Assembly: GCA_963768295.1 (NCBI GenBank)
Contig: CAVYHN010000027.1
Span: 127,009-191,008 of the forward strand
Direction of reading: 5' to 3'
Length of the DNA stretch: 64,000 nt
Source: an uncultured Gammaproteobacteria bacterium
Lineage (GTDB): Bacteria; Pseudomonadota; Gammaproteobacteria; GCA-001735895
Made by a program: the position numbers and the translations under genes. The notes beneath the pieces were generated by a model, which saw nothing but the letters and a program-made list of their open reading frames with translations, was not told where the DNA came from and made no database searches. Of the stretch, positions 1 through 64,000 are shown piece by piece (within the stretch, counting starts at the first letter, position 1; each line of letters begins with the position of its first letter).

Positions 1-833
1 GAAATTCTGCGGAAATGGTCGCGCGTCAGGCGGAAACTGCCGAGGCTGACCGAGTGTAATTTTTGCGCGTCAATTTCAGCAAATACCTGGTCGAGTAAAT
101 CGACGAAGGCGGTCTGGTATTGGCGGTGATAAACGACCGGGTCGAAACGCAATCCCACCAGCCAGCCGGCTTCGATCAGTCGACGCATCGCCTCGATTCG
201 TTTTGCGATCGAAGGCACGCCGTTTTCGAGTTTGCTATGGCTGAACTGGTCGCTGAAGCTGAACGCGGTTACGACACGCGCGACTGGTTCCATCTTGAGC
301 ATCGAGCGCACCTGGGTGCTTTTGGTGCGCAGTTCCATCCAGGCATTGTCGATGGCCGCAACAAGCGGGATAAAATAATCGGTGAAGCGTGTCATCGGTT
401 CATTCGCCAGGCTGTCGCAGTCATAACCCGAGTAAAACCATACCGGCTTGCCCTGGTGCAGCGCGGCGATCTGTCTGATCTGGTCACCGAAGTCTTCATA
501 ATTGACGAACAGCACCTGGTGCGCGGACTGGTACATGCCCTGTAAAAAACAGTAGCGACAGTCGTAGAGGCAGTTGAGCATATGCGAAAAATAATAATTG
601 TAATCACCCCCGAGTCCGTAACCCTCGGGTGCCGCCAGTACCTGTCCCTTGTTCTTGTGGGCGATTATTATCGCCGGATTCTTTTTCTGTAAGCGGAAGT
701 TCTGTGAGCGCGGATTGAAGACCTCGCCATAGTGCTCGATTTCTATCCGCGGCAGTTTATGCAGGCGTTCGAGCAACTGCTGCGTGCGTGGGTGATTGCG
801 CACCGCCGTTTCCACGTAAACACAGCTAACCAC
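1..833 (-). CDS. Radical SAM protein, spore-photoproduct-lyase (SPL)-like family. It is partial: the C-terminus runs off the left edge.
   Basis: Minus-strand translation from GTG at 833 gives VVSCVYVETAVRNHPRTQQLLERLHKLP...FSHMLNCLYDCRYCFLQGMY with a CxxxCxxC radical-SAM cysteine motif. The ORF stays open to position 1. Confidence 0.55.
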   Translation of the reverse strand, partial: MVSCVYVETAVRNHPRTQQLLERLHKLPRIEIEHYGEVFNPRSQNFRLQKKNPAIIIAHKNKGQVLAAPEGYGLGGDYNYYFSHMLNCLYDCRYCFLQGMYQSAHQVLFVNYEDFGDQIRQIAALHQGKPVWFYSGYDCDSLANEPMTRFTDYFIPLVAAIDNAWMELRTKSTQVRSMLKMEPVARVVTAFSFSDQFSHSKLENGVPSIAKRIEAMRRLIEAGWLVGLRFDPVVYHRQYQTAFVDLLDQVFAEIDAQKLHSVSLGSFRLTRDHFRRI

Positions 834-835
834 GA

Positions 836-1645
836 TTACAAATCCTCGCTATCGCGAAAGCTGATTTGTTCCAGGGCCTGAATCATCGAACGGGCGGAAC
901 TTTGTGACGCCAGCTGCCCCAGCAGAGACTCGGCACTGAAATTACGATTACCCAGGTAGCGCCATAAAACCCGTAATTGGTTTTTCTGAGTTTGCGTGAA
1001 ATGCGCCATCGATAAAAGCTGTTGCCAGGCTTCGGGCGCAAGCTCCAGCGCCGCGATTTCCCGCCTGAGTTCGAGTAATGCTTGTGCCTGCCGATCGATC
1101 GAATCGATATGCTGTTGCACCAGTTCACTCACCCGCTGACGATTTTTACCCGTTTGCTGCCTGCGATTGTCGCTGACAATCTTCAGGCTCTGGGTTAACT
1201 CGGCGCTACTGAAACGCAGGGCAGCGTGTATGAAACCGCTGGCTTCCATGTCGAACAGGGTGTCATCCCGGTAGTTGTCACTGGGCTGGCCCAGGGTCAG
1301 GCAGGCGCTGCCCGCCAGCGACGAAGCTGCCACGGGGGCCGGGTAGTAACGCTGGCCGCTATCGGCATCGACCACCTTGTTCAGCAAAAACAAATCTCCC
1401 ATATCGTGCTCGGCGGCGCCGGCGACGCCCAGGTTAATCCAGGCAATCGAGCTTGCGTCGGGATTACTTGCCGCGATCCACGCGCTGGCCGCGGCGCTTG
1501 CGATCTTGCCGATTCCGCTGATGATACAAACCATATCGTCGCCATGGTAAACATCGAATGCCCGCGCATCATGCGATTTCTTCAAGCGGTAATAATCGAT
1601 TACGGGTTTGGCCTCGCAATGCAGTGCGCATACCCAGATCAGCAT
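836..1645 (-). CDS. PNP/MTA-nucleosidase family phosphorylase (hopanoid-associated HpnG-like)
   Basis: 269 aa, MLIWVCALHCEAKPVIDYY...GIGKIAS...GVAGA; resembles the PNP_UDP_1 fold. Its stop overlaps the downstream radical SAM start. Confidence 0.5.
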   Translation of the reverse strand: MLIWVCALHCEAKPVIDYYRLKKSHDARAFDVYHGDDMVCIISGIGKIASAAASAWIAASNPDASSIAWINLGVAGAAEHDMGDLFLLNKVVDADSGQRYYPAPVAASSLAGSACLTLGQPSDNYRDDTLFDMEASGFIHAALRFSSAELTQSLKIVSDNRRQQTGKNRQRVSELVQQHIDSIDRQAQALLELRREIAALELAPEAWQQLLSMAHFTQTQKNQLRVLWRYLGNRNFSAESLLGQLASQSSARSMIQALEQISFRDSEDL

Positions 1646-2484
1646 GACGATGCAGCCGGCGCGGTTTTACACCACTGTTCGCGCAAGGGCGCAAACTCTT
1701 CGATCAGTTGCTGGTTGCCGTGTTTGATGGCGCCCCTGAGCAGGATATCGAGCTTTGCCGACAACGTGGCCGCCGCCGCTGCCTGCTGATCGGTCGATAG
1801 ATTTTCTCCGGCGAGCAGTCGATGCAGAGCGCGGACGCGAAACTGATCCATCACCGGATGCTGGCGCGACAACTGGTCGGCGTGGCCGCCATACTTGACG
1901 ATCAGGGCCTGGTCGAGATAGCACACCGGGTAGCGATGGCATAGCCGCAGCCATAAGTCATAGTCTTCGCAGGCGGGAAGGGTTTCGTCGAACAGGCCGA
2001 GTTCCAGCAGCACTGCTTTTTTGATCACCGAGGCGGACGGGGAGATAGCGCATAGCGGCAGGCATTGTTCGAAAATCCAGCCACCGCTTTTACGATGCTT
2101 GTTCATCGGATTGACGCGGACACCGCTGCGCATCCAGATCTCATCGGAGTGGAACAACACGAATTCGGGCTGTTGCCGCTGCGTATCTCGAATTTTTTCT
2201 AGCTTGTCGGGCAGCCAGCGGTCGTCTGAGTCCAGCAACGCTATCCATTCGCAGCCGGCCGCCTCGATACCCCGATTACGCGCGGCGCTGACCCCGAGAT
2301 TCGGCTGGCGCATGATCTTCACCTCGGGAAACGCGCGCGCGACCATGGCGGCGCTGCCATCGGTCGAACCATCGTCGACCAGAATGACTTCATCGGCCTC
2401 TGAGCATTGCTGGTACACCGACTGCAGCGCGCGTTCAAGCGTATGTTTGCGATTGTAGCTAGGTATGACGACGGAGATTTGCAT
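1639..2484 (-). CDS. Family 2 glycosyltransferase
   Basis: MQISVVIPSYNRKHTLERALQSV...DDGSTDGS, a GT2 N-terminal signature with a DxD region (LDSDD). Confidence 0.8.
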   Translation of the reverse strand: MQISVVIPSYNRKHTLERALQSVYQQCSEADEVILVDDGSTDGSAAMVARAFPEVKIMRQPNLGVSAARNRGIEAAGCEWIALLDSDDRWLPDKLEKIRDTQRQQPEFVLFHSDEIWMRSGVRVNPMNKHRKSGGWIFEQCLPLCAISPSASVIKKAVLLELGLFDETLPACEDYDLWLRLCHRYPVCYLDQALIVKYGGHADQLSRQHPVMDQFRVRALHRLLAGENLSTDQQAAAAATLSAKLDILLRGAIKHGNQQLIEEFAPLREQWCKTAPAASSC

Positions 2485-2507
2485 GGCTGCCGGCGGCAGG
2501 GATCCGC

Positions 2508-2840
2508 TCAGGAATTCTGCGGGATGCTGGACTGCCCCGGGAAATTGGTGACGCTAGTGCCGTCACTGTCGAGGATGCGGTTCTTGCCGCTACGCTCGAC
2601 TTCGTCGATACGAATTACGGCGAAATGGGGGATATAGGTATGCTTGACGTTGGCAAATTCGAGCTTAAGTTTTTCCTCGGCCGGATCGATCAGCAGCCTG
2701 GACTGCTCGCCAAAGATGATTTCGCCAATCTCGATAAAACCCGCCATCTGCGACTGGCTGACCTGATGCGCATAGAGTTCATAAATCCTGTTGTTGTTAT
2801 GAAACTGGATGCGGAAAGTTGGCTTCGATGATTTGGGCAT
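2508..2840 (-). CDS. DUF1820-family small protein
   Basis: 110 aa; YELYAHQVSQS...FIEIGEIIFGEQSRLLIDPAEEKLK...HFAVIRIDEV matches a conserved gammaproteobacterial DUF1820 pattern. Confidence 0.5.
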   Translation of the reverse strand: MPKSSKPTFRIQFHNNNRIYELYAHQVSQSQMAGFIEIGEIIFGEQSRLLIDPAEEKLKLEFANVKHTYIPHFAVIRIDEVERSGKNRILDSDGTSVTNFPGQSSIPQNS

Positions 2841-2849
2841 GATGAGAAA

Positions 2850-3110
2850 CTAATCCGACTGCATCAACTCGTCAAGCTCGCCGTCCATGTGGAGTTCGGT
2901 CAGTTCGGTAAAACCGCCTATGGGTCGGCCGTCGATGACGATTTGCGGGACGGTGCGCGCGCCGTTGGTAACCGCGAGAAATTCTTGCATCGCGGCATCG
3001 TCCCCATCGATGCGAACCTCTTCGTAATCGATATCCCATTTCTCCAGCATGGTTTTTGCCCGCGTGCAGAAGGCGCAGTGGGCGGTGCTATAAACGGTAA
3101 CTCGGGACAT
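2850..3110 (-). CDS. grxC: Glutaredoxin (Grx3-like) with a CAFC active site
   Basis: MSRVTVYSTAHCAFCTRAK...TVPQIVIDGRPIGG, a Grx fold with a CxxC motif. Start taken at the internal Met. Confidence 0.75.
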   Translation of the reverse strand: MSRVTVYSTAHCAFCTRAKTMLEKWDIDYEEVRIDGDDAAMQEFLAVTNGARTVPQIVIDGRPIGGFTELTELHMDGELDELMQSD

Positions 3111-3194
3111 CAATCCTGGCCTCATGATTTCGGGAGCGCAATTCTACTACAGATTTTTATAACTGCCATAGTCCGCGCGTGAGAGCCTGGCCGA

Positions 3195-5669
3195 CTAGCT
3201 GGAACTCTTGATCGCGAGAATCGCCTGGTTGCGCAGGGTTTTAAGCAAGCTGAGCTGGCTATCGGTAATGTTGATCGATTCCGCGTCGGCGCTATCGATG
3301 TAAATCATCGCGATCGGCGCCTGTTTGACGATAATTGGGAAGATTGTAAAACTGCGCGCGGCAATGTTGTTATGGTACCAGGCGGGAATCTTGTCGTGGA
3401 TTTTTTCATCCCGAGTGTTGTCGATCCGAATATCGACGTTATTTTTAAAGGCCACGTGAAACACGTCCGATTGTGCTTGCAGCGGAATTGCGAAGTGTTC
3501 GATTATATTTTCAACGTCGTCGCCGTAACCAAAACGAGCCCTGATACTGTCGGTTTTTTTGTCTTTCAGGCATAACACCACGCGCGAGCCACCGAAGGCG
3601 CGATAAATGGTTTCCAGTATCATCTGCATGACCTGATTGATGCTGTACTCGCCGGTGAGCGTATTGGTGATATCCTGAATGCCGTCGGTAAGCACCTTGT
3701 CCACCGATTGGTTTTGCGGCGGGGCCAGTTCGACAAGGATTTCCACACTGTCGGTAACGCCGAATTCCTGCCGGGCGGCGTCCTGTGGAGCCTCGGGTTC
3801 CTGGTTGCCACTGGAAGAGATCTGCTGATAGTAAAGGCTTTTATCGAGGTCGAACTGGATCAGCCGGGAGAACTGGGTCAACTCCTTGTGACAGTTTTCC
3901 AGCAGCGCGGACACATTGCTCTCGTCGAGCGCGAGCGCCGCGGAGAATTGTTCCGCGAGGCGCTTGATTGCTGGCGCCTGCTGTTCCAGCGGTAAGGTCA
4001 GGCAGGCGCCAAGCGCGCTGCTGAACTGGGCGATCAAATGCAGGTTTTCCTCGGCGCTGCTCGCTGCGGGTAAATCGTCGAAGTCGAGCGGCAGCATGCT
4101 GTCGGTTATCAGCTTGGGGAAACCCCACTCGCGCGCCACCGACATGCCAAGGCGCGGGTAGCTGATGCCCAGCACCTGTATAACCGCCGCCGTCTCGCTA
4201 CAGTCCTGTCGCAACATCAGTTTGTCGATCGCGCGCGCTTCTTCGTGCAGGTAGAAGCGCACCAGCATTTTGCCGAGTTGTTGCAACAGGGCGCATAGAA
4301 ATGCTTCCTCGTGATTGGGGATATTGAGCCTGCGCGCCAACGAGTTTGCGAGCAGGCCGCTAAACAACGCCTGTACCGCATTCTCCTTGAGCTGTGAAGC
4401 CTGCAGTTTGTTCTGCATGTGCTCGAACAGCATCAGACCGGTGGCGATGCTGCGCACCGGATTGATGCCGAGCATGACAACGGCGCGCGAAATAGTGCTG
4501 ATCTTGCCGCCGCCACGGTTGTAGTAGGCCGAATTGACCAGGCGCAGCACCTTGTTGGTGAGCGAATAGTCTTTGAGAATGGTGTTGGAAACCGTGGTCA
4601 GGTTTTCGGTGTCGCTGGCCGAGGCCTGGTTTAAAACGCTGATGGTATGGGAAAAAGCCGGAAAGTCTTTCTTGTGACGCATGCGCCGCAACAAGAAGCT
4701 GACAGTGGCGCCACTATTGTCCCGCGCCGCCGCCACGTCATCCAGCGCGAGATAGTCGTTCAGCGCCTGTAGCATCGCATTAGCGTCCGGGAATCGTCGC
4801 TGCGGATTTTTTTCCAGCGATCTCAGGATTAATGCATCGAGACGTTCATCGACATCACTGTTTATTTTTGACGGCGGCTCGATCTGGCTATTGGCGATGG
4901 CGTTTAGCACCTGGTAGACGTCTTCACCACTAAACGCCGGTTTGCCGGTGAGTAGCTCGTAACACACCAGGCCGATCGAAAACACGTCGGATACCTTTTG
5001 ATGCTTGCGGGTCTCGATGTATTCCGGCGCCATGTATTGCGGCGTGCCATAGAGTGCGCCGTTGCTGCCGGCGGCGGCATCGGTAAGAAAGGCGAGTCCG
5101 AAATCGGCGATCTTGGCCTGCCCCTGTTCGCTGAGCATGATATTTGCGGGTTTAATGTCGCAATGCACGATACCCTGGCTATGCGCCGCGGCCGCACCGT
5201 TCAGAATATCGCGCATGATGCGAATTTTCCGGTCCATGTTGGCGCCGTGTCGAATTTGACTCTGCAGGGATTCACCGTCGATAAATTCGAACACCAGGAA
5301 GGGATTGTTGTCCTGCATGCCGATATCGAAAATGCTGACAATATTGGTATGTTGCAGTTTGCTGACGGTGCGGGCTTCGGCGAGAAATTGCTCGATGTTG
5401 CCATCGAGGCGCAATCCGGATTTCAAATTTACCGATTTGATTGCGACCTTGCGCTTCAGATCTGGATCGTGCGCCAGATATACGATTCCCTGGCTGCCCT
5501 TGCCGAGCACCTGCTGGATGTTGAAACGATCTATTTTTGGGGGGAAACTGGCTGCCACGTCAAACTGCAAAACCTTATCGGGTGTTTGAAGTATAGACGC
5601 CTGCTCGGACTCTGCCGCCCTTAGCCGGGTTCCTGTACCAGCACCCAGGGCTTTACCACCACGGCCCAC
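3195..5669 (-). CDS. Multidomain signalling protein: N-terminal Ser/Thr protein kinase, then an HDOD domain, then a C-terminal GAF-like domain
   Basis: Kinase motifs GKGSQGIVYLA, HCDIKPANIML, ADFG, APE; HDOD signature NKVLRLVNSAYY...ISTISRAVVMLGINPVRS; C-terminal GAF-like region. Confidence 0.75.
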   Translation of the reverse strand: MGRGGKALGAGTGTRLRAAESEQASILQTPDKVLQFDVAASFPPKIDRFNIQQVLGKGSQGIVYLAHDPDLKRKVAIKSVNLKSGLRLDGNIEQFLAEARTVSKLQHTNIVSIFDIGMQDNNPFLVFEFIDGESLQSQIRHGANMDRKIRIMRDILNGAAAAHSQGIVHCDIKPANIMLSEQGQAKIADFGLAFLTDAAAGSNGALYGTPQYMAPEYIETRKHQKVSDVFSIGLVCYELLTGKPAFSGEDVYQVLNAIANSQIEPPSKINSDVDERLDALILRSLEKNPQRRFPDANAMLQALNDYLALDDVAAARDNSGATVSFLLRRMRHKKDFPAFSHTISVLNQASASDTENLTTVSNTILKDYSLTNKVLRLVNSAYYNRGGGKISTISRAVVMLGINPVRSIATGLMLFEHMQNKLQASQLKENAVQALFSGLLANSLARRLNIPNHEEAFLCALLQQLGKMLVRFYLHEEARAIDKLMLRQDCSETAAVIQVLGISYPRLGMSVAREWGFPKLITDSMLPLDFDDLPAASSAEENLHLIAQFSSALGACLTLPLEQQAPAIKRLAEQFSAALALDESNVSALLENCHKELTQFSRLIQFDLDKSLYYQQISSSGNQEPEAPQDAARQEFGVTDSVEILVELAPPQNQSVDKVLTDGIQDITNTLTGEYSINQVMQMILETIYRAFGGSRVVLCLKDKKTDSIRARFGYGDDVENIIEHFAIPLQAQSDVFHVAFKNNVDIRIDNTRDEKIHDKIPAWYHNNIAARSFTIFPIIVKQAPIAMIYIDSADAESINITDSQLSLLKTLRNQAILAIKSSS

Positions 5670-5935
5670 AGTGAAGCTTCATTGCTGACCCAGGCGCGCG
5701 CCTGGTCGTCGGAGACTGGCCCCAACTGGTTCGCGACAGTCCATTCGTGGACCTGTTCGACGTCGTCCTGCTGCAGTGCGTAAGCCACGTCCACCAGGTC
5801 AAGCTCGGCGGACACCCGCATGACCTTGCCGGCGGCAAAGAAGCGTTGCAACTCCATCCACGGAATTTCTGCGGTTTCGCTATTGATTTTGGCTCGCTTG
5901 AGTTCGCGATCCTGGCGCAGCAGTTCCTCGATCAC
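5621..5935 (-). CDS. Small conserved hypothetical protein (DUF2288-like)
   Basis: 104-aa ORF. It overlaps the kinase start by 49 nt, so the start codon is uncertain. Confidence 0.4.
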   Translation of the reverse strand: MIEELLRQDRELKRAKINSETAEIPWMELQRFFAAGKVMRVSAELDLVDVAYALQQDDVEQVHEWTVANQLGPVSDDQARAWVSNEASLWAVVVKPWVLVQEPG

Positions 5936-6861
5936 GCGACGGACTGAATGATATCGACGCCGTCCAGCGGGGTAGATTGAATGGTATCCCGGACGGTGAA
6001 AATGGCTTCCTTGCGCGGGTAGTGTTTACGCCAGGCAATCGCCACGGTACGGCTCGGTGAAGGTTTGGAAAACGGCTTGATGTCGATCAGCGCCTCGTTC
6101 TTGTGGCTTTGCGTGACACTGGTGCGCGGCAACACCGTAATGCCAGTGCCGGCTGCCACCATATGGCGTATGGTTTCCAGCGAACCACCTTCGAGGGTAC
6201 GCGTCAGTTCGCTATCGCCCGACATGCAATCGGGGCAGGCCTGAATCACCTGGTCACGAAAGCAGTGCCCGGCACCCAGCAACATCAAATCCTGGGATGC
6301 CAGATCCTCCGGTCGAATCTCCTCGCGTTGTTTCCACTCGTGGTTGCGCGGCAGGGCAACGATGAAGGGTTCGTCGTATAGCGGCGCGGTTTCGATCCCG
6401 GGCTCGTCGAAGGGGTAGGAGATGATGATTGCGTCGAGCGCGCCCTGCTTGAGCGACTGAAACAGATTGGCGGTGAAGTTTTCCTCGATAATCAGCTTCA
6501 GGTTGGGAGCGGTCTTGCGCAGTTTCGGGATCAGGCTGGGTAACAGGTAGGGTCCGATGGTGTAGATCACACCCAGCTTGAACTGTCCGGACAGGGGGTC
6601 TTTCCCCTGCTGTGCGATTTCGGTCAGGATCTGCGCCTCCTGCAGCACGATATAGGCCTGGTTGATAATTTGCTGGCCGATTTCGGTGATGCGGATTTCA
6701 TTCTTGGAGCTGCGTTCGAACAGGCGAACACCGAGCTCCTCTTCCAGTTTCTTTATCGCGATACTTAAGGTAGGCTGGCTCACGAAACAGGCCTGAGCGG
6801 CCTTACCGAAATGATTCTTTTGCGATACCGCGACGATGTACCGGAGTTCGGTTAGAGTCAT
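5932..6861 (-). CDS. oxyR: LysR-family regulator, OxyR-like
   Basis: MTLTELRYIVAVSQ...FGKAAQACFVSQPTLSIAIKKLEEELGV plus a GHCFRDQ redox-cysteine region homologous to OxyR C199. Confidence 0.75.
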   Translation of the reverse strand: MTLTELRYIVAVSQKNHFGKAAQACFVSQPTLSIAIKKLEEELGVRLFERSSKNEIRITEIGQQIINQAYIVLQEAQILTEIAQQGKDPLSGQFKLGVIYTIGPYLLPSLIPKLRKTAPNLKLIIEENFTANLFQSLKQGALDAIIISYPFDEPGIETAPLYDEPFIVALPRNHEWKQREEIRPEDLASQDLMLLGAGHCFRDQVIQACPDCMSGDSELTRTLEGGSLETIRHMVAAGTGITVLPRTSVTQSHKNEALIDIKPFSKPSPSRTVAIAWRKHYPRKEAIFTVRDTIQSTPLDGVDIIQSVA

Positions 6862-6932
6862 AATAGTTAAAATTTATTGATCTGATCGATAGATTTTGCA
6901 TAAAACGATCTTGTTTGCAATCAATAATCGCT

Positions 6933-7382
6933 ATGAAAAAAATTCTCCTCAAATTTTTAACGATCGAGTCGATTGAATCTGACCCGATTAATCTGGAACA
7001 CGCCTTGCGGGTCGCCACCGCGGTTTTGCTGGTCGAGGTCGCGCGTGCCGACTTCATCGTTCAGCCCGCCGAAAAGGCGCGCTTGCGAGAATTGCTGGAG
7101 CGGCAGTTCAGCCTGTCGACGGCGGAACTCGCTGCGTTGATGGAGGAAGCCGAAGCCGATGCCGACCGCCTGGTTTCGCTGCAGCATATTACACGCCTGT
7201 TAAACGAACACTATGACCACGCGATGAAACTGCGGGTGGTCGAGATGATGTGGCAACTGGTGTATGCCGACGGTAACAAGGACCATTACGAAGAGCACCT
7301 GATACGCCAGGTCGCTGATCTGCTCTATGTTTCACACGGCGAGTTCATTCAGGCTCGCCACAAGGCTGAGGGGCAGTCCTGA
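6933..7382 (+). CDS. TerB-family (tellurite-resistance-like, DjlA N-domain-like) protein
   Basis: The region ALRVATAVLLVEVARADF...EKARLRELL...LVYADG fits the TerB fold. Divergently transcribed from oxyR. Confidence 0.55.
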   Translation: MKKILLKFLTIESIESDPINLEHALRVATAVLLVEVARADFIVQPAEKARLRELLERQFSLSTAELAALMEEAEADADRLVSLQHITRLLNEHYDHAMKLRVVEMMWQLVYADGNKDHYEEHLIRQVADLLYVSHGEFIQARHKAEGQS

Positions 7383-7424
7383 TCTCCCTTCGAAGAAGGT
7401 TGCAACATTCTCGGTCGGAGCGAC

Positions 7425-8030
7425 CTAGAAATTACCCAGGTAGACGATTGGCGGCACGATCAGCATCTTCGCTACCAGTATCAGCAGGGTTGCGAGCAGT
7501 GGCGACAGATCGAGCCCCCCGATCGGCGGCAGAAATTTTCGCATCGGCCTGAGCACAGGTTCTGCGATCTTGTCGACCAGCCCGATCACGGGGTTGTATT
7601 GCCCCGGGCTAATCCAGCTGAGGATGACTTTGATGATTACCGCGACCAGGAAAACCGTCAGCACCAGGGCGATCAGGTCGGCAATGCAAAACACCAGTAA
7701 ACCGCCATAGCTGGTCCCGCTAATCGGCGCCATAACTCCGCCGATTTGAACCGCGGGAATCGAGAGTACGCGCATCAGTAGAAATTTGGCATATATCAAT
7801 AGCAGGCAAAGCGCGATCGCCGCGGCATCCTGGCCCGCGACGCTGGGGATGAAGCGGCGCAGGATGCGGAGCGGCGGCGTTGTCAGCTTGACGATGAACT
7901 GTGAAACCGGGTTGTAAAAATCGGCGCGTAGCATTTGCAGCAGGAAACGCAGCAGCACCAGTAGAATGTAAAGGTCGAACAGCGTGTTAATGATCAGCAT
8001 TAAAGGTGATGTCAGATATCCGGAACCCAT
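7425..8030 (-). CDS. yggT: YggT-family membrane protein
   Basis: Two YGGT repeats. Order yggT-proC-yggS matches Pseudomonas synteny. Confidence 0.8.
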   Translation of the reverse strand: MGSGYLTSPLMLIINTLFDLYILLVLLRFLLQMLRADFYNPVSQFIVKLTTPPLRILRRFIPSVAGQDAAAIALCLLLIYAKFLLMRVLSIPAVQIGGVMAPISGTSYGGLLVFCIADLIALVLTVFLVAVIIKVILSWISPGQYNPVIGLVDKIAEPVLRPMRKFLPPIGGLDLSPLLATLLILVAKMLIVPPIVYLGNF

Positions 8031-8035
8031 TTTGC

Positions 8036-8854
8036 CTAGCCTCCAGTTAATTCACGCGCCAACTCTTGCGCACGGTTATGGGCCGCCGCGGTGGCGTCGT
8101 CCACCAGTCGCTCGAGCTGATTATGCTGAAACGAAAGAATCGCCTGCTCGGTGGTGCCTTTTTTCGAGGTTACCTGCGCGCGCAGTTTGACCACGTCTTC
8201 TTCCAGCGCCATGCTGGCGGCACCGAGAGCGGTCTGGCGCGCGAGGCGGGCCGCAGTTGCCTGCGTTAAACCGAGTTTGACGCCGGCGGCCTCGAGCAAT
8301 TCGATAAAGTAAAAAAAGTAGGCAGGGCCACTACCCGATATCGCGGTTACGGCATCGAGATCGGCCTCGGCATCGACCCAGATACTGATGCCTACCGCCT
8401 GCATGATTTTTTCGGCCGTCGATTTCTGGCTTGCGCTAACCCGCGAGTTGGCGGCCAGGCCGGTGGCGCCGAGTTGCAGTAGCGACGGCGTATTGGGCAT
8501 GCAGCGCACGATGGTCCGGCCGCCACCTAACCAGTTATCGATTGCATCGATGGGTATGCCGGCGGCGATACTGACGAACATTTGCTCGGGCCTGGTCGGC
8601 AAAGCGGAAAGCTGTTGGCAGACGACCTGCATGACCTGGGGTTTGACCGCGAGCATTACCACCTCGGCCGCGCGCGCGCCGTCGAGGGTATCTTGCGAAG
8701 TGCCGATACTGAATCGATCCTGCAGTTGCTGCAGTTGCGCCGCATCGATGTCACAGGCGCTAAGCGCCGCGCTGTCGTAGTAGTTTGCTATCAGCCCACC
8801 GATCAGGCTGGTCGCCATATTGCCCGCGCCGATAAAGCAAATATTCTGATTCAA
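8036..8854 (-). CDS. proC: Pyrroline-5-carboxylate reductase
   Basis: MNQNICFIGAGNMATSLIGGL, an NADP-binding P5CR signature; 272 aa. Confidence 0.9.
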   Translation of the reverse strand: MNQNICFIGAGNMATSLIGGLIANYYDSAALSACDIDAAQLQQLQDRFSIGTSQDTLDGARAAEVVMLAVKPQVMQVVCQQLSALPTRPEQMFVSIAAGIPIDAIDNWLGGGRTIVRCMPNTPSLLQLGATGLAANSRVSASQKSTAEKIMQAVGISIWVDAEADLDAVTAISGSGPAYFFYFIELLEAAGVKLGLTQATAARLARQTALGAASMALEEDVVKLRAQVTSKKGTTEQAILSFQHNQLERLVDDATAAAHNRAQELARELTGG

Positions 8855-9534
8855 GTTCTTTCCCCGAAAATCGCGGTGCCAATCCTGACCAGGGTGGAAC
8901 CTTCCGCGATCGCGGCCTCCATATCCTGGGTCATGCCCATCGACAAGGTATCACAGTCGATTCCCTGCTGTCGCAGCGAAGCCAGCGCCGCCGCCAGTTG
9001 CGCAAAGGCGAGACGCTGCTCGGCAAAGGTTTCACGCGGCGCCGGGATGGTCATCAGCCCACGCAGGCGTATGCCGGGTAACTGGTGAATCGCGGCCGCC
9101 AGTTCGGGGATCGCGTCGAGTTCGATTCCAGCCTTGCTGTCTTCGTGATCGATATTGACCTGGATGCAGACGTTAAGCGGTTGCCTGTCCGCCGGGCGTT
9201 GTTCACTGAGCCGGCGCGCGATCTTGAGACGATCGATGCAGTGTGCCCAGTCGAAAGCCTCGGCGATATTGCGCGTCTTGTTGGACTGAATCGCACCGAT
9301 GAAATGCCAGCAAATGTCCAGATCAGCCAGTTCCTGCATTTTTTGCTGTGCTTCCTGCAGATAGTTTTCACCAAAATGCCTTTGTCCCAGTTCGAAGGCG
9401 TGACGTATATCACTGGCCGGTTTGCGCTTGCTGACGGCAAGCAGCAAAACCGAATCGGGATCGCGGCCGCAGGCCGTGGCGGCCTGCTCGATCTGGCTGT
9501 GGATCTGATTTAGATTTTTTTCAATATTCTGCAT
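8851..9534 (-). CDS. yggS: YggS-family PLP-binding homeostasis protein
   Basis: LLAVSKRKP...GENYLQE, alanine-racemase-N fold; 227 aa. Confidence 0.9.
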   Translation of the reverse strand: MQNIEKNLNQIHSQIEQAATACGRDPDSVLLLAVSKRKPASDIRHAFELGQRHFGENYLQEAQQKMQELADLDICWHFIGAIQSNKTRNIAEAFDWAHCIDRLKIARRLSEQRPADRQPLNVCIQVNIDHEDSKAGIELDAIPELAAAIHQLPGIRLRGLMTIPAPRETFAEQRLAFAQLAAALASLRQQGIDCDTLSMGMTQDMEAAIAEGSTLVRIGTAIFGERT

Positions 9535-9666
9535 AGGCTTTGCTATAGTTGATCATGTTAACGCATTGCTATAGCGAGCCCCCGATTATAATCAGTTTGT
9601 TAGCAACCGATAAGCAAAACCCGTCAAGAATTCTATAATACCTGTAAACCGATTTAAGGAAACTTC

Positions 9667-10701
9667 ATGGATATAGCTCAACTCCTGGCTTTTGGCGTCA
9701 AACAGGGCGCCTCCGACTTGCACCTGTCAGCGGGATTGCCGCCTATGATTCGCGTCGATGGCGATATTCGTCGCATCAATGTTCCGGAAATGGATCACAA
9801 GCAGGTTCACGACATGATTTATGACATCATGAGTGACAAGCAGCGTAAGGATTACGAGGAATATCTCGAAACCGACTTTTCCTTCGAAATTCCCGGACTG
9901 GCGCGTTTTCGCGTCAACGCGTTTAACCACAATCGCGGCGCCGGTGGCGTGTTTCGGACCATCCCGTCGAAGATTCTCAGCCTCGAGGATTTGAACGCGC
10001 CCAAAATATTCCAGGAAATTTCCGAGTACCCGCGCGGTATCGTGCTGGTTACCGGCCCGACCGGGTCCGGCAAATCGACCACCCTGGCGGCCATGGTCGA
10101 CTACAAAAACGATAGCGAATACGGCCATATCCTGACGGTTGAAGATCCGATCGAATTCGTACACGAAAGTAAAAAATGCCTGGTCAACCAGCGCGAAGTG
10201 CACCGCGATACGCTCGGCTTTAACGAAGCCCTGCGCTCGGCGTTGCGGGAAGACCCCGACACCATCCTGGTCGGCGAGATGCGCGACCTCGAAACCATTC
10301 GCCTGGCCTTGTCCGCGGCCGAAACCGGGCACCTGGTGTTTGGCACCCTGCACACCAGTTCGGCGGCGAAGACCATCGACCGTATCGTCGACGTCTTCCC
10401 GGCGGCGGAAAAAGCGATGGTAAGATCGATGTTATCGGAGTCGCTGAAGGCGGTAATCTCGCAGACCCTGATGAAGAAAATTGGCGGTGGACGTGTCGCT
10501 GCGCATGAAATCATGATCGGCACGCCCGCGATTCGTAACCTGATCCGTGAAGACAAGGTTGCGCAAATGTATTCGGCGATACAGACTGGACAAAATGTCG
10601 GCATGCAGACGCTGGATCAAAATTTGAAATCCATGCTCGCATCGGGCGTGGTGTCCAAAGATGAAGCCCAGCGTAAAGCCGCTAATCCGGATGCGTTATA
10701 A
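9667..10701 (+). CDS. pilT: Type IV pilus retraction ATPase PilT
   Basis: Near-colinear with P. aeruginosa PilT: MDIAQLLAFGVKQGASDLHLSAGLPPMIRVDGD, Walker A GPTGSGKST. Confidence 0.95.
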   Translation: MDIAQLLAFGVKQGASDLHLSAGLPPMIRVDGDIRRINVPEMDHKQVHDMIYDIMSDKQRKDYEEYLETDFSFEIPGLARFRVNAFNHNRGAGGVFRTIPSKILSLEDLNAPKIFQEISEYPRGIVLVTGPTGSGKSTTLAAMVDYKNDSEYGHILTVEDPIEFVHESKKCLVNQREVHRDTLGFNEALRSALREDPDTILVGEMRDLETIRLALSAAETGHLVFGTLHTSSAAKTIDRIVDVFPAAEKAMVRSMLSESLKAVISQTLMKKIGGGRVAAHEIMIGTPAIRNLIREDKVAQMYSAIQTGQNVGMQTLDQNLKSMLASGVVSKDEAQRKAANPDAL

Positions 10702-10732
10702 ACCAGCGATAAAAAGGTGCTAGGGGAGTCTA

Positions 10733-11902
10733 ATGGATCGTAATAAGGCAATCAGTTTTATGCATGACTTGCTGCGCATGATGGTGAGCAAGGATGGGTC
10801 GGACTTGTTTATTACCACGGGCTCGCCGCCGGCGATGAAAATCGATGGCAAGGTCGCGACGGTTTCCAAGCAGAATCTGTCGCCGAACCATACGCAAATG
10901 CTGGCGCGTTCAATCATGAACGACAAGCAGGTTTCCGAGTTCGAGGAAAAGCAGGAGTGTAACTTTTCGATCGCACTGCCCGGGGTGGCGCGTTTTCGTG
11001 TCAATGCATTCGTGCAGCGCGGCAGTTCGGGCCTGGTGCTGCGTATCATCAATTCTGAAATTCCGACTTTCGATGAATTGAACCTGCCGCCGATACTGAA
11101 GGATATCGCGATGACCAAGCGCGGCCTGGTCATTTTCGTCGGTGGCACGGGCTCGGGTAAATCGACTTCGCTGGCTTCCATGGTGGACTACAGAAACCGG
11201 AACACTCACGGGCATATTATTACGATCGAGGACCCGGTCGAATTCGTGCATGACCATCAAAACTGCCTGGTGACCCAACGCGAGGTCGGCGTCGATACCG
11301 AGTCTTATGAAATCGCGCTCAAGAACACGCTGCGGCAGGCGCCGGACGTCATCCTGATCGGCGAGGTGCGCGATCGCGAAGCCATGGAGCACGCGATCGC
11401 CTTCGCTGAAACCGGGCATCTCTGTCTAACGACTCTGCACGCCAACAGCACCAACCAGGCGCTGGATCGTATCATCAACTTTTTCCCCGACGAGCGTCGC
11501 CAGCAGTTGCTGATGGATCTGTCGCTCAACCTCAAGGGGATGGTGTCACAACGCCTGATCCCGAAAATCGATGGTGTCGGTCGTATCCCGGCGATCGAGG
11601 TCATGCTCAATACGCCGTTGATGGCCGACCTTATATTCAAGGGCGACGTGCACGAAATGAAATCGCTTATTGCAAAATCCAACGAGGCCGGAATGCAGAC
11701 CTTCGACCAGGCCCTGTTCGATCTCTACGAAGAGCAAAAAATTACTTTCGAAGACGCCCTGCGTAATGCTGATTCGGTTAACGATATTCGTCTGCGCATA
11801 AAGCTGGAAAGTGACACTGCGCGTAAAACCGGCGTGGTCGAAGACCATCGTGATTTCGAACTCGAGGAGTCGGATGACGATGTCGCTGGCGGTATTATCT
11901 AG
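10733..11902 (+). CDS. pilU: PilU (PilT-family ATPase)
   Basis: Matches the PilU pattern: GSDLFITTGSPPAMKIDG, GGTGSGKSTSLA, LIGEVRDREAMEHAIAFAETGHLCLTTLHAN. Confidence 0.9.
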   Translation: MDRNKAISFMHDLLRMMVSKDGSDLFITTGSPPAMKIDGKVATVSKQNLSPNHTQMLARSIMNDKQVSEFEEKQECNFSIALPGVARFRVNAFVQRGSSGLVLRIINSEIPTFDELNLPPILKDIAMTKRGLVIFVGGTGSGKSTSLASMVDYRNRNTHGHIITIEDPVEFVHDHQNCLVTQREVGVDTESYEIALKNTLRQAPDVILIGEVRDREAMEHAIAFAETGHLCLTTLHANSTNQALDRIINFFPDERRQQLLMDLSLNLKGMVSQRLIPKIDGVGRIPAIEVMLNTPLMADLIFKGDVHEMKSLIAKSNEAGMQTFDQALFDLYEEQKITFEDALRNADSVNDIRLRIKLESDTARKTGVVEDHRDFELEESDDDVAGGII

Positions 11903-11922
11903 CCCTAGCCCGGAGAAGTAGA

Positions 11923-13089
11923 ATGGCCCGCGAACCCACCACGCAACTGCTCGAACCCTATCTGAAAATAATGGTAGATAAACAGGCTTCGGACCTGTAT
12001 TTCGTTACCGGCGCACCGCCCAATATGAAAACCCAGGGCAACACCGCCGCGATTGCCAAGAATCCTTTCCAGAGCGGGCAGGTCATGAAACTGGCATACA
12101 GCCTGCTGAACGACGAGCAGGTGCGGGATTTCGAGATCAACCGTGAATTGAACCTGGGCTTCACGCTGAACGACGTCGGACGCTTCCGCGTCAATATCTT
12201 CATCCAGCGTTCCGAAGTATCGATGGTCATCCGTTACATCAAGTGGGAAATTCCGACTATCGACGAACTCGGCCTGCCGCAGATACTCAAGGAAGTGGTC
12301 ATGAACCAGACCGGCATGGTGCTGGTGGTGGGATCAACCGGTTCCGGTAAGTCGACCACGCTGGCATCGATGCTAAATCATCGCAACAATACTGTCGGCG
12401 GGCATATCCTGACGATCGAGGATCCGATCGAATTCGTGTTTCGGCACGACAAATCGATTGTGTCGCAGCGTGAAGTCGGTATCGATACCCTGAGCTACGC
12501 CAACGCGCTGCGCGAGGCGCTGCGCGAAGCCCCGGAAGTCATCATGATCGGTGAGGCGCGCGACGGCGAAACCATGAAGGCGGCGATCAACTTCGCCGAC
12601 ACCGGTCACCTGTGCCTGACCACGCTGCACGCGGTTAACTCGAACCAGGCGATGGACCGGATCATGAACATGTTTCCGACCGATATGCGTGATCAGCTGT
12701 TGATGGATTTATCGCTCAACCTGAAGGCGGTTATTTCGCAGCGCCTGGTGCCGGGCATGCAGGGTAAACTGGCCTGTGCGGTCGAGATCATGATGAACAC
12801 GCCTTATATTTCAGAACTGTTGCGCGAGGGTAATTTCAACGAGATCAAGGAAATCATGGAGAAGGGCGATACCACCGGTATGCAGACCTTCGACCAGTCG
12901 CTTTACCATCTCTACAAGGCGGATGCGATCACGATCAAGAATGCGCTGGCCTACGCGGATTCCAGTACCAACCTCGAATGGAAGATCAACTTCGGTGGTG
13001 AGCAACCGTCATCGCAGGATACCCGCCACCAGCTGAACAAGCAGGGCGCTGCACTTGAAGAGTTGACCCTGCCCTCCGAAGAAGACTAG
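11923..13089 (+). CDS. Second PilU/PilT-family ATPase paralog
   Basis: Motifs ASDLYFVTGAPPNMKTQG, GSTGSGKSTTLA, GHLCLTTLHA. Third tandem retraction ATPase. Confidence 0.85.
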   Translation: MAREPTTQLLEPYLKIMVDKQASDLYFVTGAPPNMKTQGNTAAIAKNPFQSGQVMKLAYSLLNDEQVRDFEINRELNLGFTLNDVGRFRVNIFIQRSEVSMVIRYIKWEIPTIDELGLPQILKEVVMNQTGMVLVVGSTGSGKSTTLASMLNHRNNTVGGHILTIEDPIEFVFRHDKSIVSQREVGIDTLSYANALREALREAPEVIMIGEARDGETMKAAINFADTGHLCLTTLHAVNSNQAMDRIMNMFPTDMRDQLLMDLSLNLKAVISQRLVPGMQGKLACAVEIMMNTPYISELLREGNFNEIKEIMEKGDTTGMQTFDQSLYHLYKADAITIKNALAYADSSTNLEWKINFGGEQPSSQDTRHQLNKQGAALEELTLPSEED

Positions 13090-13245
13090 TCCAGTTCATC
13101 ATTAGCCAGGCGCCTCATTCCGTGTCTGGATAATCCCACCGCCCGGCAACCGGGGCAGCCCGGTTATCTTGAAGCGCCAGTTTCCCGACGAAAAACCTGT
13201 ACGTTCCCCGTAAGGTCGATCTGCGCTCTACCGCGCCTAATTTAA

Positions 13246-13330
13246 AGAAAGCAGGCGCTCAGAAATCCGCGTTGACCGGTTGAGCTGACAACCCTTTTGA
13301 GACGCCCACTAAGAAAGCCACGTCGAATGA
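13246..13330 (+). repeat. Island repeat family, degenerate copy (I0)
   Basis: tttgagacgcccactaagaaagcc resembles module M2 of the other copies. Confidence 0.35.
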
Positions 13331-13527
13331 GATGACTTAGATTGTTACTCTATTTGTTAATTAGCTAACTGCCCATTCTGCGTTCGCCAGAATCAACGTA
13401 TTTGCGATCAGACAGTCCCTTTAGATGACCTGTATCAATTACTATGCTTCGAAACAGCCCATTTAACCCATTTGGGTGAAGACAGGGATGACATATTTAT
13501 ATTTTATGGGAAAATATAGCAGGGAAA

Positions 13528-14208
13528 ATGAGGAGTAAGATGAAGCTTAAATCATTCTTGGTTGGTTATTGTTTATTTTTATACTCTGGCCAAACTTTGG
13601 CAGCATTAATAACGTACGACTATTCATTCGATACACCACAATTTAACGAAAACCCGTTTGGGCCGGTGAATGATTTACTCCAGCTTGCGGGGTCAACGAT
13701 AACTGGATCTATAACTCTGGATACAGACAATATTGGTGTTCGCAATCCGATAGGGACACGGACTTGGGATGGTTATGCGGTGAGTTCTGGAGGACTAACT
13801 CACAGTGGAGAACTAGACCTGGTCGGTTTCGATACTCAAGCTAGTGTAGCCTATACGCCATATCTCCCAGATAACCCGGGCACTATTCTTAATAGTATTT
13901 CGGGTTGGACTATCCAAGATAGTGATGAGATTCGATTCGATCTTACAATTGACTTCGAACAACTACGAGTTGCAGCACAGTGCTCGGACTTAAAACCAGA
14001 TCCCGATGATATTGGTGTATACGACGCTTGCATAGAAAATGGCAGTACTTATAACAGGAGTATTGCGAATTATCGACCATTAACGAACCTCAGTTTAGCT
14101 CAAGTTCCAGCATCCCCATCACCTGTCCCAGTACCAGCAGCTGTGTGGTTATTCGGTACAGCACTTATTGGATTAGTAGGATTTAGTAAGCGAAGAAAAT
14201 CTGCTTAA
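13528..14208 (+). CDS. Secreted protein with a VPLPA-CTERM (exosortase-type) sorting signal
   Basis: N-terminal signal peptide. C-terminus VPVPAAVWLFGTALIGLVGFSKRRKSA. Confidence 0.7.
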   Translation: MRSKMKLKSFLVGYCLFLYSGQTLAALITYDYSFDTPQFNENPFGPVNDLLQLAGSTITGSITLDTDNIGVRNPIGTRTWDGYAVSSGGLTHSGELDLVGFDTQASVAYTPYLPDNPGTILNSISGWTIQDSDEIRFDLTIDFEQLRVAAQCSDLKPDPDDIGVYDACIENGSTYNRSIANYRPLTNLSLAQVPASPSPVPVPAAVWLFGTALIGLVGFSKRRKSA

Positions 14209-14232
14209 CCAATAGCCTGTGAATTAACTTGA

Positions 14233-14262
14233 AGCCCCGCTATCGTGCGGGGCTTTTTTTTA
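14233..14262 (+). terminator. Rho-independent terminator
   Basis: agccccgc-tatcgt-gcggggct hairpin followed by T9. Confidence 0.75.
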
Positions 14263-14270
14263 TTGAATGG

Positions 14271-14375
14271 TGAGTGTCCGAAATTGGCCAAAAAATGTCT
14301 CCCACTAAAGCTCTATGAGCGTCAGCTTACGAGAAAACCGACGCTCAGACTCGATACATCAGGGGCAAGAACCGA
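14271..14375 (+). repeat. Island repeat copy I1 (modules M1-M2)
   Basis: gagtgtccg..ttggcc...gagcgtcagcttacgagaaaaccgacgctc hairpin. Confidence 0.6.
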
Positions 14376-14564
14376 CCCAACTGAGACACTGCTGCCAAAC
14401 ATCTCAGCCAATCAGGTGGTAGATTTAATCCCGATCCACCTAATAAAGTCGAGATAACAATTACCTATAACAAATCAAACGTGGCTATCAGAATAATGTT
14501 TGATGTGTAATTATGAACATCCATCGGGCCGCAAATATTAAACAAAAGATAGGGAGTAAAGATT

Positions 14565-16043
14565 ATGCGTACTTTTAGTTTATTAGCTGCACTATTTGTT
14601 ACATTTATGATGTTTAGTCTCCAAGCAAAAGCACAAAGCATTCCTCCGGCCTCCGATTGGAGCGCCAGTAACGTTATCACTCTAAATAGAAACTCTCCTG
14701 AACCGACCATGGCAGTGATTGATATTGCTACCGGCGTACTCCTGTCTTACGACGCGCCAACTGGCGGAATCAATGTTGGCACATCGGGACGCCAATACAA
14801 TTTTGTTACCAATGCATCGGTATCTAGTATTCTCACGTTCGACTTATCTATCGACGCAATTAACGGAACATTCAATAATTCGCTAACACTAGAAATCCTA
14901 CATAATGGTAACGTCGTTAGTACTCTGGATTCGACAACTGCGAATACATACACTGCTGATTTTCCAAATCAATCTCTGGACCTTAGTGCCGGTGACTCTT
15001 GGGGCATAAGAGCAACTGCTGGCAACTTTTCTCAGAGCACTGGGACAAGTTCCGAGATTTTAGTAACAAGTATAGAAAATCAAGTCCGATATGATGTTGC
15101 AGATGATTGGAGCGATATTCAAAATCCGAACGGTGTCTGGACCTACGCGGGCGACAGCGGAGCTCTATTGACCATCAATCAGACGGACTGGGATCCGGGG
15201 AATATATTCTTCTCTAGCCAGCAGCAAGCATGGGCTGACGCGATATTCCCAACTCCTGGGCATGTGCCGATGTGGTTCAGGACCTCAGGGCCTTCCGCTC
15301 TAGATGTAACCGGGGTGGGCATGCACGGTTCGGAGGGAGGCAACGTTGCGTGGGTCGGAGTTGTCTGGACGAGTCCGACAGATGGAACGATCAATATTGA
15401 TGGCGGCGTATGGCATGCATTTAAGGCGATTGACAGTTTTGGAAGTGACCACCGGGTCAGAAATTCGGATTGGAGACTTAGACTCAATAACACTGTGCTT
15501 GCTTCCGGAAATGTTTCTGGCACGGATGGTTTTTCGTCCGCCTCACCCTTCGCATTTTCTGCCGGGTCCAACGGCACGTCGTTAAGTGATATACCCATAG
15601 TAGCGGGTGATGACCTGGTCCTGGAATTCATCAGTCCCACTAGTTTCGCGACATTTATTGGTATCGATTTTGTTGTGACTCTTAATCATCCCACTCCCGT
15701 AAGCACACCGCAATGCGACATCCAGTTGAACCAGGCTAACTATGTCGATGGTGAAACAGTAACCGCGAACGTTTTCCGTTTTGCAAATCCGACAGGGGTT
15801 CCTGTTGCAACGGAGATAAAATGCTGGTTGGGCGTGCCCGGAGTTCCACCCATACCAGTTATCAATGTTGGCGCAGATGGTAGTGTCGTGTTCCCAGCAG
15901 GCATGGATATTGATTATGGACCCATTCCACTCTTTCCTGTTACCGGCCTGCCGCGTGGTAGCTACGAGTTGAGCTGTCGCTTGCTGGACCCAGTTACCGG
16001 TGAACTTCTCTGCGAAGATCGTAACTTTTTCGACATCCAGTAA
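14565..16043 (+). CDS. Secreted hypothetical protein (492 aa)
   Basis: Signal peptide MRTFSLLAALFVTFMMFSLQAKA; Ser/Thr/Asn/Gly-rich. Confidence 0.55.
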   Translation: MRTFSLLAALFVTFMMFSLQAKAQSIPPASDWSASNVITLNRNSPEPTMAVIDIATGVLLSYDAPTGGINVGTSGRQYNFVTNASVSSILTFDLSIDAINGTFNNSLTLEILHNGNVVSTLDSTTANTYTADFPNQSLDLSAGDSWGIRATAGNFSQSTGTSSEILVTSIENQVRYDVADDWSDIQNPNGVWTYAGDSGALLTINQTDWDPGNIFFSSQQQAWADAIFPTPGHVPMWFRTSGPSALDVTGVGMHGSEGGNVAWVGVVWTSPTDGTINIDGGVWHAFKAIDSFGSDHRVRNSDWRLRLNNTVLASGNVSGTDGFSSASPFAFSAGSNGTSLSDIPIVAGDDLVLEFISPTSFATFIGIDFVVTLNHPTPVSTPQCDIQLNQANYVDGETVTANVFRFANPTGVPVATEIKCWLGVPGVPPIPVINVGADGSVVFPAGMDIDYGPIPLFPVTGLPRGSYELSCRLLDPVTGELLCEDRNFFDIQ

Positions 16044-16065
16044 ATAGGTAGATCCAAGACCACTA

Positions 16066-16089
16066 AGCCCCGCTCCGGCGGGGTTTTTC
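16066..16089 (+). terminator. Rho-independent terminator
   Basis: gccccgc-tccg-gcgggg hairpin followed by T5. Confidence 0.65.
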
Positions 16090-16099
16090 ATTTCTGCCG

Positions 16100-16262
16100 A
16101 GCGTCTCTTGTTGGCCGATTCGAGAAGCCTGGGAGGCAGATTTCAGCGTCTCCTATTGAGAAAACTGACGCTCACACCTGATGAAGCAGCGGCGATCTAC
16201 GACCCACAACGGACCCTCAGCGTTCCAGCTTTGCCGCGTCCGGCTGCATGCGCTTGTTAGAG
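16100..16262 (+). repeat. Island repeat copy I2, complete (M1-M2-M3 plus the 3' attC-like unit 16204-16262)
   Basis: cttgttggccga...agcgtctcctattgagaaaactgacgct...cagcggcga...CCACAAC..gctgcatgcgcttGTTAGAG. The TTA of the terminal core is the stop codon of minus-strand gene 16257-16877. Confidence 0.7.
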
Positions 16263-16877
16263 TTTTTTGGAGCTATTGGCTCTCGCTGCATATAGGCCCA
16301 GTAATCCAGAGGCAAACAATACCAATGCCCCTGGAATGGGTACAGCGCTTATTGTTCCACTGACGTTGGATTCCAGATCGCCAAATTGTGTTAAAGCACC
16401 TTGAAGCGCTCCTACTCTCAATCGGTCAATAGTACTACTTAAGACTAGGTCAAAAAGCTCAGTCGTGCTTCCAGGAGGTAAAAAAGGATTTGTGCCAATG
16501 TCAAATACAATGCTGAAACTACCAGCTGTAATTCCGTCAATTGTTGGACCAGTTCCTGTAAACAATAAATTAAACCAACCCGCTGAATTGATCGTAGATA
16601 TTAAAGCATTTTCTGCAGTGAAGGCTTGCGCTCCGTAAGTACTATCAATCCAACTGAATGTGCCAGAAACACTGTCGATTGTTGATGTGCTAATGTTCCC
16701 ATTACCAATGTTGAATATGATGTCCGATGTGACCGTTGTTCCAATAGGTAACAAGTTTAAAGCCTGTGGAAGTCCACTGCTCATATCAGCTGAGGTGTTT
16801 ACTGACACCAATGCTGCATGGGAATTGGTTGCAATGACTAAAGTTATTGCTCCAAGTAATTTGACTAGTAGTTTCAT
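16257..16877 (-). CDS. Secreted protein with a PEP-CTERM/VPLPA-CTERM-like C-terminal sorting signal
   Basis: Signal peptide; C-terminus VPIPGALVLFASGLLGLYAARANSSKKL. The stop lies inside the repeat core, and GTTAGAG sits 38 nt upstream of the ATG. Confidence 0.6.
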   Translation of the reverse strand: MKLLVKLLGAITLVIATNSHAALVSVNTSADMSSGLPQALNLLPIGTTVTSDIIFNIGNGNISTSTIDSVSGTFSWIDSTYGAQAFTAENALISTINSAGWFNLLFTGTGPTIDGITAGSFSIVFDIGTNPFLPPGSTTELFDLVLSSTIDRLRVGALQGALTQFGDLESNVSGTISAVPIPGALVLFASGLLGLYAARANSSKKL

Positions 16878-17135
16878 ACTTTCTCCTTGTTGTGCTTCTT
16901 TCTTCTTAAAACTCTAACTTTGATTTAGACGGATGCTGTATTTTTCGGCAATAGACGGAATCCGCCTATTGCATTTGATTCTTTTTATGAAAATAGATGG
17001 CACGTCATTGTTATTATGTATTTTCCTGGTTCCTATTTCCTAAAAATATTTATGGCAATCCGAGATTCCGCTTTTCGTCAAAAGAGTTATACCAGCCTAT
17101 CCAGGCGAACTCAACGAATGCCCGGTTCGTGCCTG

Positions 17136-17345
17136 AAGCAGTAGTTATATTACAAATCCTGAATGTCGGCTGTTGGCCGAAGATTGCCTCCCGCCCTAGT
17201 TTTTTGAGGGTCTCCTTTGGAGAAAACAGACGCCCAAAAATTCCCATTGAGCGGCAGAAACCGCATCCCGAAACAGACGCTCGCGCCAGTGTCGAACCAA
17301 TTGCGCCGCGGGCGCTTTGTCCGATTGCATGCGCTTGTATGGTTG
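17136..17345 (+). repeat. Island repeat copy I3 (long 5' extension, then M1-M2-M3 and the 3' unit)
   Basis: The 48-bp extension gaagcagtagttatattacaaatcctgaatgtcggctgttggccg is identical to copy I11. It contains the exact 19-mer ttggccgaagattgcctcc. It ends GTCGAAC...gattgcatgcgcttgtatgg. Confidence 0.7.
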
Positions 17346-17410
17346 TTCCTGGAGTGTATTCACCTTTTAACTCCCCCTTTCATTGAGTTTTTCTATAGTA
17401 AAAAGTGATT

Positions 17411-18535
17411 TCACTCGTCGAACGAACAAGGCGACAGGCTCATTTTCGGGCCCTGCCCAAGTAACCAGGTTGTCAGTTTATCGGGATCCACTCCAAAACC
17501 ATCCCAGAGGTCCTCATCAAGGTGAACCTCCGAATCGATCGAGTATGAATGAAACTCGGGACTGTCGAAGATATATGGAAAGCTACCTTTCCAGCGACCG
17601 CCGCATACACAATTTCGGGTTGGCTCCGGCGAACATTCCCATCGACGCCGTAGCAACAGTTTTTGTCCCGCGACCGTGTTCTCGCAAGCGACAGATGGAA
17701 AACCAACGCCGAGCGCGATGTAAATCGGGGCGGTTTCCTGCGACAGGCCCTCGCATTTAACAAGTTCGAAATGTGGGTCGATGATATCGACCGGTGATAC
17801 TTCTCCAGATGCGTAGCGTTTTTCGAGTTCGGCCTCGAGTTCGCCCAGCGGCGTATCGGGGTCACTCGGTCTCAGCACACGCTTGCGAAACGCTGCGGCG
17901 CCAACCGCTATCTCACTGTGATCAATGACCCTGCCGGGCGCGCCGTCCCAACTCGCGAGTGCACGAGCGACAGCGGCGAAATGATCCATCGCCTCTTCTC
18001 TGCAAACATTGGGGCGTATCCGGAAAGGCCAGGGCTCCGTGAGCTGCCAGACGACCTCACCGTTTTGCCGATCCTTTAGTAGATAGGTTATATCCGTGAA
18101 TTGCCCGGCGTTCTTACTGATCTGCCAACCTTTCGGGGGATAGATTTTCGGGAGATATTTTATCATCGTGAACGGCTGGACGTCGGGCTTAATGATTTGC
18201 CAATCTTTCGGGAGATAGATGATATCCGGCTTTGAGGCTCTACTTTCCAGGGAGTATCTGGCGGCTGCGCCCTGATGCACCAGCGTCAGACCACTTCGGT
18301 CCAGCCAGTTGGCCAATACCTCGCCGAACTGCGCCTCGTACAAAAAGAACTTATAGCCCGCCCAACTCCGACAGCTGAAACCAGGCCCGGGGACGAACCC
18401 TTGTGGCTGATGTATCAAGATACTGTCACTGACGGTCGCGGTGGGGGTAACGCTAACCGGAGGTCTAAGCTGTTTCGGCGAGTTCGTGATGCCACAGCCA
18501 ACGAGCAAAAAAATACATGCGGCCAATGCCGCCAT
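17411..18535 (-). CDS. Hypothetical lipoprotein
   Basis: ORF 17411-18592. The likely start is MAALAACIFLLVGCG with a lipobox LVGC. No recognisable domain. Confidence 0.5.
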   Translation of the reverse strand: MAALAACIFLLVGCGITNSPKQLRPPVSVTPTATVSDSILIHQPQGFVPGPGFSCRSWAGYKFFLYEAQFGEVLANWLDRSGLTLVHQGAAARYSLESRASKPDIIYLPKDWQIIKPDVQPFTMIKYLPKIYPPKGWQISKNAGQFTDITYLLKDRQNGEVVWQLTEPWPFRIRPNVCREEAMDHFAAVARALASWDGAPGRVIDHSEIAVGAAAFRKRVLRPSDPDTPLGELEAELEKRYASGEVSPVDIIDPHFELVKCEGLSQETAPIYIALGVGFPSVACENTVAGQKLLLRRRWECSPEPTRNCVCGGRWKGSFPYIFDSPEFHSYSIDSEVHLDEDLWDGFGVDPDKLTTWLLGQGPKMSLSPCSFDE

Positions 18536-18889
18536 GTGACCGAGGGCGACGCCCGAACTAAACCGCCGACAGCTAAATATGGGCTTTTCCAAGTGCTTCT
18601 CCCGTGGGCATAGTACAAATAACTAGAAGAATAAAAGTTCTATCTGCCAGTATCAATCGGCGAAATCAAATCCAGGATCTATCCTTTTTTTCTGTTATTT
18701 ACTGTAATGCCTGAATAATTGCCCACCGTTTTGCCTTTTGTTCCCTAATGTTTAACAGTTGATTATTTGGAGGGCTCAACTGGTGTTTTATGCAGTTGGT
18801 ACAAATATTGCGATGTTAAGCAAAATTTTGTCATCTATTTTCAATAAACTCTATGTCCGCTTCTGGCTATTCTCGGAAGCCTGGACCTT

Positions 18890-18965
18890 GAATGCAAGCG
18901 TCTGTTATTGAGGGAGTGCCCGCGCCGAGAAGTTTATGATGACTGATTGCGCTTGCTATGTTCCA
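18890..18965 (+). repeat. Island repeat, degenerate 3' unit (I16)
   Basis: gcaagcgtctgttattgaggga...ctgattgcgcttgctatgttcc. It supplies the stop TAG of gene 18956-19213. Confidence 0.45.
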
Positions 18966-19213
18966 CCCTTCATTCCCGGTACTTCACCTTCAAATCCCTC
19001 TGCGATTCTTTGGCGCGCACTTCCGAGCAAAGATTCGTACTCCTGATCGAAAAATGCAGGCGAAGTCCTATCGATCTGTCCAGCTATCTTCATCAGGGCG
19101 ATGTATTCAGCAGAATGGATGAATTCAAGTTTATCTGATTCGTCGAATCTGTGAAAAAAATCGAATAAGACCACTGCCTCATCTTCAGTGATGTTCAAAG
19201 TATAATCGTTCAT
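18956..19213 (-). CDS. Small hypothetical protein (85 aa)
   Basis: ORF bounded by repeats; no recognised domain. Confidence 0.4.
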   Translation of the reverse strand: MNDYTLNITEDEAVVLFDFFHRFDESDKLEFIHSAEYIALMKIAGQIDRTSPAFFDQEYESLLGSARQRIAEGFEGEVPGMKGGT

Positions 19214-19248
19214 AATTCTTCACCTGTGAAAACAACATTAACACTATA

Positions 19249-19370
19249 CGGTTTTTATCCTGATAACATATCGTCACGATATATGTGGGAGGCTGCTATT
19301 GGTCGATCTCAGAAGCTCAACTTTCGAGAATGAGCGCCTCCTGTGAGGAAACCGTGAGGAAACCGGGACA
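19249..19370 (+). repeat. Island repeat copy I4 (5' extension, M1-like, M2-like)
   Basis: ggtttttatcctgataacatat...gggaggctgctattggtcg...gagaatgagcgcctcctgtgaggaaacc. Confidence 0.5.
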
Positions 19371-19534
19371 GATTTAGTTGTTTTTGACTGAACCTACCTC
19401 GAGTAATATATTCACCTGGAGTTATATAAATCTGTCCCGGTATTTTCCGTTCCGGTATTTTCCGGTATTTTTATATTTTGTCTGTGTCGTGAAAGGTATA
19501 ATGACGCAATTTGCGCTGCATACCGGGCACTAGT

Positions 19535-20086
19535 ATGAACACTGAGATCAATTACAAGAGTAACCCTTTGAATGGAGTTGGTTTAAAAAACTTGTTGATC
19601 GAAATAGTGGATCACTATGGTTTTCAGATTCTCTTCGCCTATTTAAACATCAATTGTTTTAAGAATAATCCGAGCATTGAATCCAGTGTGAAGTTTCTTA
19701 AGAAAACAGATTGGGCGCGTGAAAAGGTCGAAGCTTTCTATTTGTACGAATTTAAAAGTTTACCTAAAGCATCGTCAGAACAGTTTACACTACCTCCCAG
19801 GGATCGAATTGTTCCAAATGATCAAACGCCAGGTACGCCTGCTGAACTGAGCCTTGAGGATGCTGAGCAATTGAGTGAGGAGCGTGCAGTAAAAGCTGCT
19901 GTATGGGATCTGGATGCAGGACGTCGCTCGGGCAAGAGCTTTAACACTCAACAAAACAAGCGTTCCAATGAACGAGACAGTATTCATAGTGAGAAGAATG
20001 ATCTTGAGTTGCCGGAATCAGCAAGTCGCTCTGATGAGGGAGACATCGATCCATGGGGGAATTGGAAAAATAAATCGGGACGCTAA
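19535..20086 (+). CDS. DUF2132 (VF530-like) domain protein with a C-terminal low-complexity extension
   Basis: [21 protein letters not shown]...[20 protein letters not shown] matches the DUF2132 core. Confidence 0.55.
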
Positions 20087-20143
20087 TTATGTATCTACTG
20101 AATCGGGGCAAGAGCAGTTAACGGCTGCTCTTCATAATTATCT

Positions 20144-20266
20144 GGGCGTCCGGTGTTGGCCGAAGATTGCCTCCTACCATGACTTGACGAGCGGCAGCTT
20201 ACGAGAAAGTTGCCACTGAAATCATATACACCAGCAGCCGATTTCGGTTATTCAATTTGTTAGGTG
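20144..20266 (+). repeat. Island repeat copy I5
   Basis: gggcgtccggtgttggccgaagattgcctcc...tgccactgaaatcat..cagcagccg...tttGTTAGGT. The TTA of the core is the stop of gene 20260-20499. Confidence 0.65.
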
Positions 20267-20499
20267 GACGATTGGTCATTTTTTCTCTGGTACTCTCGGA
20301 CGGCCAACACGAGGAAGAGAATCAAACACGCCCCGGAAATTACAATCCACGCAATCTTTCCGGCCTCGCTTTCTATTGGTTTTTGAGTCCAGAAAATCAC
20401 CTCAGCATTAGCATAATTTAGTAATGTCAGGGCTCCAATAACCACCGAGCAGAAGGCCAACATGGCGAGCCAGACCAGCATGAACAATTTATGCTTCAT
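20260..20499 (-). CDS. Small membrane protein (2 TM helices)
   Basis: 79 aa with two hydrophobic helices; the stop is embedded in the repeat core ACCTAAC. Confidence 0.45.
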   Translation of the reverse strand: MKHKLFMLVWLAMLAFCSVVIGALTLLNYANAEVIFWTQKPIESEAGKIAWIVISGACLILFLVLAVREYQRKNDQSST

Positions 20500-20524
20500 T
20501 CAGTTCATCGGCTCTTCTCACCTG

Positions 20525-20589
20525 GCGCCTCGCATCAGCGGCAAAATGCGCGCGTAGCGGGCACTTTGTCCGACAGCATGCGCTTGTTA
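20525..20589 (+). repeat. Island repeat copy I6 (3' attC-like unit only)
   Basis: catcagcggcaaaatgcgcgcg...ctttgtccgacagcatgcgcttGTTAGGGC. Confidence 0.6.
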
Positions 20590-20593
20590 GGGC

Positions 20594-20872
20594 TCATTGG
20601 AAAATATTCAAATTTTTTTTCCGTTCCTCGGTGAATTCCCACCATTTTTTTAAAGGGCCACCTTCCATATATCTCACCGCGGAAATGAACACATCAAGAA
20701 CGCATGGGTCGTGTCTCTTTTGTGTGATGCTGCAAAGGTCTCTATATAACTGATATGGATCTTTCCCTATCAGTTCGGTTGGCTTATCCAGGCCTAAAGC
20801 AAAGAAATCTTTCTCAATAGCTAAACCAACGTTTGGGATGTCACGAAATTGGTTTATGTCGCTCCGTTTCAT
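20594..20872 (-). CDS. Helix-hairpin-helix small protein (TfoX-C/Cdd1-like)
   Basis: DIPNVGLAIEKDFFALGL...DPCVLDVFISAVRYMEGG. GTTAGGT lies 14 nt upstream of the ATG and CCCTAAC lies at the stop. Confidence 0.5.
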   Translation of the reverse strand: MKRSDINQFRDIPNVGLAIEKDFFALGLDKPTELIGKDPYQLYRDLCSITQKRHDPCVLDVFISAVRYMEGGPLKKWWEFTEERKKNLNIFQ

Positions 20873-20887
20873 TTCTATTCTTTGATG

Positions 20888-21055
20888 ACCTAACAGTCTA
20901 ATTATAAGGTTTTTGACCTGATAACATATTACCGCTTCAATGATGGGAGGCTGCTCCTGGCCGAAATACGAAGCTCATCGTATGCGATCGAGCGTCTTCT
21001 TTGGGGAAAACAGATCCTCAAATTACATAAATCAGTGGCGATAAACGATCCTAGT
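20888..21055 (+). repeat. Island repeat copy I7 (CCTAAC core, then M1-like, M2 and M3)
   Basis: aCCTAACagt...gggaggctgctcctggccg...gagcgtcttctttggggaaaacaga...atcagtggcgataaacgatcc. Confidence 0.55.
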
Positions 21056-21127
21056 GTGGCTGACTTTTAAGCCACGAATTTTAGGGGAATGTATCTTTCA
21101 CCATTTGATTTTGGCCAATTTTTAAAT

Positions 21128-21988
21128 TCAGTTTCGCGACCAAACTCGCGGGTATAGATCTGTTCCCGGGCGATCACCCGGCTTGAGTCCATGTTCTGTC
21201 ATGACGGAGCTGTGATCTGGATCCATCCCGCAGTCCCTAAACTTGATGCGTACGTCATCGCCCAGCCACTTGGTAGTGAATACTCGCAAGTCGGTATCTT
21301 CATGTAGTTTGCCCGACCCGCCATGTATGATCCGGCTATTGAAAGCCACACAGTCGCCCGGTTGCATATCCCAGCTTACGACACCGAAACTTTCAGGGTC
21401 GGCATCAATGTCTGGGAGGGCAACTTCAGTGACGCCCGAGAAATCGACCTGGTCGACCGCTATTTTGCCATCCGGATTTAAAGCACCGAAGTTGTACTGG
21501 TAAAACACGGAGTCGAGTCGGTGAGAGCCGGGCACGAAAGCCAGAGCGTTTTCCCGTTTGACCGGAACCAGCGGCATCCAAAGAGTGCAAGTGTCATAGC
21601 CCTCCACAGACCAATAGGGCTCGTCCTGGTGCCAGGGCGTAGCAAACTGACTGCCCGGGGAGCGCACAAATACTGCATCGAAGTAGAAGTTGATATGTGC
21701 CGACTTCATCAACTGGCCGGCAATTTGGGCGGCGGGCGAATCAAAAATAAACTGTCGGTACTCGTTGATACCCTGCCATGCCTGGCTATCCCAAAACATG
21801 GTGCGTCCCTCGGCGTCCCGGTCCCACACGCGAGAGCGGTCTGTCGGATCTTCACAATTGGCGATCAGCCCCTTATCCAGCAGATCAATCCATTCCAGGT
21901 CAAACAAACCGCGAAGCAGGACAACTCCGTCACGTTGATAGGTTGTAATCTGCTCTGATGTAACTGGGCGAAGTAAATCACTATTCAT
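21128..21988 (-). CDS. Phytanoyl-CoA dioxygenase (PhyH) family Fe(II)/2-oxoglutarate oxygenase
   Basis: 286 aa; HQDEPYW (HxD) and a downstream H...R region typical of PhyH. Confidence 0.75.
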   Translation of the reverse strand: MNSDLLRPVTSEQITTYQRDGVVLLRGLFDLEWIDLLDKGLIANCEDPTDRSRVWDRDAEGRTMFWDSQAWQGINEYRQFIFDSPAAQIAGQLMKSAHINFYFDAVFVRSPGSQFATPWHQDEPYWSVEGYDTCTLWMPLVPVKRENALAFVPGSHRLDSVFYQYNFGALNPDGKIAVDQVDFSGVTEVALPDIDADPESFGVVSWDMQPGDCVAFNSRIIHGGSGKLHEDTDLRVFTTKWLGDDVRIKFRDCGMDPDHSSVMTEHGLKPGDRPGTDLYPRVWSRN

Positions 21989-22397
21989 AATTTTTATATT
22001 TTAAGTATGAAAGTTTTAAATACAAGAAGTAGGTCTTGTTTAGCCATAGGCGTAAATAGGAAAATTCAGTGAGTAATTACATTGGCGTGAAAACAATTGT
22101 CTATGGAAATAAGATGGTTGCTTAGTTACCACTGTTTTAAACCGGAATCAGTCTATTCAGCAGAATCGGAGACGGATATGAACACCTCTATCTAAGCTCG
22201 TCCCAAAGCCAATGGCTGCTTGTGGCGAAGATCGCCACCCAGTTCTTGTATTTAAGTGTCTGCTTGTGAAACGCATCGCAAAAAAATCCTTAACGGATCG
22301 AAATTGCGGATTCATTTATACGAAGTGTGTGATGGTAGACATATATTTCCCATGACGCGTCTTATTCTTTAGGTATTATGCGTCACGAAAAATCATT

Positions 22398-22700
22398 ATG
22401 AACGGCAGCGCAAACAGCGTATTTGATACCCTGGAAGGCCGAACATTTATAATCGGCAGAGAAGGGCATATATACGTCAGTGACCCCTCTGCGAGCAAAG
22501 AGCATGCCGAGATGAAAATTGCTGACGGGAGAATCCGTATTCGAGACCTGGGTTCAACCAATGGGATCTACGTCGTGAAAGATAATAAACCAGTGCGCCT
22601 CAAGGAAGATTATGTGGAACCACATCAAACTATTGCGATAGGTGAGCAGAAGTTCACAATTCAAAGCTTGCTGACGATTGTTGGTGCCTTTGCTAGTTAA
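22398..22700 (+). CDS. FHA-domain protein (stand-alone, 100 aa)
   Basis: GREGHIYVSD...SKEHAEMKI..GRIRIRDLGSTNGIYV matches the FHA signature. Confidence 0.7.
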   Translation: MNGSANSVFDTLEGRTFIIGREGHIYVSDPSASKEHAEMKIADGRIRIRDLGSTNGIYVVKDNKPVRLKEDYVEPHQTIAIGEQKFTIQSLLTIVGAFAS

Positions 22701-22750
22701 TCCCATTCTTTTTGGCGTGCAACCTGGTCAGACAGAGTTAAAGTAAAGCT

Positions 22751-22927
22751 CAGTGGCAGCTGTTGGCCGAGGGTCGCCTCTGAACTCTAAGTTTTGAGTG
22801 TCAGCTAACGGGAAAGCAGGCGCTTAAAACTCAAAGATCAACTTCCCGCTAACTACTCAAAGCTGATATTCAGCACCAGGCAAACTGAAGCCGTATTGTT
22901 CTATCCGACTGCATGTGCTTGTTATGG
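22751..22927 (+). repeat. Island repeat copy I8, complete (M1-M2 plus the 3' unit 22847-22927)
   Basis: cagtggcagctgttggccgag...gagtgtcagctaacgggaaagc...CGCTAACtactcaaagctg...atccgactgcatgtgcttGTTATGG. The TTA is the stop of gene 22922-23164. Confidence 0.7.
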
Positions 22928-23164
22928 TTTTTTCTTTTGATCGCCCCCTTTGCTGCCGTTACTATCGCCGATACCATAACCAGAAGGGAAAGATATCCAT
23001 TTCCCATGATCTGCACCATGAGAAATTCCTACTCCCAATATGACCGGCAAAATACCCCACAGACTATCATCATGCAGGATCACGTAAAACCCATATCCGA
23101 GAATGCAAAGCCCTATAATTCTTTGAATATATATTCGTCTAATTGAGTAGTATTGAGTAACCAT
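22922..23164 (-). CDS. Small membrane protein
   Basis: ORF 22922-23173. The ATG at 23164 lies inside the GTTATGG core of repeat I9. Hydrophobic 80-aa product. Confidence 0.4.
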   Translation of the reverse strand: MVTQYYSIRRIYIQRIIGLCILGYGFYVILHDDSLWGILPVILGVGISHGADHGKWISFPSGYGIGDSNGSKGGDQKKKP

Positions 23165-23219
23165 AACGCTCAAATCAGCGGCACAGCTTTGCTAGGTCCG
23201 ACTGCATGCGCCTGTATGG
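23161..23219 (+). repeat. Island repeat copy I9: minimal 59-bp attC-like unit with inverted 7-bp termini
   Basis: CCATAAC-gctcaaatcagcggcacagctttgctaggtccgactgcatgcgcc-TGTATGG. It fills the whole spacer between two minus-strand genes. Confidence 0.65.
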
Positions 23220-23239
23220 TTCTGTGTGCAATATTGGAA

Positions 23240-23584
23240 TTACCCAGCTCTACTACCGTTTGGCATGTGCAGTTCTGGCATAGCCAAACAAGGTGTGAGC
23301 TTGTCGGCATAACCAATATCGAAAAGCATCCCTTGAGATACTTCACCAGCCATTTTTCGGTCTGGTAAATTAACGACGAACAAGGCTTGCATGCCTTCAA
23401 TCTCATACGGGTTTTCACGCTTTTGCTTTATACCAGCGAGAATTGAGCGAATATGATTCCCAGGGTCTACGGCCAACTTGTCAGAATCCTTTACTTCTGA
23501 CACTGTTGTAATCGTGCCGACTCGAATGTCTAGCTTTTCAAAATCCTCGAATGCGATTAATTCTTTAATAGGTGCTTGATTCAT
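23240..23584 (-). CDS. tRNA-binding (EMAP/CsaA/YgjH-like) domain protein
   Basis: IAFEDFEKLDIRVGTITTVSEVKDSDKL...VVNLPDRKMAGEVSQGMLF; canonical GTTAGGC sits 47 nt upstream of the ATG. Confidence 0.65.
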   Translation of the reverse strand: MNQAPIKELIAFEDFEKLDIRVGTITTVSEVKDSDKLAVDPGNHIRSILAGIKQKRENPYEIEGMQALFVVNLPDRKMAGEVSQGMLFDIGYADKLTPCLAMPELHMPNGSRAG

Positions 23585-23625
23585 CTTAATGTCTTTTAGT
23601 TAAATTTGTTGCAATAGCCTAACAG

Positions 23626-23790
23626 TAGCGTTAAAAAATAATTGACCGTACGACATATTATCACTTTATTATTGGGGGGTCGCTATTGGCCGAAGATTGC
23701 CTCCTGGCCCAGCCAATTGAGCGTCTCCTTGCGAGAAAACTGCCACTGAAATCATTAGAATCAGCAGCCGCGTCCGATCCTAAGCCGACA
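23626..23790 (+). repeat. Island repeat copy I10 (GCCTAAC core, M1, M2, M3)
   Basis: GCCTAACagtagcg...gctattggccgaagattgcctcc...gagcgtctccttgcgagaaaactgccactgaaatcat...cagcagccg. Confidence 0.65.
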
Positions 23791-23934
23791 CTGGGAAACG
23801 AAATTTCAAGAGCTGCTATGTGCCCGAAGCTGCCATTGATACCGACATGACCTGCGTTTTTAGTGACGTAAAGTGGTGCGAAATATGCTCGTGTCTATGT
23901 GAATGTTAGCTTGCTTAGATAACTAACATGCTTA

Positions 23935-25371
23935 TCATTGAAACGCAGGAATAATATATTTCTTCATAATATTATCAGCGGATGAAGTACCATCGAAATC
24001 GTATGCAGTAGTAACAACAACCAGGTTTAATTTTTTTATAATAATTATTCGTTGACCTCCAAAACCAAAAGCGGCTATTGCCCTATATTTCTTGCCGTTA
24101 ACGTAATAAATTCTGCTCCACCAATAATATCCATATCCGCTCCATTTGTTATCATTGGTTGTAATATGTTTTGTTGTGGATTCTTCTATCCACTCTTCAT
24201 CTATGATTTGCTGATCGTTCCAAGTTCCCTTCTCCAACATAATTTGACCAATTTTTGCCATATCACGGGGGCGTAATCTAAGTCCTCCTGCTGAATTCTG
24301 CCGACCGTCCGTTTGTTTTTCCCAATACGCATTTTCTATACATAAATTTGATAACGAGCTTTTTCCGACAAAATCCGCGAGGGATGCTGCACCTGTTGCA
24401 TTCTTTATTATTTCGCCTATTACGGTGACATATCCACCACTGTAGGTAAAAACCTCTCCCGGAACATATACCGAAGGAACCGAAAGAGTAAACTCAATGG
24501 AATCAGTACTATTCATCTCTCGCCTTCGAATGTTATTTGGATGTTTATATGATGGGTTATGCTCATCCCAGTCTAATCCGGCGGACATGGTCAATAAGTC
24601 TTTAATTGTGATTTTCTCCTTTTTACCAATAAGGATAGATTTGTACTTTGGTAAGTATTTAAGGATAGGGTCATCGACACTTTCAATAAAACCTCTATTT
24701 ATTGCATCTCCTAAAAGTAAGGAGGTAAAGCTTTTGCTGATCGACTGCATCTGATGGTTTTCTTCCTGGCTCCATCCCCGAAAATACTGCTCTACAACAA
24801 GCTTTCCATCTTTCAAAATCAACAAACCGTTTTGTTTCCCGAATGAACCGTTTTTCAGTTTTTCAATGAATTCGTTTGTTATTTTATCGTCGCCACTAAC
24901 TTCGATAACGGAACCCGTTTTGATACCTTGTTGGCATTCTGCTTGTGTTTGGTTTTCGCCTATCTTGTCCAAACCATCTAACGAATCGTAAATACCTTCC
25001 TCATATCTTGTTTGAGGTATATGCAATCTTGTAAGGCTTTTTTCCAATTGACCTTTTTCTTTGATTGTCAAATGCTGATATTTTCCATTTTCCAATTTAT
25101 TAAATCGACCACGAATATTGAAGCTTTTCAGACGAAGGTCCGTATCCGTTTCCAGGATTATTTCATCTTTTCCTCTCCAATCTTTTCCAAACAGTTTCCC
25201 ATTTTGTTCATTAATGATTACTTTATAGTCTCCAAGGATTACATTATAAGCTCCACTTGCACGATCAGAATAGAAGCCAACATACTTGTCACTTTCAAAA
25301 TTGGTAATTCCAGAGCTACCCGCACATGCAGATAGAAATAAAACAGATGTGATCACTAGATAATATTTCAT
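23935..25371 (-). CDS. Serine hydrolase of the beta-lactamase/PBP family with an N-terminal lipoprotein extension
   Basis: Lipobox LSAC; SISKSF (SxxK) active-site motif; 478 aa; very AT-rich. Confidence 0.6.
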   Translation of the reverse strand: MKYYLVITSVLFLSACAGSSGITNFESDKYVGFYSDRASGAYNVILGDYKVIINEQNGKLFGKDWRGKDEIILETDTDLRLKSFNIRGRFNKLENGKYQHLTIKEKGQLEKSLTRLHIPQTRYEEGIYDSLDGLDKIGENQTQAECQQGIKTGSVIEVSGDDKITNEFIEKLKNGSFGKQNGLLILKDGKLVVEQYFRGWSQEENHQMQSISKSFTSLLLGDAINRGFIESVDDPILKYLPKYKSILIGKKEKITIKDLLTMSAGLDWDEHNPSYKHPNNIRRREMNSTDSIEFTLSVPSVYVPGEVFTYSGGYVTVIGEIIKNATGAASLADFVGKSSLSNLCIENAYWEKQTDGRQNSAGGLRLRPRDMAKIGQIMLEKGTWNDQQIIDEEWIEESTTKHITTNDNKWSGYGYYWWSRIYYVNGKKYRAIAAFGFGGQRIIIIKKLNLVVVTTAYDFDGTSSADNIMKKYIIPAFQ

Positions 25372-25488
25372 GAACTCTTTATTCTCCTTAAGAGCTAACA
25401 GAGAATTCTACAGACTCCCTGTTTACTGAGTTTTAGGGAGTCTGTAAAACCCAGTATACGTGAATGGGCAAAGGTCTCCTAAGTGCCG

Positions 25489-25600
25489 GAAGCAGTAGTT
25501 ATATTACAAATCCTGAATGTCGGCTGTTGGCCGTACCAGGAAGCTCGAAACCCGCGTTTAAGTGTCTGTTTACGAGATAAAATCACGCAAGACAAAATAC
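25489..25600 (+). repeat. Island repeat copy I11
   Basis: Shares the 48-bp 5' extension with I3, then ttggccgtaccaggaagctcg...gtttaagtgtctgtttacgagataaaatcacgc. Confidence 0.6.
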
Positions 25601-25602
25601 AG

Positions 25603-25624
25603 CAAACTGATCGATTTAACTCAT
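25603..25624 (+). promoter_or_regulatory. Conserved motif ATTTAACyCATTTGGGTGAwG upstream of plus-strand cassette genes; candidate promoter or operator
   Basis: A near-identical 21-mer occurs at 13461-13481, upstream of gene 13528. This copy is about 70 nt upstream of gene 25693. Confidence 0.3.
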
Positions 25625-25692
25625 TTGGGTGATGTGGATGAGTCAATCGCTTGTGTAGTATCGGTTTAACTAAGTATGACTGATGAGGAAAT

Positions 25693-25953
25693 ATGGATAC
25701 TCAGCCTCAAATTGAACCAACATCAACGGCTCGTCTTTTAATTTGCCTGAGTCTTGCAATCGATGAGACCAAGCTAATCAAATCTATCAAAAATTCAACG
25801 GCATTGATTAAGCAATTAGAAGCAGAGAATCCTTCCTCGCACAGATTGCTTTTCTTAAAGAGAGAAATATCGAATTTTGAAGCTAGACTGGCGAAAACTC
25901 GCGGTAAAGCCAGCAGAATAAAAACCGTTACCAAGCTACCAAAATTCAAATAG
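25693..25953 (+). CDS. Small hypothetical protein (86 aa)
   Basis: ORF bounded by repeats, with the conserved upstream motif. Confidence 0.4.
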   Translation: MDTQPQIEPTSTARLLICLSLAIDETKLIKSIKNSTALIKQLEAENPSSHRLLFLKREISNFEARLAKTRGKASRIKTVTKLPKFK

Positions 25954-25973
25954 CTCAGGCCTTTTATTTATGC

Positions 25974-26040
25974 GGCCGTTCCTGGCCGAAGATTGCCTCC
26001 GAACTTTTTTTTGAGTGTCGGCCTAGGGAAAGCTGATCCT
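25974..26040 (+). repeat. Island repeat copy I12 (M1-M2)
   Basis: gccgttcctggccgaagattgcctccgaactttttttgagtgtcggcctagggaaagc. Confidence 0.6.
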
Positions 26041-26121
26041 TTCCTATTTTGCCTTTGCAGTTAAGTCGGATACCCGTAGCCTCGAGTGGAACAAGTAAAC
26101 TGTCAGCACAAATTACAATAT

Positions 26122-26565
26122 TTAATGCTCTGCAAATACCTCCATATTTCCCTGTTCATCGAAGCTTATGACGTTATGGGATTGGACCGTACCCCCACTT
26201 TCCATACCCGGCGTGCCAACAGGCATGCCCGGGACCGCAATCCCCTTGATGTCTGGCCGGAAAAGTAACAGCCGCTTGATATCCCGGTGGGTAATATGGC
26301 CCTCGACTATATATCCATCGATGACCGCGGTATGACAGGCCGCCAGTCTTTCCGGTACCCCGAGGCGCTTTTTCACCGCTAGAACGTCGCGAGTACTCTC
26401 AATTGTGACGTTGTAGTTTCTATCCTGTAAATACTTTACCCACTTGGTACAACAGCCACACTCGGGATTTTTGTAGACCACTATATCCTTTACTGGAGCG
26501 TCGCTGGCGAAAGCCATTGTTACGGTCAGGATATTTAATATTCCTAACATTAAAATCGATTTCAT
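26122..26565 (-). CDS. DUF411 metal-binding protein (copper/silver-resistance-associated family)
   Basis: Signal peptide; CGCC...MPVGTPGMESGG are conserved DUF411 motifs. Confidence 0.65.
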   Translation of the reverse strand: MKSILMLGILNILTVTMAFASDAPVKDIVVYKNPECGCCTKWVKYLQDRNYNVTIESTRDVLAVKKRLGVPERLAACHTAVIDGYIVEGHITHRDIKRLLLFRPDIKGIAVPGMPVGTPGMESGGTVQSHNVISFDEQGNMEVFAEH

Positions 26566-26657
26566 CTTGATGCCCCTGTCGATAAAGAACGCTATAGGTA
26601 AATATAGGATGTACCCGATATTAATCCAATCCCTGATTCCAGCTGCCCCTCAATATC

Positions 26658-26757
26658 ACGAACTCAGCGGCGAAAGGCGACCCAATGCCGACCCCCGCAA
26701 ATGTTTCGAATTGCCAGTGTAACGGGTACTTTGCTCGACTACATGCACTTTTAATTA
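26658..26757 (+). repeat. Island repeat copy I13 (M3 plus a degenerate 3' unit)
   Basis: CACGAACtcagcggcgaaaggcgaccc...ctttgctcgactacatgcacttttaattaagg. Confidence 0.5.
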
Positions 26758-26795
26758 AGGAAAACTGCTGTTTGATCCTTTACTCTGTTGGTTCT

Positions 26796-27632
26796 TTATT
26801 TCACTTGTGACCAGCCATGTTCAGGTCGATATTCAACTTTATAAATTTCGCTATTTAGAAACCAAGCGACAATAGCATTACCCTCGTTATCGATATTGAT
26901 TTTTGGATAGGTGTATACCCTAGTGCCGATATCGCTGATCAACACAGGCCCTGACCAGCCCGTGTGCTCACTGTAAACAGCCGCATAGATAAACTGCAAA
27001 TCCTGATTCCAGGTAATCGCGGACTGGCCATGATTGTTAATCGTTTCATCGACTCTTCCCAAATTAATCCCCGGCATCGCCAAGTCCAGGTCAGCCAGCT
27101 CAAAATCCTGAGGCAGGGTGTCGTCGTTAACCATGACGGAGAATATTGATTCCCGGGAGGAGTGTTGAAACAGTGGATTAGGTCGAAGGGAAGGCAAAGT
27201 GACATACAAATTGTCCCGGGCAGCGTTATCGCCATTCGCATCGTGCGCGTGAACTTCGATGTTATTTTCTCCAGACGACAAGTTGATTGTGAATTCCCAT
27301 TCTCCGGTACTACTGGTGAAACTGGTACAGCTATCAATCGATGGAAAATTGAAAACACAGATGAAAATATCAGAGCTGGGATTACACTCAACAACCGGAA
27401 TGAAAAAAGGCCATGGAAAACTTGTTTCGCAAACATTAACCGTTTTCTGAAACACCGTGCCGCTTACCGTAATTTGCGATTGGCTAGGCATAGCCTGGTA
27501 GGCACTGGAACTGGTAGGTGTCTCTATTTTAATCCAGCCGTCACTTTCCTCGTCATCACTATCACTACTCCCGCAACCACTTAGAATTAGCAATGCGGCA
27601 AACAGGATAGGAAAGAAATTATGAGTTTTCAT
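26796..27632 (-). CDS. Hypothetical lipoprotein (278 aa)
   Basis: Lipobox ILSGCGSS followed by a D/E/S-rich linker. Confidence 0.5.
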   Translation of the reverse strand: MKTHNFFPILFAALLILSGCGSSDSDDEESDGWIKIETPTSSSAYQAMPSQSQITVSGTVFQKTVNVCETSFPWPFFIPVVECNPSSDIFICVFNFPSIDSCTSFTSSTGEWEFTINLSSGENNIEVHAHDANGDNAARDNLYVTLPSLRPNPLFQHSSRESIFSVMVNDDTLPQDFELADLDLAMPGINLGRVDETINNHGQSAITWNQDLQFIYAAVYSEHTGWSGPVLISDIGTRVYTYPKINIDNEGNAIVAWFLNSEIYKVEYRPEHGWSQVK

Positions 27633-27802
27633 TTTCTCACCATGATCGGTTAGTAGAACTTCGATTGAGGTGAGTATAAATCCCCAAATTTCTGGCTACG
27701 ACCCGTCGAGGAATAGTAGCGGAATATGCAACTAAAGGGATTGCTGCCTACTACATCTTCGGAGAAATCCATGACTTGATTACACATAATCAAGCATTTG
27801 GC

Positions 27803-27880
27803 GAGTGTCAGCTCCTGGCCGTACCAAGAAGCTCGCAACTCTTTAATGAGCGTCTCCTTTGGAGAATGAGCAGGACTGGC
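27803..27880 (+). repeat. Island repeat copy I14 (M1-M2)
   Basis: gagtgtcagctcctggccgtaccaagaagctcg...gagcgtctcctttggagaatgagc. Confidence 0.55.
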
Positions 27881-28022
27881 CCACGATAATTTCACCCTGC
27901 CATGGGTATGGCTTAGTCGATTTGCTCGGGTTTGTTGCAAGCAGGTGTTTATTCCTCTTTTACTCATTGGGTCATCGCTGAGCCTACGTTAAACTGAGAA
28001 TAATCGTTTTTCGCCGAGGTAA

Positions 28023-31000
28023 TTGGAGGCGATGGGTAAATACGTTCTCACTTTTTTGAAACTACTGCCAGGGCTGTTGTTCCTGGCCGGACTCGGCTTA
28101 TATATATTTCGCGTACCACTTATGGACAGTCTGCTGATTGGTCAGTTAACGCGGCTCGGTGTTCCAATGAACTCCGTCACAGTCAAAGAGGTTTCACTGA
28201 ACGAACTTGAATTACGCAAACTTTCACTAGGTGCTGCAAACGAATTGCGGGCTGACAAAATAAACGCCACATGGACGCTGCCAGGCTTGTTTGAGGGAGA
28301 ACTGCAAACGGTGGAGATTAGCGGTCTGCAGTTATTGCTCGACCTGACTGGAAAAAATCATCCTCTCGGATCGTTACAGAAACTGATTGGGAATGAAGGC
28401 GATACCGAAAATAATAAACTTCCACAGGTATCGCTGCTCGATGCAAAAGTCGATCTACACACCGCATTAGGGAATTTTACAGTCAATCTACATGGCGACA
28501 TTAAACCAGGGCCGTCAGACAAAAAACTAATAGCCATCAATATTGAGACCAGCGCAGAGCCAGGCCATGTAATTGCTGATCTCACTGCAACGCTGGAAGC
28601 TGGCGGAAAACTGCAGGGAGTACTAACGGTATCGCAAGCCGCGCTGTCACTACCCGATTTAAATATTTCCGAGATACGGGGCAAAAGCTCCTTCGAATGG
28701 AAAGATAATCGGCCGCAGGCTATCAGCGCTGATTTTGTTTTATCACATATCGGCCTTCCAGGCGGTGGGCCACAGGACGAAGCCTTTGAACAGGGCGTAA
28801 TCACTCTGCAAATGAATGCGACGGATGCGCGCATTAAAGGCGAATTATTGGCGGCAGAACATGCGTCCGGGCTTGCTTTTACTGTGACGTTGAATGATTA
28901 CCGACGTCAACCCGGCATCGTAGCTGATGTCACGGCCGAAGTTAATGCTGACAGTGTTATCTGGCGTTTATCCGGACTATCTCAACCAGACAAAGGATTT
29001 GCCAGCTTGACAGTGAGGGCTGATGGGAAAACACCTGCATTGCGGACAGCTGGTGACAACTGGCGAAGCTGGTTGCAGCACAGCACACTGCAGGGCCAGG
29101 GCATTCTCAGACTGGATGGACTCGATTTCGCACAAAAAGTTGCTGATCTCAACGGTGATGTTGAGATTAAAACTGAATTGGCTGACGGACTGGGAAAATT
29201 AACGCTTGCAGAAGACAGCAGCATCGAAGCCTCCGGCCTGGATCCTGATTGGATCGAGCGTCTCGGAATCCCCTCGACGCTGCTCGCTGGGCTAAAACAG
29301 GATACAAAACTGCGCATTACGAGCAAAGGTGAAAATAGTGCAACCGTAACTATCGGCATGATGGCCGATGAAACTCAAATGGATCTTGCAACTGATCTGG
29401 AGTTTATTGTTGATAAAGCGCGAGCCGACATAAGCGCACGGGCAGAGGTCATCATTAGTCGGCAAAACCAGGTGACAGTATTCAAACTTGGTGAGGTCAA
29501 TGTCATCTCTTCAGGATTCAAATACGCCGGTAACACGATCGACAAATTGACTTTGAGCGGCAACTTGCAGGGGTCAGCCGATACATGGGCGGGGGAGCTG
29601 GACCTTGCCGCAGATGCAAAACGATTTCATCTCGGCCAACTGGCTGCGCGCCAGACAAGCGTTAGTTTGCCGATGCGGGTCAACTTCAAAGAACAAGGCG
29701 GGCAACTGTCACTACGCAAGCCGGGACAGATGACAGTTGCAAAACTTGCGCCGTTCAAGGCGTTTCGAGTCAAAGGACCTTTGAAATTGCACCTTCCCAG
29801 GTCTGATATCCGGTTTGCGTGGGGATCCCGGGGTTTGTCATTGGAAAATCAGGTTACGCTGCAACCTGGCAACTTCACGTTGCTTGTCAACCGCGATGAC
29901 GCGCCGGAGCTGGAAATGGAAATTCGTCCCGGGAAGATTTCGCACACGGGCAGGATGGAAACTACAGGTCAGATCGATGGCAAGAGCATTATCAGCGCAG
30001 CCGGCATTACTTTGCCGCAATACCAGATTCAACTGGAAGAAATCACGACTACGATAAGCCACGGTGAATCAGGCGAGCTTCAACTCGCCGATTTCAGAAT
30101 TGATCGGCTGCAACATCTGGCGCCAAAACCTTATTTTGCGCCGATCAGTCTGGCCGGCCACGTGAAGCTTGGGAGCAAGCGTTTATTCATCGACGCCCTT
30201 GGCGGCATACCCGGTAAACAATATTTAAAACTAGCTGCCGTGCATGGGCTCGATACGGGCGAGGGTAACCTGAAACTGGATGTTGCCCCGTTGACATTCT
30301 CACCCGGCGCATTGCAACCGGTTGCGCTTTTCCCTGGTCTGGGCATGCTGAAGTCCGTCAGTGGCTCTGCCAGCGCCAGTAACCACATCGGTTGGTTGAA
30401 AACAGGTATTGAAAGCGGTGCCGAGATTAATATACAGAACCTGTCTTTTACTCAGAATGGAACCACTGTCAGCGACCTGTCAGCCGCGTTACAACTGACG
30501 GACCTGTTATCTCCCAAAAGCCTTCCGCGGCAAAAAATTACGGTTCGACGTCTCGATCCTGGTGTTGCCATGGAGGATATGGAAATTATATACAGGATTC
30601 AGGGAACAGACTCGACTCAGCTCGCCATCGACCAAGCCCAGCTGTCTATGATCGGCGGTACGCTGTCGACAGGCCCTGTCGTAATTGACCCTTTATCCAG
30701 CTCTACCAACCTGGTGTTTCAAGTGGCCAATCTCGACCTCGAAGCACTGTTCAAATTGATAGATGTCGAGGGGCTTGCGGGGGACGGGCGTCTTGACGGC
30801 AGTATTCCACTGACTTTGAGAAATGAATCTGTCTCGATCGAAGACGGCGTGCTTACCGCAAACAAGCCGGGGATACTTCGCTTAAAGTCAGAAAAGGTGT
30901 CGAACTTACTGGCTGGCAGCGCTGAAGATGTCGATCTGCTGTTGCAGGCGCTGACGGAATTTCACTACACCGAACTGATATTGAAAATGAATAATTCTGC

Positions 31001-31178
31001 ACACAATGACCTGCTGACTACACTTTCCTTGCTTGGCAATAATCCGAATGTCCTCGAAGGACGGTTATTTCGTTTGAATATCAATCTGGAAAGTAATATC
31101 GGTGCAATCCTGAACGCCCTCGGCCAGGCTTATGGAGTATCCAGTAAAGCCCTTCAGCGAGTGTTCAGATTACACTAG
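28023..31178 (+). CDS. ydbH: YdbH-family (AsmA-like, DUF940) large envelope protein
   Basis: 1051 aa with an N-terminal TM anchor, followed by ynbE and ydbL homologs as in E. coli ydbH-ynbE-ydbL. Confidence 0.75.
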   Translation: MEAMGKYVLTFLKLLPGLLFLAGLGLYIFRVPLMDSLLIGQLTRLGVPMNSVTVKEVSLNELELRKLSLGAANELRADKINATWTLPGLFEGELQTVEISGLQLLLDLTGKNHPLGSLQKLIGNEGDTENNKLPQVSLLDAKVDLHTALGNFTVNLHGDIKPGPSDKKLIAINIETSAEPGHVIADLTATLEAGGKLQGVLTVSQAALSLPDLNISEIRGKSSFEWKDNRPQAISADFVLSHIGLPGGGPQDEAFEQGVITLQMNATDARIKGELLAAEHASGLAFTVTLNDYRRQPGIVADVTAEVNADSVIWRLSGLSQPDKGFASLTVRADGKTPALRTAGDNWRSWLQHSTLQGQGILRLDGLDFAQKVADLNGDVEIKTELADGLGKLTLAEDSSIEASGLDPDWIERLGIPSTLLAGLKQDTKLRITSKGENSATVTIGMMADETQMDLATDLEFIVDKARADISARAEVIISRQNQVTVFKLGEVNVISSGFKYAGNTIDKLTLSGNLQGSADTWAGELDLAADAKRFHLGQLAARQTSVSLPMRVNFKEQGGQLSLRKPGQMTVAKLAPFKAFRVKGPLKLHLPRSDIRFAWGSRGLSLENQVTLQPGNFTLLVNRDDAPELEMEIRPGKISHTGRMETTGQIDGKSIISAAGITLPQYQIQLEEITTTISHGESGELQLADFRIDRLQHLAPKPYFAPISLAGHVKLGSKRLFIDALGGIPGKQYLKLAAVHGLDTGEGNLKLDVAPLTFSPGALQPVALFPGLGMLKSVSGSASASNHIGWLKTGIESGAEINIQNLSFTQNGTTVSDLSAALQLTDLLSPKSLPRQKITVRRLDPGVAMEDMEIIYRIQGTDSTQLAIDQAQLSMIGGTLSTGPVVIDPLSSSTNLVFQVANLDLEALFKLIDVEGLAGDGRLDGSIPLTLRNESVSIEDGVLTANKPGILRLKSEKVSNLLAGSAEDVDLLLQALTEFHYTELILKMNNSAHNDLLTTLSLLGNNPNVLEGRLFRLNINLESNIGAILNALGQAYGVSSKALQRVFRLH

Positions 31179-31302
31179 GCATACTGCCCATCGTTGATGC
31201 CCGGGGTAGATGGGTATCTGGATTACTGCTAAGCTGATTTTGTAATTGGTAAGTATTTATCCGCCAGGATAATGTGAAATTAACCCGGAGTGAGTACGAT
31301 CT

Positions 31303-31503
31303 ATGCGCAGGAACTATCATATAAATTTTGTCTCAGTTGTCGCAGTGCTGCTACTCATGACGGCCTGTACACCAACTGTCAGAGTTGAAGCGCCAAAAGA
31401 ACCAATCACGATTAACCTCAATATCAAACTGGATGCTGATGTGCGCGTGAAACTGCAAGAAGAGGCAAAAAAAGATATTGAATCGAATCCGGATGTTTTT
31501 TAA
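31303..31503 (+). CDS. ynbE: YnbE-family lipoprotein
   Basis: LLLMTACTPTVRVEAPKEPITINLNIKLD matches the YnbE consensus. Confidence 0.8.
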   Translation: MRRNYHINFVSVVAVLLLMTACTPTVRVEAPKEPITINLNIKLDADVRVKLQEEAKKDIESNPDVF

Positions 31504-31544
31504 TGAAAGTATTTACCAGTAAATATATTTTTCGGGAGGACAGC

Positions 31545-31889
31545 ATGCTGCGAAATTTCAGTTCAGGTTTCTACAGATCCATCATGATGACTATCGCGGT
31601 ATTTCTATTGGCGAGTGGAGTTACAGCCTGGGCCGGTTCACTGCAGGACTTGCGTGCTTCCGGCGCACTCGGTGAAAGTGCCAGTGGCTATACGGTGGCA
31701 CGTGATCCCAGCGCAACTGCGGAGGTTGCTTCGATCAACGAGAAACGCAAGGCCGTCTATGCGGAAAAGGCGGCAGCTCAGGGTGTAAGTATCGAGCAGG
31801 TTGGTAAGGTTTATGCGAAGGAGATATTCGAGAAAGTCCCGGCTGGCACCTGGCTTCAAAACGAGCAAGGCCAGTGGTTAAAGAAATGA
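31545..31889 (+). CDS. ydbL: YdbL-family (DUF1318) periplasmic protein
   Basis: The ORF is open from 31503 (TAATG overlap with the ynbE stop). An SD-supported Met lies at 31545. DUF1318-like core. Confidence 0.65.
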   Translation: MLRNFSSGFYRSIMMTIAVFLLASGVTAWAGSLQDLRASGALGESASGYTVARDPSATAEVASINEKRKAVYAEKAAAQGVSIEQVGKVYAKEIFEKVPAGTWLQNEQGQWLKK

Positions 31890-31997
31890 AAATCGTTCAG
31901 TTGTTGTCACAGAGGGCGGCAATTTAATTCGGGATATCGCATGTTAAGCTGGAAATAGAATTATTCAATTCCCTAAGTATAGCTAGCCTTTTATCCC

Positions 31998-32130
31998 AGT
32001 GTCCGTTGTTGGCCGAAGAGCCTCCCACCTTAGTTGCGTGAGGGTCTGCTATTCAGAATAGTTGCCGCTCAAACTCGATGAATCAGCGGCGATAACCGAC
32101 TCTTAACGGACTCCGAGTCCGTCATGCCGG
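31998..32130 (+). repeat. Island repeat copy I15, located outside the AT-rich island
   Basis: cagtgtccgttgttggccgaagagcctccc...gagggtctgctattcagaatag...aatcagcggcgataaccgactc, within a 525-bp gene-free gap. Confidence 0.55.
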
Positions 32131-32414
32131 CCTGCGAGCCGATACGACAGCTGCTGGCCGTTCTCCGCCTCTGAAAAACCTGAAAACAGTGTCTGCAATC
32201 GAGCAGACAGACATTCAAAAACGATTCATAGGGGGCGGCTAAAGACCGAGGTCGGTGGCTAATGCTGCTCGCGGCGTTCCGCTTGAACGAATCGCTATGT
32301 TGACCCGAATATGCGCCAGGCAACATTGCCATAGGCTGAGGTATTGCGCCTGAGTTTATAGTTGCCTCTGAATAGGGCTGACGGAGCGCACAGGCTAGAC
32401 GTGGTTCTGGCTCC

Positions 32415-33263
32415 TTACAAGGCTTCTTCTAGTCGCGCCAGGCGTTGTTGTTCTTCGAGCATGGCCTGTTTGATTTCTTCGATTACTGCGCCGACGTCTG
32501 GGTCTAACTCGATCGCGTCGTACTCGCCACTGAGCGCGACCTCCGGATGTAAATCGCCAGCCTCGTATAATGCCCAGATTTCTTTGGCGTATCGAGTATT
32601 CAGTATTTCCGGGGCATACAAGCCATAGTAGCTCGTGATTTTATTAATATCACGCGCGAGCAATCGTGCAGCATTGTTATTGGCTGCCGCGTTTACCACC
32701 TGTGGCAGATCTATAATGACCGGGCCATAGTCGTCGACCAGCACATTGAATTCCGACAGATCACCATGCACCAGTCCTTCGCAAAGCATGCGAACGACGT
32801 AACGCATCATCAGCTCATGATCTTCGATGGCCTGCTCGGCAGACATGGCGACGTCGTTCAGACGTGGCGCTTCAAATCCATCTTCATCGCAAATCAACTC
32901 CATTAGCAAAACGCCGTCGAAGCAACCATAGGGTTTAGGCACGCGCACGCCGACCCTGGCGAGTCGAAACAGTGCGTCCACTTCGGTGTTTTGCCAGACC
33001 TGCTCCTGCTCCTTGCGGCCAAAGCGCGAACCCTTTTCCATCGCGCGTGCGCGTCGGCTATTGCGCACTTTACGACCTTCCTGATATTGCGTTGCCTGTT
33101 TGAAGCCGCGTTTGTCGGCTTCTTTATAAATTTTGGCGCAGCGCATTTCGCTACCACAGCGCACGATAAACACATCGGCTTCTTTTCCACTCATGAGCGG
33201 ACGGATCACTTCGTCGACCAGGCCGTCTTCGACGAGGGGTTTGATTCGTTTAGGGATTTTCAT
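32415..33263 (-). CDS. RIO-like serine protein kinase (PA4780 family)
   Basis: RIO domain with the lysine and catalytic region (LVHGDLSEFNVLV). Confidence 0.7.
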   Translation of the reverse strand: MKIPKRIKPLVEDGLVDEVIRPLMSGKEADVFIVRCGSEMRCAKIYKEADKRGFKQATQYQEGRKVRNSRRARAMEKGSRFGRKEQEQVWQNTEVDALFRLARVGVRVPKPYGCFDGVLLMELICDEDGFEAPRLNDVAMSAEQAIEDHELMMRYVVRMLCEGLVHGDLSEFNVLVDDYGPVIIDLPQVVNAAANNNAARLLARDINKITSYYGLYAPEILNTRYAKEIWALYEAGDLHPEVALSGEYDAIELDPDVGAVIEEIKQAMLEEQQRLARLEEAL

Positions 33264-33555
33264 CGCGGCCTTATACCCTAGTTAAGCCGAGTATGAAAGC
33301 AAATGCCGGTAGTATCGATGCGAAGCATTGGTCACCCGCTCGATATTAGCTAGTTGTCCTAAAATGCAAGTCCATCAAATTAACGTACTCTGTGTCGGCG
33401 TCGTCGGCATTTACCGTAGGTTCAATTTACAACAACTGGAGTTACCGGATCGAGTTAGTCGACCTTGAACAGACCCTGAGCCTTCCATACTACAAGCCAT
33501 GCCCGCGCAACGAGGGCCCACACCGCTTATTCGCCGGCATCGAAAAACCAGTTTC

Positions 33556-34233
33556 TTAATCGAACTGGATAGCTTGCAATTTCCGGATTTGATCCCGCAG
33601 ATGGCCGGGCGTAAACGCAATGGCTGCCGGATCATTCTGTACCGCTCGAGTGCAGACTACGGGGCTGCGCAGCGACAACGGCACGTAACGCAAGGTTAAC
33701 CCCGATTTGGAAACTGCGGTTAAACAGTTCTTTTCGGTGATCAGTTCTTCGGGCAGGCTGGCAATGATGCGGCTATCGACCTTGTGAATCATGCGATTGA
33801 GAAACTCCTCATCCCAGAATATCGCCCACGCGCGGAAATAAATATTCGCGTAGTGGCGTTTTCCCTTCACGGGATCGAGTTCGAGGCGTTTCAACGCTTC
33901 TCTCGATATGCGACTTTCCAGGTAGCTGGGCTTATGCCGGTTGCGCATTAGTTGCCAATGCCGCCTCGACTCCCCAATGGAGTAAAGGTTTTCAGCTAGC
34001 TCGAAAACCTCACTCGTCATGGTGTAACCGGGCAGTTTGTCCACCTCATCAAGGCTGCTTGCGACGACTATCTGGGCCACTTGCTTGATTGAGATATCGC
34101 TCTTTCTGCACAAATCTGACAAATCGTATGCTTCGCCGGTTTTGACGTACTCGGCCAGCAAGCTCGCGTCCAGCATCGATGGTGGCAGGCTTCGTATTTC
34201 GATGGCCAGCGTTCTGGCACTGTCATTATTCAT
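33556..34233 (-). CDS. DUF4116 repeat-containing hypothetical protein
   Basis: ELITEKNCLTAVSKSGLTLRYVP...VCTRAVQNDPAAIAFTP matches DUF4116 repeats. Confidence 0.5.
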   Translation of the reverse strand: MNNDSARTLAIEIRSLPPSMLDASLLAEYVKTGEAYDLSDLCRKSDISIKQVAQIVVASSLDEVDKLPGYTMTSEVFELAENLYSIGESRRHWQLMRNRHKPSYLESRISREALKRLELDPVKGKRHYANIYFRAWAIFWDEEFLNRMIHKVDSRIIASLPEELITEKNCLTAVSKSGLTLRYVPLSLRSPVVCTRAVQNDPAAIAFTPGHLRDQIRKLQAIQFD

Positions 34234-34244
34234 ATCCGAGTTCT

Positions 34245-34586
34245 TTAGCGTGGCAGCAGAATGGTTTCAAACCAGGCTCTCCGGTTTAGCCCGGCCCGCG
34301 TTAAGTCATATATAACTAACTCTGGATATTCTCTCCAATAGAAGTATAAATCCAGATCCTTGGTAAATATTGTCAGGGTAAACGGTAGCGTTATAAAGTT
34401 GTTTATCGAATAAAATTTTATCGCTTCATTGTCAGGCGCCTGCGCCTGGCTGATTGCCGCCTGCTGCAGGAAATTTGCCAGAGCCGGCTTTGGCGAAGGG
34501 AGCTCCCAATTCCCAGCAGTGAAATCATCCCGGGTTAATTCTGGACGATCCAGGAGGGGCCTCATGTCAGTCGCGAGGGGATCCAT
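34245..34586 (-). CDS. Hypothetical protein (113 aa)
   Basis: Open reading frame only. Confidence 0.35.
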   Translation of the reverse strand: MDPLATDMRPLLDRPELTRDDFTAGNWELPSPKPALANFLQQAAISQAQAPDNEAIKFYSINNFITLPFTLTIFTKDLDLYFYWREYPELVIYDLTRAGLNRRAWFETILLPR

Positions 34587-34704
34587 CGGTCGCCGGCTAA
34601 TTGGAAACTGTGGTCAACATTTTTACGCTTTGGTATCGCCAAATCTCGTAATACCCGGTTTCAGGCAGCTAAGCGCAGGCACTCAGTGGAAGGCAATACC
34701 TGAG

Positions 34705-35190
34705 CTAGACCTCAATCGGGATCTCGAAGCCGAGTTTGACATTCTCCATCACCACCATGGTCTTGAAGCTCTTGATGTGCGGTGATTCCCAGAAAAACGA
34801 CTGCGTAAACTGCTCGTAGTCCGCCAGCGATCTCGACACTACCAGCAACACGAAGTCAGCGTCGCCGGTAGTATAGAAGGCCTGTAGAATCCTCGGGTTT
34901 TCAGTAATCGAACGTTTGAAGTCCTGCACGATATCGCGCCGGTCCCGCTCAAGGTTTACGAACACCAGGGTAAAGACCTCGTAGTCGAGGCGGGCGGGGT
35001 CGACGATCGAGACATCCCTCTGGATGGTGCCATCCTGGCGCATTTTATTGACCCGGCGCTTGGCTGCCGTGGGCGAGAGGTTCACGGCCTCGCCCAGTTT
35101 TTCGGTGCTGCTCAGGGCGTCCCGCTGCAGCAGCTGTAGCAAGGACCTGTCAATGGCGTCAATTTGAACATCGTCGTAATTATCTTTCAT
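34705..35190 (-). CDS. Lrp/AsnC-family transcriptional regulator
   Basis: HTH (LSSTEKLGEAVNLSPTAAKRRVNKM) plus a RAM domain. Confidence 0.85.
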   Translation of the reverse strand: MKDNYDDVQIDAIDRSLLQLLQRDALSSTEKLGEAVNLSPTAAKRRVNKMRQDGTIQRDVSIVDPARLDYEVFTLVFVNLERDRRDIVQDFKRSITENPRILQAFYTTGDADFVLLVVSRSLADYEQFTQSFFWESPHIKSFKTMVVMENVKLGFEIPIEV

Positions 35191-35380
35191 CTTGCAGTTA
35201 ACCGTCGTCTAAAGGCCCTGATACGCAGTATTATCGCATAATCTGTCGATACAATAGAGCGCAGTACTGACATCCCGCGAAGGCAGCGTTTCGCACAAGG
35301 TAACCAGTCTCGCCCAGTGTCCGGTTCTGGTCGTATAAATCTTTAGTAATGTCCGTTGTGAAAAGCCGGCGCCAGAGATA

Positions 35381-35750
35381 TTGAATATGCCAGAGGGAAA
35401 AGTACTCAAGCAGCGGGACAGGCACCTGGATCGATTAAACGATTCGAGCCTGTTGTGCGACCGCGCCTACATTGACGGCGAGTGGTGCGAGGGCGACGAC
35501 GATGCGCGTTTCGATGTCACCAATCCGGCGGATGGCGCCTGGTTGGCGGCGGTATCGAGCGTCGGCGCCGCACAGAGCCTTGCTGCGGTCGACGCGGTTG
35601 ATGCGGCAGCCAGGGAATGGTCGGAGTCAATTGCACCAGGGTTACCGGTGCGCCGATCCCATTGGGCGGCATGAAACAATCCGGCCGCGAACGCGAAGGA
35701 GCCAGGCAGGGCATGGAAGCCTGCACCGAAGTCAAATACGTTTGCCGGGA
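35381..35750 (+). pseudogene. gabD: Remnant of succinate-semialdehyde/aldehyde dehydrogenase (gabD-like) with a roughly 1.1-kb internal out-of-frame deletion
   Basis: The first frame encodes an ALDH N-terminus (YIDGEWCEGDDDARFDVTNPADGAW...AAREW), stopping at 35674. A different frame from about 35602 encodes an ALDH C-terminus (VGVNC...PIPLGGMKQSGRERE...TEVKYVCRDYD*). Confidence 0.7.
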
Positions 35751-35796
35751 TTACGATTGAACACCCGGCTAATCGCTTAACGAATCAGGAAATACG

Positions 35797-37233
35797 ATGA
35801 GTAATAATACTGTCTTGAATACACCGAGTAGCGCCGCAGCGGCGACCGAAGAGTTGGCGCAGGGCGACCGCGCCACGACCCTGCACCCGTTTACCGCGGT
35901 GCGCGCTTACGAAGCGGATGAAACCGGCGGGCCGCGCATCATTGAATCTGGAAAGGGAATCCGTATTACCGACGCTGACGGCAAAACCTCGATCGACGGG
36001 TTCGCCGGACTCTATTGCGTCAATATCGGTTACGGACGCACCGAGGTCGCGGACGCGATATCCGAACAGGCACATCAGCTCGCCTATTATCACTGTTACG
36101 CAGGGCACACCACGCGTGCGCTGGCGCAGCTGTCGCAACGCCTGATCGACCTGGCGCCGGGCAATATGCGCAAGGTGTTCTATGGCCTGTCCGGCTCCGA
36201 TGCCAACGAAACCGAGGCCAAGCTGGTCTGGCATTACCATAACCTGATCGGCAAGCCCGACAAGAAAAAAATCATTGCGCGCGATCGCGGCTATCACGGT
36301 TGTTCGGTCGTTTCCGGGTCGATGACCGGCATGAATTTTTACCATGCCCATATGGACCTGCCGGTGCTCGGTATTTTGCATACCGGGGTTCCACATTATT
36401 ACTGGGGCGCCGAGGCAGGCGAAACCGAGCTTGATTTTTCACGCCGCCGGGCCGCGGAACTCGAACAGATGATACTCGCCGAGGGCGCGGATACCGTCGG
36501 CGCCTTTATCGCGGAACCGGTGCTCGGCACCGGCGGGATTATTCCCCCGCCAGAGGGTTACTGGGACGAAATCCAGGCAGTACTCAAAAAATATGACGTG
36601 CTGCTGATTGCGGACGAGGTGGTCACCGCCTTTGGCCGCATCGGCGCCTGGTTCGGCTCTTCGGTCTACGCTATGGAACCCGACCTGATCACAGTGGCCA
36701 AGGGCCTTACCTCCGCTTACGCGCCGCTGTCCGCGGTGATTATCGGTGATCGCGTGTCCGACGCGCTGTCGTCGCATTCCGACGAGATCGGCGTCTTTTC
36801 GCACGGCTATACCTACAGCGGCCACCCAATTTGCGTCGCGGCGGCCAATGCTAACCTGGATGTATTGCAAAAGGACCAGATCGTCGAGCACGTGGCTGAC
36901 CTCGGCAACGCGCTGCGCGACGCCCTGGCCGAGGCGGTCAAGGATTCGCCGATCATCGCTGAGGTGCGTGGTGTCGGTATGCTCGCGGCGATTGAGTTCG
37001 TCGCCGACCCGGAAAACAGGGTCCGCTTCGACGCGAGCCACAAGGTCGGTGCGAAAATGTCGGCCGCCTGTCTCGCCAATGGCTTGATCGCGCGCGCCAT
37101 GCCCCACGGCGATATCCTCGGGTTTGCGCCGCCCCTGATCACGACGCGTGACGAGATCAATGAAATTGCCGCAATCGTGCGCAAATCTGTGTCGACGGTG
37201 TGCGACGACCTCAGGCAGGCTGGTATTATCTGA
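35797..37233 (+). CDS. Class III PLP-dependent aminotransferase (omega-amino acid:pyruvate / SpuC-GabT-like)
   Basis: 478 aa; GLYCVNIGYG, DEVVTAFGRIGAWFG, PLP-lysine region TVAKGLTSAY. Confidence 0.85.
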   Translation: MSNNTVLNTPSSAAAATEELAQGDRATTLHPFTAVRAYEADETGGPRIIESGKGIRITDADGKTSIDGFAGLYCVNIGYGRTEVADAISEQAHQLAYYHCYAGHTTRALAQLSQRLIDLAPGNMRKVFYGLSGSDANETEAKLVWHYHNLIGKPDKKKIIARDRGYHGCSVVSGSMTGMNFYHAHMDLPVLGILHTGVPHYYWGAEAGETELDFSRRRAAELEQMILAEGADTVGAFIAEPVLGTGGIIPPPEGYWDEIQAVLKKYDVLLIADEVVTAFGRIGAWFGSSVYAMEPDLITVAKGLTSAYAPLSAVIIGDRVSDALSSHSDEIGVFSHGYTYSGHPICVAAANANLDVLQKDQIVEHVADLGNALRDALAEAVKDSPIIAEVRGVGMLAAIEFVADPENRVRFDASHKVGAKMSAACLANGLIARAMPHGDILGFAPPLITTRDEINEIAAIVRKSVSTVCDDLRQAGII

Positions 37234-37412
37234 AGCAGGCGCTTGTCCACTTTATAAATCGGTCACCAAGGGCCTGATGATTTTCGGGCTTCACCGTCGT
37301 GGCTGCGCCCTCCCGCGATGCAGAGATGTCGTGCCCTGGAGAGGGCCCAGGTCAGCCGCGAGGGGATCCAACGCGCGCCCACTCAATGGGAAGCTGTCGT
37401 CGAGCCAGTAAA

Positions 37413-38690
37413 TTAAAGTTGGTAAACGATTTCGGCGGCGATGATGGTGTGGGTGACGCTGCCGCGGAAATCCCAGCCTTCGAAGGCCGTGTTCCTGCCC
37501 TTGGAGACAAAATTGACCGCCTGACAGATCCAGTGGGTTTCGGGGTCGACGATGATCAGGTCCGCGACCTCGCCGGCTTCGATTTTACCGCCGGGCAGCC
37601 CCATGATGGTAGCTGGATTCAGCGTCAGCCTGGCGATCAGGTCGGCCAGCGGCAGCACGTCCTCCTCGACCAGGCGCAGCGCCAGGGGCAGGAGGGTGTC
37701 GAGCCCGCTGATGCCGGGTTCTGCCGACGGGTAGGGTTTCAGCTTGGCGTCGACCTCATGCGGCTGGTGATCCGAGCACAGGCAGTCGATGGTGCCATCA
37801 GCCACACCCTCGCGCAGCGCATCGCGGTCTGACTCACTGCGCAGCGGCGGGATAGTAAACATGTTGCTATCGAAATAGCCGATATCGTGATCGGTGAGAA
37901 ATAACTGGTGGATGGCGCAATCGGCGCTGATCGGCAAGCCCTTGGCCTTGGCGCGGCGAATCATGTCGACCGAGCGCGCGCAGGAAAGCTGGCCGAAATG
38001 CGTGCGCGCGCCGGTCTGCGCCACCAGTTCGATGTCTTTGGCCAGCGCCGCGGTTTCGGCTGCTTCCGGGATCGCGGGCAGCCCTAGCCGGGTCGAGATA
38101 GCGCCCTCGTGGGCGCAGCCGTTGCCGAGCAATTCATGGTCCAGGGGCTGAATGATAACCATCGACTGCTGACCCGCGGCATAGTCCATCGCGCGTCGCT
38201 GCACCAGGTTGTTGGCCAGTGGAATCTTGGCATTGCTGAACGCAATGCAGCCGTTATCGCGCAGGCTCGCCATGTTGCTGAGTTGCTCGCCGCCGAGCCC
38301 GCGAGTCAGCGCACCGATCGGATAGACATGTGCCCTGTGTCCAAACATTTCATTGCGATGGTGGATCAACTCGACGGTGGCCGAATTGTCGATCGCCGGC
38401 TGTGTGTCCGGGGGCAGGCACAGGCTGGTGATTCCGTTTTTGATCGCGGCCAGGGTCTCGCTTTCGATGTTGGCCTTTTCCGGTTGCCCGGGGTCGCGCA
38501 GTCGCGCCTGGCAATCGATCAGGCCGGGCATGATCCAGCGGCCGGCGGCATCGATCGTCTGCGTTGCCTGGAAACTATCTGGCGCCTTGTCGATACCGAC
38601 GATCTTGCCATCCTGCAGATATAAATCGGCCTGGCGTTGCGTCGATCCGGCGGCTTCAACCAGCAGACCGTTTTTGATATGCAGGCTCAA
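37413..38690 (-). CDS. pyrC': Dihydroorotase-like non-catalytic subunit PyrC' (pseudoenzyme partner of aspartate carbamoyltransferase)
   Basis: Amidohydrolase fold, but the N-terminal metal-binding HxH is replaced ([13 protein letters not shown]). Overlaps the pyrB stop (ATGA). Confidence 0.75.
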
Positions 38691-39670
38691 GTCTGGCTCC
38701 CGGACTGCAGTCCAGATTGCCGGACAATCATCGACATCACCGCCATGCGCACCGAGATACCGAAGCTTACCTGCTGCAGGATGACCGACTGGCTGCCATC
38801 CATGACACTGGACTCGATTTCGACGCCGCGGTTGGCTGGACCGGGATGCATGACGATTGCATCTGGCTTCGCCCGTTGTAAACGTTCCTGCGACAGACCG
38901 TACTTGCGGAAGTATTCTTTTTCACTGGGCAGCAATGCGCCGCGCATGCGCTCTTTTTGCAGGCGCAGCATGATGATGACATCGACGTCCTTGAGCCCTC
39001 GCTCGAGGTCTTCGTAAACACTCACCCCGAGGGATTCGGTAGCCACCGGCAGCAGGGTGCGTGGCGCGATAACCCGAATCTCGGCGGTGTTGAGCAGGTT
39101 CAGCGCGTGGATTTGCGAACGCGCGACCCGCGAATGCAGGATATCGCCGACGATTGCGACCCTGAGTCCACTGAAGTCTTTCTTGTAGTGGCGGATGGTG
39201 TACATGTCGAGCATGGCCTGGGTCGGATGCTCGTGTTGACCGTCACCGGCGTTGAGCACGGATACTCCCGGGCGCACATGCTGTGCGAAAAAATAAGCAC
39301 TGCCGCTGTCCTGGTGGCGGATGACGAACATATCGATTTGCATCGCCTCCAGGTTCTGCAGGGTATCGAGCAGCGATTCACCCTTGACCGTTGCCGAAGT
39401 GTCGACATTGAGGCTCAGGATATCGGCCGACAGACGCTGTTCGGCCAGTTCGAAGGTGGATCGGGTGCGGGTACTCGCTTCGAAAAACAGGTTGGCGACC
39501 GTTATGCCGCGCAGGATCGGGACTTTCTTGATGGTTCGATCGGCGACCGAGGTAAAGGATTGTGCGGTATCGAGTATCTCGGTAAGAATAGCCTGGTCGA
39601 GGCCCTCGATACTGAGAAAGTGCCTGAGTCGGCCATTTTCATCGAGCTGAATATTACCGTTAGTCGGCAT
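38687..39670 (-). CDS. pyrB: Aspartate carbamoyltransferase catalytic subunit
   Basis: STRTR and HPxQ motifs. Start taken at MPTNG immediately after the pyrR stop. Confidence 0.9.
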
Positions 39671-40172
39671 GACGCTCCAGGGTCTTGATGACCAGGCGCA
39701 GCGGATCCGGTCCTTCGAGTTTGATGTGGCTGCCGGAGTCGAGTTCCATGGTCGCGCCGACGATATCGGCCTGGATCGGTATTTCACGTTCACCGCGATC
39801 GATCAGAATCGCGAGGATGATTTTTTTCGGGCGTCCGTAGTCGAAAATCTCGTTCATCGCGGCGCGCACGGTGCGGCCCGAATGCAAAACGTCGTCAACC
39901 AGGACAATGGTTTTATCATCGATTTCCATCGGCAGGCTGGACGGTTTGACCGTAGGATGCAGGCCGCTGCGGGTAAAATCGTCGCGGTAAAACGAAATGT
40001 TCAGACGCCCCAGTTCGGTGTCGGGCGCAATCCGTCGATGCAGCTGTTCGGCGATCCAGGCGCCGCCGGTTTCGATGCCGACGATGATGGGTTGCGTTGC
40101 GGGAGAAGAAAAATAAGGAGTCAGTGCCTGGCTTAGCTTTTCGATCAGCGATTCGACTGGGGGTAGGGACAC
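39660..40172 (-). CDS. pyrR: Bifunctional pyr-operon regulator / uracil phosphoribosyltransferase PyrR
   Basis: PRTase motif [12 protein letters not shown]; 170 aa. Confidence 0.9.
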
Positions 40173-40248
40173 TTAGACTCCACTGGTTTGTGCGGTCGCT
40201 TTATAGCATAAAATCGATCTGATTACAGTACCCGATGGCCTGCAGATT

Positions 40249-40662
40249 TTACTGGCTTGCTTGCTCACGCAGCCAGGATTCGGTGATCAGGGCGGCGGCG
40301 AGGCTGTCGATTTCGGTTTTGGACTTTTTGCGCTGATTCTCGATCGCGAGTTGATAAGCTTCGCGCGTGGTCAGGCGTTCGTCGATTAACACGGTCTTGA
40401 TGCCGAATCGACCTTCGAGCTGGCGCCCGAAGCGTTGCGCGCGCTGGCTCATTTCCTGCTGCTCGCCTTTCATATTCAACGGCAGGCCGACGACCAGCAC
40501 CTGGGGTTGCCACTCCAGCAGAATCCGTTCGATGCCTTTCCAGTCGTTGCTTTTGAGTGCGCCTAGCGGGCTGGCCTGTCGGGTTAGTGTTTGCCCTACG
40601 GCAATGCCGGTCCAGTGCGTGCCAAAATCGAAACCGATGACCGTCTTTATCGGTTCTGTCAT
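40249..40662 (-). CDS. ruvX: Holliday-junction resolvase-like YqgF/RuvX
   Basis: VIGFDFGTHWTGIAVGQ...LPLNMKG. Confidence 0.9.
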   Translation of the reverse strand: MTEPIKTVIGFDFGTHWTGIAVGQTLTRQASPLGALKSNDWKGIERILLEWQPQVLVVGLPLNMKGEQQEMSQRAQRFGRQLEGRFGIKTVLIDERLTTREAYQLAIENQRKKSKTEIDSLAAALITESWLREQASQ

Positions 40663-40673
40663 TCGCCGCGAAT

Positions 40674-41240
40674 TCAGGCGTTACCGCTGACGGGAGAGAG
40701 CGAACTTAAATCGAAGCCGAGTGAATCGAAGGCGACCTGCCACTTGTTTTCGGGTTTTTCATGAAACAGCAAATCGGGATTGCAGGTCGAGGTTAACCAC
40801 GAGTTTTGCTGCAACTCGGATTCCAGCTGACCCGAGGCCCAGCCGGAAAACCCGAGTATGACGAGGTAATCTTCGGGCCCTTTGCCGTTGGCGATTGCCT
40901 GCAGGATGTCGACCGAGCTGGTCAGGTTGATACCGCTGGAAACCTCGACGCTGTTTTGCCAGCTGCCAGGGTCAGAATGCAGGACAAAACCCTGCTCTAG
41001 CTGCACCGGACCGCCGATGTATACCGGCTGATGTCTGATTTTCTCGTCTTCACACTTGATGTTCAGCTGCTTGAAGATGTCTTCCAGCACCTGCGAGGTT
41101 TCGTGGTTGACGACCAGTCCCATGCTGCCGTGTTCGCTGTGTTCGCACATATAGACAAGGCTGGAGGCAAAAATCGGATCCTTGATTGCCGGGGTTGCAA
41201 TCAGGCATTTGTCGACGAGACTGGCTGTTTGCTGGGTCAT
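40674..41240 (-). CDS. algH: YqgE/AlgH-family protein
   Basis: 188 aa, CLIATPAIKDPIFASSLVYMCEH. Confidence 0.85.
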   Translation of the reverse strand: MTQQTASLVDKCLIATPAIKDPIFASSLVYMCEHSEHGSMGLVVNHETSQVLEDIFKQLNIKCEDEKIRHQPVYIGGPVQLEQGFVLHSDPGSWQNSVEVSSGINLTSSVDILQAIANGKGPEDYLVILGFSGWASGQLESELQQNSWLTSTCNPDLLFHEKPENKWQVAFDSLGFDLSSLSPVSGNA

Positions 41241-41249
41241 TACTAGTCG

Positions 41250-42140
41250 TTAGCTTACTCCGCTTTGGGTTCTAAAGCGATTGCTTTTGAAATCCCAGGT
41301 CCTGATTATGACGATTTGATCGGCTCGTTCCCTTAGTTCTTCGGAAAAGGGCGCAAACGGCTGGGCCATGCGCAGGATGCGTCGGGCGGCTTCATCGAGC
41401 ACGCTGGTTCCGGAAGACGCGGTAATTTGCATGTCGAGCACCTCACCGGACGCGTTCAGGCGCACACTCATGCGCAGCCGGCCGGCAAGGTTATTGATTC
41501 TGGCTTCCTGCGGGTAGTTGAGGTTGCCGGTGTGCTCGATTTTCTGCACCCAGGAGGACAGGTAACTGGCCTCGACTGCCTTGCGCGTGCTGGCGGTTAA
41601 GGTCAGCGTTTTCGGGCGCCTGGCATAATCAATCGTCATTTGCCTGATTTCCGCCTGCAAGCGGGCAATCTTGCTCTCGCGCTGCTCGACTTCGCTGGCT
41701 TTTTTGCTGTTGGAATCCTTCGCGCGCTGCTGTTGCTGCTGCTGCATGCTGGTATCTGACTCGCTTTGGGTCAGGTAGTAAAGGTTACTGATCGCCAGTT
41801 GTTGCCTGCGCAGCTCGGTCTGATCCCGGTCTGACAGGCCTTTCTGATTGAGCGGCGTCGCCGCCGATACGGGTGCGGAAGGGCGGGCTTTTTCTTCGGT
41901 GTTGCCGCCACCCGCCTGGTTTTCCTGCGCCAGGAAATCGGGATTTTCGACGGTTTCAAAGGTTTTCGCGTTAGCCAGAATGATATCGAGACTCGGCAGG
42001 GGGTCTGTATTGCTGTGGTCGGACGAAGTAAACCCGACGCCCAGCACCACAATGGCATGCAGTGTCAGTGCCAGAAACAAAGTGAAGCCGAGTCGATCAC
42101 TGGCGGTGATGCGTGGCTGGATTGCTTGTGCTTGGGCCAT
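41250..42140 (-). CDS. tonB: TonB-family energy transducer
   Basis: N-terminal TM, Pro/Glu/Lys-rich linker, C-terminal TonB domain. Confidence 0.7.
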   Translation of the reverse strand: MAQAQAIQPRITASDRLGFTLFLALTLHAIVVLGVGFTSSDHSNTDPLPSLDIILANAKTFETVENPDFLAQENQAGGGNTEEKARPSAPVSAATPLNQKGLSDRDQTELRRQQLAISNLYYLTQSESDTSMQQQQQQRAKDSNSKKASEVEQRESKIARLQAEIRQMTIDYARRPKTLTLTASTRKAVEASYLSSWVQKIEHTGNLNYPQEARINNLAGRLRMSVRLNASGEVLDMQITASSGTSVLDEAARRILRMAQPFAPFSEELRERADQIVIIRTWDFKSNRFRTQSGVS

Positions 42141-42195
42141 ATAGGGTGTCTATTGTGCCAAGAATGAGTCTAGATAACCAGTAAAACTCGTTGAA

Positions 42196-43221
42196 TTAGT
42201 TAACAATTTTAATTTGCCATGGTACGTTAATTTCGAGCTTTTCGAAGAGTGAGCGACTCGCCAGAATTTCCCGCGACTGGCTGATAAGCAAAAAGTCCTC
42301 GATGTTTAAGGATAGTGCCAAATCCCCGCTTTTGCCCAGACCATCGATCATTAGAACCGTAGCCGCAACATCGGCGCGCACCGGGTCGCCGACAAGTACC
42401 GTGGCAGAACTCTGTCCGCGCGATGATTCGCCGGTACGCGGATCGATTATGTGATGCGTCAAGCGTTCGCCGCGTTGGTACTGGCGCCGGTAGTTTCCCG
42501 AGGTGAACAGGCTGTGGCTGCCGCTCAATTCCAGGCGGGCGATGATACCGGGCGCGAATGGATTTTGAATGCCGAGCCGCCAGGGGCGCCCGAAACGATT
42601 GCCCGCGATCTTCATGTCGCCGCCGGCATTGACGATGTAGTTCTCGATGCCCTGGCGATCGAGGAAATCGGCGATCAGACCGATCGCGTAACCCTTGGCA
42701 ATGCCGCCAAGATCGATTTGTAGTGCGGGATTGCTGCTGGTGGCGAGACCGGCGACGATTTTCAGATTCCGCATGCTGGGCAGGTCGCGTTTGAGCGCAG
42801 CGATTGCCGCGGCGTCGACCGCGCTGTCATGAAATCCGTAGGCGGCAATCAATTTGCCGAGTGCGGGATTGAACAGGCCACCGCTGGCATCGTGGTATTC
42901 GAGACTCAGTTGCAACAATTCGGCCAGGCTGTCCGGTACCCGCGCCTGCCCGTTGCGCTGTAATTCAGCGTTGAAGCGGGTTAAGTCGCTATCCTCCCAG
43001 GCATGCCACAGGCCGCGATAGTGACGCAGCCGAGACTCGATTTCACCAAGCAGTGACTCCGCCAGATGCAAATCTTCGGTGATCATCGTGATTTCGATAA
43101 TCGTGCCGAACTCGAGCAGGTGCTGCTCGACCAGGTGCTGTTTGCGTTCGCAAGCGCACAGCGCGATCGCCAACAAAAGCAGCCAGATGTTCCTTAAGCG
43201 GAAAGACGGCGCTCGATGCAC
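42196..43221 (-). CDS. apbE: FAD:protein FMN transferase ApbE (lipoprotein)
   Basis: Lipobox LCAC; GGIAKGYAIG motif. Confidence 0.85.
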   Translation of the reverse strand: MHRAPSFRLRNIWLLLLAIALCACERKQHLVEQHLLEFGTIIEITMITEDLHLAESLLGEIESRLRHYRGLWHAWEDSDLTRFNAELQRNGQARVPDSLAELLQLSLEYHDASGGLFNPALGKLIAAYGFHDSAVDAAAIAALKRDLPSMRNLKIVAGLATSSNPALQIDLGGIAKGYAIGLIADFLDRQGIENYIVNAGGDMKIAGNRFGRPWRLGIQNPFAPGIIARLELSGSHSLFTSGNYRRQYQRGERLTHHIIDPRTGESSRGQSSATVLVGDPVRADVAATVLMIDGLGKSGDLALSLNIEDFLLISQSREILASRSLFEKLEINVPWQIKIVN

Positions 43222-44150
43222 GTAAACAGGTCGGCGCTGATGTTGAGCCCGAAATCGCGATCGAGTTCGCGGATGCAGGTTGGACTGGTAACGTTAATTT
43301 CGGTGATGTAGTCACCAATGACGTCGATGCCGACAAACAAAAGGCCGCGCGCGCGCAGATCGTCACCGAGCTGGTCGCACAACCATTGGTCGCGTTCGCT
43401 AAGCGCCTGAGCGCGGGTGCTCGCGCCAGCCGCGATATTGCCGCGGTTTTCGCCGGCGGCGGGTAAACGCGCCAGCGCGTAGGGGATGGCGACGCCGTCG
43501 ATTAGCAGGATACGCTTGTCGCCTTCGCTGATCTCCGGAATGAAACGCTGCACCATGGTCTGGGATTTACCATGTTTGGAAACGGCTTCGATAATCGAAT
43601 TGGTGTTGGGGTCGCCGGCCTGGATGCGAAAAATCGACTGGCCGCCCATACCGTCCAGCGGCTTGACGATGACGTCTTTATGCTGGTTGATAAATTCCCT
43701 GATGATTTCCGGGCTTCGGCTGACCCGCGTCTCGACGCAACATTGGGGAAAGACGCGGGTGTAAAGCTTTTCATTACAATCTCGCAGGCTGGCCGGCCGG
43801 TTGACAACCAGTACCCCGTTCTCCTCCGCCTGTTCCAGGATGTAGGTGCAGTAGATGTATTCGAGATCGAACGGCGGGTCCTTACGCATCAGAATCGAGT
43901 CCAGTTCATCCAGGCGGCAGCGCCCCGTGGCGCCGTAATCGAACCAGTCTTCATTGTCGTCACGCAGGCTGAGTTTGCGAAATTGCCCCATGGCAACGCC
44001 ATTGTCGAGGAAGATATCGTCAAGCTGAAAGTAATAAATCTGCCAGCCACGCGCCTGCGCTTCCAGCATCATGGCCAGGCTTGAATCCTTCCAGGGTTTG
44101 ATGGCTTCGATTGGATCCATCACGATCCCGAGCTTGCGGTCTGTGGGCAT
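43194..44150 (-). CDS. gshB: Glutathione synthetase
   Basis: MPTDRKLGIVMDPIEAIKPWKDSS plus the ATP-grasp fold; 318 aa. Confidence 0.9.
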   Translation of the reverse strand: MPTDRKLGIVMDPIEAIKPWKDSSLAMMLEAQARGWQIYYFQLDDIFLDNGVAMGQFRKLSLRDDNEDWFDYGATGRCRLDELDSILMRKDPPFDLEYIYCTYILEQAEENGVLVVNRPASLRDCNEKLYTRVFPQCCVETRVSRSPEIIREFINQHKDVIVKPLDGMGGQSIFRIQAGDPNTNSIIEAVSKHGKSQTMVQRFIPEISEGDKRILLIDGVAIPYALARLPAAGENRGNIAAGASTRAQALSERDQWLCDQLGDDLRARGLLFVGIDVIGDYITEINVTSPTCIRELDRDFGLNISADLFTCIERRLSA

Positions 44151-44452
44151 AAAGGTAGTTTATTCGAGCGATGATTGCGGTTGTCCGAAGTTTACTGAAT
44201 TAAACCTGGCAAAAACATCAAAATATCCTTTATTCGGCAAGCTTTGCTGGTTGCATCTTCGGCTTGTTAAACCCGGTTTTATGAACTACTTTTGAAGGTG
44301 ATGGTTTTTCAAGATTTTGTCAGTGAAAATCGGATTCATATCGTAGAATCTACATCATATTGTTTAATTAAATGACTGGTTTTACTTGGAAATATCAATA
44401 TAATCTTGTCGTATAAAGTGGGGGATACCCACTGTTAATCCCCGGGGGTTAT

Positions 44453-44866
44453 GTGAACACCGAGTCTCAGATAGCAGAAGGAGCGCCGGAAATGGGCAAC
44501 CTGAACGTCAAGGTAATGGTTATTGACGACAGTAAGACCATCCGCCGCAGTGCTGAAACCCTGCTGAAAAAAGTGGGTTGCGAGGTTGTGACCGCGGTCG
44601 ACGGTTTCGAGGCGCTGGCCAAAATCGCCGAACATAAACCGGATATTATTTTCGTCGACATCATGATGCCGCGTCTGGATGGTTACCAGACCTGCGCCTT
44701 GATCAAGAACAATCAAACCTTCAAGGCGACGCCGGTCATCATGCTGTCCAGCAAGGATAGTATTTTCGATCGCGCGCGCGGCCGTATCGTAGGCTCCGAG
44801 AAATATCTAACCAAGCCCTTTTCGAAGGAAGACCTGATCAATGCAATCACCACGCATGTCGGCTAG
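44453..44866 (+). CDS. pilG: Twitching-motility response regulator PilG (CheY-like)
   Basis: VMVIDDSKTIRRSAETLLKKVGCEVVTAVDGFEALAKIAEHKPDIIFVDIMMPRLDGYQTCALIKNN is about 80% identical to PaPilG. Alternative start at 44492. Confidence 0.9.
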   Translation: MNTESQIAEGAPEMGNLNVKVMVIDDSKTIRRSAETLLKKVGCEVVTAVDGFEALAKIAEHKPDIIFVDIMMPRLDGYQTCALIKNNQTFKATPVIMLSSKDSIFDRARGRIVGSEKYLTKPFSKEDLINAITTHVG

Positions 44867-44902
44867 GCCTTAACGGTCAGCGAAAATAGAGGTAGTTCCC
44901 GA

Positions 44903-45298
44903 ATGACGCACATTTTAATTATTGATGACTCGCCTACCGAGGTGCATGTATTCAAAAACATGCTGATGAATAACGATATCGAAGTTTCGGTTGCCAAGAA
45001 TGGTGAAGAAGGCATCGAAAAAGCGATTGAAATGAAGCCCGATTGCATTTTGATGGATGTGGTAATGCCTGGCAAAAACGGCTTTCAGGCGACGCGCGAC
45101 CTGAGCCGGAATCCGGCGACTTCGTCAATACCGGTCATCATCATTACTACCAAGGATCAGGAAACCGACAAAATCTGGGGCATGCGCCAGGGCGCCAAGG
45201 ATTACATCGTCAAGCCAGCGGATGAACGCGACCTGATCATGCGCATTAACAAGGTGCTCGGTTCCGACCGCACACACGAAGACGGCGCGATCGATTAG
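44903..45298 (+). CDS. pilH: Response regulator PilH
   Basis: ILIIDDSPTE...PVIIITTKDQETDKIWGMRQGAKDYIVKP. Confidence 0.9.
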   Translation: MTHILIIDDSPTEVHVFKNMLMNNDIEVSVAKNGEEGIEKAIEMKPDCILMDVVMPGKNGFQATRDLSRNPATSSIPVIIITTKDQETDKIWGMRQGAKDYIVKPADERDLIMRINKVLGSDRTHEDGAID

Positions 45299-45300
45299 CA

Positions 45301-45834
45301 ATGCCCATTACCTCGCCATTTGAAATATTGAACAGGCTGGATCAGCGTTTTCGCAAAAACTCGAGCGGCTTGCCTGTGGCCAAGGCGGTGGTCGATGACT
45401 GGATCGGAATCGGTTTTGCGATTAATGACATTCCGTTGATCGCGAAAATGGACGATGTCAGTGAAATACTGCCGCCGCCCGAAACCATACGGGTACCGGG
45501 GGTCGCGCCCTGGGTCAAGGGGTTGGCAAATATTCGCGGCAGTTTGATGCCGGTCCTGGATATGAATGGTTATCTTTATGGAAAACCGACCAATATTCGC
45601 AAGGAAAGCAGGATATTGATCATCAATAAACTGGGTATTGTTGCCGGCCTGCTGGTTGATGAAGTTTATGGGTTACGACGTTTTAAACCCGAGGAGCATC
45701 AAAAACAAATCAAGCAGGACGCGGGTTCGGTGGGGGAGTATCTGGCCGGCACCTTCGTTGATCAGGTGCGACGCTGGAATGTTTTCAGTGTTGAAAAACT
45801 GGCCAGGACTGAGCAGTTCCTGAGAGTGGTTTAA
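45301..45834 (+). CDS. pilI: CheW-like coupling protein PilI
   Basis: CheW domain, located between pilH and pilJ. Confidence 0.8.
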   Translation: MPITSPFEILNRLDQRFRKNSSGLPVAKAVVDDWIGIGFAINDIPLIAKMDDVSEILPPPETIRVPGVAPWVKGLANIRGSLMPVLDMNGYLYGKPTNIRKESRILIINKLGIVAGLLVDEVYGLRRFKPEEHQKQIKQDAGSVGEYLAGTFVDQVRRWNVFSVEKLARTEQFLRVV

Positions 45835-45863
45835 ATGGCAGTTAGCTATGCATTGAGGAACCA

Positions 45864-48014
45864 ATGGCAGTATTAGACAAAGTAAAAAATTTGTTTCCGG
45901 CACGAGCATCAGGCGCAGGTTTATCGATTGCACAGGGCGGAGGCATGAACAAGAAGGTCGTTCTGGTCGGCGTCTTGCTGGTGATCGCGGTCCTGGCAAT
46001 GGTGTTGATGTTCGTCATCGAATCGGGACAGGCGCGCAAGAACAAACTTTATGCAGCCATTGCCTCGGAACAGCAGGTTATTTCTCAACAGATTGCGGTC
46101 AATGCACTAGAGGCCGCCGCCGGCCAGGAACAGGCATTCGATCGCCTGGCGACAAATCAGAATCGTTTTCTGGCCAATCTTGAAAAGTACAACAATGGCG
46201 CCCCGGGGCAGGATCTACCCCCCTTGCCGGTGCATTTTTCAGCGGAATTTTCGAACCTGAAAGCCATCTGGAGTGACTATGACAAGGATATCGCGACGGT
46301 CGTCGCGGCCAAGAACTCGATTGCCACGGTCAGTGATTATGTCACGCAAATCAATGAATCGCTGCCGGAATTGATATCGCTTTCCGATCGCGTGGTCGAT
46401 GAACTGGTCAATGCCAACGCGCCGCGAAAAAATATTGCCGTCGCCGCTCGACAGGTGATTCTGATCCGCGGTATCGAGCATAGCCTCAACCAGATACTGA
46501 CTGACGGCGAAGTGGTCATGGCGGCGGCGGATCGTTTCGCTACCGATGCCACCAAGGTGGAAACGCAATTGCTGGCGATGCTCGAAGGTAACGCTGAGCT
46601 CGGGATTAGCAAGTTCACCGGCACTGCCGTGATCGGCAACCTGCTGCAATTTGCCGACCTTTACTCGGTCGTGCGTAAGAACGTGCGTGAGATTCTCGAT
46701 AATTCAGCGCAAATTTTCAAAGTGCACGAGGCGGCGTTGAATATCGATCAATTGAGCCCGCTGATACTGTCCTCCGCCAGCGATCTGATCGTGGCCATCG
46801 AGCGCAACGATGCCGAGGGTAATGTCTTTAACCTGATCGGTTATTTACTAGGGGCCGCTGCAATGCTGCTGCTGGTATGGCTGATCTTTCTCATTTCGAG
46901 CGAATCGAAGAAAAGCCTGGCGGAATCCCAGGAGCAAAACGAAAAAAACCAGCGCGCGATCCTGCGCCTGCTCGATGAGATGACCAATCTGGCGGATGGT
47001 GACCTGTCGACGCATACCACGGTAACGGAAGACATCACCGGCGCGATCGCCGACTCGGTGAACTACTCCATCGACGCCTTGCGTGATCTGGTCAGCACCA
47101 TTAACAACACCGCAAACCAGGTTCGCGGCGCGGTGCGCAAAACCCAGAACATGACCGGCGAACTCGCCGAGGCCAGTGACGCCCAGGCGCGCCAGATAAC
47201 CGCGGCCAGTAGCGCCGTCACAGAAATTTCCAAGTCGATGTCACAGGTCTCCGAGCGCGCCGCCGACTCGGCCGAGGTGGCGCGAAAATCGGTAAGTATT
47301 GCGCACAAGGGGGGTGAAACGGTACGCCAGACCATCGACGGCATGGAAACCATACGCGAGCAGATCCAGGAGACCTCCAAGCGGATCAAGCGACTGGGTG
47401 AATCGTCCCAGGAAATCGGGGATATCGTAAACCTGATTACTGAGATATCCGATCAAACCAACATTCTCGCCCTCAACGCGGCGATACAGGCGTCGATGGC
47501 GGGCGAGGCTGGTCGCGGTTTCGCAGTGGTCGCGGACGAGGTGCAGCGACTCGCGGAAAGAACCGGTGATGCGACCAAGCAGATAGAGACGCTGGTTAAG
47601 GCCATCCAGGCGGATACCAACGAAGCCACGGTTTCGATGGAGCAGAGCACCGCCAACGTGGTCAAGGGTGCCAAGCTGACCGAAAACGCGGGTAGCGCGC
47701 TCGATCGAATCGAGCAGGTTTCGATGAACCTGGCGCAACGCATTCTGGAGATTTCCGACGCCACGCGGGACCAGGCCCAGGACAGTGTGCAAATCACCGA
47801 GACCATGGATGTGATTCAGGAAATCACCGCCAAAACTTCCGAAGGCTCGGAGCAGGCTTCCTCGGCGATCGGCGAACTATCGGACATGGTAAAAGATATG
47901 CAGACCTCGGTGGCGGGCTTCAAGCTGCCGGGTGTCAGCTCGGTCGAAAGCACCATGGTGCAGGATCCCGATGACCTGGCCGCGCTGGGCCTGGGCGCCG
48001 AGGCGGCGAAATAG
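45864..48014 (+). CDS. pilJ: Methyl-accepting chemotaxis protein PilJ
   Basis: The C-terminal 400 aa are nearly colinear with PaPilJ ([18 protein letters not shown]...[17 protein letters not shown]). Confidence 0.9.
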
Positions 48015-48022
48015 GTCAATCG

Positions 48023-48790
48023 ATGACTCCTCAGGAAACCTCGATAAAACACAGTGCGCTTGGGTGGGTCAAGAAATCCATCGATGACAACCTGTCCGAG
48101 ATCAAGACCGATCTCAAGCTTTATATCGAAGAGGGCGACGAGGCTTTACTGGAGCGGGTCAAGGAGCGGCTAGGCGTCATCCAGGGCGTGTTGATGATGA
48201 TCGAGCAATACGGCGCGGCGATGCTAACCGAGGAAATGGTCGCGCTGGTCGATTTTATCACCGAGAACAAACAGGAGCAGAGCGAACCGGCGCTGGAAGT
48301 CATGCTGCGCGCGGTACTGCAATTGCCCGATTATCTCGAGCATATCCAGTCGGGGCATCGCGATATCCCAATGGCAATCCTGCCTCTGTTGAACGATATC
48401 CGCGCGGTCAGAAACCAGGATCTGTTTTCCGAGAAGCTACTGTTTCTGCCCGATTTGTCGATGCACCAGGATGGCGCCGAGATTCAGGCGATCGACAAGG
48501 ATCAGAATCAGGCCTCCAAACTGCTGGCCAGGAAGCTGCGGCCGGTGTATCAACTGGCGCTGGTCAATGTGATCAATGGAACAATCGGTCGAGGAAAGCC
48601 TCAAGCGCCTGGAAAAAGTATGCGAAACCCTGGAAGAGCGCTCCTTTTCCGAGCAGATTGCCCGTATCTGGTGGATTGTCGGCGCCTTGATCGAATCGGT
48701 TTCACGCCAGCAGCTGGAACTCGGGGTGTCGATAAAAAGCCTGTTGGGCAAGGTGGACGCGCTGTTTCGAGTCATCCTGATCATCGGTGA
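48023..48790 (+). CDS. chpA: N-terminal FimL/ChpA-like segment. Either a separate ORF or the 5' part of chpA split by a +1 frame change near 48573-48600.
   Basis: Frame-2 ORF LGWVKKSIDDNLSEIKTDLKLYIEEGDEALLERVKE... Its last 70 codons overlap the chpA frame and look non-native. Confidence 0.5.
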   Translation: MTPQETSIKHSALGWVKKSIDDNLSEIKTDLKLYIEEGDEALLERVKERLGVIQGVLMMIEQYGAAMLTEEMVALVDFITENKQEQSEPALEVMLRAVLQLPDYLEHIQSGHRDIPMAILPLLNDIRAVRNQDLFSEKLLFLPDLSMHQDGAEIQAIDKDQNQASKLLARKLRPVYQLALVNVINGTIGRGKPQAPGKSMRNPGRALLFRADCPYLVDCRRLDRIGFTPAAGTRGVDKKPVGQGGRAVSSHPDHR

Positions 48791-51700
48791 ACGCGGTTTA
48801 CTGCAGCGTCAACCGGTTGAGCTAATCAAGAATTTTCTGTATTACATCGCCCAGCCGGAATGCGATGGGCCCAAGACCCAGGCGATCAAGACCGCTTATC
48901 GACTGGAGCAGTTCCTGCCTTCCGAATCGGCACGTAGCGAAGTGCTGGATAATATCGCTGGACCGAACCAGGCCCTGTTAAAAACGGTCGCCGAAGCGAT
49001 GAAAGCCGACATCGAGTCGGTCAAATCCACCCTCGAGGTATACGTCAACGGGGATTTGTCCAGGGTCAGCGCGTTGAAGGATCTGCCGGGGGAAATGCAT
49101 ATCATTTCCGACACCCTGGCCATGATCGGGCTCGGCTCGCAGCGGCAGCTGATAGAAGCTCAGATTGAAGTCGTCAAGAACATCGTCGGAGGCAATAGCC
49201 CTGCCGAAGAAGAGCAGCTGCTATCGATGGCTGGCGAATTGTTGCAGGTGGAGCAGTCGCTCGACCAGATGCAGAAGCGGCAGCCGCTAAGCGCGAGCCA
49301 ACCGAAATCGGAAAGCGACGTGTCGCGCGACTATGAACTGGACAGCGTGCTCAGCGCGGTCGTCACCGCCACCCTCGACGATATCCAGAAAACCAAGAAC
49401 GCAATCCTCGAGTTCATAAAAGATCCGAGCCGCGGTGAAAATATCGATCTCTGCATCAGCTTGATGAGCGAATCGCGGGGTGCGCTGGAGCTGCTCGGCG
49501 AGCAGCGAGCGGTCGCCGTGGTTGAGGGGTTACTGACCTATTTAAGGGGTTACGACATTGTTGCCTTCATGGACTCCAGTCGGCTGGATGCGCTGTCTCA
49601 GGCCGTTGTCAGCCTGGAGTACTACCTCGAAGCGCTGGGCGAGCGCCGCAGCGACGCCAGCAGCATTCTTGATTTTGCCGACGTTCAGCTGCAGGAGCTG
49701 CTGGCAAGCATGCCCGCCGAGCCGGTAGCGGAGGCCGCCGGGGAACCGGTTGTGGTCGACGATCAATCCACGACACCTGAATCGCCGGCGGTAGCCGGCG
49801 TCGCACCAGCGCCGGAAGATAACGCTGGCGCCAGCGTTGCCGAATCCCCCGCCGCGGTCGTAGCGGAACTCGCGGTGGATGCCGACGCCGTGGAGTTGGA
49901 GTATGAAGCAGATGAAACCATAATAAACGAATACGGCCCTGAAACCGCGCCCGCGGCGGACGGGTCGTTAGCGCAGAACTCGGCCGCCGCGCAACCGGCA
50001 GATACCAATTTCGACGCAGAGCCGGAAGCAATTCATGCGTCTCCCGAAGACGCCCGTGACTCGTCTGAAGTCGAGTCGCGCGAGCCGATCACAACCGACG
50101 CAGTCGAGACGCTTAAGCCGGCGGCGGAAAACCAGCTTAAGATCGTGCCGATCGATGATGAGGCAGTGGTTTTAAAGCCTGGCAGCGATCCCGAGATTCT
50201 CGAAATTTATCTCGAGGAGGCCGAGGAAGAATCGCAGAATATCGCGCGCCTGCAGCAGGACTGGCTGTTACATCCCGAAGATGAAAACGCGGTAAAGAAT
50301 ATCCGCCGGGCTTTTCATACCATCAAGGGTAGCGGGCGACTGGTGGGCGCGATGAAAATCGGTGAGTTTGCCTGGGACTTCGAGCAATTGCTGAATCGGC
50401 TTATTGACCGGACCATTCCTCCCAGCAAGCAGATTATCGATGCGGTCGGTGAAGCGGCCCGGGTATTGCCTGAGCTGGTGACCGAATTGAAGACATCGGT
50501 TGCGCCGCAGGCGGATGTCAACTATCTGCGGGGACTGGCGCGTGCCCTGGCGGAGTTCAAGGCCGAACAGCTGATGATCGATCATACGCAGCGGCGAGCG
50601 CTGGTGGAATCACCCGATGATCGAATTACCGATGGCGATGAAACCGAGTGGAAAGGCATGGGTGTCGGTGCGACCACGCAGATAATTCCCCCTGACAAAC
50701 TAACCGCCGCACTGCTCGAGGAAATCGAGCCTGACACCATGCGCGTCGATCGGGATGCTTTCGAGACCGTCAAGGCGCAGGCCGAGCAGTCGGGCGCCGG
50801 CAAAGAGCCCGATTTCGATGATACGCTGCTGGCGCAGCCGCCGGAAATCCCGCGCGCCGGGGAAATGCGCGAAGCCTCGGAGACGGCGAACTTCACGGTT
50901 GCCGATTTTGAGTTTGACGAGTCGTCAGTGGAGTACACGCAGGCGATCGATTATGCGCACAGACCAGACGAGGAAAACGAGGTCGAGTTTGAGAAAATCG
51001 ATGCCGTGCAACTCGAGTCGGTTGAAGCGGACGCCGATGAAGCGATCAAGATAGAAACCATCGGCGAGGATTTCCTCGGTGATGACTTCGACGATTCGGC
51101 GGACGATGAAATATCGATCGAAGCGGTGCAGACGCCGCCGGCTACCGAGCCTGAAGCTGAGGCTGAGGCTGAGGTCGCCGCAAGCGCCGAGGTCGAGGCC
51201 GATATCCCGATGATCGAAGTTGTCGAGCCGGAAGTCGAAGAGCTGGTAGCGGATACCCCTTTTGCCGAAGCCGAAGCCGAAGCCGAAGTTGAAGCCGAAG
51301 TTGAAGCCGAAGTTGAAGCCGAAGTTGAAGCCGAAGTTGAAGCCGAAGTTGAAGCCGAAGTTGAAGCCGAAGCCGAAGTTGCAGCCGCGACAGAAACGGC
51401 TGACTCGTCACCGGAGCTGGTGGAACTGACCGAGGTTGAAGAAATTGTCATGCAGGCGCCCGAAACCGAGATCGCGGGCATGACGCTCGAGGCCAACGAT
51501 CTCGAAGCTTCCGCAGATGATGCATCGGCGTCGGCAGCGCCCGCGGCCGAGAGTTTGCGGGATGAGGCTACGCCGGCGGATGCCCCCGACCAGGCATCTG
51601 AGCAGGAGACCCCCCCCGACCCTTTAGTGGATATGACAGGGAGCCAGGTGCCTGGAGAAGAGGTAGAGGCAGGCGAGTCCAGGGTCCAAGAGCCGGCCGC

Positions 51701-54503
51701 AGCAACCGGCCTGTCGTTCGATCCGGAGTTGCTGATAATTTATCAACAAGAAGTAGAACAGCACCTAAGCATAGTAAGTTCCGCCCTTGATCATGCCGAG
51801 CAGATCAAGGAGCTAATCCCTGGCGAAGAAATTTACCGCGCCCTGCACACCATTCATGGCGCCTCGCGCACCGCGGATATCGCGACCATCGGCGAACTTT
51901 CCGGCTTGATGGAAAAGCCCCTGAAGACTGCTGTTGCGCAGAAGATGGCGCTCGATCACGAAATCGTAGCGCTGTACCGGCAGGGTCAGCACGCGCTGCA
52001 AAGCATGACCGATGCACTGGTCGCGACCCGGCAGCTACCCGAAATTCCCGAAGATCTGGGCATCAGTTTCAAGGCCCTGGCGGAAGATTTCGAAGAGCAC
52101 ACTGTCGAAATTTCCGAGGAGGAAGCCGAGCCAACCGGCGAGTTTGTCGATACGCTGACGATGATGAACGAAGCGGTCGATGCGGAACAGGATAACGAGC
52201 TGCTAACGATCTTTGTCGACGAAGCCAACGAATTGCTGGAGATGAGCGACAATACGCTGCACGAATGGGCGCAGCAGCGGACCGATGATTCGGGCGCGAT
52301 GGATTACAACGCGGTGATGGAATTGCAACGCTATCTGCATACGCTGAAGGGCGGCGCGCGCATGGCGGAAATCAACGAGATCAGCGATCTCTCGCATGAA
52401 ATGGAATCGATGTTTATCGCGGTAATCGATGGGCGGGTCGACAAGAACGATAACCTGATCGAACTACTCAAGGATTGCTTCGACCTGTTGCATCAGCAGG
52501 TCGTCGAAGCCCAGCAGGGCGAGAGCCTGAGCGATTCCTCGGCCCTGGTGCAACTGCTCAAAATTCTGCGCCGAGGTGAAGCTGAGGATAGTTCGGCCGA
52601 AGGTAGCGAAATGGGCATCGATGTGGACAGCGAAGACATCGATATTGTTAGCGAAAACCTTCCCGGAGAACCGCTGTCAGGCGCGGAACGGCCATCCCAG
52701 GACGTCATCAAGGTACGCTCCGATTTGCTCGATAACCTGGTAAATTCGGCCGGCGAAGTCAGTATCTACCGCGCGCGCATGGAACAGCAGGTCGCCGGTC
52801 TGGGCTCTCATCTGGGTGAGCTCGGGCAAACCATTTCGCGCCTCAAGGTTCAACTGCGTAGCCTCGAGGCCGAAACCGACGCGCAGATCCATTTCAGTCA
52901 TCGCGCCGAAGCCGGTAGATCGGAATTCGATCCCCTGGAGATGGACCGCTACACGATGATACAGGAGCTGTCGCGTTCGCTGAGTGAATCGGTCAACGAC
53001 TTATCCAGTCTGCAGGGTTTGCTGGGTGAGCAGGTCAAGGATTCGGAAACCCTGCTGTTGCAACAATCGCGTGTCAATACCGACCTGCAGGACGGCCTGA
53101 TCAAGAGCCGCATGGTGAAGTTTTCGGGCCTGTTGTCGCGCCTGCGTCGACTGGTGCGGCAGAGTAGCCAGGAACTCGGCAAGAAAGCCGAGCTGGTCAT
53201 TACCGGTGAGGAAAATGAAGTCGATAACAAGGTGCTCGACCGCATGGTCGCGCCGCTTGAGCATATTATCCGTAACGCCCTGTCGCACGGTATTGAAACC
53301 CCGGTTGAGCGGGTCAAGAAAGGCAAGCCGGAAACCGGCAGGATCGCGATAGATATCACCCGTGACGGCTCCGAAGTCGTGATTCGCGTTAGCGACGACG
53401 GTGCAGGCGTCAATATCGAAAAGGTTCGCAGCCGGGCGGTCCAGCTCGGGCTGCTGGAAAAGAGTCACAACCTCAGCGAGTCCGACCTGGTGCAGTATAT
53501 TCTCGAGCCCGGGTTCAGCACCGCGGATCATGTTACCCAGCTGTCCGGGCGAGGCGTGGGTATGGACGTGGTCGATATTGAAGTCAAGCAGCTGAGCGGC
53601 ACCCTGCAGATCGAGACCACTCCAAGGGGCACCACTTTTGTCGCGCGCCTGCCGTTCACCTTATCGATCAACCAGGCTATCCTGGTGCGTACCGGCGATG
53701 AAACCTACGCCATTCCCCTGATTAATATCGAAGGTATCACGCGGCTGGATACCGAGAGCTTGCTCGAGTATTACCGCCAGGAGGCGCCCGAACTCGAATA
53801 CGCCGGTCAGCGCTTCGCCCTGCATAACCTGGCGAAACTGGTAGACACGGGAGTCCAGTTCCGGGCCGGTGGCGAAGTCGACAAGCAACCGGTTATCCTC
53901 AGTCGCGCGGGCGATGTTCGGATCGCCCTGCATGTCGATGAAATCATCGGTAACCGCGAGATCGTCGTAAAAACACTCGGCAAGCAGCTGAGCCAGATCA
54001 AGGGTCTCGCCGGTGCGAGCATCCTCGCCGACGGCAGCGTGGTACTGATTCTGGATATCAATGGCCTGATTCGACAAAGCGCCGCCAACGCGGTCAAGGT
54101 GGTTTACCAGTCGGACACGGACGGTCTCGCGCAAGCCCGCAATACCGTCATGGTGGTCGACGACTCGATCACGATGCGTCGCGTCGCCAGTAAACTGCTG
54201 GAACGACATAACTATGAAGTGGTAACCGCCAAGGATGGAGTCGATGCGCTGGCACAGTTACAGGACGTCCGGCCCGACGTGATGCTGCTGGATATCGAAA
54301 TGCCGCGCATGGATGGATTCGAGCTGGCAACACATATGCAAAACGAGGAAACCTATTCCGCAATTCCAATCATCATGATCACCTCGCGTACCGGAGAAAA
54401 ACACCGCGATCGCGCCCTGGAGATCGGCGTCGCCAATTACATGGGCAAGCCGTACCAGGAAGACGAGCTGATCGAGAATATCCAGAGCGCGCTGGGCAGG
54501 TAG
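48576..54503 (+). CDS. chpA: ChpA/PilL hybrid histidine kinase: multiple Hpt domains, an acidic low-complexity linker, CheA-like HATPase and CheW domains, and a C-terminal receiver
   Basis: 1975 aa; Hpt motifs (RAFHTIKGSGRLVG, HTIHGASRTA, LHTLKGGARMA); C-terminal VMVVDDSITMRRV...LLDIEMPRMDG receiver. Confidence 0.85.
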   Translation: MEQSVEESLKRLEKVCETLEERSFSEQIARIWWIVGALIESVSRQQLELGVSIKSLLGKVDALFRVILIIGERGLLQRQPVELIKNFLYYIAQPECDGPKTQAIKTAYRLEQFLPSESARSEVLDNIAGPNQALLKTVAEAMKADIESVKSTLEVYVNGDLSRVSALKDLPGEMHIISDTLAMIGLGSQRQLIEAQIEVVKNIVGGNSPAEEEQLLSMAGELLQVEQSLDQMQKRQPLSASQPKSESDVSRDYELDSVLSAVVTATLDDIQKTKNAILEFIKDPSRGENIDLCISLMSESRGALELLGEQRAVAVVEGLLTYLRGYDIVAFMDSSRLDALSQAVVSLEYYLEALGERRSDASSILDFADVQLQELLASMPAEPVAEAAGEPVVVDDQSTTPESPAVAGVAPAPEDNAGASVAESPAAVVAELAVDADAVELEYEADETIINEYGPETAPAADGSLAQNSAAAQPADTNFDAEPEAIHASPEDARDSSEVESREPITTDAVETLKPAAENQLKIVPIDDEAVVLKPGSDPEILEIYLEEAEEESQNIARLQQDWLLHPEDENAVKNIRRAFHTIKGSGRLVGAMKIGEFAWDFEQLLNRLIDRTIPPSKQIIDAVGEAARVLPELVTELKTSVAPQADVNYLRGLARALAEFKAEQLMIDHTQRRALVESPDDRITDGDETEWKGMGVGATTQIIPPDKLTAALLEEIEPDTMRVDRDAFETVKAQAEQSGAGKEPDFDDTLLAQPPEIPRAGEMREASETANFTVADFEFDESSVEYTQAIDYAHRPDEENEVEFEKIDAVQLESVEADADEAIKIETIGEDFLGDDFDDSADDEISIEAVQTPPATEPEAEAEAEVAASAEVEADIPMIEVVEPEVEELVADTPFAEAEAEAEVEAEVEAEVEAEVEAEVEAEVEAEVEAEAEVAAATETADSSPELVELTEVEEIVMQAPETEIAGMTLEANDLEASADDASASAAPAAESLRDEATPADAPDQASEQETPPDPLVDMTGSQVPGEEVEAGESRVQEPAAATGLSFDPELLIIYQQEVEQHLSIVSSALDHAEQIKELIPGEEIYRALHTIHGASRTADIATIGELSGLMEKPLKTAVAQKMALDHEIVALYRQGQHALQSMTDALVATRQLPEIPEDLGISFKALAEDFEEHTVEISEEEAEPTGEFVDTLTMMNEAVDAEQDNELLTIFVDEANELLEMSDNTLHEWAQQRTDDSGAMDYNAVMELQRYLHTLKGGARMAEINEISDLSHEMESMFIAVIDGRVDKNDNLIELLKDCFDLLHQQVVEAQQGESLSDSSALVQLLKILRRGEAEDSSAEGSEMGIDVDSEDIDIVSENLPGEPLSGAERPSQDVIKVRSDLLDNLVNSAGEVSIYRARMEQQVAGLGSHLGELGQTISRLKVQLRSLEAETDAQIHFSHRAEAGRSEFDPLEMDRYTMIQELSRSLSESVNDLSSLQGLLGEQVKDSETLLLQQSRVNTDLQDGLIKSRMVKFSGLLSRLRRLVRQSSQELGKKAELVITGEENEVDNKVLDRMVAPLEHIIRNALSHGIETPVERVKKGKPETGRIAIDITRDGSEVVIRVSDDGAGVNIEKVRSRAVQLGLLEKSHNLSESDLVQYILEPGFSTADHVTQLSGRGVGMDVVDIEVKQLSGTLQIETTPRGTTFVARLPFTLSINQAILVRTGDETYAIPLINIEGITRLDTESLLEYYRQEAPELEYAGQRFALHNLAKLVDTGVQFRAGGEVDKQPVILSRAGDVRIALHVDEIIGNREIVVKTLGKQLSQIKGLAGASILADGSVVLILDINGLIRQSAANAVKVVYQSDTDGLAQARNTVMVVDDSITMRRVASKLLERHNYEVVTAKDGVDALAQLQDVRPDVMLLDIEMPRMDGFELATHMQNEETYSAIPIIMITSRTGEKHRDRALEIGVANYMGKPYQEDELIENIQSALGR
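51264..51381 (+). repeat. In-frame 12-bp tandem repeat (gccgaagttgaa x about 7, flanked by gccgaa hexamers) inside chpA, encoding (EAEV)n
   Basis: Visible directly in the sequence. It produces artefactual antisense ORFs rich in STSA and RLQL. Confidence 0.9.
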
Positions 54504-54512
54504 CGCTAAGCC

Positions 54513-54992
54513 ATGAATGATAAAGCCACCTCGGTTCGCTGCATGCTGCTGCAATTGACTTCGCTGAACCTGTTGATCCCAAACTCGGCGGTGGCTGAAA
54601 TTATTGGTTACTCGACGCCGCGCCGCCTGCCTGATACCAGCGACTGGTTTTCCGGCGTCGTATTGTGGCGCGGGGTTTATGTGCCCGTGGTTGTGGTCGA
54701 GCAAATGTGCAATATAAGTGCCGCCCAGGTGGGCCCGCGCGCGCGCATTGCCATCGTATACAATCCGGAAAAGGATCCGGATTTACCCTATATCGGAGTT
54801 CACATGCAGGATATTCCGCGCGCTTACCTCGCCGAGGCTGAAAGCATGGAGTCGGGCAGTGACGAGAATCTCAGCCCCTACCTGATAACGCGAGTCGATG
54901 ACGAGCAGCTGGCGCGAGTCATTCCCGATATGGACAGGATCATTACCGACCTCAAGCTCGAGTTTAACCAGAGCCGTATCGAAGAGCTCTGA
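54513..54992 (+). CDS. chpC: CheW-like protein (ChpC-like)
   Basis: 159 aa with a CheW-fold pattern, immediately downstream of chpA. Confidence 0.6.
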   Translation: MNDKATSVRCMLLQLTSLNLLIPNSAVAEIIGYSTPRRLPDTSDWFSGVVLWRGVYVPVVVVEQMCNISAAQVGPRARIAIVYNPEKDPDLPYIGVHMQDIPRAYLAEAESMESGSDENLSPYLITRVDDEQLARVIPDMDRIITDLKLEFNQSRIEEL

Positions 54993-55033
54993 CCCCCTCG
55001 AAGGGACCTGGGAGCTTTCCACAAGCCGACTAT

Positions 55034-55765
55034 CTAATCCAGATCTCCCAGAGCAGACTGAACAATGGCCAACGCCGCGGTCGCGGCGGTTTCGAAACGC
55101 AGTACGCGGCTACCGAGGCTGATCGGTTGAAATCCCGAGTCGCGGGCGAAGTCGATCTCCTGCGGATGCAATCCCCCTTCGGGGCCTAGCAGTATCGATA
55201 CGGAGGATTGAGAGGCTCGCAATACCGATGCCAGCGGTTTGCCGTCGAAATCGAGCAGCAGTTTGAGTGAGTCGGGAGCAGCGTCAAGTGCCTGTTCGAG
55301 CCTTGTGTTGAACATAATTTCAGGAATGATAGCGCGGCCGCACTGCTCGCAGGCGCTAACCGCCACGCCTCGCCAGTGCGCCAGTTTTCTGTCGAGCTGC
55401 GCCGGTTTCAAAGGGGACTGGGTGCGTTCGGCGTTGAACAGCGAAATTCTGCTGGCGCCGAGTTCGGTCGTTTTCTGGATCATCCAGTCGGTATGGTCGC
55501 TACGCCCGAGGCCCTGGATAATAACGCTTGCGAGCGCCGATTCGGTGCTTAGCGTCTGTGCCGCGCCGATTTCGGCCATGAGCCGTTTGCCATCGACCAG
55601 CAGACGGGCTTCGAAATCGACGCAAGCCCGGCCATTAAATAAAAAAAAGGCTGCGCCTGGTTTCAGGCGCAGCACATTTTTCAGGTAATGGCCCTGAGCC
55701 TTGTCGAGGGCTATGACCTGCCCACCGACAAGCTCGGCGTCGATGTATACGCGGGAGATCCGCAT
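55034..55765 (-). CDS. rsmE: 16S rRNA (uracil1498-N3)-methyltransferase RsmE
   Basis: MRISRVY... and a C-terminal SPOUT fold LGPEGG. Confidence 0.85.
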   Translation of the reverse strand: MRISRVYIDAELVGGQVIALDKAQGHYLKNVLRLKPGAAFFLFNGRACVDFEARLLVDGKRLMAEIGAAQTLSTESALASVIIQGLGRSDHTDWMIQKTTELGASRISLFNAERTQSPLKPAQLDRKLAHWRGVAVSACEQCGRAIIPEIMFNTRLEQALDAAPDSLKLLLDFDGKPLASVLRASQSSVSILLGPEGGLHPQEIDFARDSGFQPISLGSRVLRFETAATAALAIVQSALGDLD

Positions 55766-55777
55766 AGGCAAACTTGA

Positions 55778-57196
55778 CTAGTAGCGATAGGTATCGGGTT
55801 TGTAGGGGCCCTCGACCTTGACACCAATATAGTCGGCCTGTTCCTGGCTGAGCGTGGTCAGTTTGACGCCGATCTTCTCCAGGTGCAGACGCGCGACCTC
55901 TTCGTCGAGGTGCTTGGGCAGAACGTAAACCTCGTTTTGATACTTGCCCGGGTTGCAGAAAATTTCCATCTGCGCCAGCACCTGGTTGGTGAACGAGTTA
56001 GACATCACGAAACTCGGGTGACCGGTGGCGCAGCCCAGGTTGACCAGACGTCCTTCGGCCAGCAGGATAATGCGCCTGCCGTCGGGGAAGATGATGTGAT
56101 CGACCTGCGGCTTGATGTTTTCCCAGTCGTAGCCCTTCATTTCGGCGACCTGGATTTCGTTGTCGAAGTGACCGATGTTGCAGACAATCGACTGATCTTT
56201 CATCTGCTCCATGTGTTCCTTGCGGATGACATTGAAGTTGCCGGTTGCGGTGACGAAGATGTCGGCTTCCTTGCAGGCATCGTCCATGGTGACGACGCGG
56301 AAACCTTCCATCGCCGCCTGCAGCGCGCAGATCGGATCGATCTCGGTGACGAGTACGCTGGCGCCGAGGCCCTTGAGCGACTGCGCGCAACCCTTGCCGA
56401 CGTCGCCATAACCCAGCACCAGGGCGACCTTACCGGCGATCATGACGTCGGTAGCGCGCTTGATACCGTCAACCAGGGATTCACGACAGCCGTAGAGATT
56501 GTCAAATTTCGACTTGGTGACCGAATCGTTGACGTTGAAAGCGGGGAAGGGCAGTTCGCCTTTCGCCTGCATCTGGTAGAGGCGGTGCACGCCAGTGGTG
56601 GTTTCCTCGGTAACGCCCTGGATGTTTTGCTGGATGCTGGAATACCAGTTGGGCGATTCGGCCAATTTGGCGCGAATTGCCGCGAAGGCGATTTCTTCTT
56701 CCTCGGTTCCCGGGTTATCGAGCACCGATATATCTTTCTCGGCCTTGCTGCCGAGGTTGATCAGCATGGTCGCATCGCCACCATCATCGAGAATCATGTT
56801 AGGTGTGCCGCCATCATGCCATTGCATGATCTTGTGGGTGTACTGCCAGTAGTCTTCCAGTGATTCGCCTTTGATCGCGAATACCGGTACGCCGGATTCG
56901 GCAATTGCCGCGGCGGCGTGATCCTGGGTAGAAAAGATGTTGCAGGATGCCCAGCGCACTTCGGCGCCGAGCGCGACCAGGGTCTCGATTAAAACCGCGG
57001 TCTGGATGGTCATGTGCAGCGAACCGGCGATGCGCGCGCCTTTCAGCGGCTGTTCGGCGCCATACTTGCCGCGCAGGGATACCAGGCCTGGCATTTCGGT
57101 TTCTGCGATCGCGATTTCTTTGCGGCCCCAGGAAGCGAGTGAAAGGTCGGCGACCTTGTAATCTTCTTTGATAACGTCTTGCGCGTTAGCACTCAT
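55778..57196 (-). CDS. ahcY: Adenosylhomocysteinase
   Basis: 472 aa; NAD-binding region and the conserved SAHH N-terminus. Confidence 0.95.
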
Positions 57197-57364
57197 AAAT
57201 AATCTCCAAACTATTTATGAGCGCCGTTGTATTGATCCTGTGGGCGAGCCTGGCAGCCGGGCTGTCGCAACGCTCCTCGCACACAAGTCCCCTAATTCAG
57301 GGGACCGGTTAGTGTATCTATATACGCGCGGCTGTCAATTTGGATCAGTCTCGCTGGCGGCGGT

Positions 57365-58531
57365 TTAAAGACCCGCGTCGGCCTTTAACGCCTCGGCCTT
57401 GTCGATGCGTTCCCAGCTCAGATCGAGGTCTTCGCGCCCAAAGTGGCCGTAAGCCGCGGTCGGCTTGTAAATCGGCCGGATTAAATCGAGCATCGCTATC
57501 AATCCCTTGGGTCGCAGATCGAAATGGTCACGAATCAGCCGGATGATGCTATCGTCGGCGATAACCCCGGTACCGAAGGTGTCGACGCTGATGGATGTCG
57601 GTTCGGCAACGCCGATGGCGTAGGAGACCTGAACTTCGCAGCGTTCAGCGATGCCCGCGGCAACGATGTTCTTGGCCACGTAACGCGCCGCGTAAGCCGC
57701 CGAGCGGTCGACCTTGGAGGGGTCCTTGCCGGAAAAGGCGCCGCCACCGTGGCGCGCCATGCCGCCATAGGTATCGACGATGATCTTGCGCCCGGTCAGA
57801 CCGGCATCACCCACGGGGCCGCCAACGACAAAGCGGCCGGTTGGATTGATGTGGATATTCTCGTTTTTACACTGAGCGAGCCATTCGGCGGGTAACACCG
57901 GCTTTAATATGGTATCGATCACGCCTTCGCGTAAGGTCGCCAGGTCTACCGACTCCTTGTGCTGGGTCGACAGGACCACGGCCTCGAGACCGACCGGCTT
58001 GTGATGTTCATAGCGCAAGGTGACCTGGCTCTTGGCATCGGGCTGCAGCCAGTCGAGTTCGCCCGATTTGAAAACTTCGTGCTGGCGGCGTACCAGGCGA
58101 TGGGCGTAGGTAATCGGCGCCGGCATCAGCACGTCGGTTTCACTACAGGCGTAGCCAAACATCAGGCCCTGGTCGCCGGCGCCCTGTTCCTTTGCGTCAC
58201 CCTCGTCAACGCCCATGGCGATGTCGCCCGATTGTTTGCCGAGGCCGGTCAACACCGCGCAGGTCTTGCCATCGAAGCCGCATTCCGGATTGTCGTAACC
58301 GATTTCGCAGACGGTATCGCGCACCAGCGCTTCCATGTCGACCTCGGCATTGGTCGTGATTTCGCCGGCCAGCAGCACCATGCCGGTTTTGACCAGGGTT
58401 TCACAGGCAACCCTGGAACGTGGATCCTTTTCCAGCAGAGCATCGAGAACCGCATCGGAAATCTGGTCCGCCATCTTGTCCGGATGGCCGCCCGAGACCG
58501 ATTCGGAAGTAAATATGTATGAGCCCGACAT
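57365..58531 (-). CDS. metK: S-adenosylmethionine synthetase
   Basis: [26 protein letters not shown]. The ORF extends 11 codons upstream of the likely start. Confidence 0.95.
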
Positions 58532-58809
58532 GGCTTTCTCCGCTCGATTGTAAAAAAAACGCATTATATGTAAGACAAATCAAAATAACAGCATTGAATG
58601 CCAGCTGTATATAAAAGCTGGATACTCATAGAAGATTTTATGAGTTGCCGTCAATTTGCATTTACGAGAGAATAGCGCGCCTTGCCGAGCGCGCGCGTGT
58701 AGCGAGGAAAGTGAATTACCGGCCAGGTCGGTATTTGAACATGTGTATCTATAAATACTCGATATTAATCAAAAACTTATGTTAAAAACTTCGGTTTCGG
58801 GAGCGATCA

Positions 58810-60810
58810 ATGTCATCTCGTAAAACGCTAGCCAATGCGATTCGGGCGCTCGCCATGGATGCCGTGCAAAAGGCCAATTCCGGCCATCCAGGGGCCCCAA
58901 TGGGTATGGCCGATATCGCTGAAGTCCTTTATAACGACTTCATGCGCCATAACCCGGCAAACCCGGAATGGTGCGATCGCGATCGCTTCGTCATGTCGAA
59001 CGGGCATGGATCGATGTTGCCTTATTCGGTACTGCACCTGAGCGGTTACGAGGTCACTATCGAAGATCTGAAGAATTTTCGCCAGCTGCATTCGAAGACG
59101 CCGGGGCATCCCGAACACGGCTATGCGCCGGGTATCGAAACCACCACCGGGCCGCTGGGGCAGGGGATCGCCAACGCCGTCGGCATGGCGATCGCCGAGC
59201 GCGCGCTGGCCGCCGAATTCAATCGCGATAAATTCAATATCGTCGATCACTTTACCTATGTTTTCCTGGGCGATGGCTGCCTGATGGAGGGCATTTCACA
59301 TGAAGCCGGCTCGCTCGCGGGAACCCTTGGGCTCGGCAAGCTAATCGCATTCTGGGACGATAACGGTATCTCGATCGACGGCAAGGTGGAAGGCTGGTTT
59401 CTCGACGATACCCCGAAGCGCTTCGAGGCCTACGGCTGGCACGTGGTCGAGGTCGATGGCCATAACCCAGATGAAATCAAGATTGCGATCGAGGCGGCAC
59501 GCGCGATTACCGCCAAACCTTCGCTGATCTGTTGCAAGACCATTATTGGTTTTGGCGCGCCCAACAAGGCCGGCGGGCACGCCTGTCATGGCGCTCCGCT
59601 GGGCGAGGACGAGGTCGCGCTTGCGCGCATCGAACTGAACTGGGAGCACGCGGCTTTCGTGGTGCCGGACGAGGTTTACCAGGGTTGGGACCATCGTGAA
59701 AAGGGACGGCTCCAGGAAGAGGCCTGGGAGCAGAAGTTTACCGACTACCAGGCCGAGCACCCGGAACTGGCCGCCGAATTCGAGCGCCGCAGCCAGCGCG
59801 AGTTGCCGGAAAACTGGGAAGAGGCGGCGCAGGCTTTTATCGCCGAGGTCGACGAGGCCGCCGAAACCAGGGCCACGCGCCAGGCTTCACTGGCGGCCAT
59901 CGAGGCCTATTCGCCGCTATTGCCGGAGCTGTTCGGTGGTTCCGCGGACCTGGGTTGTTCCAACCTTACCGAGTGGTCCGGTTTCAAACCGATGCGCGCC
60001 GAATCACCGGACGCCAACTACATCAATTACGGGGTGCGCGAATTCGGCATGTCGGCGATGCTCAACGGTATCGTGCTGCATGGCGGCTTCATCCCCTTCG
60101 GCGCCACCTTCCTGGTGTTTTCCGAATACGCGCGTAACGCGCTGCGCATGGCCGCGCTGATGAAAATTCAAAGCATCTTCGTCTATACCCATGACTCGAT
60201 CGGGCTGGGCGAAGACGGGCCAACCCACCAGGCGGTGGAACAGATTCCGACGCTGCGCATGATTCCGAATATGCATCTGTGGCGCCCCTGCGATACGGTC
60301 GAAACCGCGGTTAGCTGGAAGGCTGCTATCGAACGCCGCGACGGGCCGACCTGCCTGGTGTTTTCGCGCCAGGGTCTGAAGCACCAGGCGCGCAGCCCGG
60401 AACAGATTGCAGCCATCGCGCGCGGCGGCTATATCCTGCGTGACTGCGAGGGCACGCCCGATGTCATTATCATCGCCACCGGTTCGGAAGTGGAGCTGGC
60501 GCTGGCCGCCTGCGAGTCGGAAGCGCTCGAAAATCAGAACATCCGCCTGGTATCCATGCCCAGCACCTCGGTGTTCGACCGGCAACCGCAGGAGTACCGC
60601 GACGAGGTGTTGCCGCCTGGCGTGAGCGCCCGCATCGCGGTCGAAGCCGCGGTCACTGGGGGCTGGTACAAGTATGTCGGATCCGACGGTATCGTCATCG
60701 GCATCGATACCTTTGGCGAGTCGGCGCCGGCCAAGGAATTATTCGCCTATTTCGGTTTCACTGTCGGCAAGGTGGTGGAAGCGGTCAACGGTCTTTTAGG
60801 AATAGATTAA
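58810..60810 (+). CDS. tkt: Transketolase
   Basis: 666 aa; ThDP motif [14 protein letters not shown]. Confidence 0.95.
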
Positions 60811-60817
60811 TTTTTAA

Positions 60818-61831
<1,014 letters not shown>

Positions 61832-61846
61832 GCTGAGACTAGCGTT

Positions 61847-63046
61847 ATGCCTGTACTGGAAATGACCGGCCTCGATCTGGCCGGCAAAAGGGTATTGATC
61901 CGCCAGGACCTGAACGTCCCGGTAAAGGATGGCGTCGTCACCAGCGATCAACGCATCAAGGCTTCGCTGCCGGCGATCCGGCAATGTATCGCTGCCGGCG
62001 CGCGGCTGATGATCATGTCGCATCTCGGCCGTCCCGAAGAGGGTAAGCCGGAGGCGCAGTTTTCGCTGCAGCCGGTTGCCGATTATCTCTCCGCAGCGCT
62101 CGGCAAGGCTGTGCCGCTGATCAGCGATTACCTCGAGCAGGCGCCCGCCATGGCTGACGGTGACGTGGTGCTGCTCGAGAACGTGCGCTTCAATCCGGGT
62201 GAAAAAACCAACGACGAAGACCTGTCGCGGCGCTATGCCGCACTCTGCGATATTTACGTCATGGATGCCTTCGGCACCGCGCATCGCGCCCAGGCTTCGA
62301 CGCATGGCGCCGGCCAGTATGCGCCGCTTGCCTGCGCCGGACCGCTGCTGGCGGCTGAACTCGATGCGCTTGGCAAGGCCCTGAACCAGCCGCGCAGCCC
62401 CGTGGTCGCCATCGTCGGCGGCTCCAAGGTATCGACCAAGCTGACCGTGCTCGAGGCCCTTTCCGGCATCGTCGACCAGTTGATTCCCGGCGGCGGTATC
62501 GCCAACACCTTCATCGCGGCCGCGGGCTATAACGTCGGCAAGTCGCTGGTCGAAGCGGACCTGATCCCCGAGGCCAGGCGGCTGGTGGAGCAGGCGCGCG
62601 CCAGGGGCGGCGATATCCCGATTCCGACCGACGTCGTTTGTGGCAAGGAGTTTTCGGAATCTGCGATCGCAACGGTGAAACCGGTATCCGAGGTCGAGGA
62701 CGATGACATGATCTTCGATATCGGCCCCGAGACCGCGGCGCATTTTGCCACGCTCCTGCAACAGGCGGCGACTATCGTCTGGAACGGTCCGGTCGGCGTG
62801 TTTGAATTCGACCAGTTCGGTAACGGTACCCGGGTGCTGGCCGAGGCGATTGCGGCCTCGCCGGCGTTCTCGATTGCCGGCGGGGGTGATACACTGGCCG
62901 CCCTCGACAAGTACGGCATAGCGCAACAGGTTTCGTATATATCCACCGGCGGTGGTGCTTTTCTCGAGTTCCTGGAAGGTAAAAAACTACCGGCAGTAGC
63001 CATGCTGGAACAAAGGTACTCAGACTATGAGAGCGGTTCTACGTAG
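61847..63046 (+). CDS. pgk: Phosphoglycerate kinase
   Basis: [17 protein letters not shown]. Confidence 0.95.
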
Positions 63047-64000
63047 AACGAAAATCGTCGCCACCCTCGGGCCCGCGACCGAATCAGACGCGGCCATCGA
63101 TAGCCTGATCAAGGCCGGGGTCGACGTAGTGCGCCTCAATTTTTCCCACGGTAAGCCAGACGAGCACCGCGCGCGCGCCGAGAAAATTCGCCGCATCGGG
63201 CTCGAAAACAATCGTCACCTGGCGATCCTCGCCGACCTGCAGGGTCCCAAGATCCGGCTCGAAAAATTTAAAAATGGCAAGGTCAATCTGGTGCTCGGTA
63301 ACAAGTTTTGTCTCAACGCCGAATGCCCCAACGGCGAGGGTGACAGCGAGCAGATCGGCATTACCTACAAGCAGCTGCCGCAGGATGTCAAGAACGAGGA
63401 TATCCTGGTGCTCGACGATGGCCGTATCGTGCTGCAGGTTGATTCGGTCGAAGGGCCTCGCATTCACTGCACGGTTCAGGTCGGCGGCGAACTCTCCGAC
63501 AACAAGGGCATCAACCTCAAGGGCGGCGGATTGACCGCCGAAGTGTTGACCGACAAGGATCGCGCCGATTTGAAAACCGCGGCGTTGATCGATGCCGACT
63601 ATCTCGCGGTTTCCTTCCCGAGAAACGCGACGGACATGATCCAGGCGCGCAAACTGCTCGACGCCGAGGGCAGCTCGGCCGGACTGATAGCCAAGATTGA
63701 GCGCGCCGAGGCGCTCGATAATCTGGAGGAAATTATCGAGCATTCCGCTGGGATCATGATCGCGCGTGGCGACCTCGGCGTCGAAATCGGTGACGCCAAG
63801 CTGCCGGCGGTGCAGAAAGAAATTATCAAGAAGGCACGCGACCTGAATTGCGTGACGATTACCGCAACGCAGATGATGGAGTCGATGCGCGATAGTCCGA
63901 TTCCGACGCGCGCCGAAGTATTCGATGTGGCCAACGCGGTGCTCGACGGTACCGATGCGGTCATGCTATCGGCCGAAACCGCGACCGGCGCCTACCCCAG
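63027..64000 (+). CDS. pyk: Pyruvate kinase (partial; runs off the right edge)
   Basis: [20 protein letters not shown]...[11 protein letters not shown]. It overlaps the pgk stop by 20 nt. Absent from the ORF table because no stop lies in the window. Confidence 0.9.

Follow-up and report, generated by a model that had tools for sequence, protein, structure and literature searches.

The locus lies in a window of 64 kb (the whole stretch of DNA that was analysed) from an uncultured gammaproteobacterium, and consists of two intact genes separated by the remains of others. On the reverse strand, positions 34705-35190 encode an Lrp/AsnC-family regulator of 161 aa (Pfam AsnC_trans_reg and HTH_AsnC-type), which is divergent from the relic operon and has 84-91% nucleotide identity with the lrp genes of the related loci L001 and L057. 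On the forward strand, positions 35797-37233 encode a class-III aminotransferase of the DoeD/Atf type (478 aa; Pfam Aminotran_3, E 9e-76), whose relatives carry the JGI label 'L-2,4-diaminobutyrate transaminase'. An earlier reading made from the letters of the window (the sequence-only reading) had described the transaminase and its Lrp/AsnC neighbour as retained, and both genes are indeed intact.

Between them, the region 35381-35760 is very probably a non-functional relic (pseudogene) of a gene for a 496-aa SSADH-like aldehyde dehydrogenase (ALDH). Its N-terminal stub comprises codons 1-79 (35387-35623, forward strand, by alignment to intact orthologues), within an ORF that starts at 35381 (TTG) or 35387 (ATG), is out of frame past codon 79, and stops at 35672-35674. 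The stub matches positions 1-48 of the Pfam Aldedh profile (E 7.5e-4; 18.6 bits, under the 23-bit cutoff), residues 1-65 of Escherichia coli GabD (3jz4, E 4.6e-10, phmmer against the PDB), and residues 1-79 of the L057 ALDH (80% amino acid identity; 89% nucleotide identity to L057 4368-4709). The C-terminal stub (35614-35760, forward strand, +1 frame relative to the N-terminal one) comprises the last 48 codons (35614-35757) and a TGA stop (35758-35760). The segment 35602-35760 matches positions 418-461 of the 461 in Aldedh (PF00171; 32.3 bits, over the 23-bit cutoff), and the stub matches SSADH chains at about residues 434-508 (E 1e-8 to 3e-6, phmmer against the PDB) and has 85% amino acid identity to both L001 and L057. 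These matches are not due to chance, because in tblastn searches of the related loci the stubs hit the intact 496-aa gene at the same position in L001 with E-values of 4e-31 (N-terminal) and 2e-24 (C-terminal). Residues 80-448 of the orthologue are gone, and with them the NAD(P)-binding Rossmann core and the catalytic Cys and Glu. What remains, 127 codons in two different frames, is not a member of the ALDH family in the functional sense. The original spacer between ALDH and transaminase (35761-35796, forward strand) is conserved in L001 and L057 and carries the ribosome-binding site of the transaminase (AGGAAA, 35787-35792).

Most of what the sequence-only reading had proposed for the relic stands. 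The stubs derive from an ALDH at the places it gave (Pfam, PDB phmmer and orthologue alignment agree), and comparison with intact orthologues reveals the single internal deletion that it had postulated to fuse them out of frame. The C-terminal stub has the 48 residues proposed, and the junction, predicted within 35610-35635, was found by alignment to intact orthologues at 35615-35623. Other values needed adjustment: the start of the relic at 35381 holds, but orthologue alignment moves its end from 35750 to 35760; the N-terminal homology spans 79 codons, close to the 80 or so residues proposed; and the loss, proposed as about 360 codons, comes to 1,117 nt (372 codons and 1 nt).

Two deletions in an ancestral operon

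Close relatives (L057/L108, L058 and L001) have an intact 496-aa ALDH at the same position, and their transaminases are 92-94% identical to that of the window. The intact orthologues lie at L001 6474-7964, L057 4473-5960 and L108 8473-9963, in addition to the one in L058. In L108 the genes follow the order AsnC (reverse strand), DctP, DctQ, DctM, Usp, Aldedh and Aminotran_3, and both L102 and L104 have the same order except for the ALDH. Read from these sequences, the ancestral and still widespread order is a divergent lrp followed by TRAP dctPQM, usp, ALDH and class-III transaminase. The DctP of L001 matches 3gyy, UehA (3fxb) and TeaA (2vpn) with E-values of 1e-102 to 1e-105, the next match being at 6e-45 (the identities of the three PDB entries were confirmed in PMC5924519). 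The best PDB match of the intact L001 Usp is 3hgm, 'Universal Stress Protein TeaD' (E 3.7e-33).

The deletion within the ALDH gene (hereafter deletion 2) removed 1,117 bp, which is not a multiple of three, and brought codon 449 directly behind codon 79, shifting the frame by +1. Three-way alignments with L001 and L057 place its junction on a single copy of GAATGGTCG (35615-35623, forward strand). This motif occurs twice in the intact genes, at codons E77-W78-S79 and, in another frame, at G449-M450-V451 (L057 4701 and 5818; L001 6702 and 7819), and the repeat extends to 10 nt in L057 (GAATGGTCGC). No foreign DNA was inserted at the junction. Flanking direct repeats of 9-10 nt are, at the level of sequence, the signature of replication slippage or of microhomology-mediated illegitimate recombination.

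Directly upstream of the ALDH relic we found another deletion (deletion 1), of 3,555 bp in L057 coordinates, that took the TRAP transporter genes dctP-dctQ-dctM (TeaABC/UehABC-like) and the whole of usp apart from its last 18 codons. It joins L057 815 to 4368, and L001 2810 to 6369, at window position 35281|35282, with a GGC microhomology (35282-35284) that is present at both ends in L057. The sequence-only reading did not mention this event. The surviving 3' end of the TeaD-like usp (35282-35338, forward strand) consists of 18 codons (35282-35335, GSVSHKVTSLAQCPVLVV) and a stop, and is 94% identical to residues 128-145 of the L001 Usp (tblastn).

Deletion 1 left the lrp-proximal part of the lrp/dctP intergenic region (35191-35281, aligning to L057 721-815 and L001 2720-2810). 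Within it are a conserved block, ATACGCAGTATTATCGCATAAT (35221-35242), and a TACAAT box (35250-35255); intact and deleted relatives alike have the block and a TAnAAT box. A consensus sigma-70 scan of 34600-37500 returned no promoter-like site. We infer from the conservation that this segment is a putative promoter/operator now feeding the transaminase. Since both deletions spared these lrp-proximal 91 nt and the transaminase's own ribosome-binding site, the gene is probably still transcribed; conservation and purifying selection (see below) suggest that transcripts start at the promoter on the Lrp side and cross a leader of relic sequence, about 530 nt long, before they reach the transaminase.

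The whole module of lrp, relics and transaminase, 2.8 kb long, is flanked by two copies of a 58-nt imperfect direct repeat (family D1, from a repeat search), at 34550-34607 and 37335-37392, which are 76% identical to each other. The 20-nt core of the repeat has 2 matches in the window, against 0.02 expected by chance. The related locus L113 is an empty site with a single repeat copy, in a backbone 95.8% identical to the window at the nucleotide level. The remnant, which would be what is left of an ectoine/diaminobutyrate uptake-and-breakdown operon, is read as an accessory cassette in a variable region adjoining pyrC' and is probably mobile. A tRNA-associated integration site is unsupported, as ARAGORN found no tRNA in the 64-kb window.

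Decay of the stubs and constraint on their neighbours

The patterns of substitution differ between the relic and the genes around it. The N-terminal stub has 8 synonymous and 19 non-synonymous differences (omega 0.67), a sign of relaxed constraint, and departs from 2 of the 22 positions that are invariant across 11 intact orthologues. In the C-terminal segment, 5 synonymous and 0 non-synonymous changes separate two intact genes, whereas the window differs from either of them by 4-5 synonymous and 7 non-synonymous ones. All 7 amino acid differences, including PFGG to PLGG, are specific to the window, L057, L058 and L001 being mutually identical there. Overall, omega is 0.40-0.67 in the stubs, against 0.09-0.17 in the transaminase and 0.10-0.12 in Lrp (the latter by NG86), and the counts of synonymous and non-synonymous changes (13/26 in the stubs versus 72/29 in the transaminase) differ significantly (Fisher p = 8e-5). 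The transaminase has no frameshift or stop in its 478 codons, and its low omega is found in every pair, including the window versus L103 and versus L107, i.e., among lineages that all lack the ALDH. The stubs are decaying, with non-conservative lineage-specific substitutions, and the transaminase and Lrp are under purifying selection. Around the junction, the nucleotide identity to L001 is 74% on the left and 92% on the right; recombination was rejected as the cause because L057, which is more closely related, shows 89-93% identity to either side of it, and the low left-side value therefore reflects a divergent N-terminal region in L001 and L058 themselves (dS 0.82 between L057 and L001).

Alternative explanations

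If the deletion were an artefact of assembly, i.e., a collapse or a chimera, the true genome would hold a full-length ALDH. The source appears to be a metagenome-derived contig, the relatives are all MAGs or metagenome contigs, and the exact junction occurred in no second sample covered by the metagenome scan and the protein searches; only a Logan re-assembly matched. Its contig L116 (from run ERR12040029) reproduces 35149-36239 with 100% identity, so that two different assemblies agree over both junctions; since it may share its sequencing run with the source assembly, the agreement excludes an assembler-specific error, not one at the level of the library. The junction repeat of 9-10 nt is far shorter than assembler k-mers, the window-specific non-conservative substitutions of the stubs fit an old pseudogene, and relatives have analogous but different ALDH deletions, one type of which was found in four separate samples. 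An artefact is thus extremely improbable. We would give as little credence to the idea that the stubs have a function, either as a small gene (the 95-aa ORF 35387-35674) or as a regulatory leader. The ORF retains the original ATG and is annotated as a gene in the source record (P0241), and the relics sit between the putative promoter and the transaminase. Yet substitution in the stubs is raised and non-conservative, the out-of-frame tail of 16 residues has no homologue except the window's own record, and other lineages keep wholly different portions of the relic or none. As for a leader, an Rfam scan of 33000-38000 returned no family or structured element at E<=0.1, on which ground a riboswitch or sRNA reading of the relic region was rejected.

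A less extreme alternative, though still quite unlikely, is that the whole module is decaying accessory DNA, the transaminase being intact as a matter of timing and not of retained function. The module is a 2.8-kb indel relative to the nearly identical backbone of the empty site, in a variable region; the relative L100 retains only the last 102 codons of the transaminase, and the neighbouring genes were lost repeatedly. Under this explanation one would have to account for the constraint on the transaminase even between ALDH-less lineages and for that on Lrp, for 478 undamaged codons next to stubs with omega of 0.4-0.7 at the same divergence, and for the fact that every deletion variant spared the transaminase and its ribosome-binding site. 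The remaining alternative bears on identity: a genuine gabD would have given rise to the relic, and the locus would have been a shunt for GABA or for omega-amines in general (gabD-gabT), in line with the label that the sequence-only reading gave it. The best solved-structure matches of the stubs and of the intact orthologue are SSADH/GabD chains (about 490-500 bits for the intact ALDH), within NCBIfam the intact orthologue scores best against the SSADH model TIGR01780, the transaminase has as its top PDB matches entries deposited as '4-aminobutyrate transaminase', and neither the 64-kb window nor 21 kb of L108, the closest intact locus, contains doeA, doeB, eutABC or, for that matter, ect genes. 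However, the intact L001 ALDH scores under both SSADH cutoffs (564.1 against 646.35 for TIGR01780; 538.6 against 828 for NF008415; the relic of the window is too short for such a score), as the DoeC of Halomonas elongata likewise falls below the NCBIfam SSADH cutoff, and it shares with DoeC alone the catalytic-Cys motif GQDCLAANR, which is GQTCVCTNR in the GabD-type 4v6h. Its operon partners are TeaA/UehA-like and TeaD-like. The transaminase belongs to NCBIfam NF005684 (742 bits, cutoff 687), the family of H. elongata DoeD, which also scores above the cutoff, whereas the gabT-type NF005376 is outside its top 25 NCBIfam families (H. elongata DoeD scores 204.7 against the 676 cutoff of that model). 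Finally, source annotations of the relatives read diaminobutyrate transaminase and aspartate-semialdehyde dehydrogenase. A true gabD is therefore unlikely, and the GABA shunt label is probably wrong.

A probable ectoine/diaminobutyrate-type module

We infer instead that the module is of the ectoine/2,4-diaminobutyrate type, whose pathway and cluster (DoeC/Ssd, DoeD/Atf) have been described (PMC3187862, PMC5924519), and that the relic is best read as a DoeC/Ssd-type ALDH oxidising aspartate semialdehyde. In such a module, the TeaABC/UehABC-like TRAP transporter with its TeaD-like Usp would serve uptake, the DoeD/Atf-like transaminase would convert diaminobutyrate to aspartate semialdehyde, and the DoeC/Ssd-like ALDH would convert the latter to aspartate. 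The transaminase of the window is 56% identical to H. elongata DoeD, and its homologues at 76-77% identity, in more distant relatives, adjoin bona fide DoeB (L008) and EutABC (L009), all above cutoff; L004 and L010 have DoeA-like proteins that score below cutoff. The lack of doeA, doeB and eutABC in the window and in the 21 kb of L108 implies that the substrate of the module in this sub-clade could be other than ectoine-derived diaminobutyrate. Tblastn searches of the window with H. elongata DoeA, DoeB and DoeX, with EutA, EutB and EutC, and with the TRAP proteins DctP, DctQ and DctM returned no match other than the relics and the transaminase. On sequence similarity alone, the ALDH stands about as close to GabD-type SSADHs as to DoeC.

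The sequence-only reading had concluded that the shunt is broken at the dehydrogenase step and had suggested a check for another SSADH; no other ALDH was found in the 64-kb window. The catalytic core is indeed gone, but the consequence was overstated, because the DoeD reaction yields aspartate semialdehyde, a regular intermediate of biosynthesis, and because H. elongata can draw nitrogen from ectoine even when doeC is knocked out (PMC3187862). The cell would have lost the dedicated uptake and the carbon-yielding oxidation step, and would keep an Lrp-regulated omega-transaminase useful for harvesting amino nitrogen, whose aldehyde product can presumably enter the normal aspartate-family pathways.

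Recurrent loss of the ALDH

The relic is a real but ordinary pseudogene, which taken alone adds one more to the list; the wider pattern of loss is more useful and is the interesting part. Among transaminase homologues with at least 85% identity and enough upstream sequence, the ALDH is kept in three populations, and at least seven architectures have eroded or lost it via different deletions. Sequence comparison of the relatives shows that the same ALDH was eroded independently at least three times, a count that leaves out L107 and L103, where later or larger deletions would have erased the ALDH junction of the window. Taken with the purifying selection on the transaminase, these varied losses suggest that natural populations can do without the final step of the proposed ectoine/diaminobutyrate pathway and that the transaminase serves a separate function.

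One could go further and propose, as a possibility that we regard as doubtful for now, that this clade of uncultured Gammaproteobacteria, represented by MAGs and metagenome contigs only, repeatedly loses the DoeC/Ssd-type ALDH, in many cases along with the TRAP transporter and usp, that selection favours the loss, and that what is left is a minimal cassette of about 2.8 kb, with an Lrp-regulated transaminase, which moves between genomic sites. If this were true, the driver could be the oxidation of aspartate semialdehyde, draining an essential precursor of lysine, diaminopimelate, threonine and methionine, or a futile cycle with Asd. The ALDH would then be costly unless its substrate is a carbon source, and the transaminase alone would be enough for nitrogen harvest. 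For annotation, the 95-aa ORF should not be recorded as a gene, neither a functioning GABA shunt nor a functioning ectoine-catabolic pathway should be credited to the locus, and the 'orphan' transaminase should be interpreted as an enzyme of the DoeD/Atf type that has been separated from its partners. Marker-gene surveys of ectoine degraders would need to allow for loss of the ALDH with the transaminase kept.

Comparison with known systems

DoeC (H. elongata Helo_3662) and Ssd (Ruegeria pomeroyi) are SSADH-related ALDHs of ectoine catabolism that convert L-aspartate-beta-semialdehyde to aspartate. As in the window, they are encoded directly upstream of a class-III transaminase of the DoeD/Atf type, and their clusters include an AsnC/Lrp-family regulator. 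The intact orthologue has 50% identity to H. elongata DoeC, carries its catalytic motif, and like it falls just under the NCBIfam SSADH cutoff. In contrast, the window gene is a 127-codon relic devoid of the catalytic core, and the closest intact loci have no adjacent doeA/doeB or eutABCDE. The regulator also differs: in the window it is transcribed divergently, and the H. elongata DoeX query gave no tblastn match in the window, the lrp gene included, at E<=1e-3.

GabD, the NADP-dependent SSADH (E. coli 3jz4; Burkholderia 4v6h), belongs to the same ALDH subfamily neighbourhood, and the stubs align end to end with its residues 1-65 and 434-478. It differs in that the intact orthologue is sub-cutoff for SSADH and has another catalytic-loop motif, and in that the partners in the relatives are an ectoine-type TRAP transporter and a TeaD-like Usp, not gabT/gabP. 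The teaABCD genes of H. elongata and uehABC-usp of R. pomeroyi encode TRAP transporters for ectoine and hydroxyectoine with a trailing universal stress protein gene. The relatives have the corresponding order dctP-dctQ-dctM-usp, with a TeaA/UehA-like DctP; the window keeps only the last 18 codons of usp, its transporter having been wholly deleted. As to mechanism, the locus resembles other pseudogenes formed by deletion between short direct repeats, with one copy at the junction, two in the intact orthologues, and later neutral drift of the remnants; nothing is unusual in this respect, although deletion 1 used only 3 nt of microhomology.

Two deletions at short repeats

A pair of deletions, each at a short repeat, has inactivated the aldehyde dehydrogenase (ALDH) gene and removed the adjacent transporter and usp genes. 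A sequence-only reading had described two out-of-frame ALDH stubs, and these are indeed present at 35381-35760 on the forward strand. The N-terminal stub runs from a TTG at 35381 or an ATG at 35387 to a stop at 35672-35674, and the C-terminal one, in a different frame, ends with the TGA at 35758-35760. The former matches positions 1-48 of the Pfam aldehyde dehydrogenase profile (E 7.5e-4, under the gathering score) and residues 1-65 of E. coli GabD (3jz4; E 4.6e-10). The latter matches positions 418-461 of 461 of the profile (32.3 bits, over the cutoff) and the final ~45 residues of several structures of succinate-semialdehyde dehydrogenase (SSADH), so that both belong to an ALDH. The neighbours are intact, as had also been noted: a class-III aminotransferase of 478 aa lies 3' of the relic (35797-37233, forward strand) and an Lrp/AsnC regulator of 161 aa lies 5' on the opposite strand (34705-35190).

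To find the intact gene, we used the aminotransferase as query in a scan of one genome per species and then of metagenome contigs. The closest loci have a 496-aa ALDH directly 5' of the transaminase, in the position of the relic (L057/L108/L109 and L058, with transaminases 94% identical to that of the window, and L001, 92%), as do many loci with 80-84% identical transaminases. Window positions 35282-35623 align to L057 4368-4709 (89% nucleotide identity) and 35614-37245 to L057 5817-7449 (92.7%). Both alignments include GAATGGTCG (35615-35623), a 9-mer (10 nt with the next C) found twice in L057 (4701 and 5818) and twice in L001 (6702 and 7819), where the first copy codes for E77-W78-S79 and the second, in another frame, for G449-M450-V451. 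Relative to these genes, 1,117 bp (372 codons plus one base) are therefore missing from the window, which explains the frame shift between the stubs. The earlier reading was thus right on the internal deletion and close on its extent (about 360 codons) and junction (about 35610-35635). One repeat copy in place of the two of the intact allele, and the absence of filler DNA, are the typical footprint of slippage or of a microhomology-mediated deletion.

The other deletion was overlooked in that reading. Positions 34712-35284 align to L057 243-815, i.e., lrp and the first ~90 nt of the intergenic region, and the next base of the window resumes at L057 4368, with GGC at both ends of the deletion. 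The missing 3,555 bp, whose content we read from L057, L108, L001, L102 and L104, correspond to dctP, dctQ, dctM and usp except its last 18 codons; these (GSVSHKVTSLAQCPVLVV) remain with the stop at 35282-35338 (forward strand), as seen by comparison with intact usp.

An assembly artefact is very unlikely to be the source of the ALDH deletion: a repeat of 9-10 nt is too short to collapse an assembly graph, and a 1,091-nt contig (L116) of the Logan assembly of run ERR12040029 is 100% identical to 35149-36239, covering both junctions. The 95-aa ORF across the ALDH junction is present in the source record and in this Logan assembly.

The ancestral module

The ancestral order is a divergent lrp followed by dctP-dctQ-dctM-usp-ALDH-transaminase. 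The relic had been labelled gabD, of the GABA shunt, but on the following evidence for an ectoine/diaminobutyrate-type module it is probably of the DoeC/Ssd type. In the described pathway, ectoine is converted to N-alpha-acetyl-diaminobutyrate (DoeA), diaminobutyrate (DoeB), aspartate semialdehyde (DoeD/Atf) and finally aspartate (DoeC/Ssd) (PMC3187862, PMC5924519). L001 DctP hits TeaA (2vpn/2vpo) and UehA (3fxb), both ectoine-binding proteins, as well as 3gyy, with E-values of 1e-102 to 1e-105 (identities of the entries as in PMC5924519), whereas matches to other TRAP binding proteins are sixty orders of magnitude weaker. The best match of Usp is TeaD (3hgm, E 3.7e-33). The window transaminase scores 742 bits against NCBIfam NF005684 (cutoff 687), the family that ranks first for Halomonas elongata DoeD, to which it is 56% identical; we took this DoeD from a locus (L024) where DoeA and DoeB pass equivalog cutoffs. 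JGI annotates the relatives' transaminase as 'L-2,4-diaminobutyrate transaminase' and a fragment of the ALDH orthologue as 'aspartate-semialdehyde dehydrogenase'. The intact ALDH is SSADH-like but, like H. elongata DoeC, scores under the SSADH cutoffs; it is 50% identical to DoeC and has the GQDCLAANR motif in common with it (GQTCVCTNR in a GabD-type structure). Loci whose transaminase is 76-77% identical have among their neighbours a bona fide DoeB (L008) and EutA/EutB/EutC (L009). The gabD label is thus probably wrong, even if DoeC and GabD are not separable by sequence similarity alone. Neither doeA nor doeB is found in the window or in the vicinity of the closest intact loci, and a tblastn search of the window with H. 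elongata DoeX gave no match at E<=1e-3.

Repeated erosion of the ALDH gene

We surveyed losses among transaminase homologues at least 85% identical with enough upstream sequence. In four JGI samples (L102/L104/L105/L106; 95-96%), the TRAP transporter and usp are intact and the ALDH is an 86-aa ORF with residues 351-389 (L102 4987-5247, L104 5393-5653; also in L105 and L106), left by two internal deletions (4506-5518 and about 5608-5847 in L057 coordinates). L110 (92%) retains only residues 401-496, adjoining lrp, and L107 (95%) is left with about 12 codons of the N-terminus and 14 of the C-terminus, 3' of an IS-type transposase gene. L060/L061 (85-86%) keep the last ~30 codons (~95 nt) with frameshifts (L060 1900-2000, L061 3390-3490), joined just 3' of the lrp-side conserved block, their one-base insertions representing further decay. 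L059 (85%) and L103 (97%) have no remnant. The relics of the window, the L102 type and L110 are incompatible with one common deletion, which makes at least three independent events. When the transaminase genes are placed on a neighbour-joining tree (no support values), L057, L058 and L001, which are intact, are interspersed among eroded loci, and the window clusters with L103 and L107, neither of which has the ALDH. In L107 (490-846 and 1204-1583), an IS3-type transposase ORF (HTH_Tnp_1) lies beside a 5'-truncated usp and the nearly erased ALDH; IS elements may have a part in how the module erodes or moves.

In every variant of the surveyed set, the transaminase and its ribosome-binding site have escaped deletion. 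The deletions of the window and of L060/L061 both begin just 3' of a ACGCAGYATTATYGCA block and TAnAAT box on the lrp side, which would be the promoter/operator still driving the transaminase; a sigma-70 consensus scan of 34600-37500 found no site. On another metagenome contig (L100 6001-6306), only the last 102 transaminase codons are left (92% identical), and even this gene is thus not spared in every case.

Drift of the stubs and conservation of the neighbours

The stubs are drifting, while the transaminase and Lrp are conserved. Using Nei-Gojobori dN/dS (omega), we found values of 0.09-0.17 in all transaminase pairs and of 0.10-0.12 for lrp. Compared with L057, synonymous and non-synonymous differences number 8 and 19 in the N-terminal stub (omega 0.67) and 5 and 7 in the C-terminal stub (0.40); the ratio in the pooled stubs differs from that of the transaminase (Fisher p = 8e-5). 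The contrast is clearest in the C-terminal stub, over whose 48 residues L057, L058 and L001 encode the same protein (L057 and L001 differ there by 5 synonymous changes and no non-synonymous one). All seven replacements are thus specific to the window, including PFGG to PLGG, G(L/I) to GR and (Y/F) to C, and three of them fall at positions invariant in eleven intact orthologues. The ALDH deletion is thus old enough for neutral drift, while the genes on either side have been retained.

Genomic setting

Two imperfect 58-nt direct repeats (34550-34607 and 37335-37392, 76% identical), which occur nowhere else in the window, enclose the lrp-relic-transaminase block. The L113 locus (GCA_947259305.1), with a pyrC' 97% identical to that of the window and a backbone 95.8% identical in nucleotides, joins window position 37344 directly to 34615 via a single repeat copy (L113 2875-2932), and is an empty site without the 2.78-kb block. 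The block may have entered at an att-like site or by homology-facilitated insertion, or L113 may have excised it. The right copy resembles the start of a 113-aa ORF at 34245-34586 (LDPLAAD vs MDPLATD) and looks like a duplicate of it that has since diverged; only the first ~45 codons of the ORF are common with L113. This ORF and one of 225 aa, without NCBIfam match, lie between a RIO-kinase-like gene and lrp (33556-34586, reverse strand).

Past pyrC', further backbone relatives (L111, L112, L114 and L115) carry other cargo, and homology returns only at window ~13,100. Some 24 kb (about 13100-37410) form a variable region between three PilT-like T2SSE ATPase genes (9667-13089) and pyrC' (37413-38690): L114/L115 have only a Ser/Thr kinase gene there, L111/L112 other cargo of ~4.3 kb, and L113 differs again. 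The closest intact modules are in unrelated contexts (between tig-clpP-clpX and cysS in L108; different again in L110 and L107). Together, the repeats, the empty site and the differing contexts suggest that the relic lies in a small accessory cassette within the variable region, a setting where gene decay is unsurprising.

Elsewhere in the window, 72 nt (17165-17236) match L100 5404-5475 and 11957-12019 at 83-85% identity and look like a short dispersed repeat, in which ARAGORN called no tRNA. A SAH riboswitch (RF01057; 57212-57284, reverse strand; 57 bits, gathering score 37) is directly 5' of a 472-aa ORF on the same strand (55778-57196), presumably adenosylhomocysteinase, an ordinary arrangement.

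Consequences of the loss

The organism would retain an Lrp-controlled omega-transaminase for which diaminobutyrate or a similar amine could still serve as amino donor, and the aldehyde product could feed aspartate-family biosynthesis. Given such an outlet, the pathway would be truncated rather than broken at the dehydrogenase step, as the earlier reading had it. The repeated ALDH loss may be neutral or advantageous. In H. elongata, a doeC knockout lost growth on ectoine as a carbon source and kept it as a nitrogen source (PMC3187862). The relic is a further instance of a well-known kind of event, to which our analysis adds that a DoeC-type gene has been lost recurrently and that what remains behaves like a cassette.

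Follow-up and report, generated by a model that had tools for sequence, protein, structure and literature searches.

The window analysed here, by which we mean the whole 64-kb stretch of DNA, carries a pil-chp cluster of standard type, as read from its open reading frames (ORFs) and their Pfam matches. On the minus strand lies gshB, the customary left border of such clusters, and on the plus strand follow pilG, pilH, pilI, pilJ, chpA and chpC; further 3' of chpC are rsmE, ahcY, metK and tkt. The genes pilG, pilH, pilI, pilJ and chpC are all intact in the window, and the database record of the pilJ product bears the name 'twitching motility protein PilJ'. The genes around chpA are as follows.

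43194..44150, minus strand: gshB, glutathione synthetase, divergent from pilG (Pfam GSH-S_N and GSH-S_ATP; position kept in all relatives)
44317..44344, plus strand: sigma-70-like promoter match upstream of pilG (consensus scan; weak evidence)
44453..44866, plus strand: pilG, CheY-type receiver (Pfam Response_reg 6e-29; 85-97% identity and same order in relatives)
44903..45298, plus strand: pilH, CheY-type receiver (Pfam Response_reg 9e-28; conserved in relatives)
45301..45834, plus strand: pilI, CheW-type coupling protein (Pfam CheW 6e-24; conserved in relatives)
45864..48014, plus strand: pilJ, chemoreceptor with PilJ N-terminal and MCP signalling domains (Pfam MCPsignal 1e-41, PilJ 1e-6)
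54513..54992, plus strand: chpC-like second CheW gene, 9 nt past chpA (Pfam CheW 2e-12; conserved in relatives)

Apart from the match upstream of pilG, the consensus scan returned no sigma-70-like match on the plus strand of the cluster, and nothing near the frameshift and new ATG described below. Several observations were made elsewhere in the window. Three consecutive PilT/PilU-type ATPase genes lie at 9667-13089 on the plus strand (344, 389 and 388 aa, all with Pfam T2SSE and all intact); such genes usually come as a pilT-pilU pair, which makes the third paralog extra. An 824-aa protein encoded at 3195-5669 on the minus strand combines eukaryote-type Ser/Thr kinase, HDOD and GAF domains, which is an unusual fusion. 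Two proteins of about 210-225 aa, encoded at 13528-14208 (plus strand) and 16257-16877 (minus strand), have a signal peptide and no Pfam match; at the C-terminus both show the motif VP.P.A..LF..GL.GL and then basic residues, a pattern similar to sorting signals of the PEP-CTERM type. Coding density in the 13-27 kb region is below that of the rest of the window. A 713-aa ORF at 60785-62926 on the minus strand, without Pfam match and antisense to gap (60836-61831) and pgk (61847-63046), is almost certainly spurious and not a gene.

Two overlapping ORFs occupy the place of chpA. The upstream one (ORF1) begins with an ATG 8 nt past the end of pilJ (48014) and runs in frame 2 from 48023 to 48790, encoding 255 aa. 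The downstream one (ORF2) runs in frame 0 from 48576 to 54503, encodes 1975 aa and overlaps ORF1 by 215 nt. This layout, including a TGA at 48570 that closes frame 0, had been described correctly in the initial annotation. The features within the two ORFs are given below.

48023..48576, plus strand: chpA 5' segment in frame 2, codons 1-184 and the first two bases of the ancestral Lys-185 codon (homologous to intact ChpA N-termini up to ...LALVNVI)
48570..48572, plus strand: TGA closing frame 0 just upstream of the shift (sequence)
48576..48578, plus strand: ATG opening the 1975-aa ORF, which exists only through the inserted T (ancestral AAG-GAA becomes A-ATG-GAA)
48577, plus strand: extra T, the lesion (ATCAA[T]GGAACAA), outside any homopolymer (missing in 17 of 17 aligned relatives)
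48578..48790, plus strand: out-of-frame tail of the upstream ORF, 71 codons (GTIGRGKPQAPG...; no database match)
48579..54503, plus strand: chpA 3' segment in frame 0, with the remaining FimL-like region, acidic linkers, Hpt, kinase core, CheW and receiver (Pfam; collinear with intact relatives)
51267..51372, plus strand: 12-nt tandem repeat GAAGCCGAAGTT, 8.8 copies, encoding EAEV in a chpA acidic linker (the alignment with the nearest relative, L002, breaks here)
52197-52496, 52701-52865 and 53253-53660, plus strand: best Hpt match, dimerisation domain and HATPase_c of chpA, respectively (Pfam)
53673-54077 and 54147-54482, plus strand: C-terminal CheW domain and receiver of chpA, respectively (Pfam)

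Pfam detects in ORF2 Hpt (1e-31, in 3 stretches), H-kinase_dim, HATPase_c (2e-15), CheW (2e-17) and a C-terminal Response_reg (7e-27), while ORF1 matches no Pfam or NCBIfam family (the Pfam copy predates the FimL models). The long ORF is ChpA, as follows from its domain content, its position and the N-terminal homology: it has the CheA-type core and C-terminal receiver, the gene stands directly downstream of pilG-pilH-pilI-pilJ, in an order also found in 30+ relatives, and its N-terminal region is FimL-like. It lacks the single uninterrupted frame of a usual chpA, for which the extra T at 48577 is the sole reason. In order to relate the two ORFs to each other, we fused ORF1 (residues 1-185) with ORF2 (residue 2 onwards) and compared this query with a large protein collection. 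It was covered over 100% of its length by proteins 80-90% identical, and the homologs aligned without a gap through the junction (...LALVNVIKEQSVEESLKRLEKVCE... and ...KKLRPIYQLALVNVIKEQSVEESLKRLEKVCETLEERS...). When both frames were aligned to orthologs, as the initial annotation had proposed, frame 2 was conserved to codon 184 and frame 0 thereafter. The DNA at 48578-48790 thus encodes conserved ChpA sequence in frame 0 and the tail in the frame of ORF1, and this tail, the last 71 codons of ORF1 (peptide GTIGRGKPQAPGK...), had no match among 5.8 billion proteins. Deleting the T at 48577 yields one ORF that encodes a ChpA of 2159 aa. Because the homology crosses the frames without a gap, the relatives have both parts in one frame, and the tail is matchless, the two ORFs are, on the sequence comparison, one chpA with a 1-nt insertion and not two genes.

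The comparison with relatives placed the lesion exactly. A scan of species-representative genomes gave 38 related loci, all from uncultured Gammaproteobacteria and including the Olavius algarvensis Gamma 3 endosymbiont (L004). Both parts of chpA stand in the same frame, one codon apart, in each of the 34 related loci that span the site, and over the 281-nt junction stretch every relative is exactly one base shorter than the window. The window reads GTGATCAA-T-GGAACAATCG (ATCAATGGAACAA); in the DNA alignment the T was absent from all 17 aligned relatives, which read ATCAAGGA or a synonymous variant of it. The nearest relative, L002 (94% DNA identity overall and 97.5% locally), reads ATCAAGGAACAA without the T. 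A single intact chpA ORF of 1868-2269 aa was present in 27 of the 33 relatives that were assessed over the full gene. Across the 19 kb aligned with L002, conserved coding sequence has no isolated indel other than the T at 48577; the remaining gaps are intergenic or in a hypervariable linker, and no second lesion was found in the other 5.9 kb of chpA. The +1 shift that the initial annotation had required for a single chpA, somewhere within 48573-48600, is therefore this one base. It had also considered that a missing base might restore one ORF, whereas the difference proved to be an extra base in the window, and its suggestion that orthologs might share the two-ORF arrangement was answered in the negative by the same 34 loci and 27 intact genes.

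Independent copies of the junction were sought as well. A metagenome scan for the junction, with or without the extra base, returned no match, and neither did a scan for its conserved right flank. Exact look-ups of the two chpA ORF products found neither on record, and look-ups of PilJ and ChpC led only to metagenome contigs of 2247 nt and 922 nt, neither of which reaches the junction. One contig (L001; JGI metagenome 3300036713, Ga0316200_0089116) is 100% identical to window positions 45805-48051 over 2247 nt and ends 526 nt before the extra T; another (L040; ENA contig ERZ27251032) is 98.6% identical over 917 nt, corresponding to window positions 54386-55302. This near-identity indicates that other public data sets also contain this strain or one very close to it.

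The linkers of ChpA differ in length and sequence among the relatives, with the domains conserved; besides the tandem repeat, a second linker stretch (window 49793-49934) is unalignable with the 94%-identical L002. The chpA gene is interrupted in 6 of the 33 related assemblies (L003, L004, L008, L017, L019 and L035), all of the breaks being at least 711 codons into the gene and within acidic or repetitive linkers. Among these, L004 is the scaffold of the Olavius algarvensis Gamma 3 symbiont, L003, a metagenome-assembled genome deposited as a chromosome, has a 100-N gap at the chpA break, and L017 shows several frame changes in chpA.

We then considered where in the protein the shift falls. The N-terminal 563 aa of Pseudomonas aeruginosa ChpA have a homolog in FimL, a protein with two Hpt-like domains (PMC3019171). 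The FimL-like region of ChpA here is about 600 aa long and the shift, at codon 185, lies inside it; the initial annotation was right that chpA is split, but it had placed the split after the FimL-like N-terminal domain. The families PF26379 (FimL_2nd) and PF27543 (FimL_C) are carried by the homologs 80-90% identical over the joined N-terminus, and were assigned on these homologs. A structure model of an intact, 89%-identical homolog (mean pLDDT 79.8, pTM 0.75) has a first helical bundle at residues 3-129, a linker at 130-158 and a second bundle that begins with helices 159-184 and 189-206. The pLDDT of the second bundle exceeds 90, and codon 185 is modelled in the loop between its helices 1 and 2. 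On this model the chpA 5' segment takes in the whole first Hpt-like bundle, the linker and, of the second bundle, helix 1. Taken one at a time, the bundles match CheA P1/Hpt domains in superposition (1tqg, TM 0.88 on the target; 1i5n, 0.73); the whole three-bundle model gave poor E-values in Foldseek, and only the per-domain CheA P1/Hpt matches were informative. According to the model, the shift is a cut through a domain and not at a domain border. A PDB sequence search also paired the linker after the first bundle (window 48359-48535, ChpA residues 113-171) with staphylococcal protein A (LPDLSMHQDGAEIQAIDKDQNQASKLLA); this match was weak and repeat-driven with domain E-values >1, and we rejected it as most likely due to chance.

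Substitutions relative to L002 gave dN/dS values of 0.06 for codons 1-184, 0.12 for codons 186-600, 0.31 for the linkers and 0.09 for the kinase core, which shows that chpA has been under strong purifying selection. Parsimony branch counts of synonymous and non-synonymous changes were 50 and 28 for the window and 59 and 26 for L002, and relaxed selection on the window branch was not detected by these counts, which are small numbers. Purifying selection together with no further damage means that, unless the T is an artefact of assembly, it was inserted very recently.

Two related marine lineages (L041-L045; ENA/TARA/JGI marine contigs) showed a different state of the same region. Their flanks are as in the window, with pyrC-pyrB-pyrR-ruvX-algH-tonB-apbE-gshB-gshA on one side and rsmE-metK-tkt-pgk on the other, and the slot between them (compare window 44453-54992) holds only a 55-aa C-terminal remnant of PilJ and the first ~600 aa of chpA; lost are pilG, pilH, pilI and chpC, the kinase part of chpA and the greater part of pilJ. 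The FimL-like gene lies at 9001-10803 or 9001-10947, and its products P0036 (600 aa) and P0049 (648 aa) are about 53% identical to the N-terminus of the window's ChpA and match Pfam FimL_2nd and FimL_C. Since this remnant is intact in both lineages, with a dN/dS of 0.27 at a dS of 0.59, it appears to be kept by selection. The N-terminus of ChpA thus seems to persist as a separate FimL-like gene in the sister lineage, cut near residue 600 and not 185.

The reading we prefer, though narrowly and at about even odds, is that a single chpA was broken by a lineage-specific T that arose very recently by mutation and is really present in the population that was sequenced. The gene would then be one usual chpA of the Pil-Chp type whose frame is broken at 48577, and the break would not be a designed feature. 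The other reading to which we give considerable weight, a little short of an even chance, is that the T is a sequencing, consensus-calling or assembly error and the organism has an intact 2159-aa chpA. The T allele is unique among the 34 loci, and neither the metagenome scans nor the protein collection yielded an independent sequence with the T. An error would account equally well for the strong purifying selection and for a 6.5-kb gene with no other flaw, and the remaining genes for control and retraction of the pili are undamaged. Like all the relatives, the source probably is a metagenome-assembled genome, a kind of assembly in which consensus indels occur. The breaks in 6 of the 33 relatives' assemblies also suggest that this long gene is prone to assembly trouble, but those breaks are confined to the repetitive acidic linkers far downstream, and none is in unique conserved sequence. 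We lean towards a real T because AA[T]GG is not a homopolymer, the usual place of indel errors, and because no other indel shifts the frame in the 19 kb that can be compared with L002. The other large ORFs of the window look intact, so that consensus quality is high, which again leans to a real T. Products of the neighbouring genes are on record from the 212,605-nt source contig and those of the two chpA ORFs are not, which would fit a pseudogene call by the annotator. The authentic frameshift and the sequencing error proposed in the initial annotation are thus both retained, while its programmed or tolerated split has the evidence against it.

Such a split, either a programmed +1 frameshift or two polypeptides consisting of a small N-terminal Hpt-like one and ChpA minus its first 185 residues, is very improbable. 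It could appeal to the insertion making an in-frame ATG exactly at the shift, to ORF2 keeping all Pfam-detected Hpt and catalytic domains, to the Shine-Dalgarno pairing of the native chpA start being weak as well (-3.1 kcal/mol, against -2.2 for the new ATG), and to the sister lineage, in which an N-terminal part of ChpA persists, encoded on its own and under purifying selection. However, the shift occurs in 0 of the 34 related loci, and nothing is therefore conserved by selection. The site, GUG AUC AAU GGA ACA, has no slippery/stop shift site or +1 re-pairing, the upstream frame continues for 71 codons, and no A or T run would allow transcriptional slippage; on these grounds we rejected both programmed frameshifting and transcriptional slippage. 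In addition, the cut is predicted to fall inside a well-packed helical bundle, no promoter-like site is nearby, and the natural stand-alone piece ends near residue 600 and not 185. A special case of a real insertion, which we regard as very improbable, is a gene fission at birth, with the new ATG giving ChpA without its first bundle alongside a free 184-residue Hpt-like fragment. Survival of the fragment is plausible in that case because L041-L045 keep only the FimL-like piece of chpA, and the fission would be a first step to a separate FimL-like protein, visible in a natural population. The ORF picture taken alone would indicate a small FimL-like gene and, after it, chpA, both genuine and each with an evolution of its own. 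We consider the chance of this reading practically nil and the reading already refuted, as the homology crosses the frames without losing one residue, no match was found for the 71 codons at the end of ORF1, the FimL-like residues in ORF1 number only 184 out of ~600, and no relative has the arrangement.

Returning to a real insertion in a single chpA, translation from the native start would give 184 correct residues, then 71 junk codons and a stop at 48790. Synthesis of the kinase part, with the Pfam-detected Hpt domains, the kinase core, CheW and the receiver, would depend on ribosomes starting at the ATG that the insertion happens to create, and use of this ATG at 48576 would yield ChpA minus its first 185 residues with all Pfam-detected Hpt and catalytic domains. 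Compared with the Shine-Dalgarno values of the new and native starts given above, most genes of the window have pairing of -4 to -9 kcal/mol. The weak Shine-Dalgarno pairing, the location of the ATG inside a translated stretch and the lack of a promoter nearby together argue that the new ATG would be used inefficiently. If the T is real, we expect little or no ChpA output and, in consequence, little or no control of the pili by way of PilG and PilH.

The initial annotation had also reported the absence of pilK and chpB from the cluster, and this was borne out. The spacers between pilJ and chpA (8 nt) and between chpA and chpC (9 nt) contain neither gene, and Pfam detected no CheR or CheB domain in ORFs of at least 150 aa in the 64-kb window. 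In the relatives the two junctions are equally tight (10-40 nt), and pilK and chpB are absent there too. Their absence is an older, clade-wide trait unconnected with the frameshift. PilJ of P. aeruginosa is methylated by PilK, and ChpB removes the methyl groups (PMC12129077). The P. aeruginosa-type arrangement, with pilK between pilJ and chpA and chpB after chpA, is not the one found here, and it is reasonable to describe this cluster, at the scope of the cluster, as having no dedicated adaptation enzymes.

For annotation, the locus should be entered as a single chpA, frameshifted at 48577, and not as a small FimL-like gene followed by a shortened chpA. A frameshifted gene or an assembly indel is of a well-known kind and is not a new gene arrangement. 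If the T is real, the strain has probably lost or weakened its Pil-Chp control of type IV pili with the machinery kept, which would be a minor matter concerning one strain. A whole group of uncultured marine Gammaproteobacteria, the Olavius algarvensis Gamma 3 symbiont among them, stably lacks pilK and chpB in this cluster; it is a further clade to set beside those already known whose pil-chp clusters have no adaptation enzymes of their own.

Among known systems, genes with a prfB-type programmed +1 frameshift likewise need a +1 shift for the full protein; the present case differs in having no conserved shift site, in-frame stop, slow codon, ortholog conservation or upstream Shine-Dalgarno stimulator, so that both conservation among orthologs (0 of 34) and a shift-prone site are lacking. 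ORF1 encodes the start of the same Hpt-like helical module as FimL, the stand-alone paralog of the ChpA N-terminus (PMC3019171). FimL, however, has about 560 residues and two complete Hpt-like domains, whereas ORF1 has 184 homologous residues, ends in the second domain and carries a junk tail; it is not a stand-alone FimL of ~560-650 aa with both Hpt-like domains, FimL_C and no kinase fusion. The gene as a whole resembles P. aeruginosa ChpA (PilL in Xylella) in its gshB / pilG-pilH-pilI-pilJ-...-chpA-...-chpC setting and in its FimL-like N-terminus, several Hpt domains with acidic linkers, CheA-type core, CheW and C-terminal receiver (PMC3019171; PMC12632253). It differs by the 1-nt insertion at codon 185, by its repaired length of 2159 aa compared to 2477 aa, by only three Hpt stretches being detected by Pfam, and by the missing flanking pilK and chpB. 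In this last respect it is like the cluster of Ralstonia solanacearum, which consists of pilG, pilH, pilI, pilJ and chpA only and has no CheR- or CheB-type gene (PMC7056806), so that the arrangement is a known cluster variant; unlike Ralstonia, which is without it, the window's clade keeps the second CheW gene, chpC.
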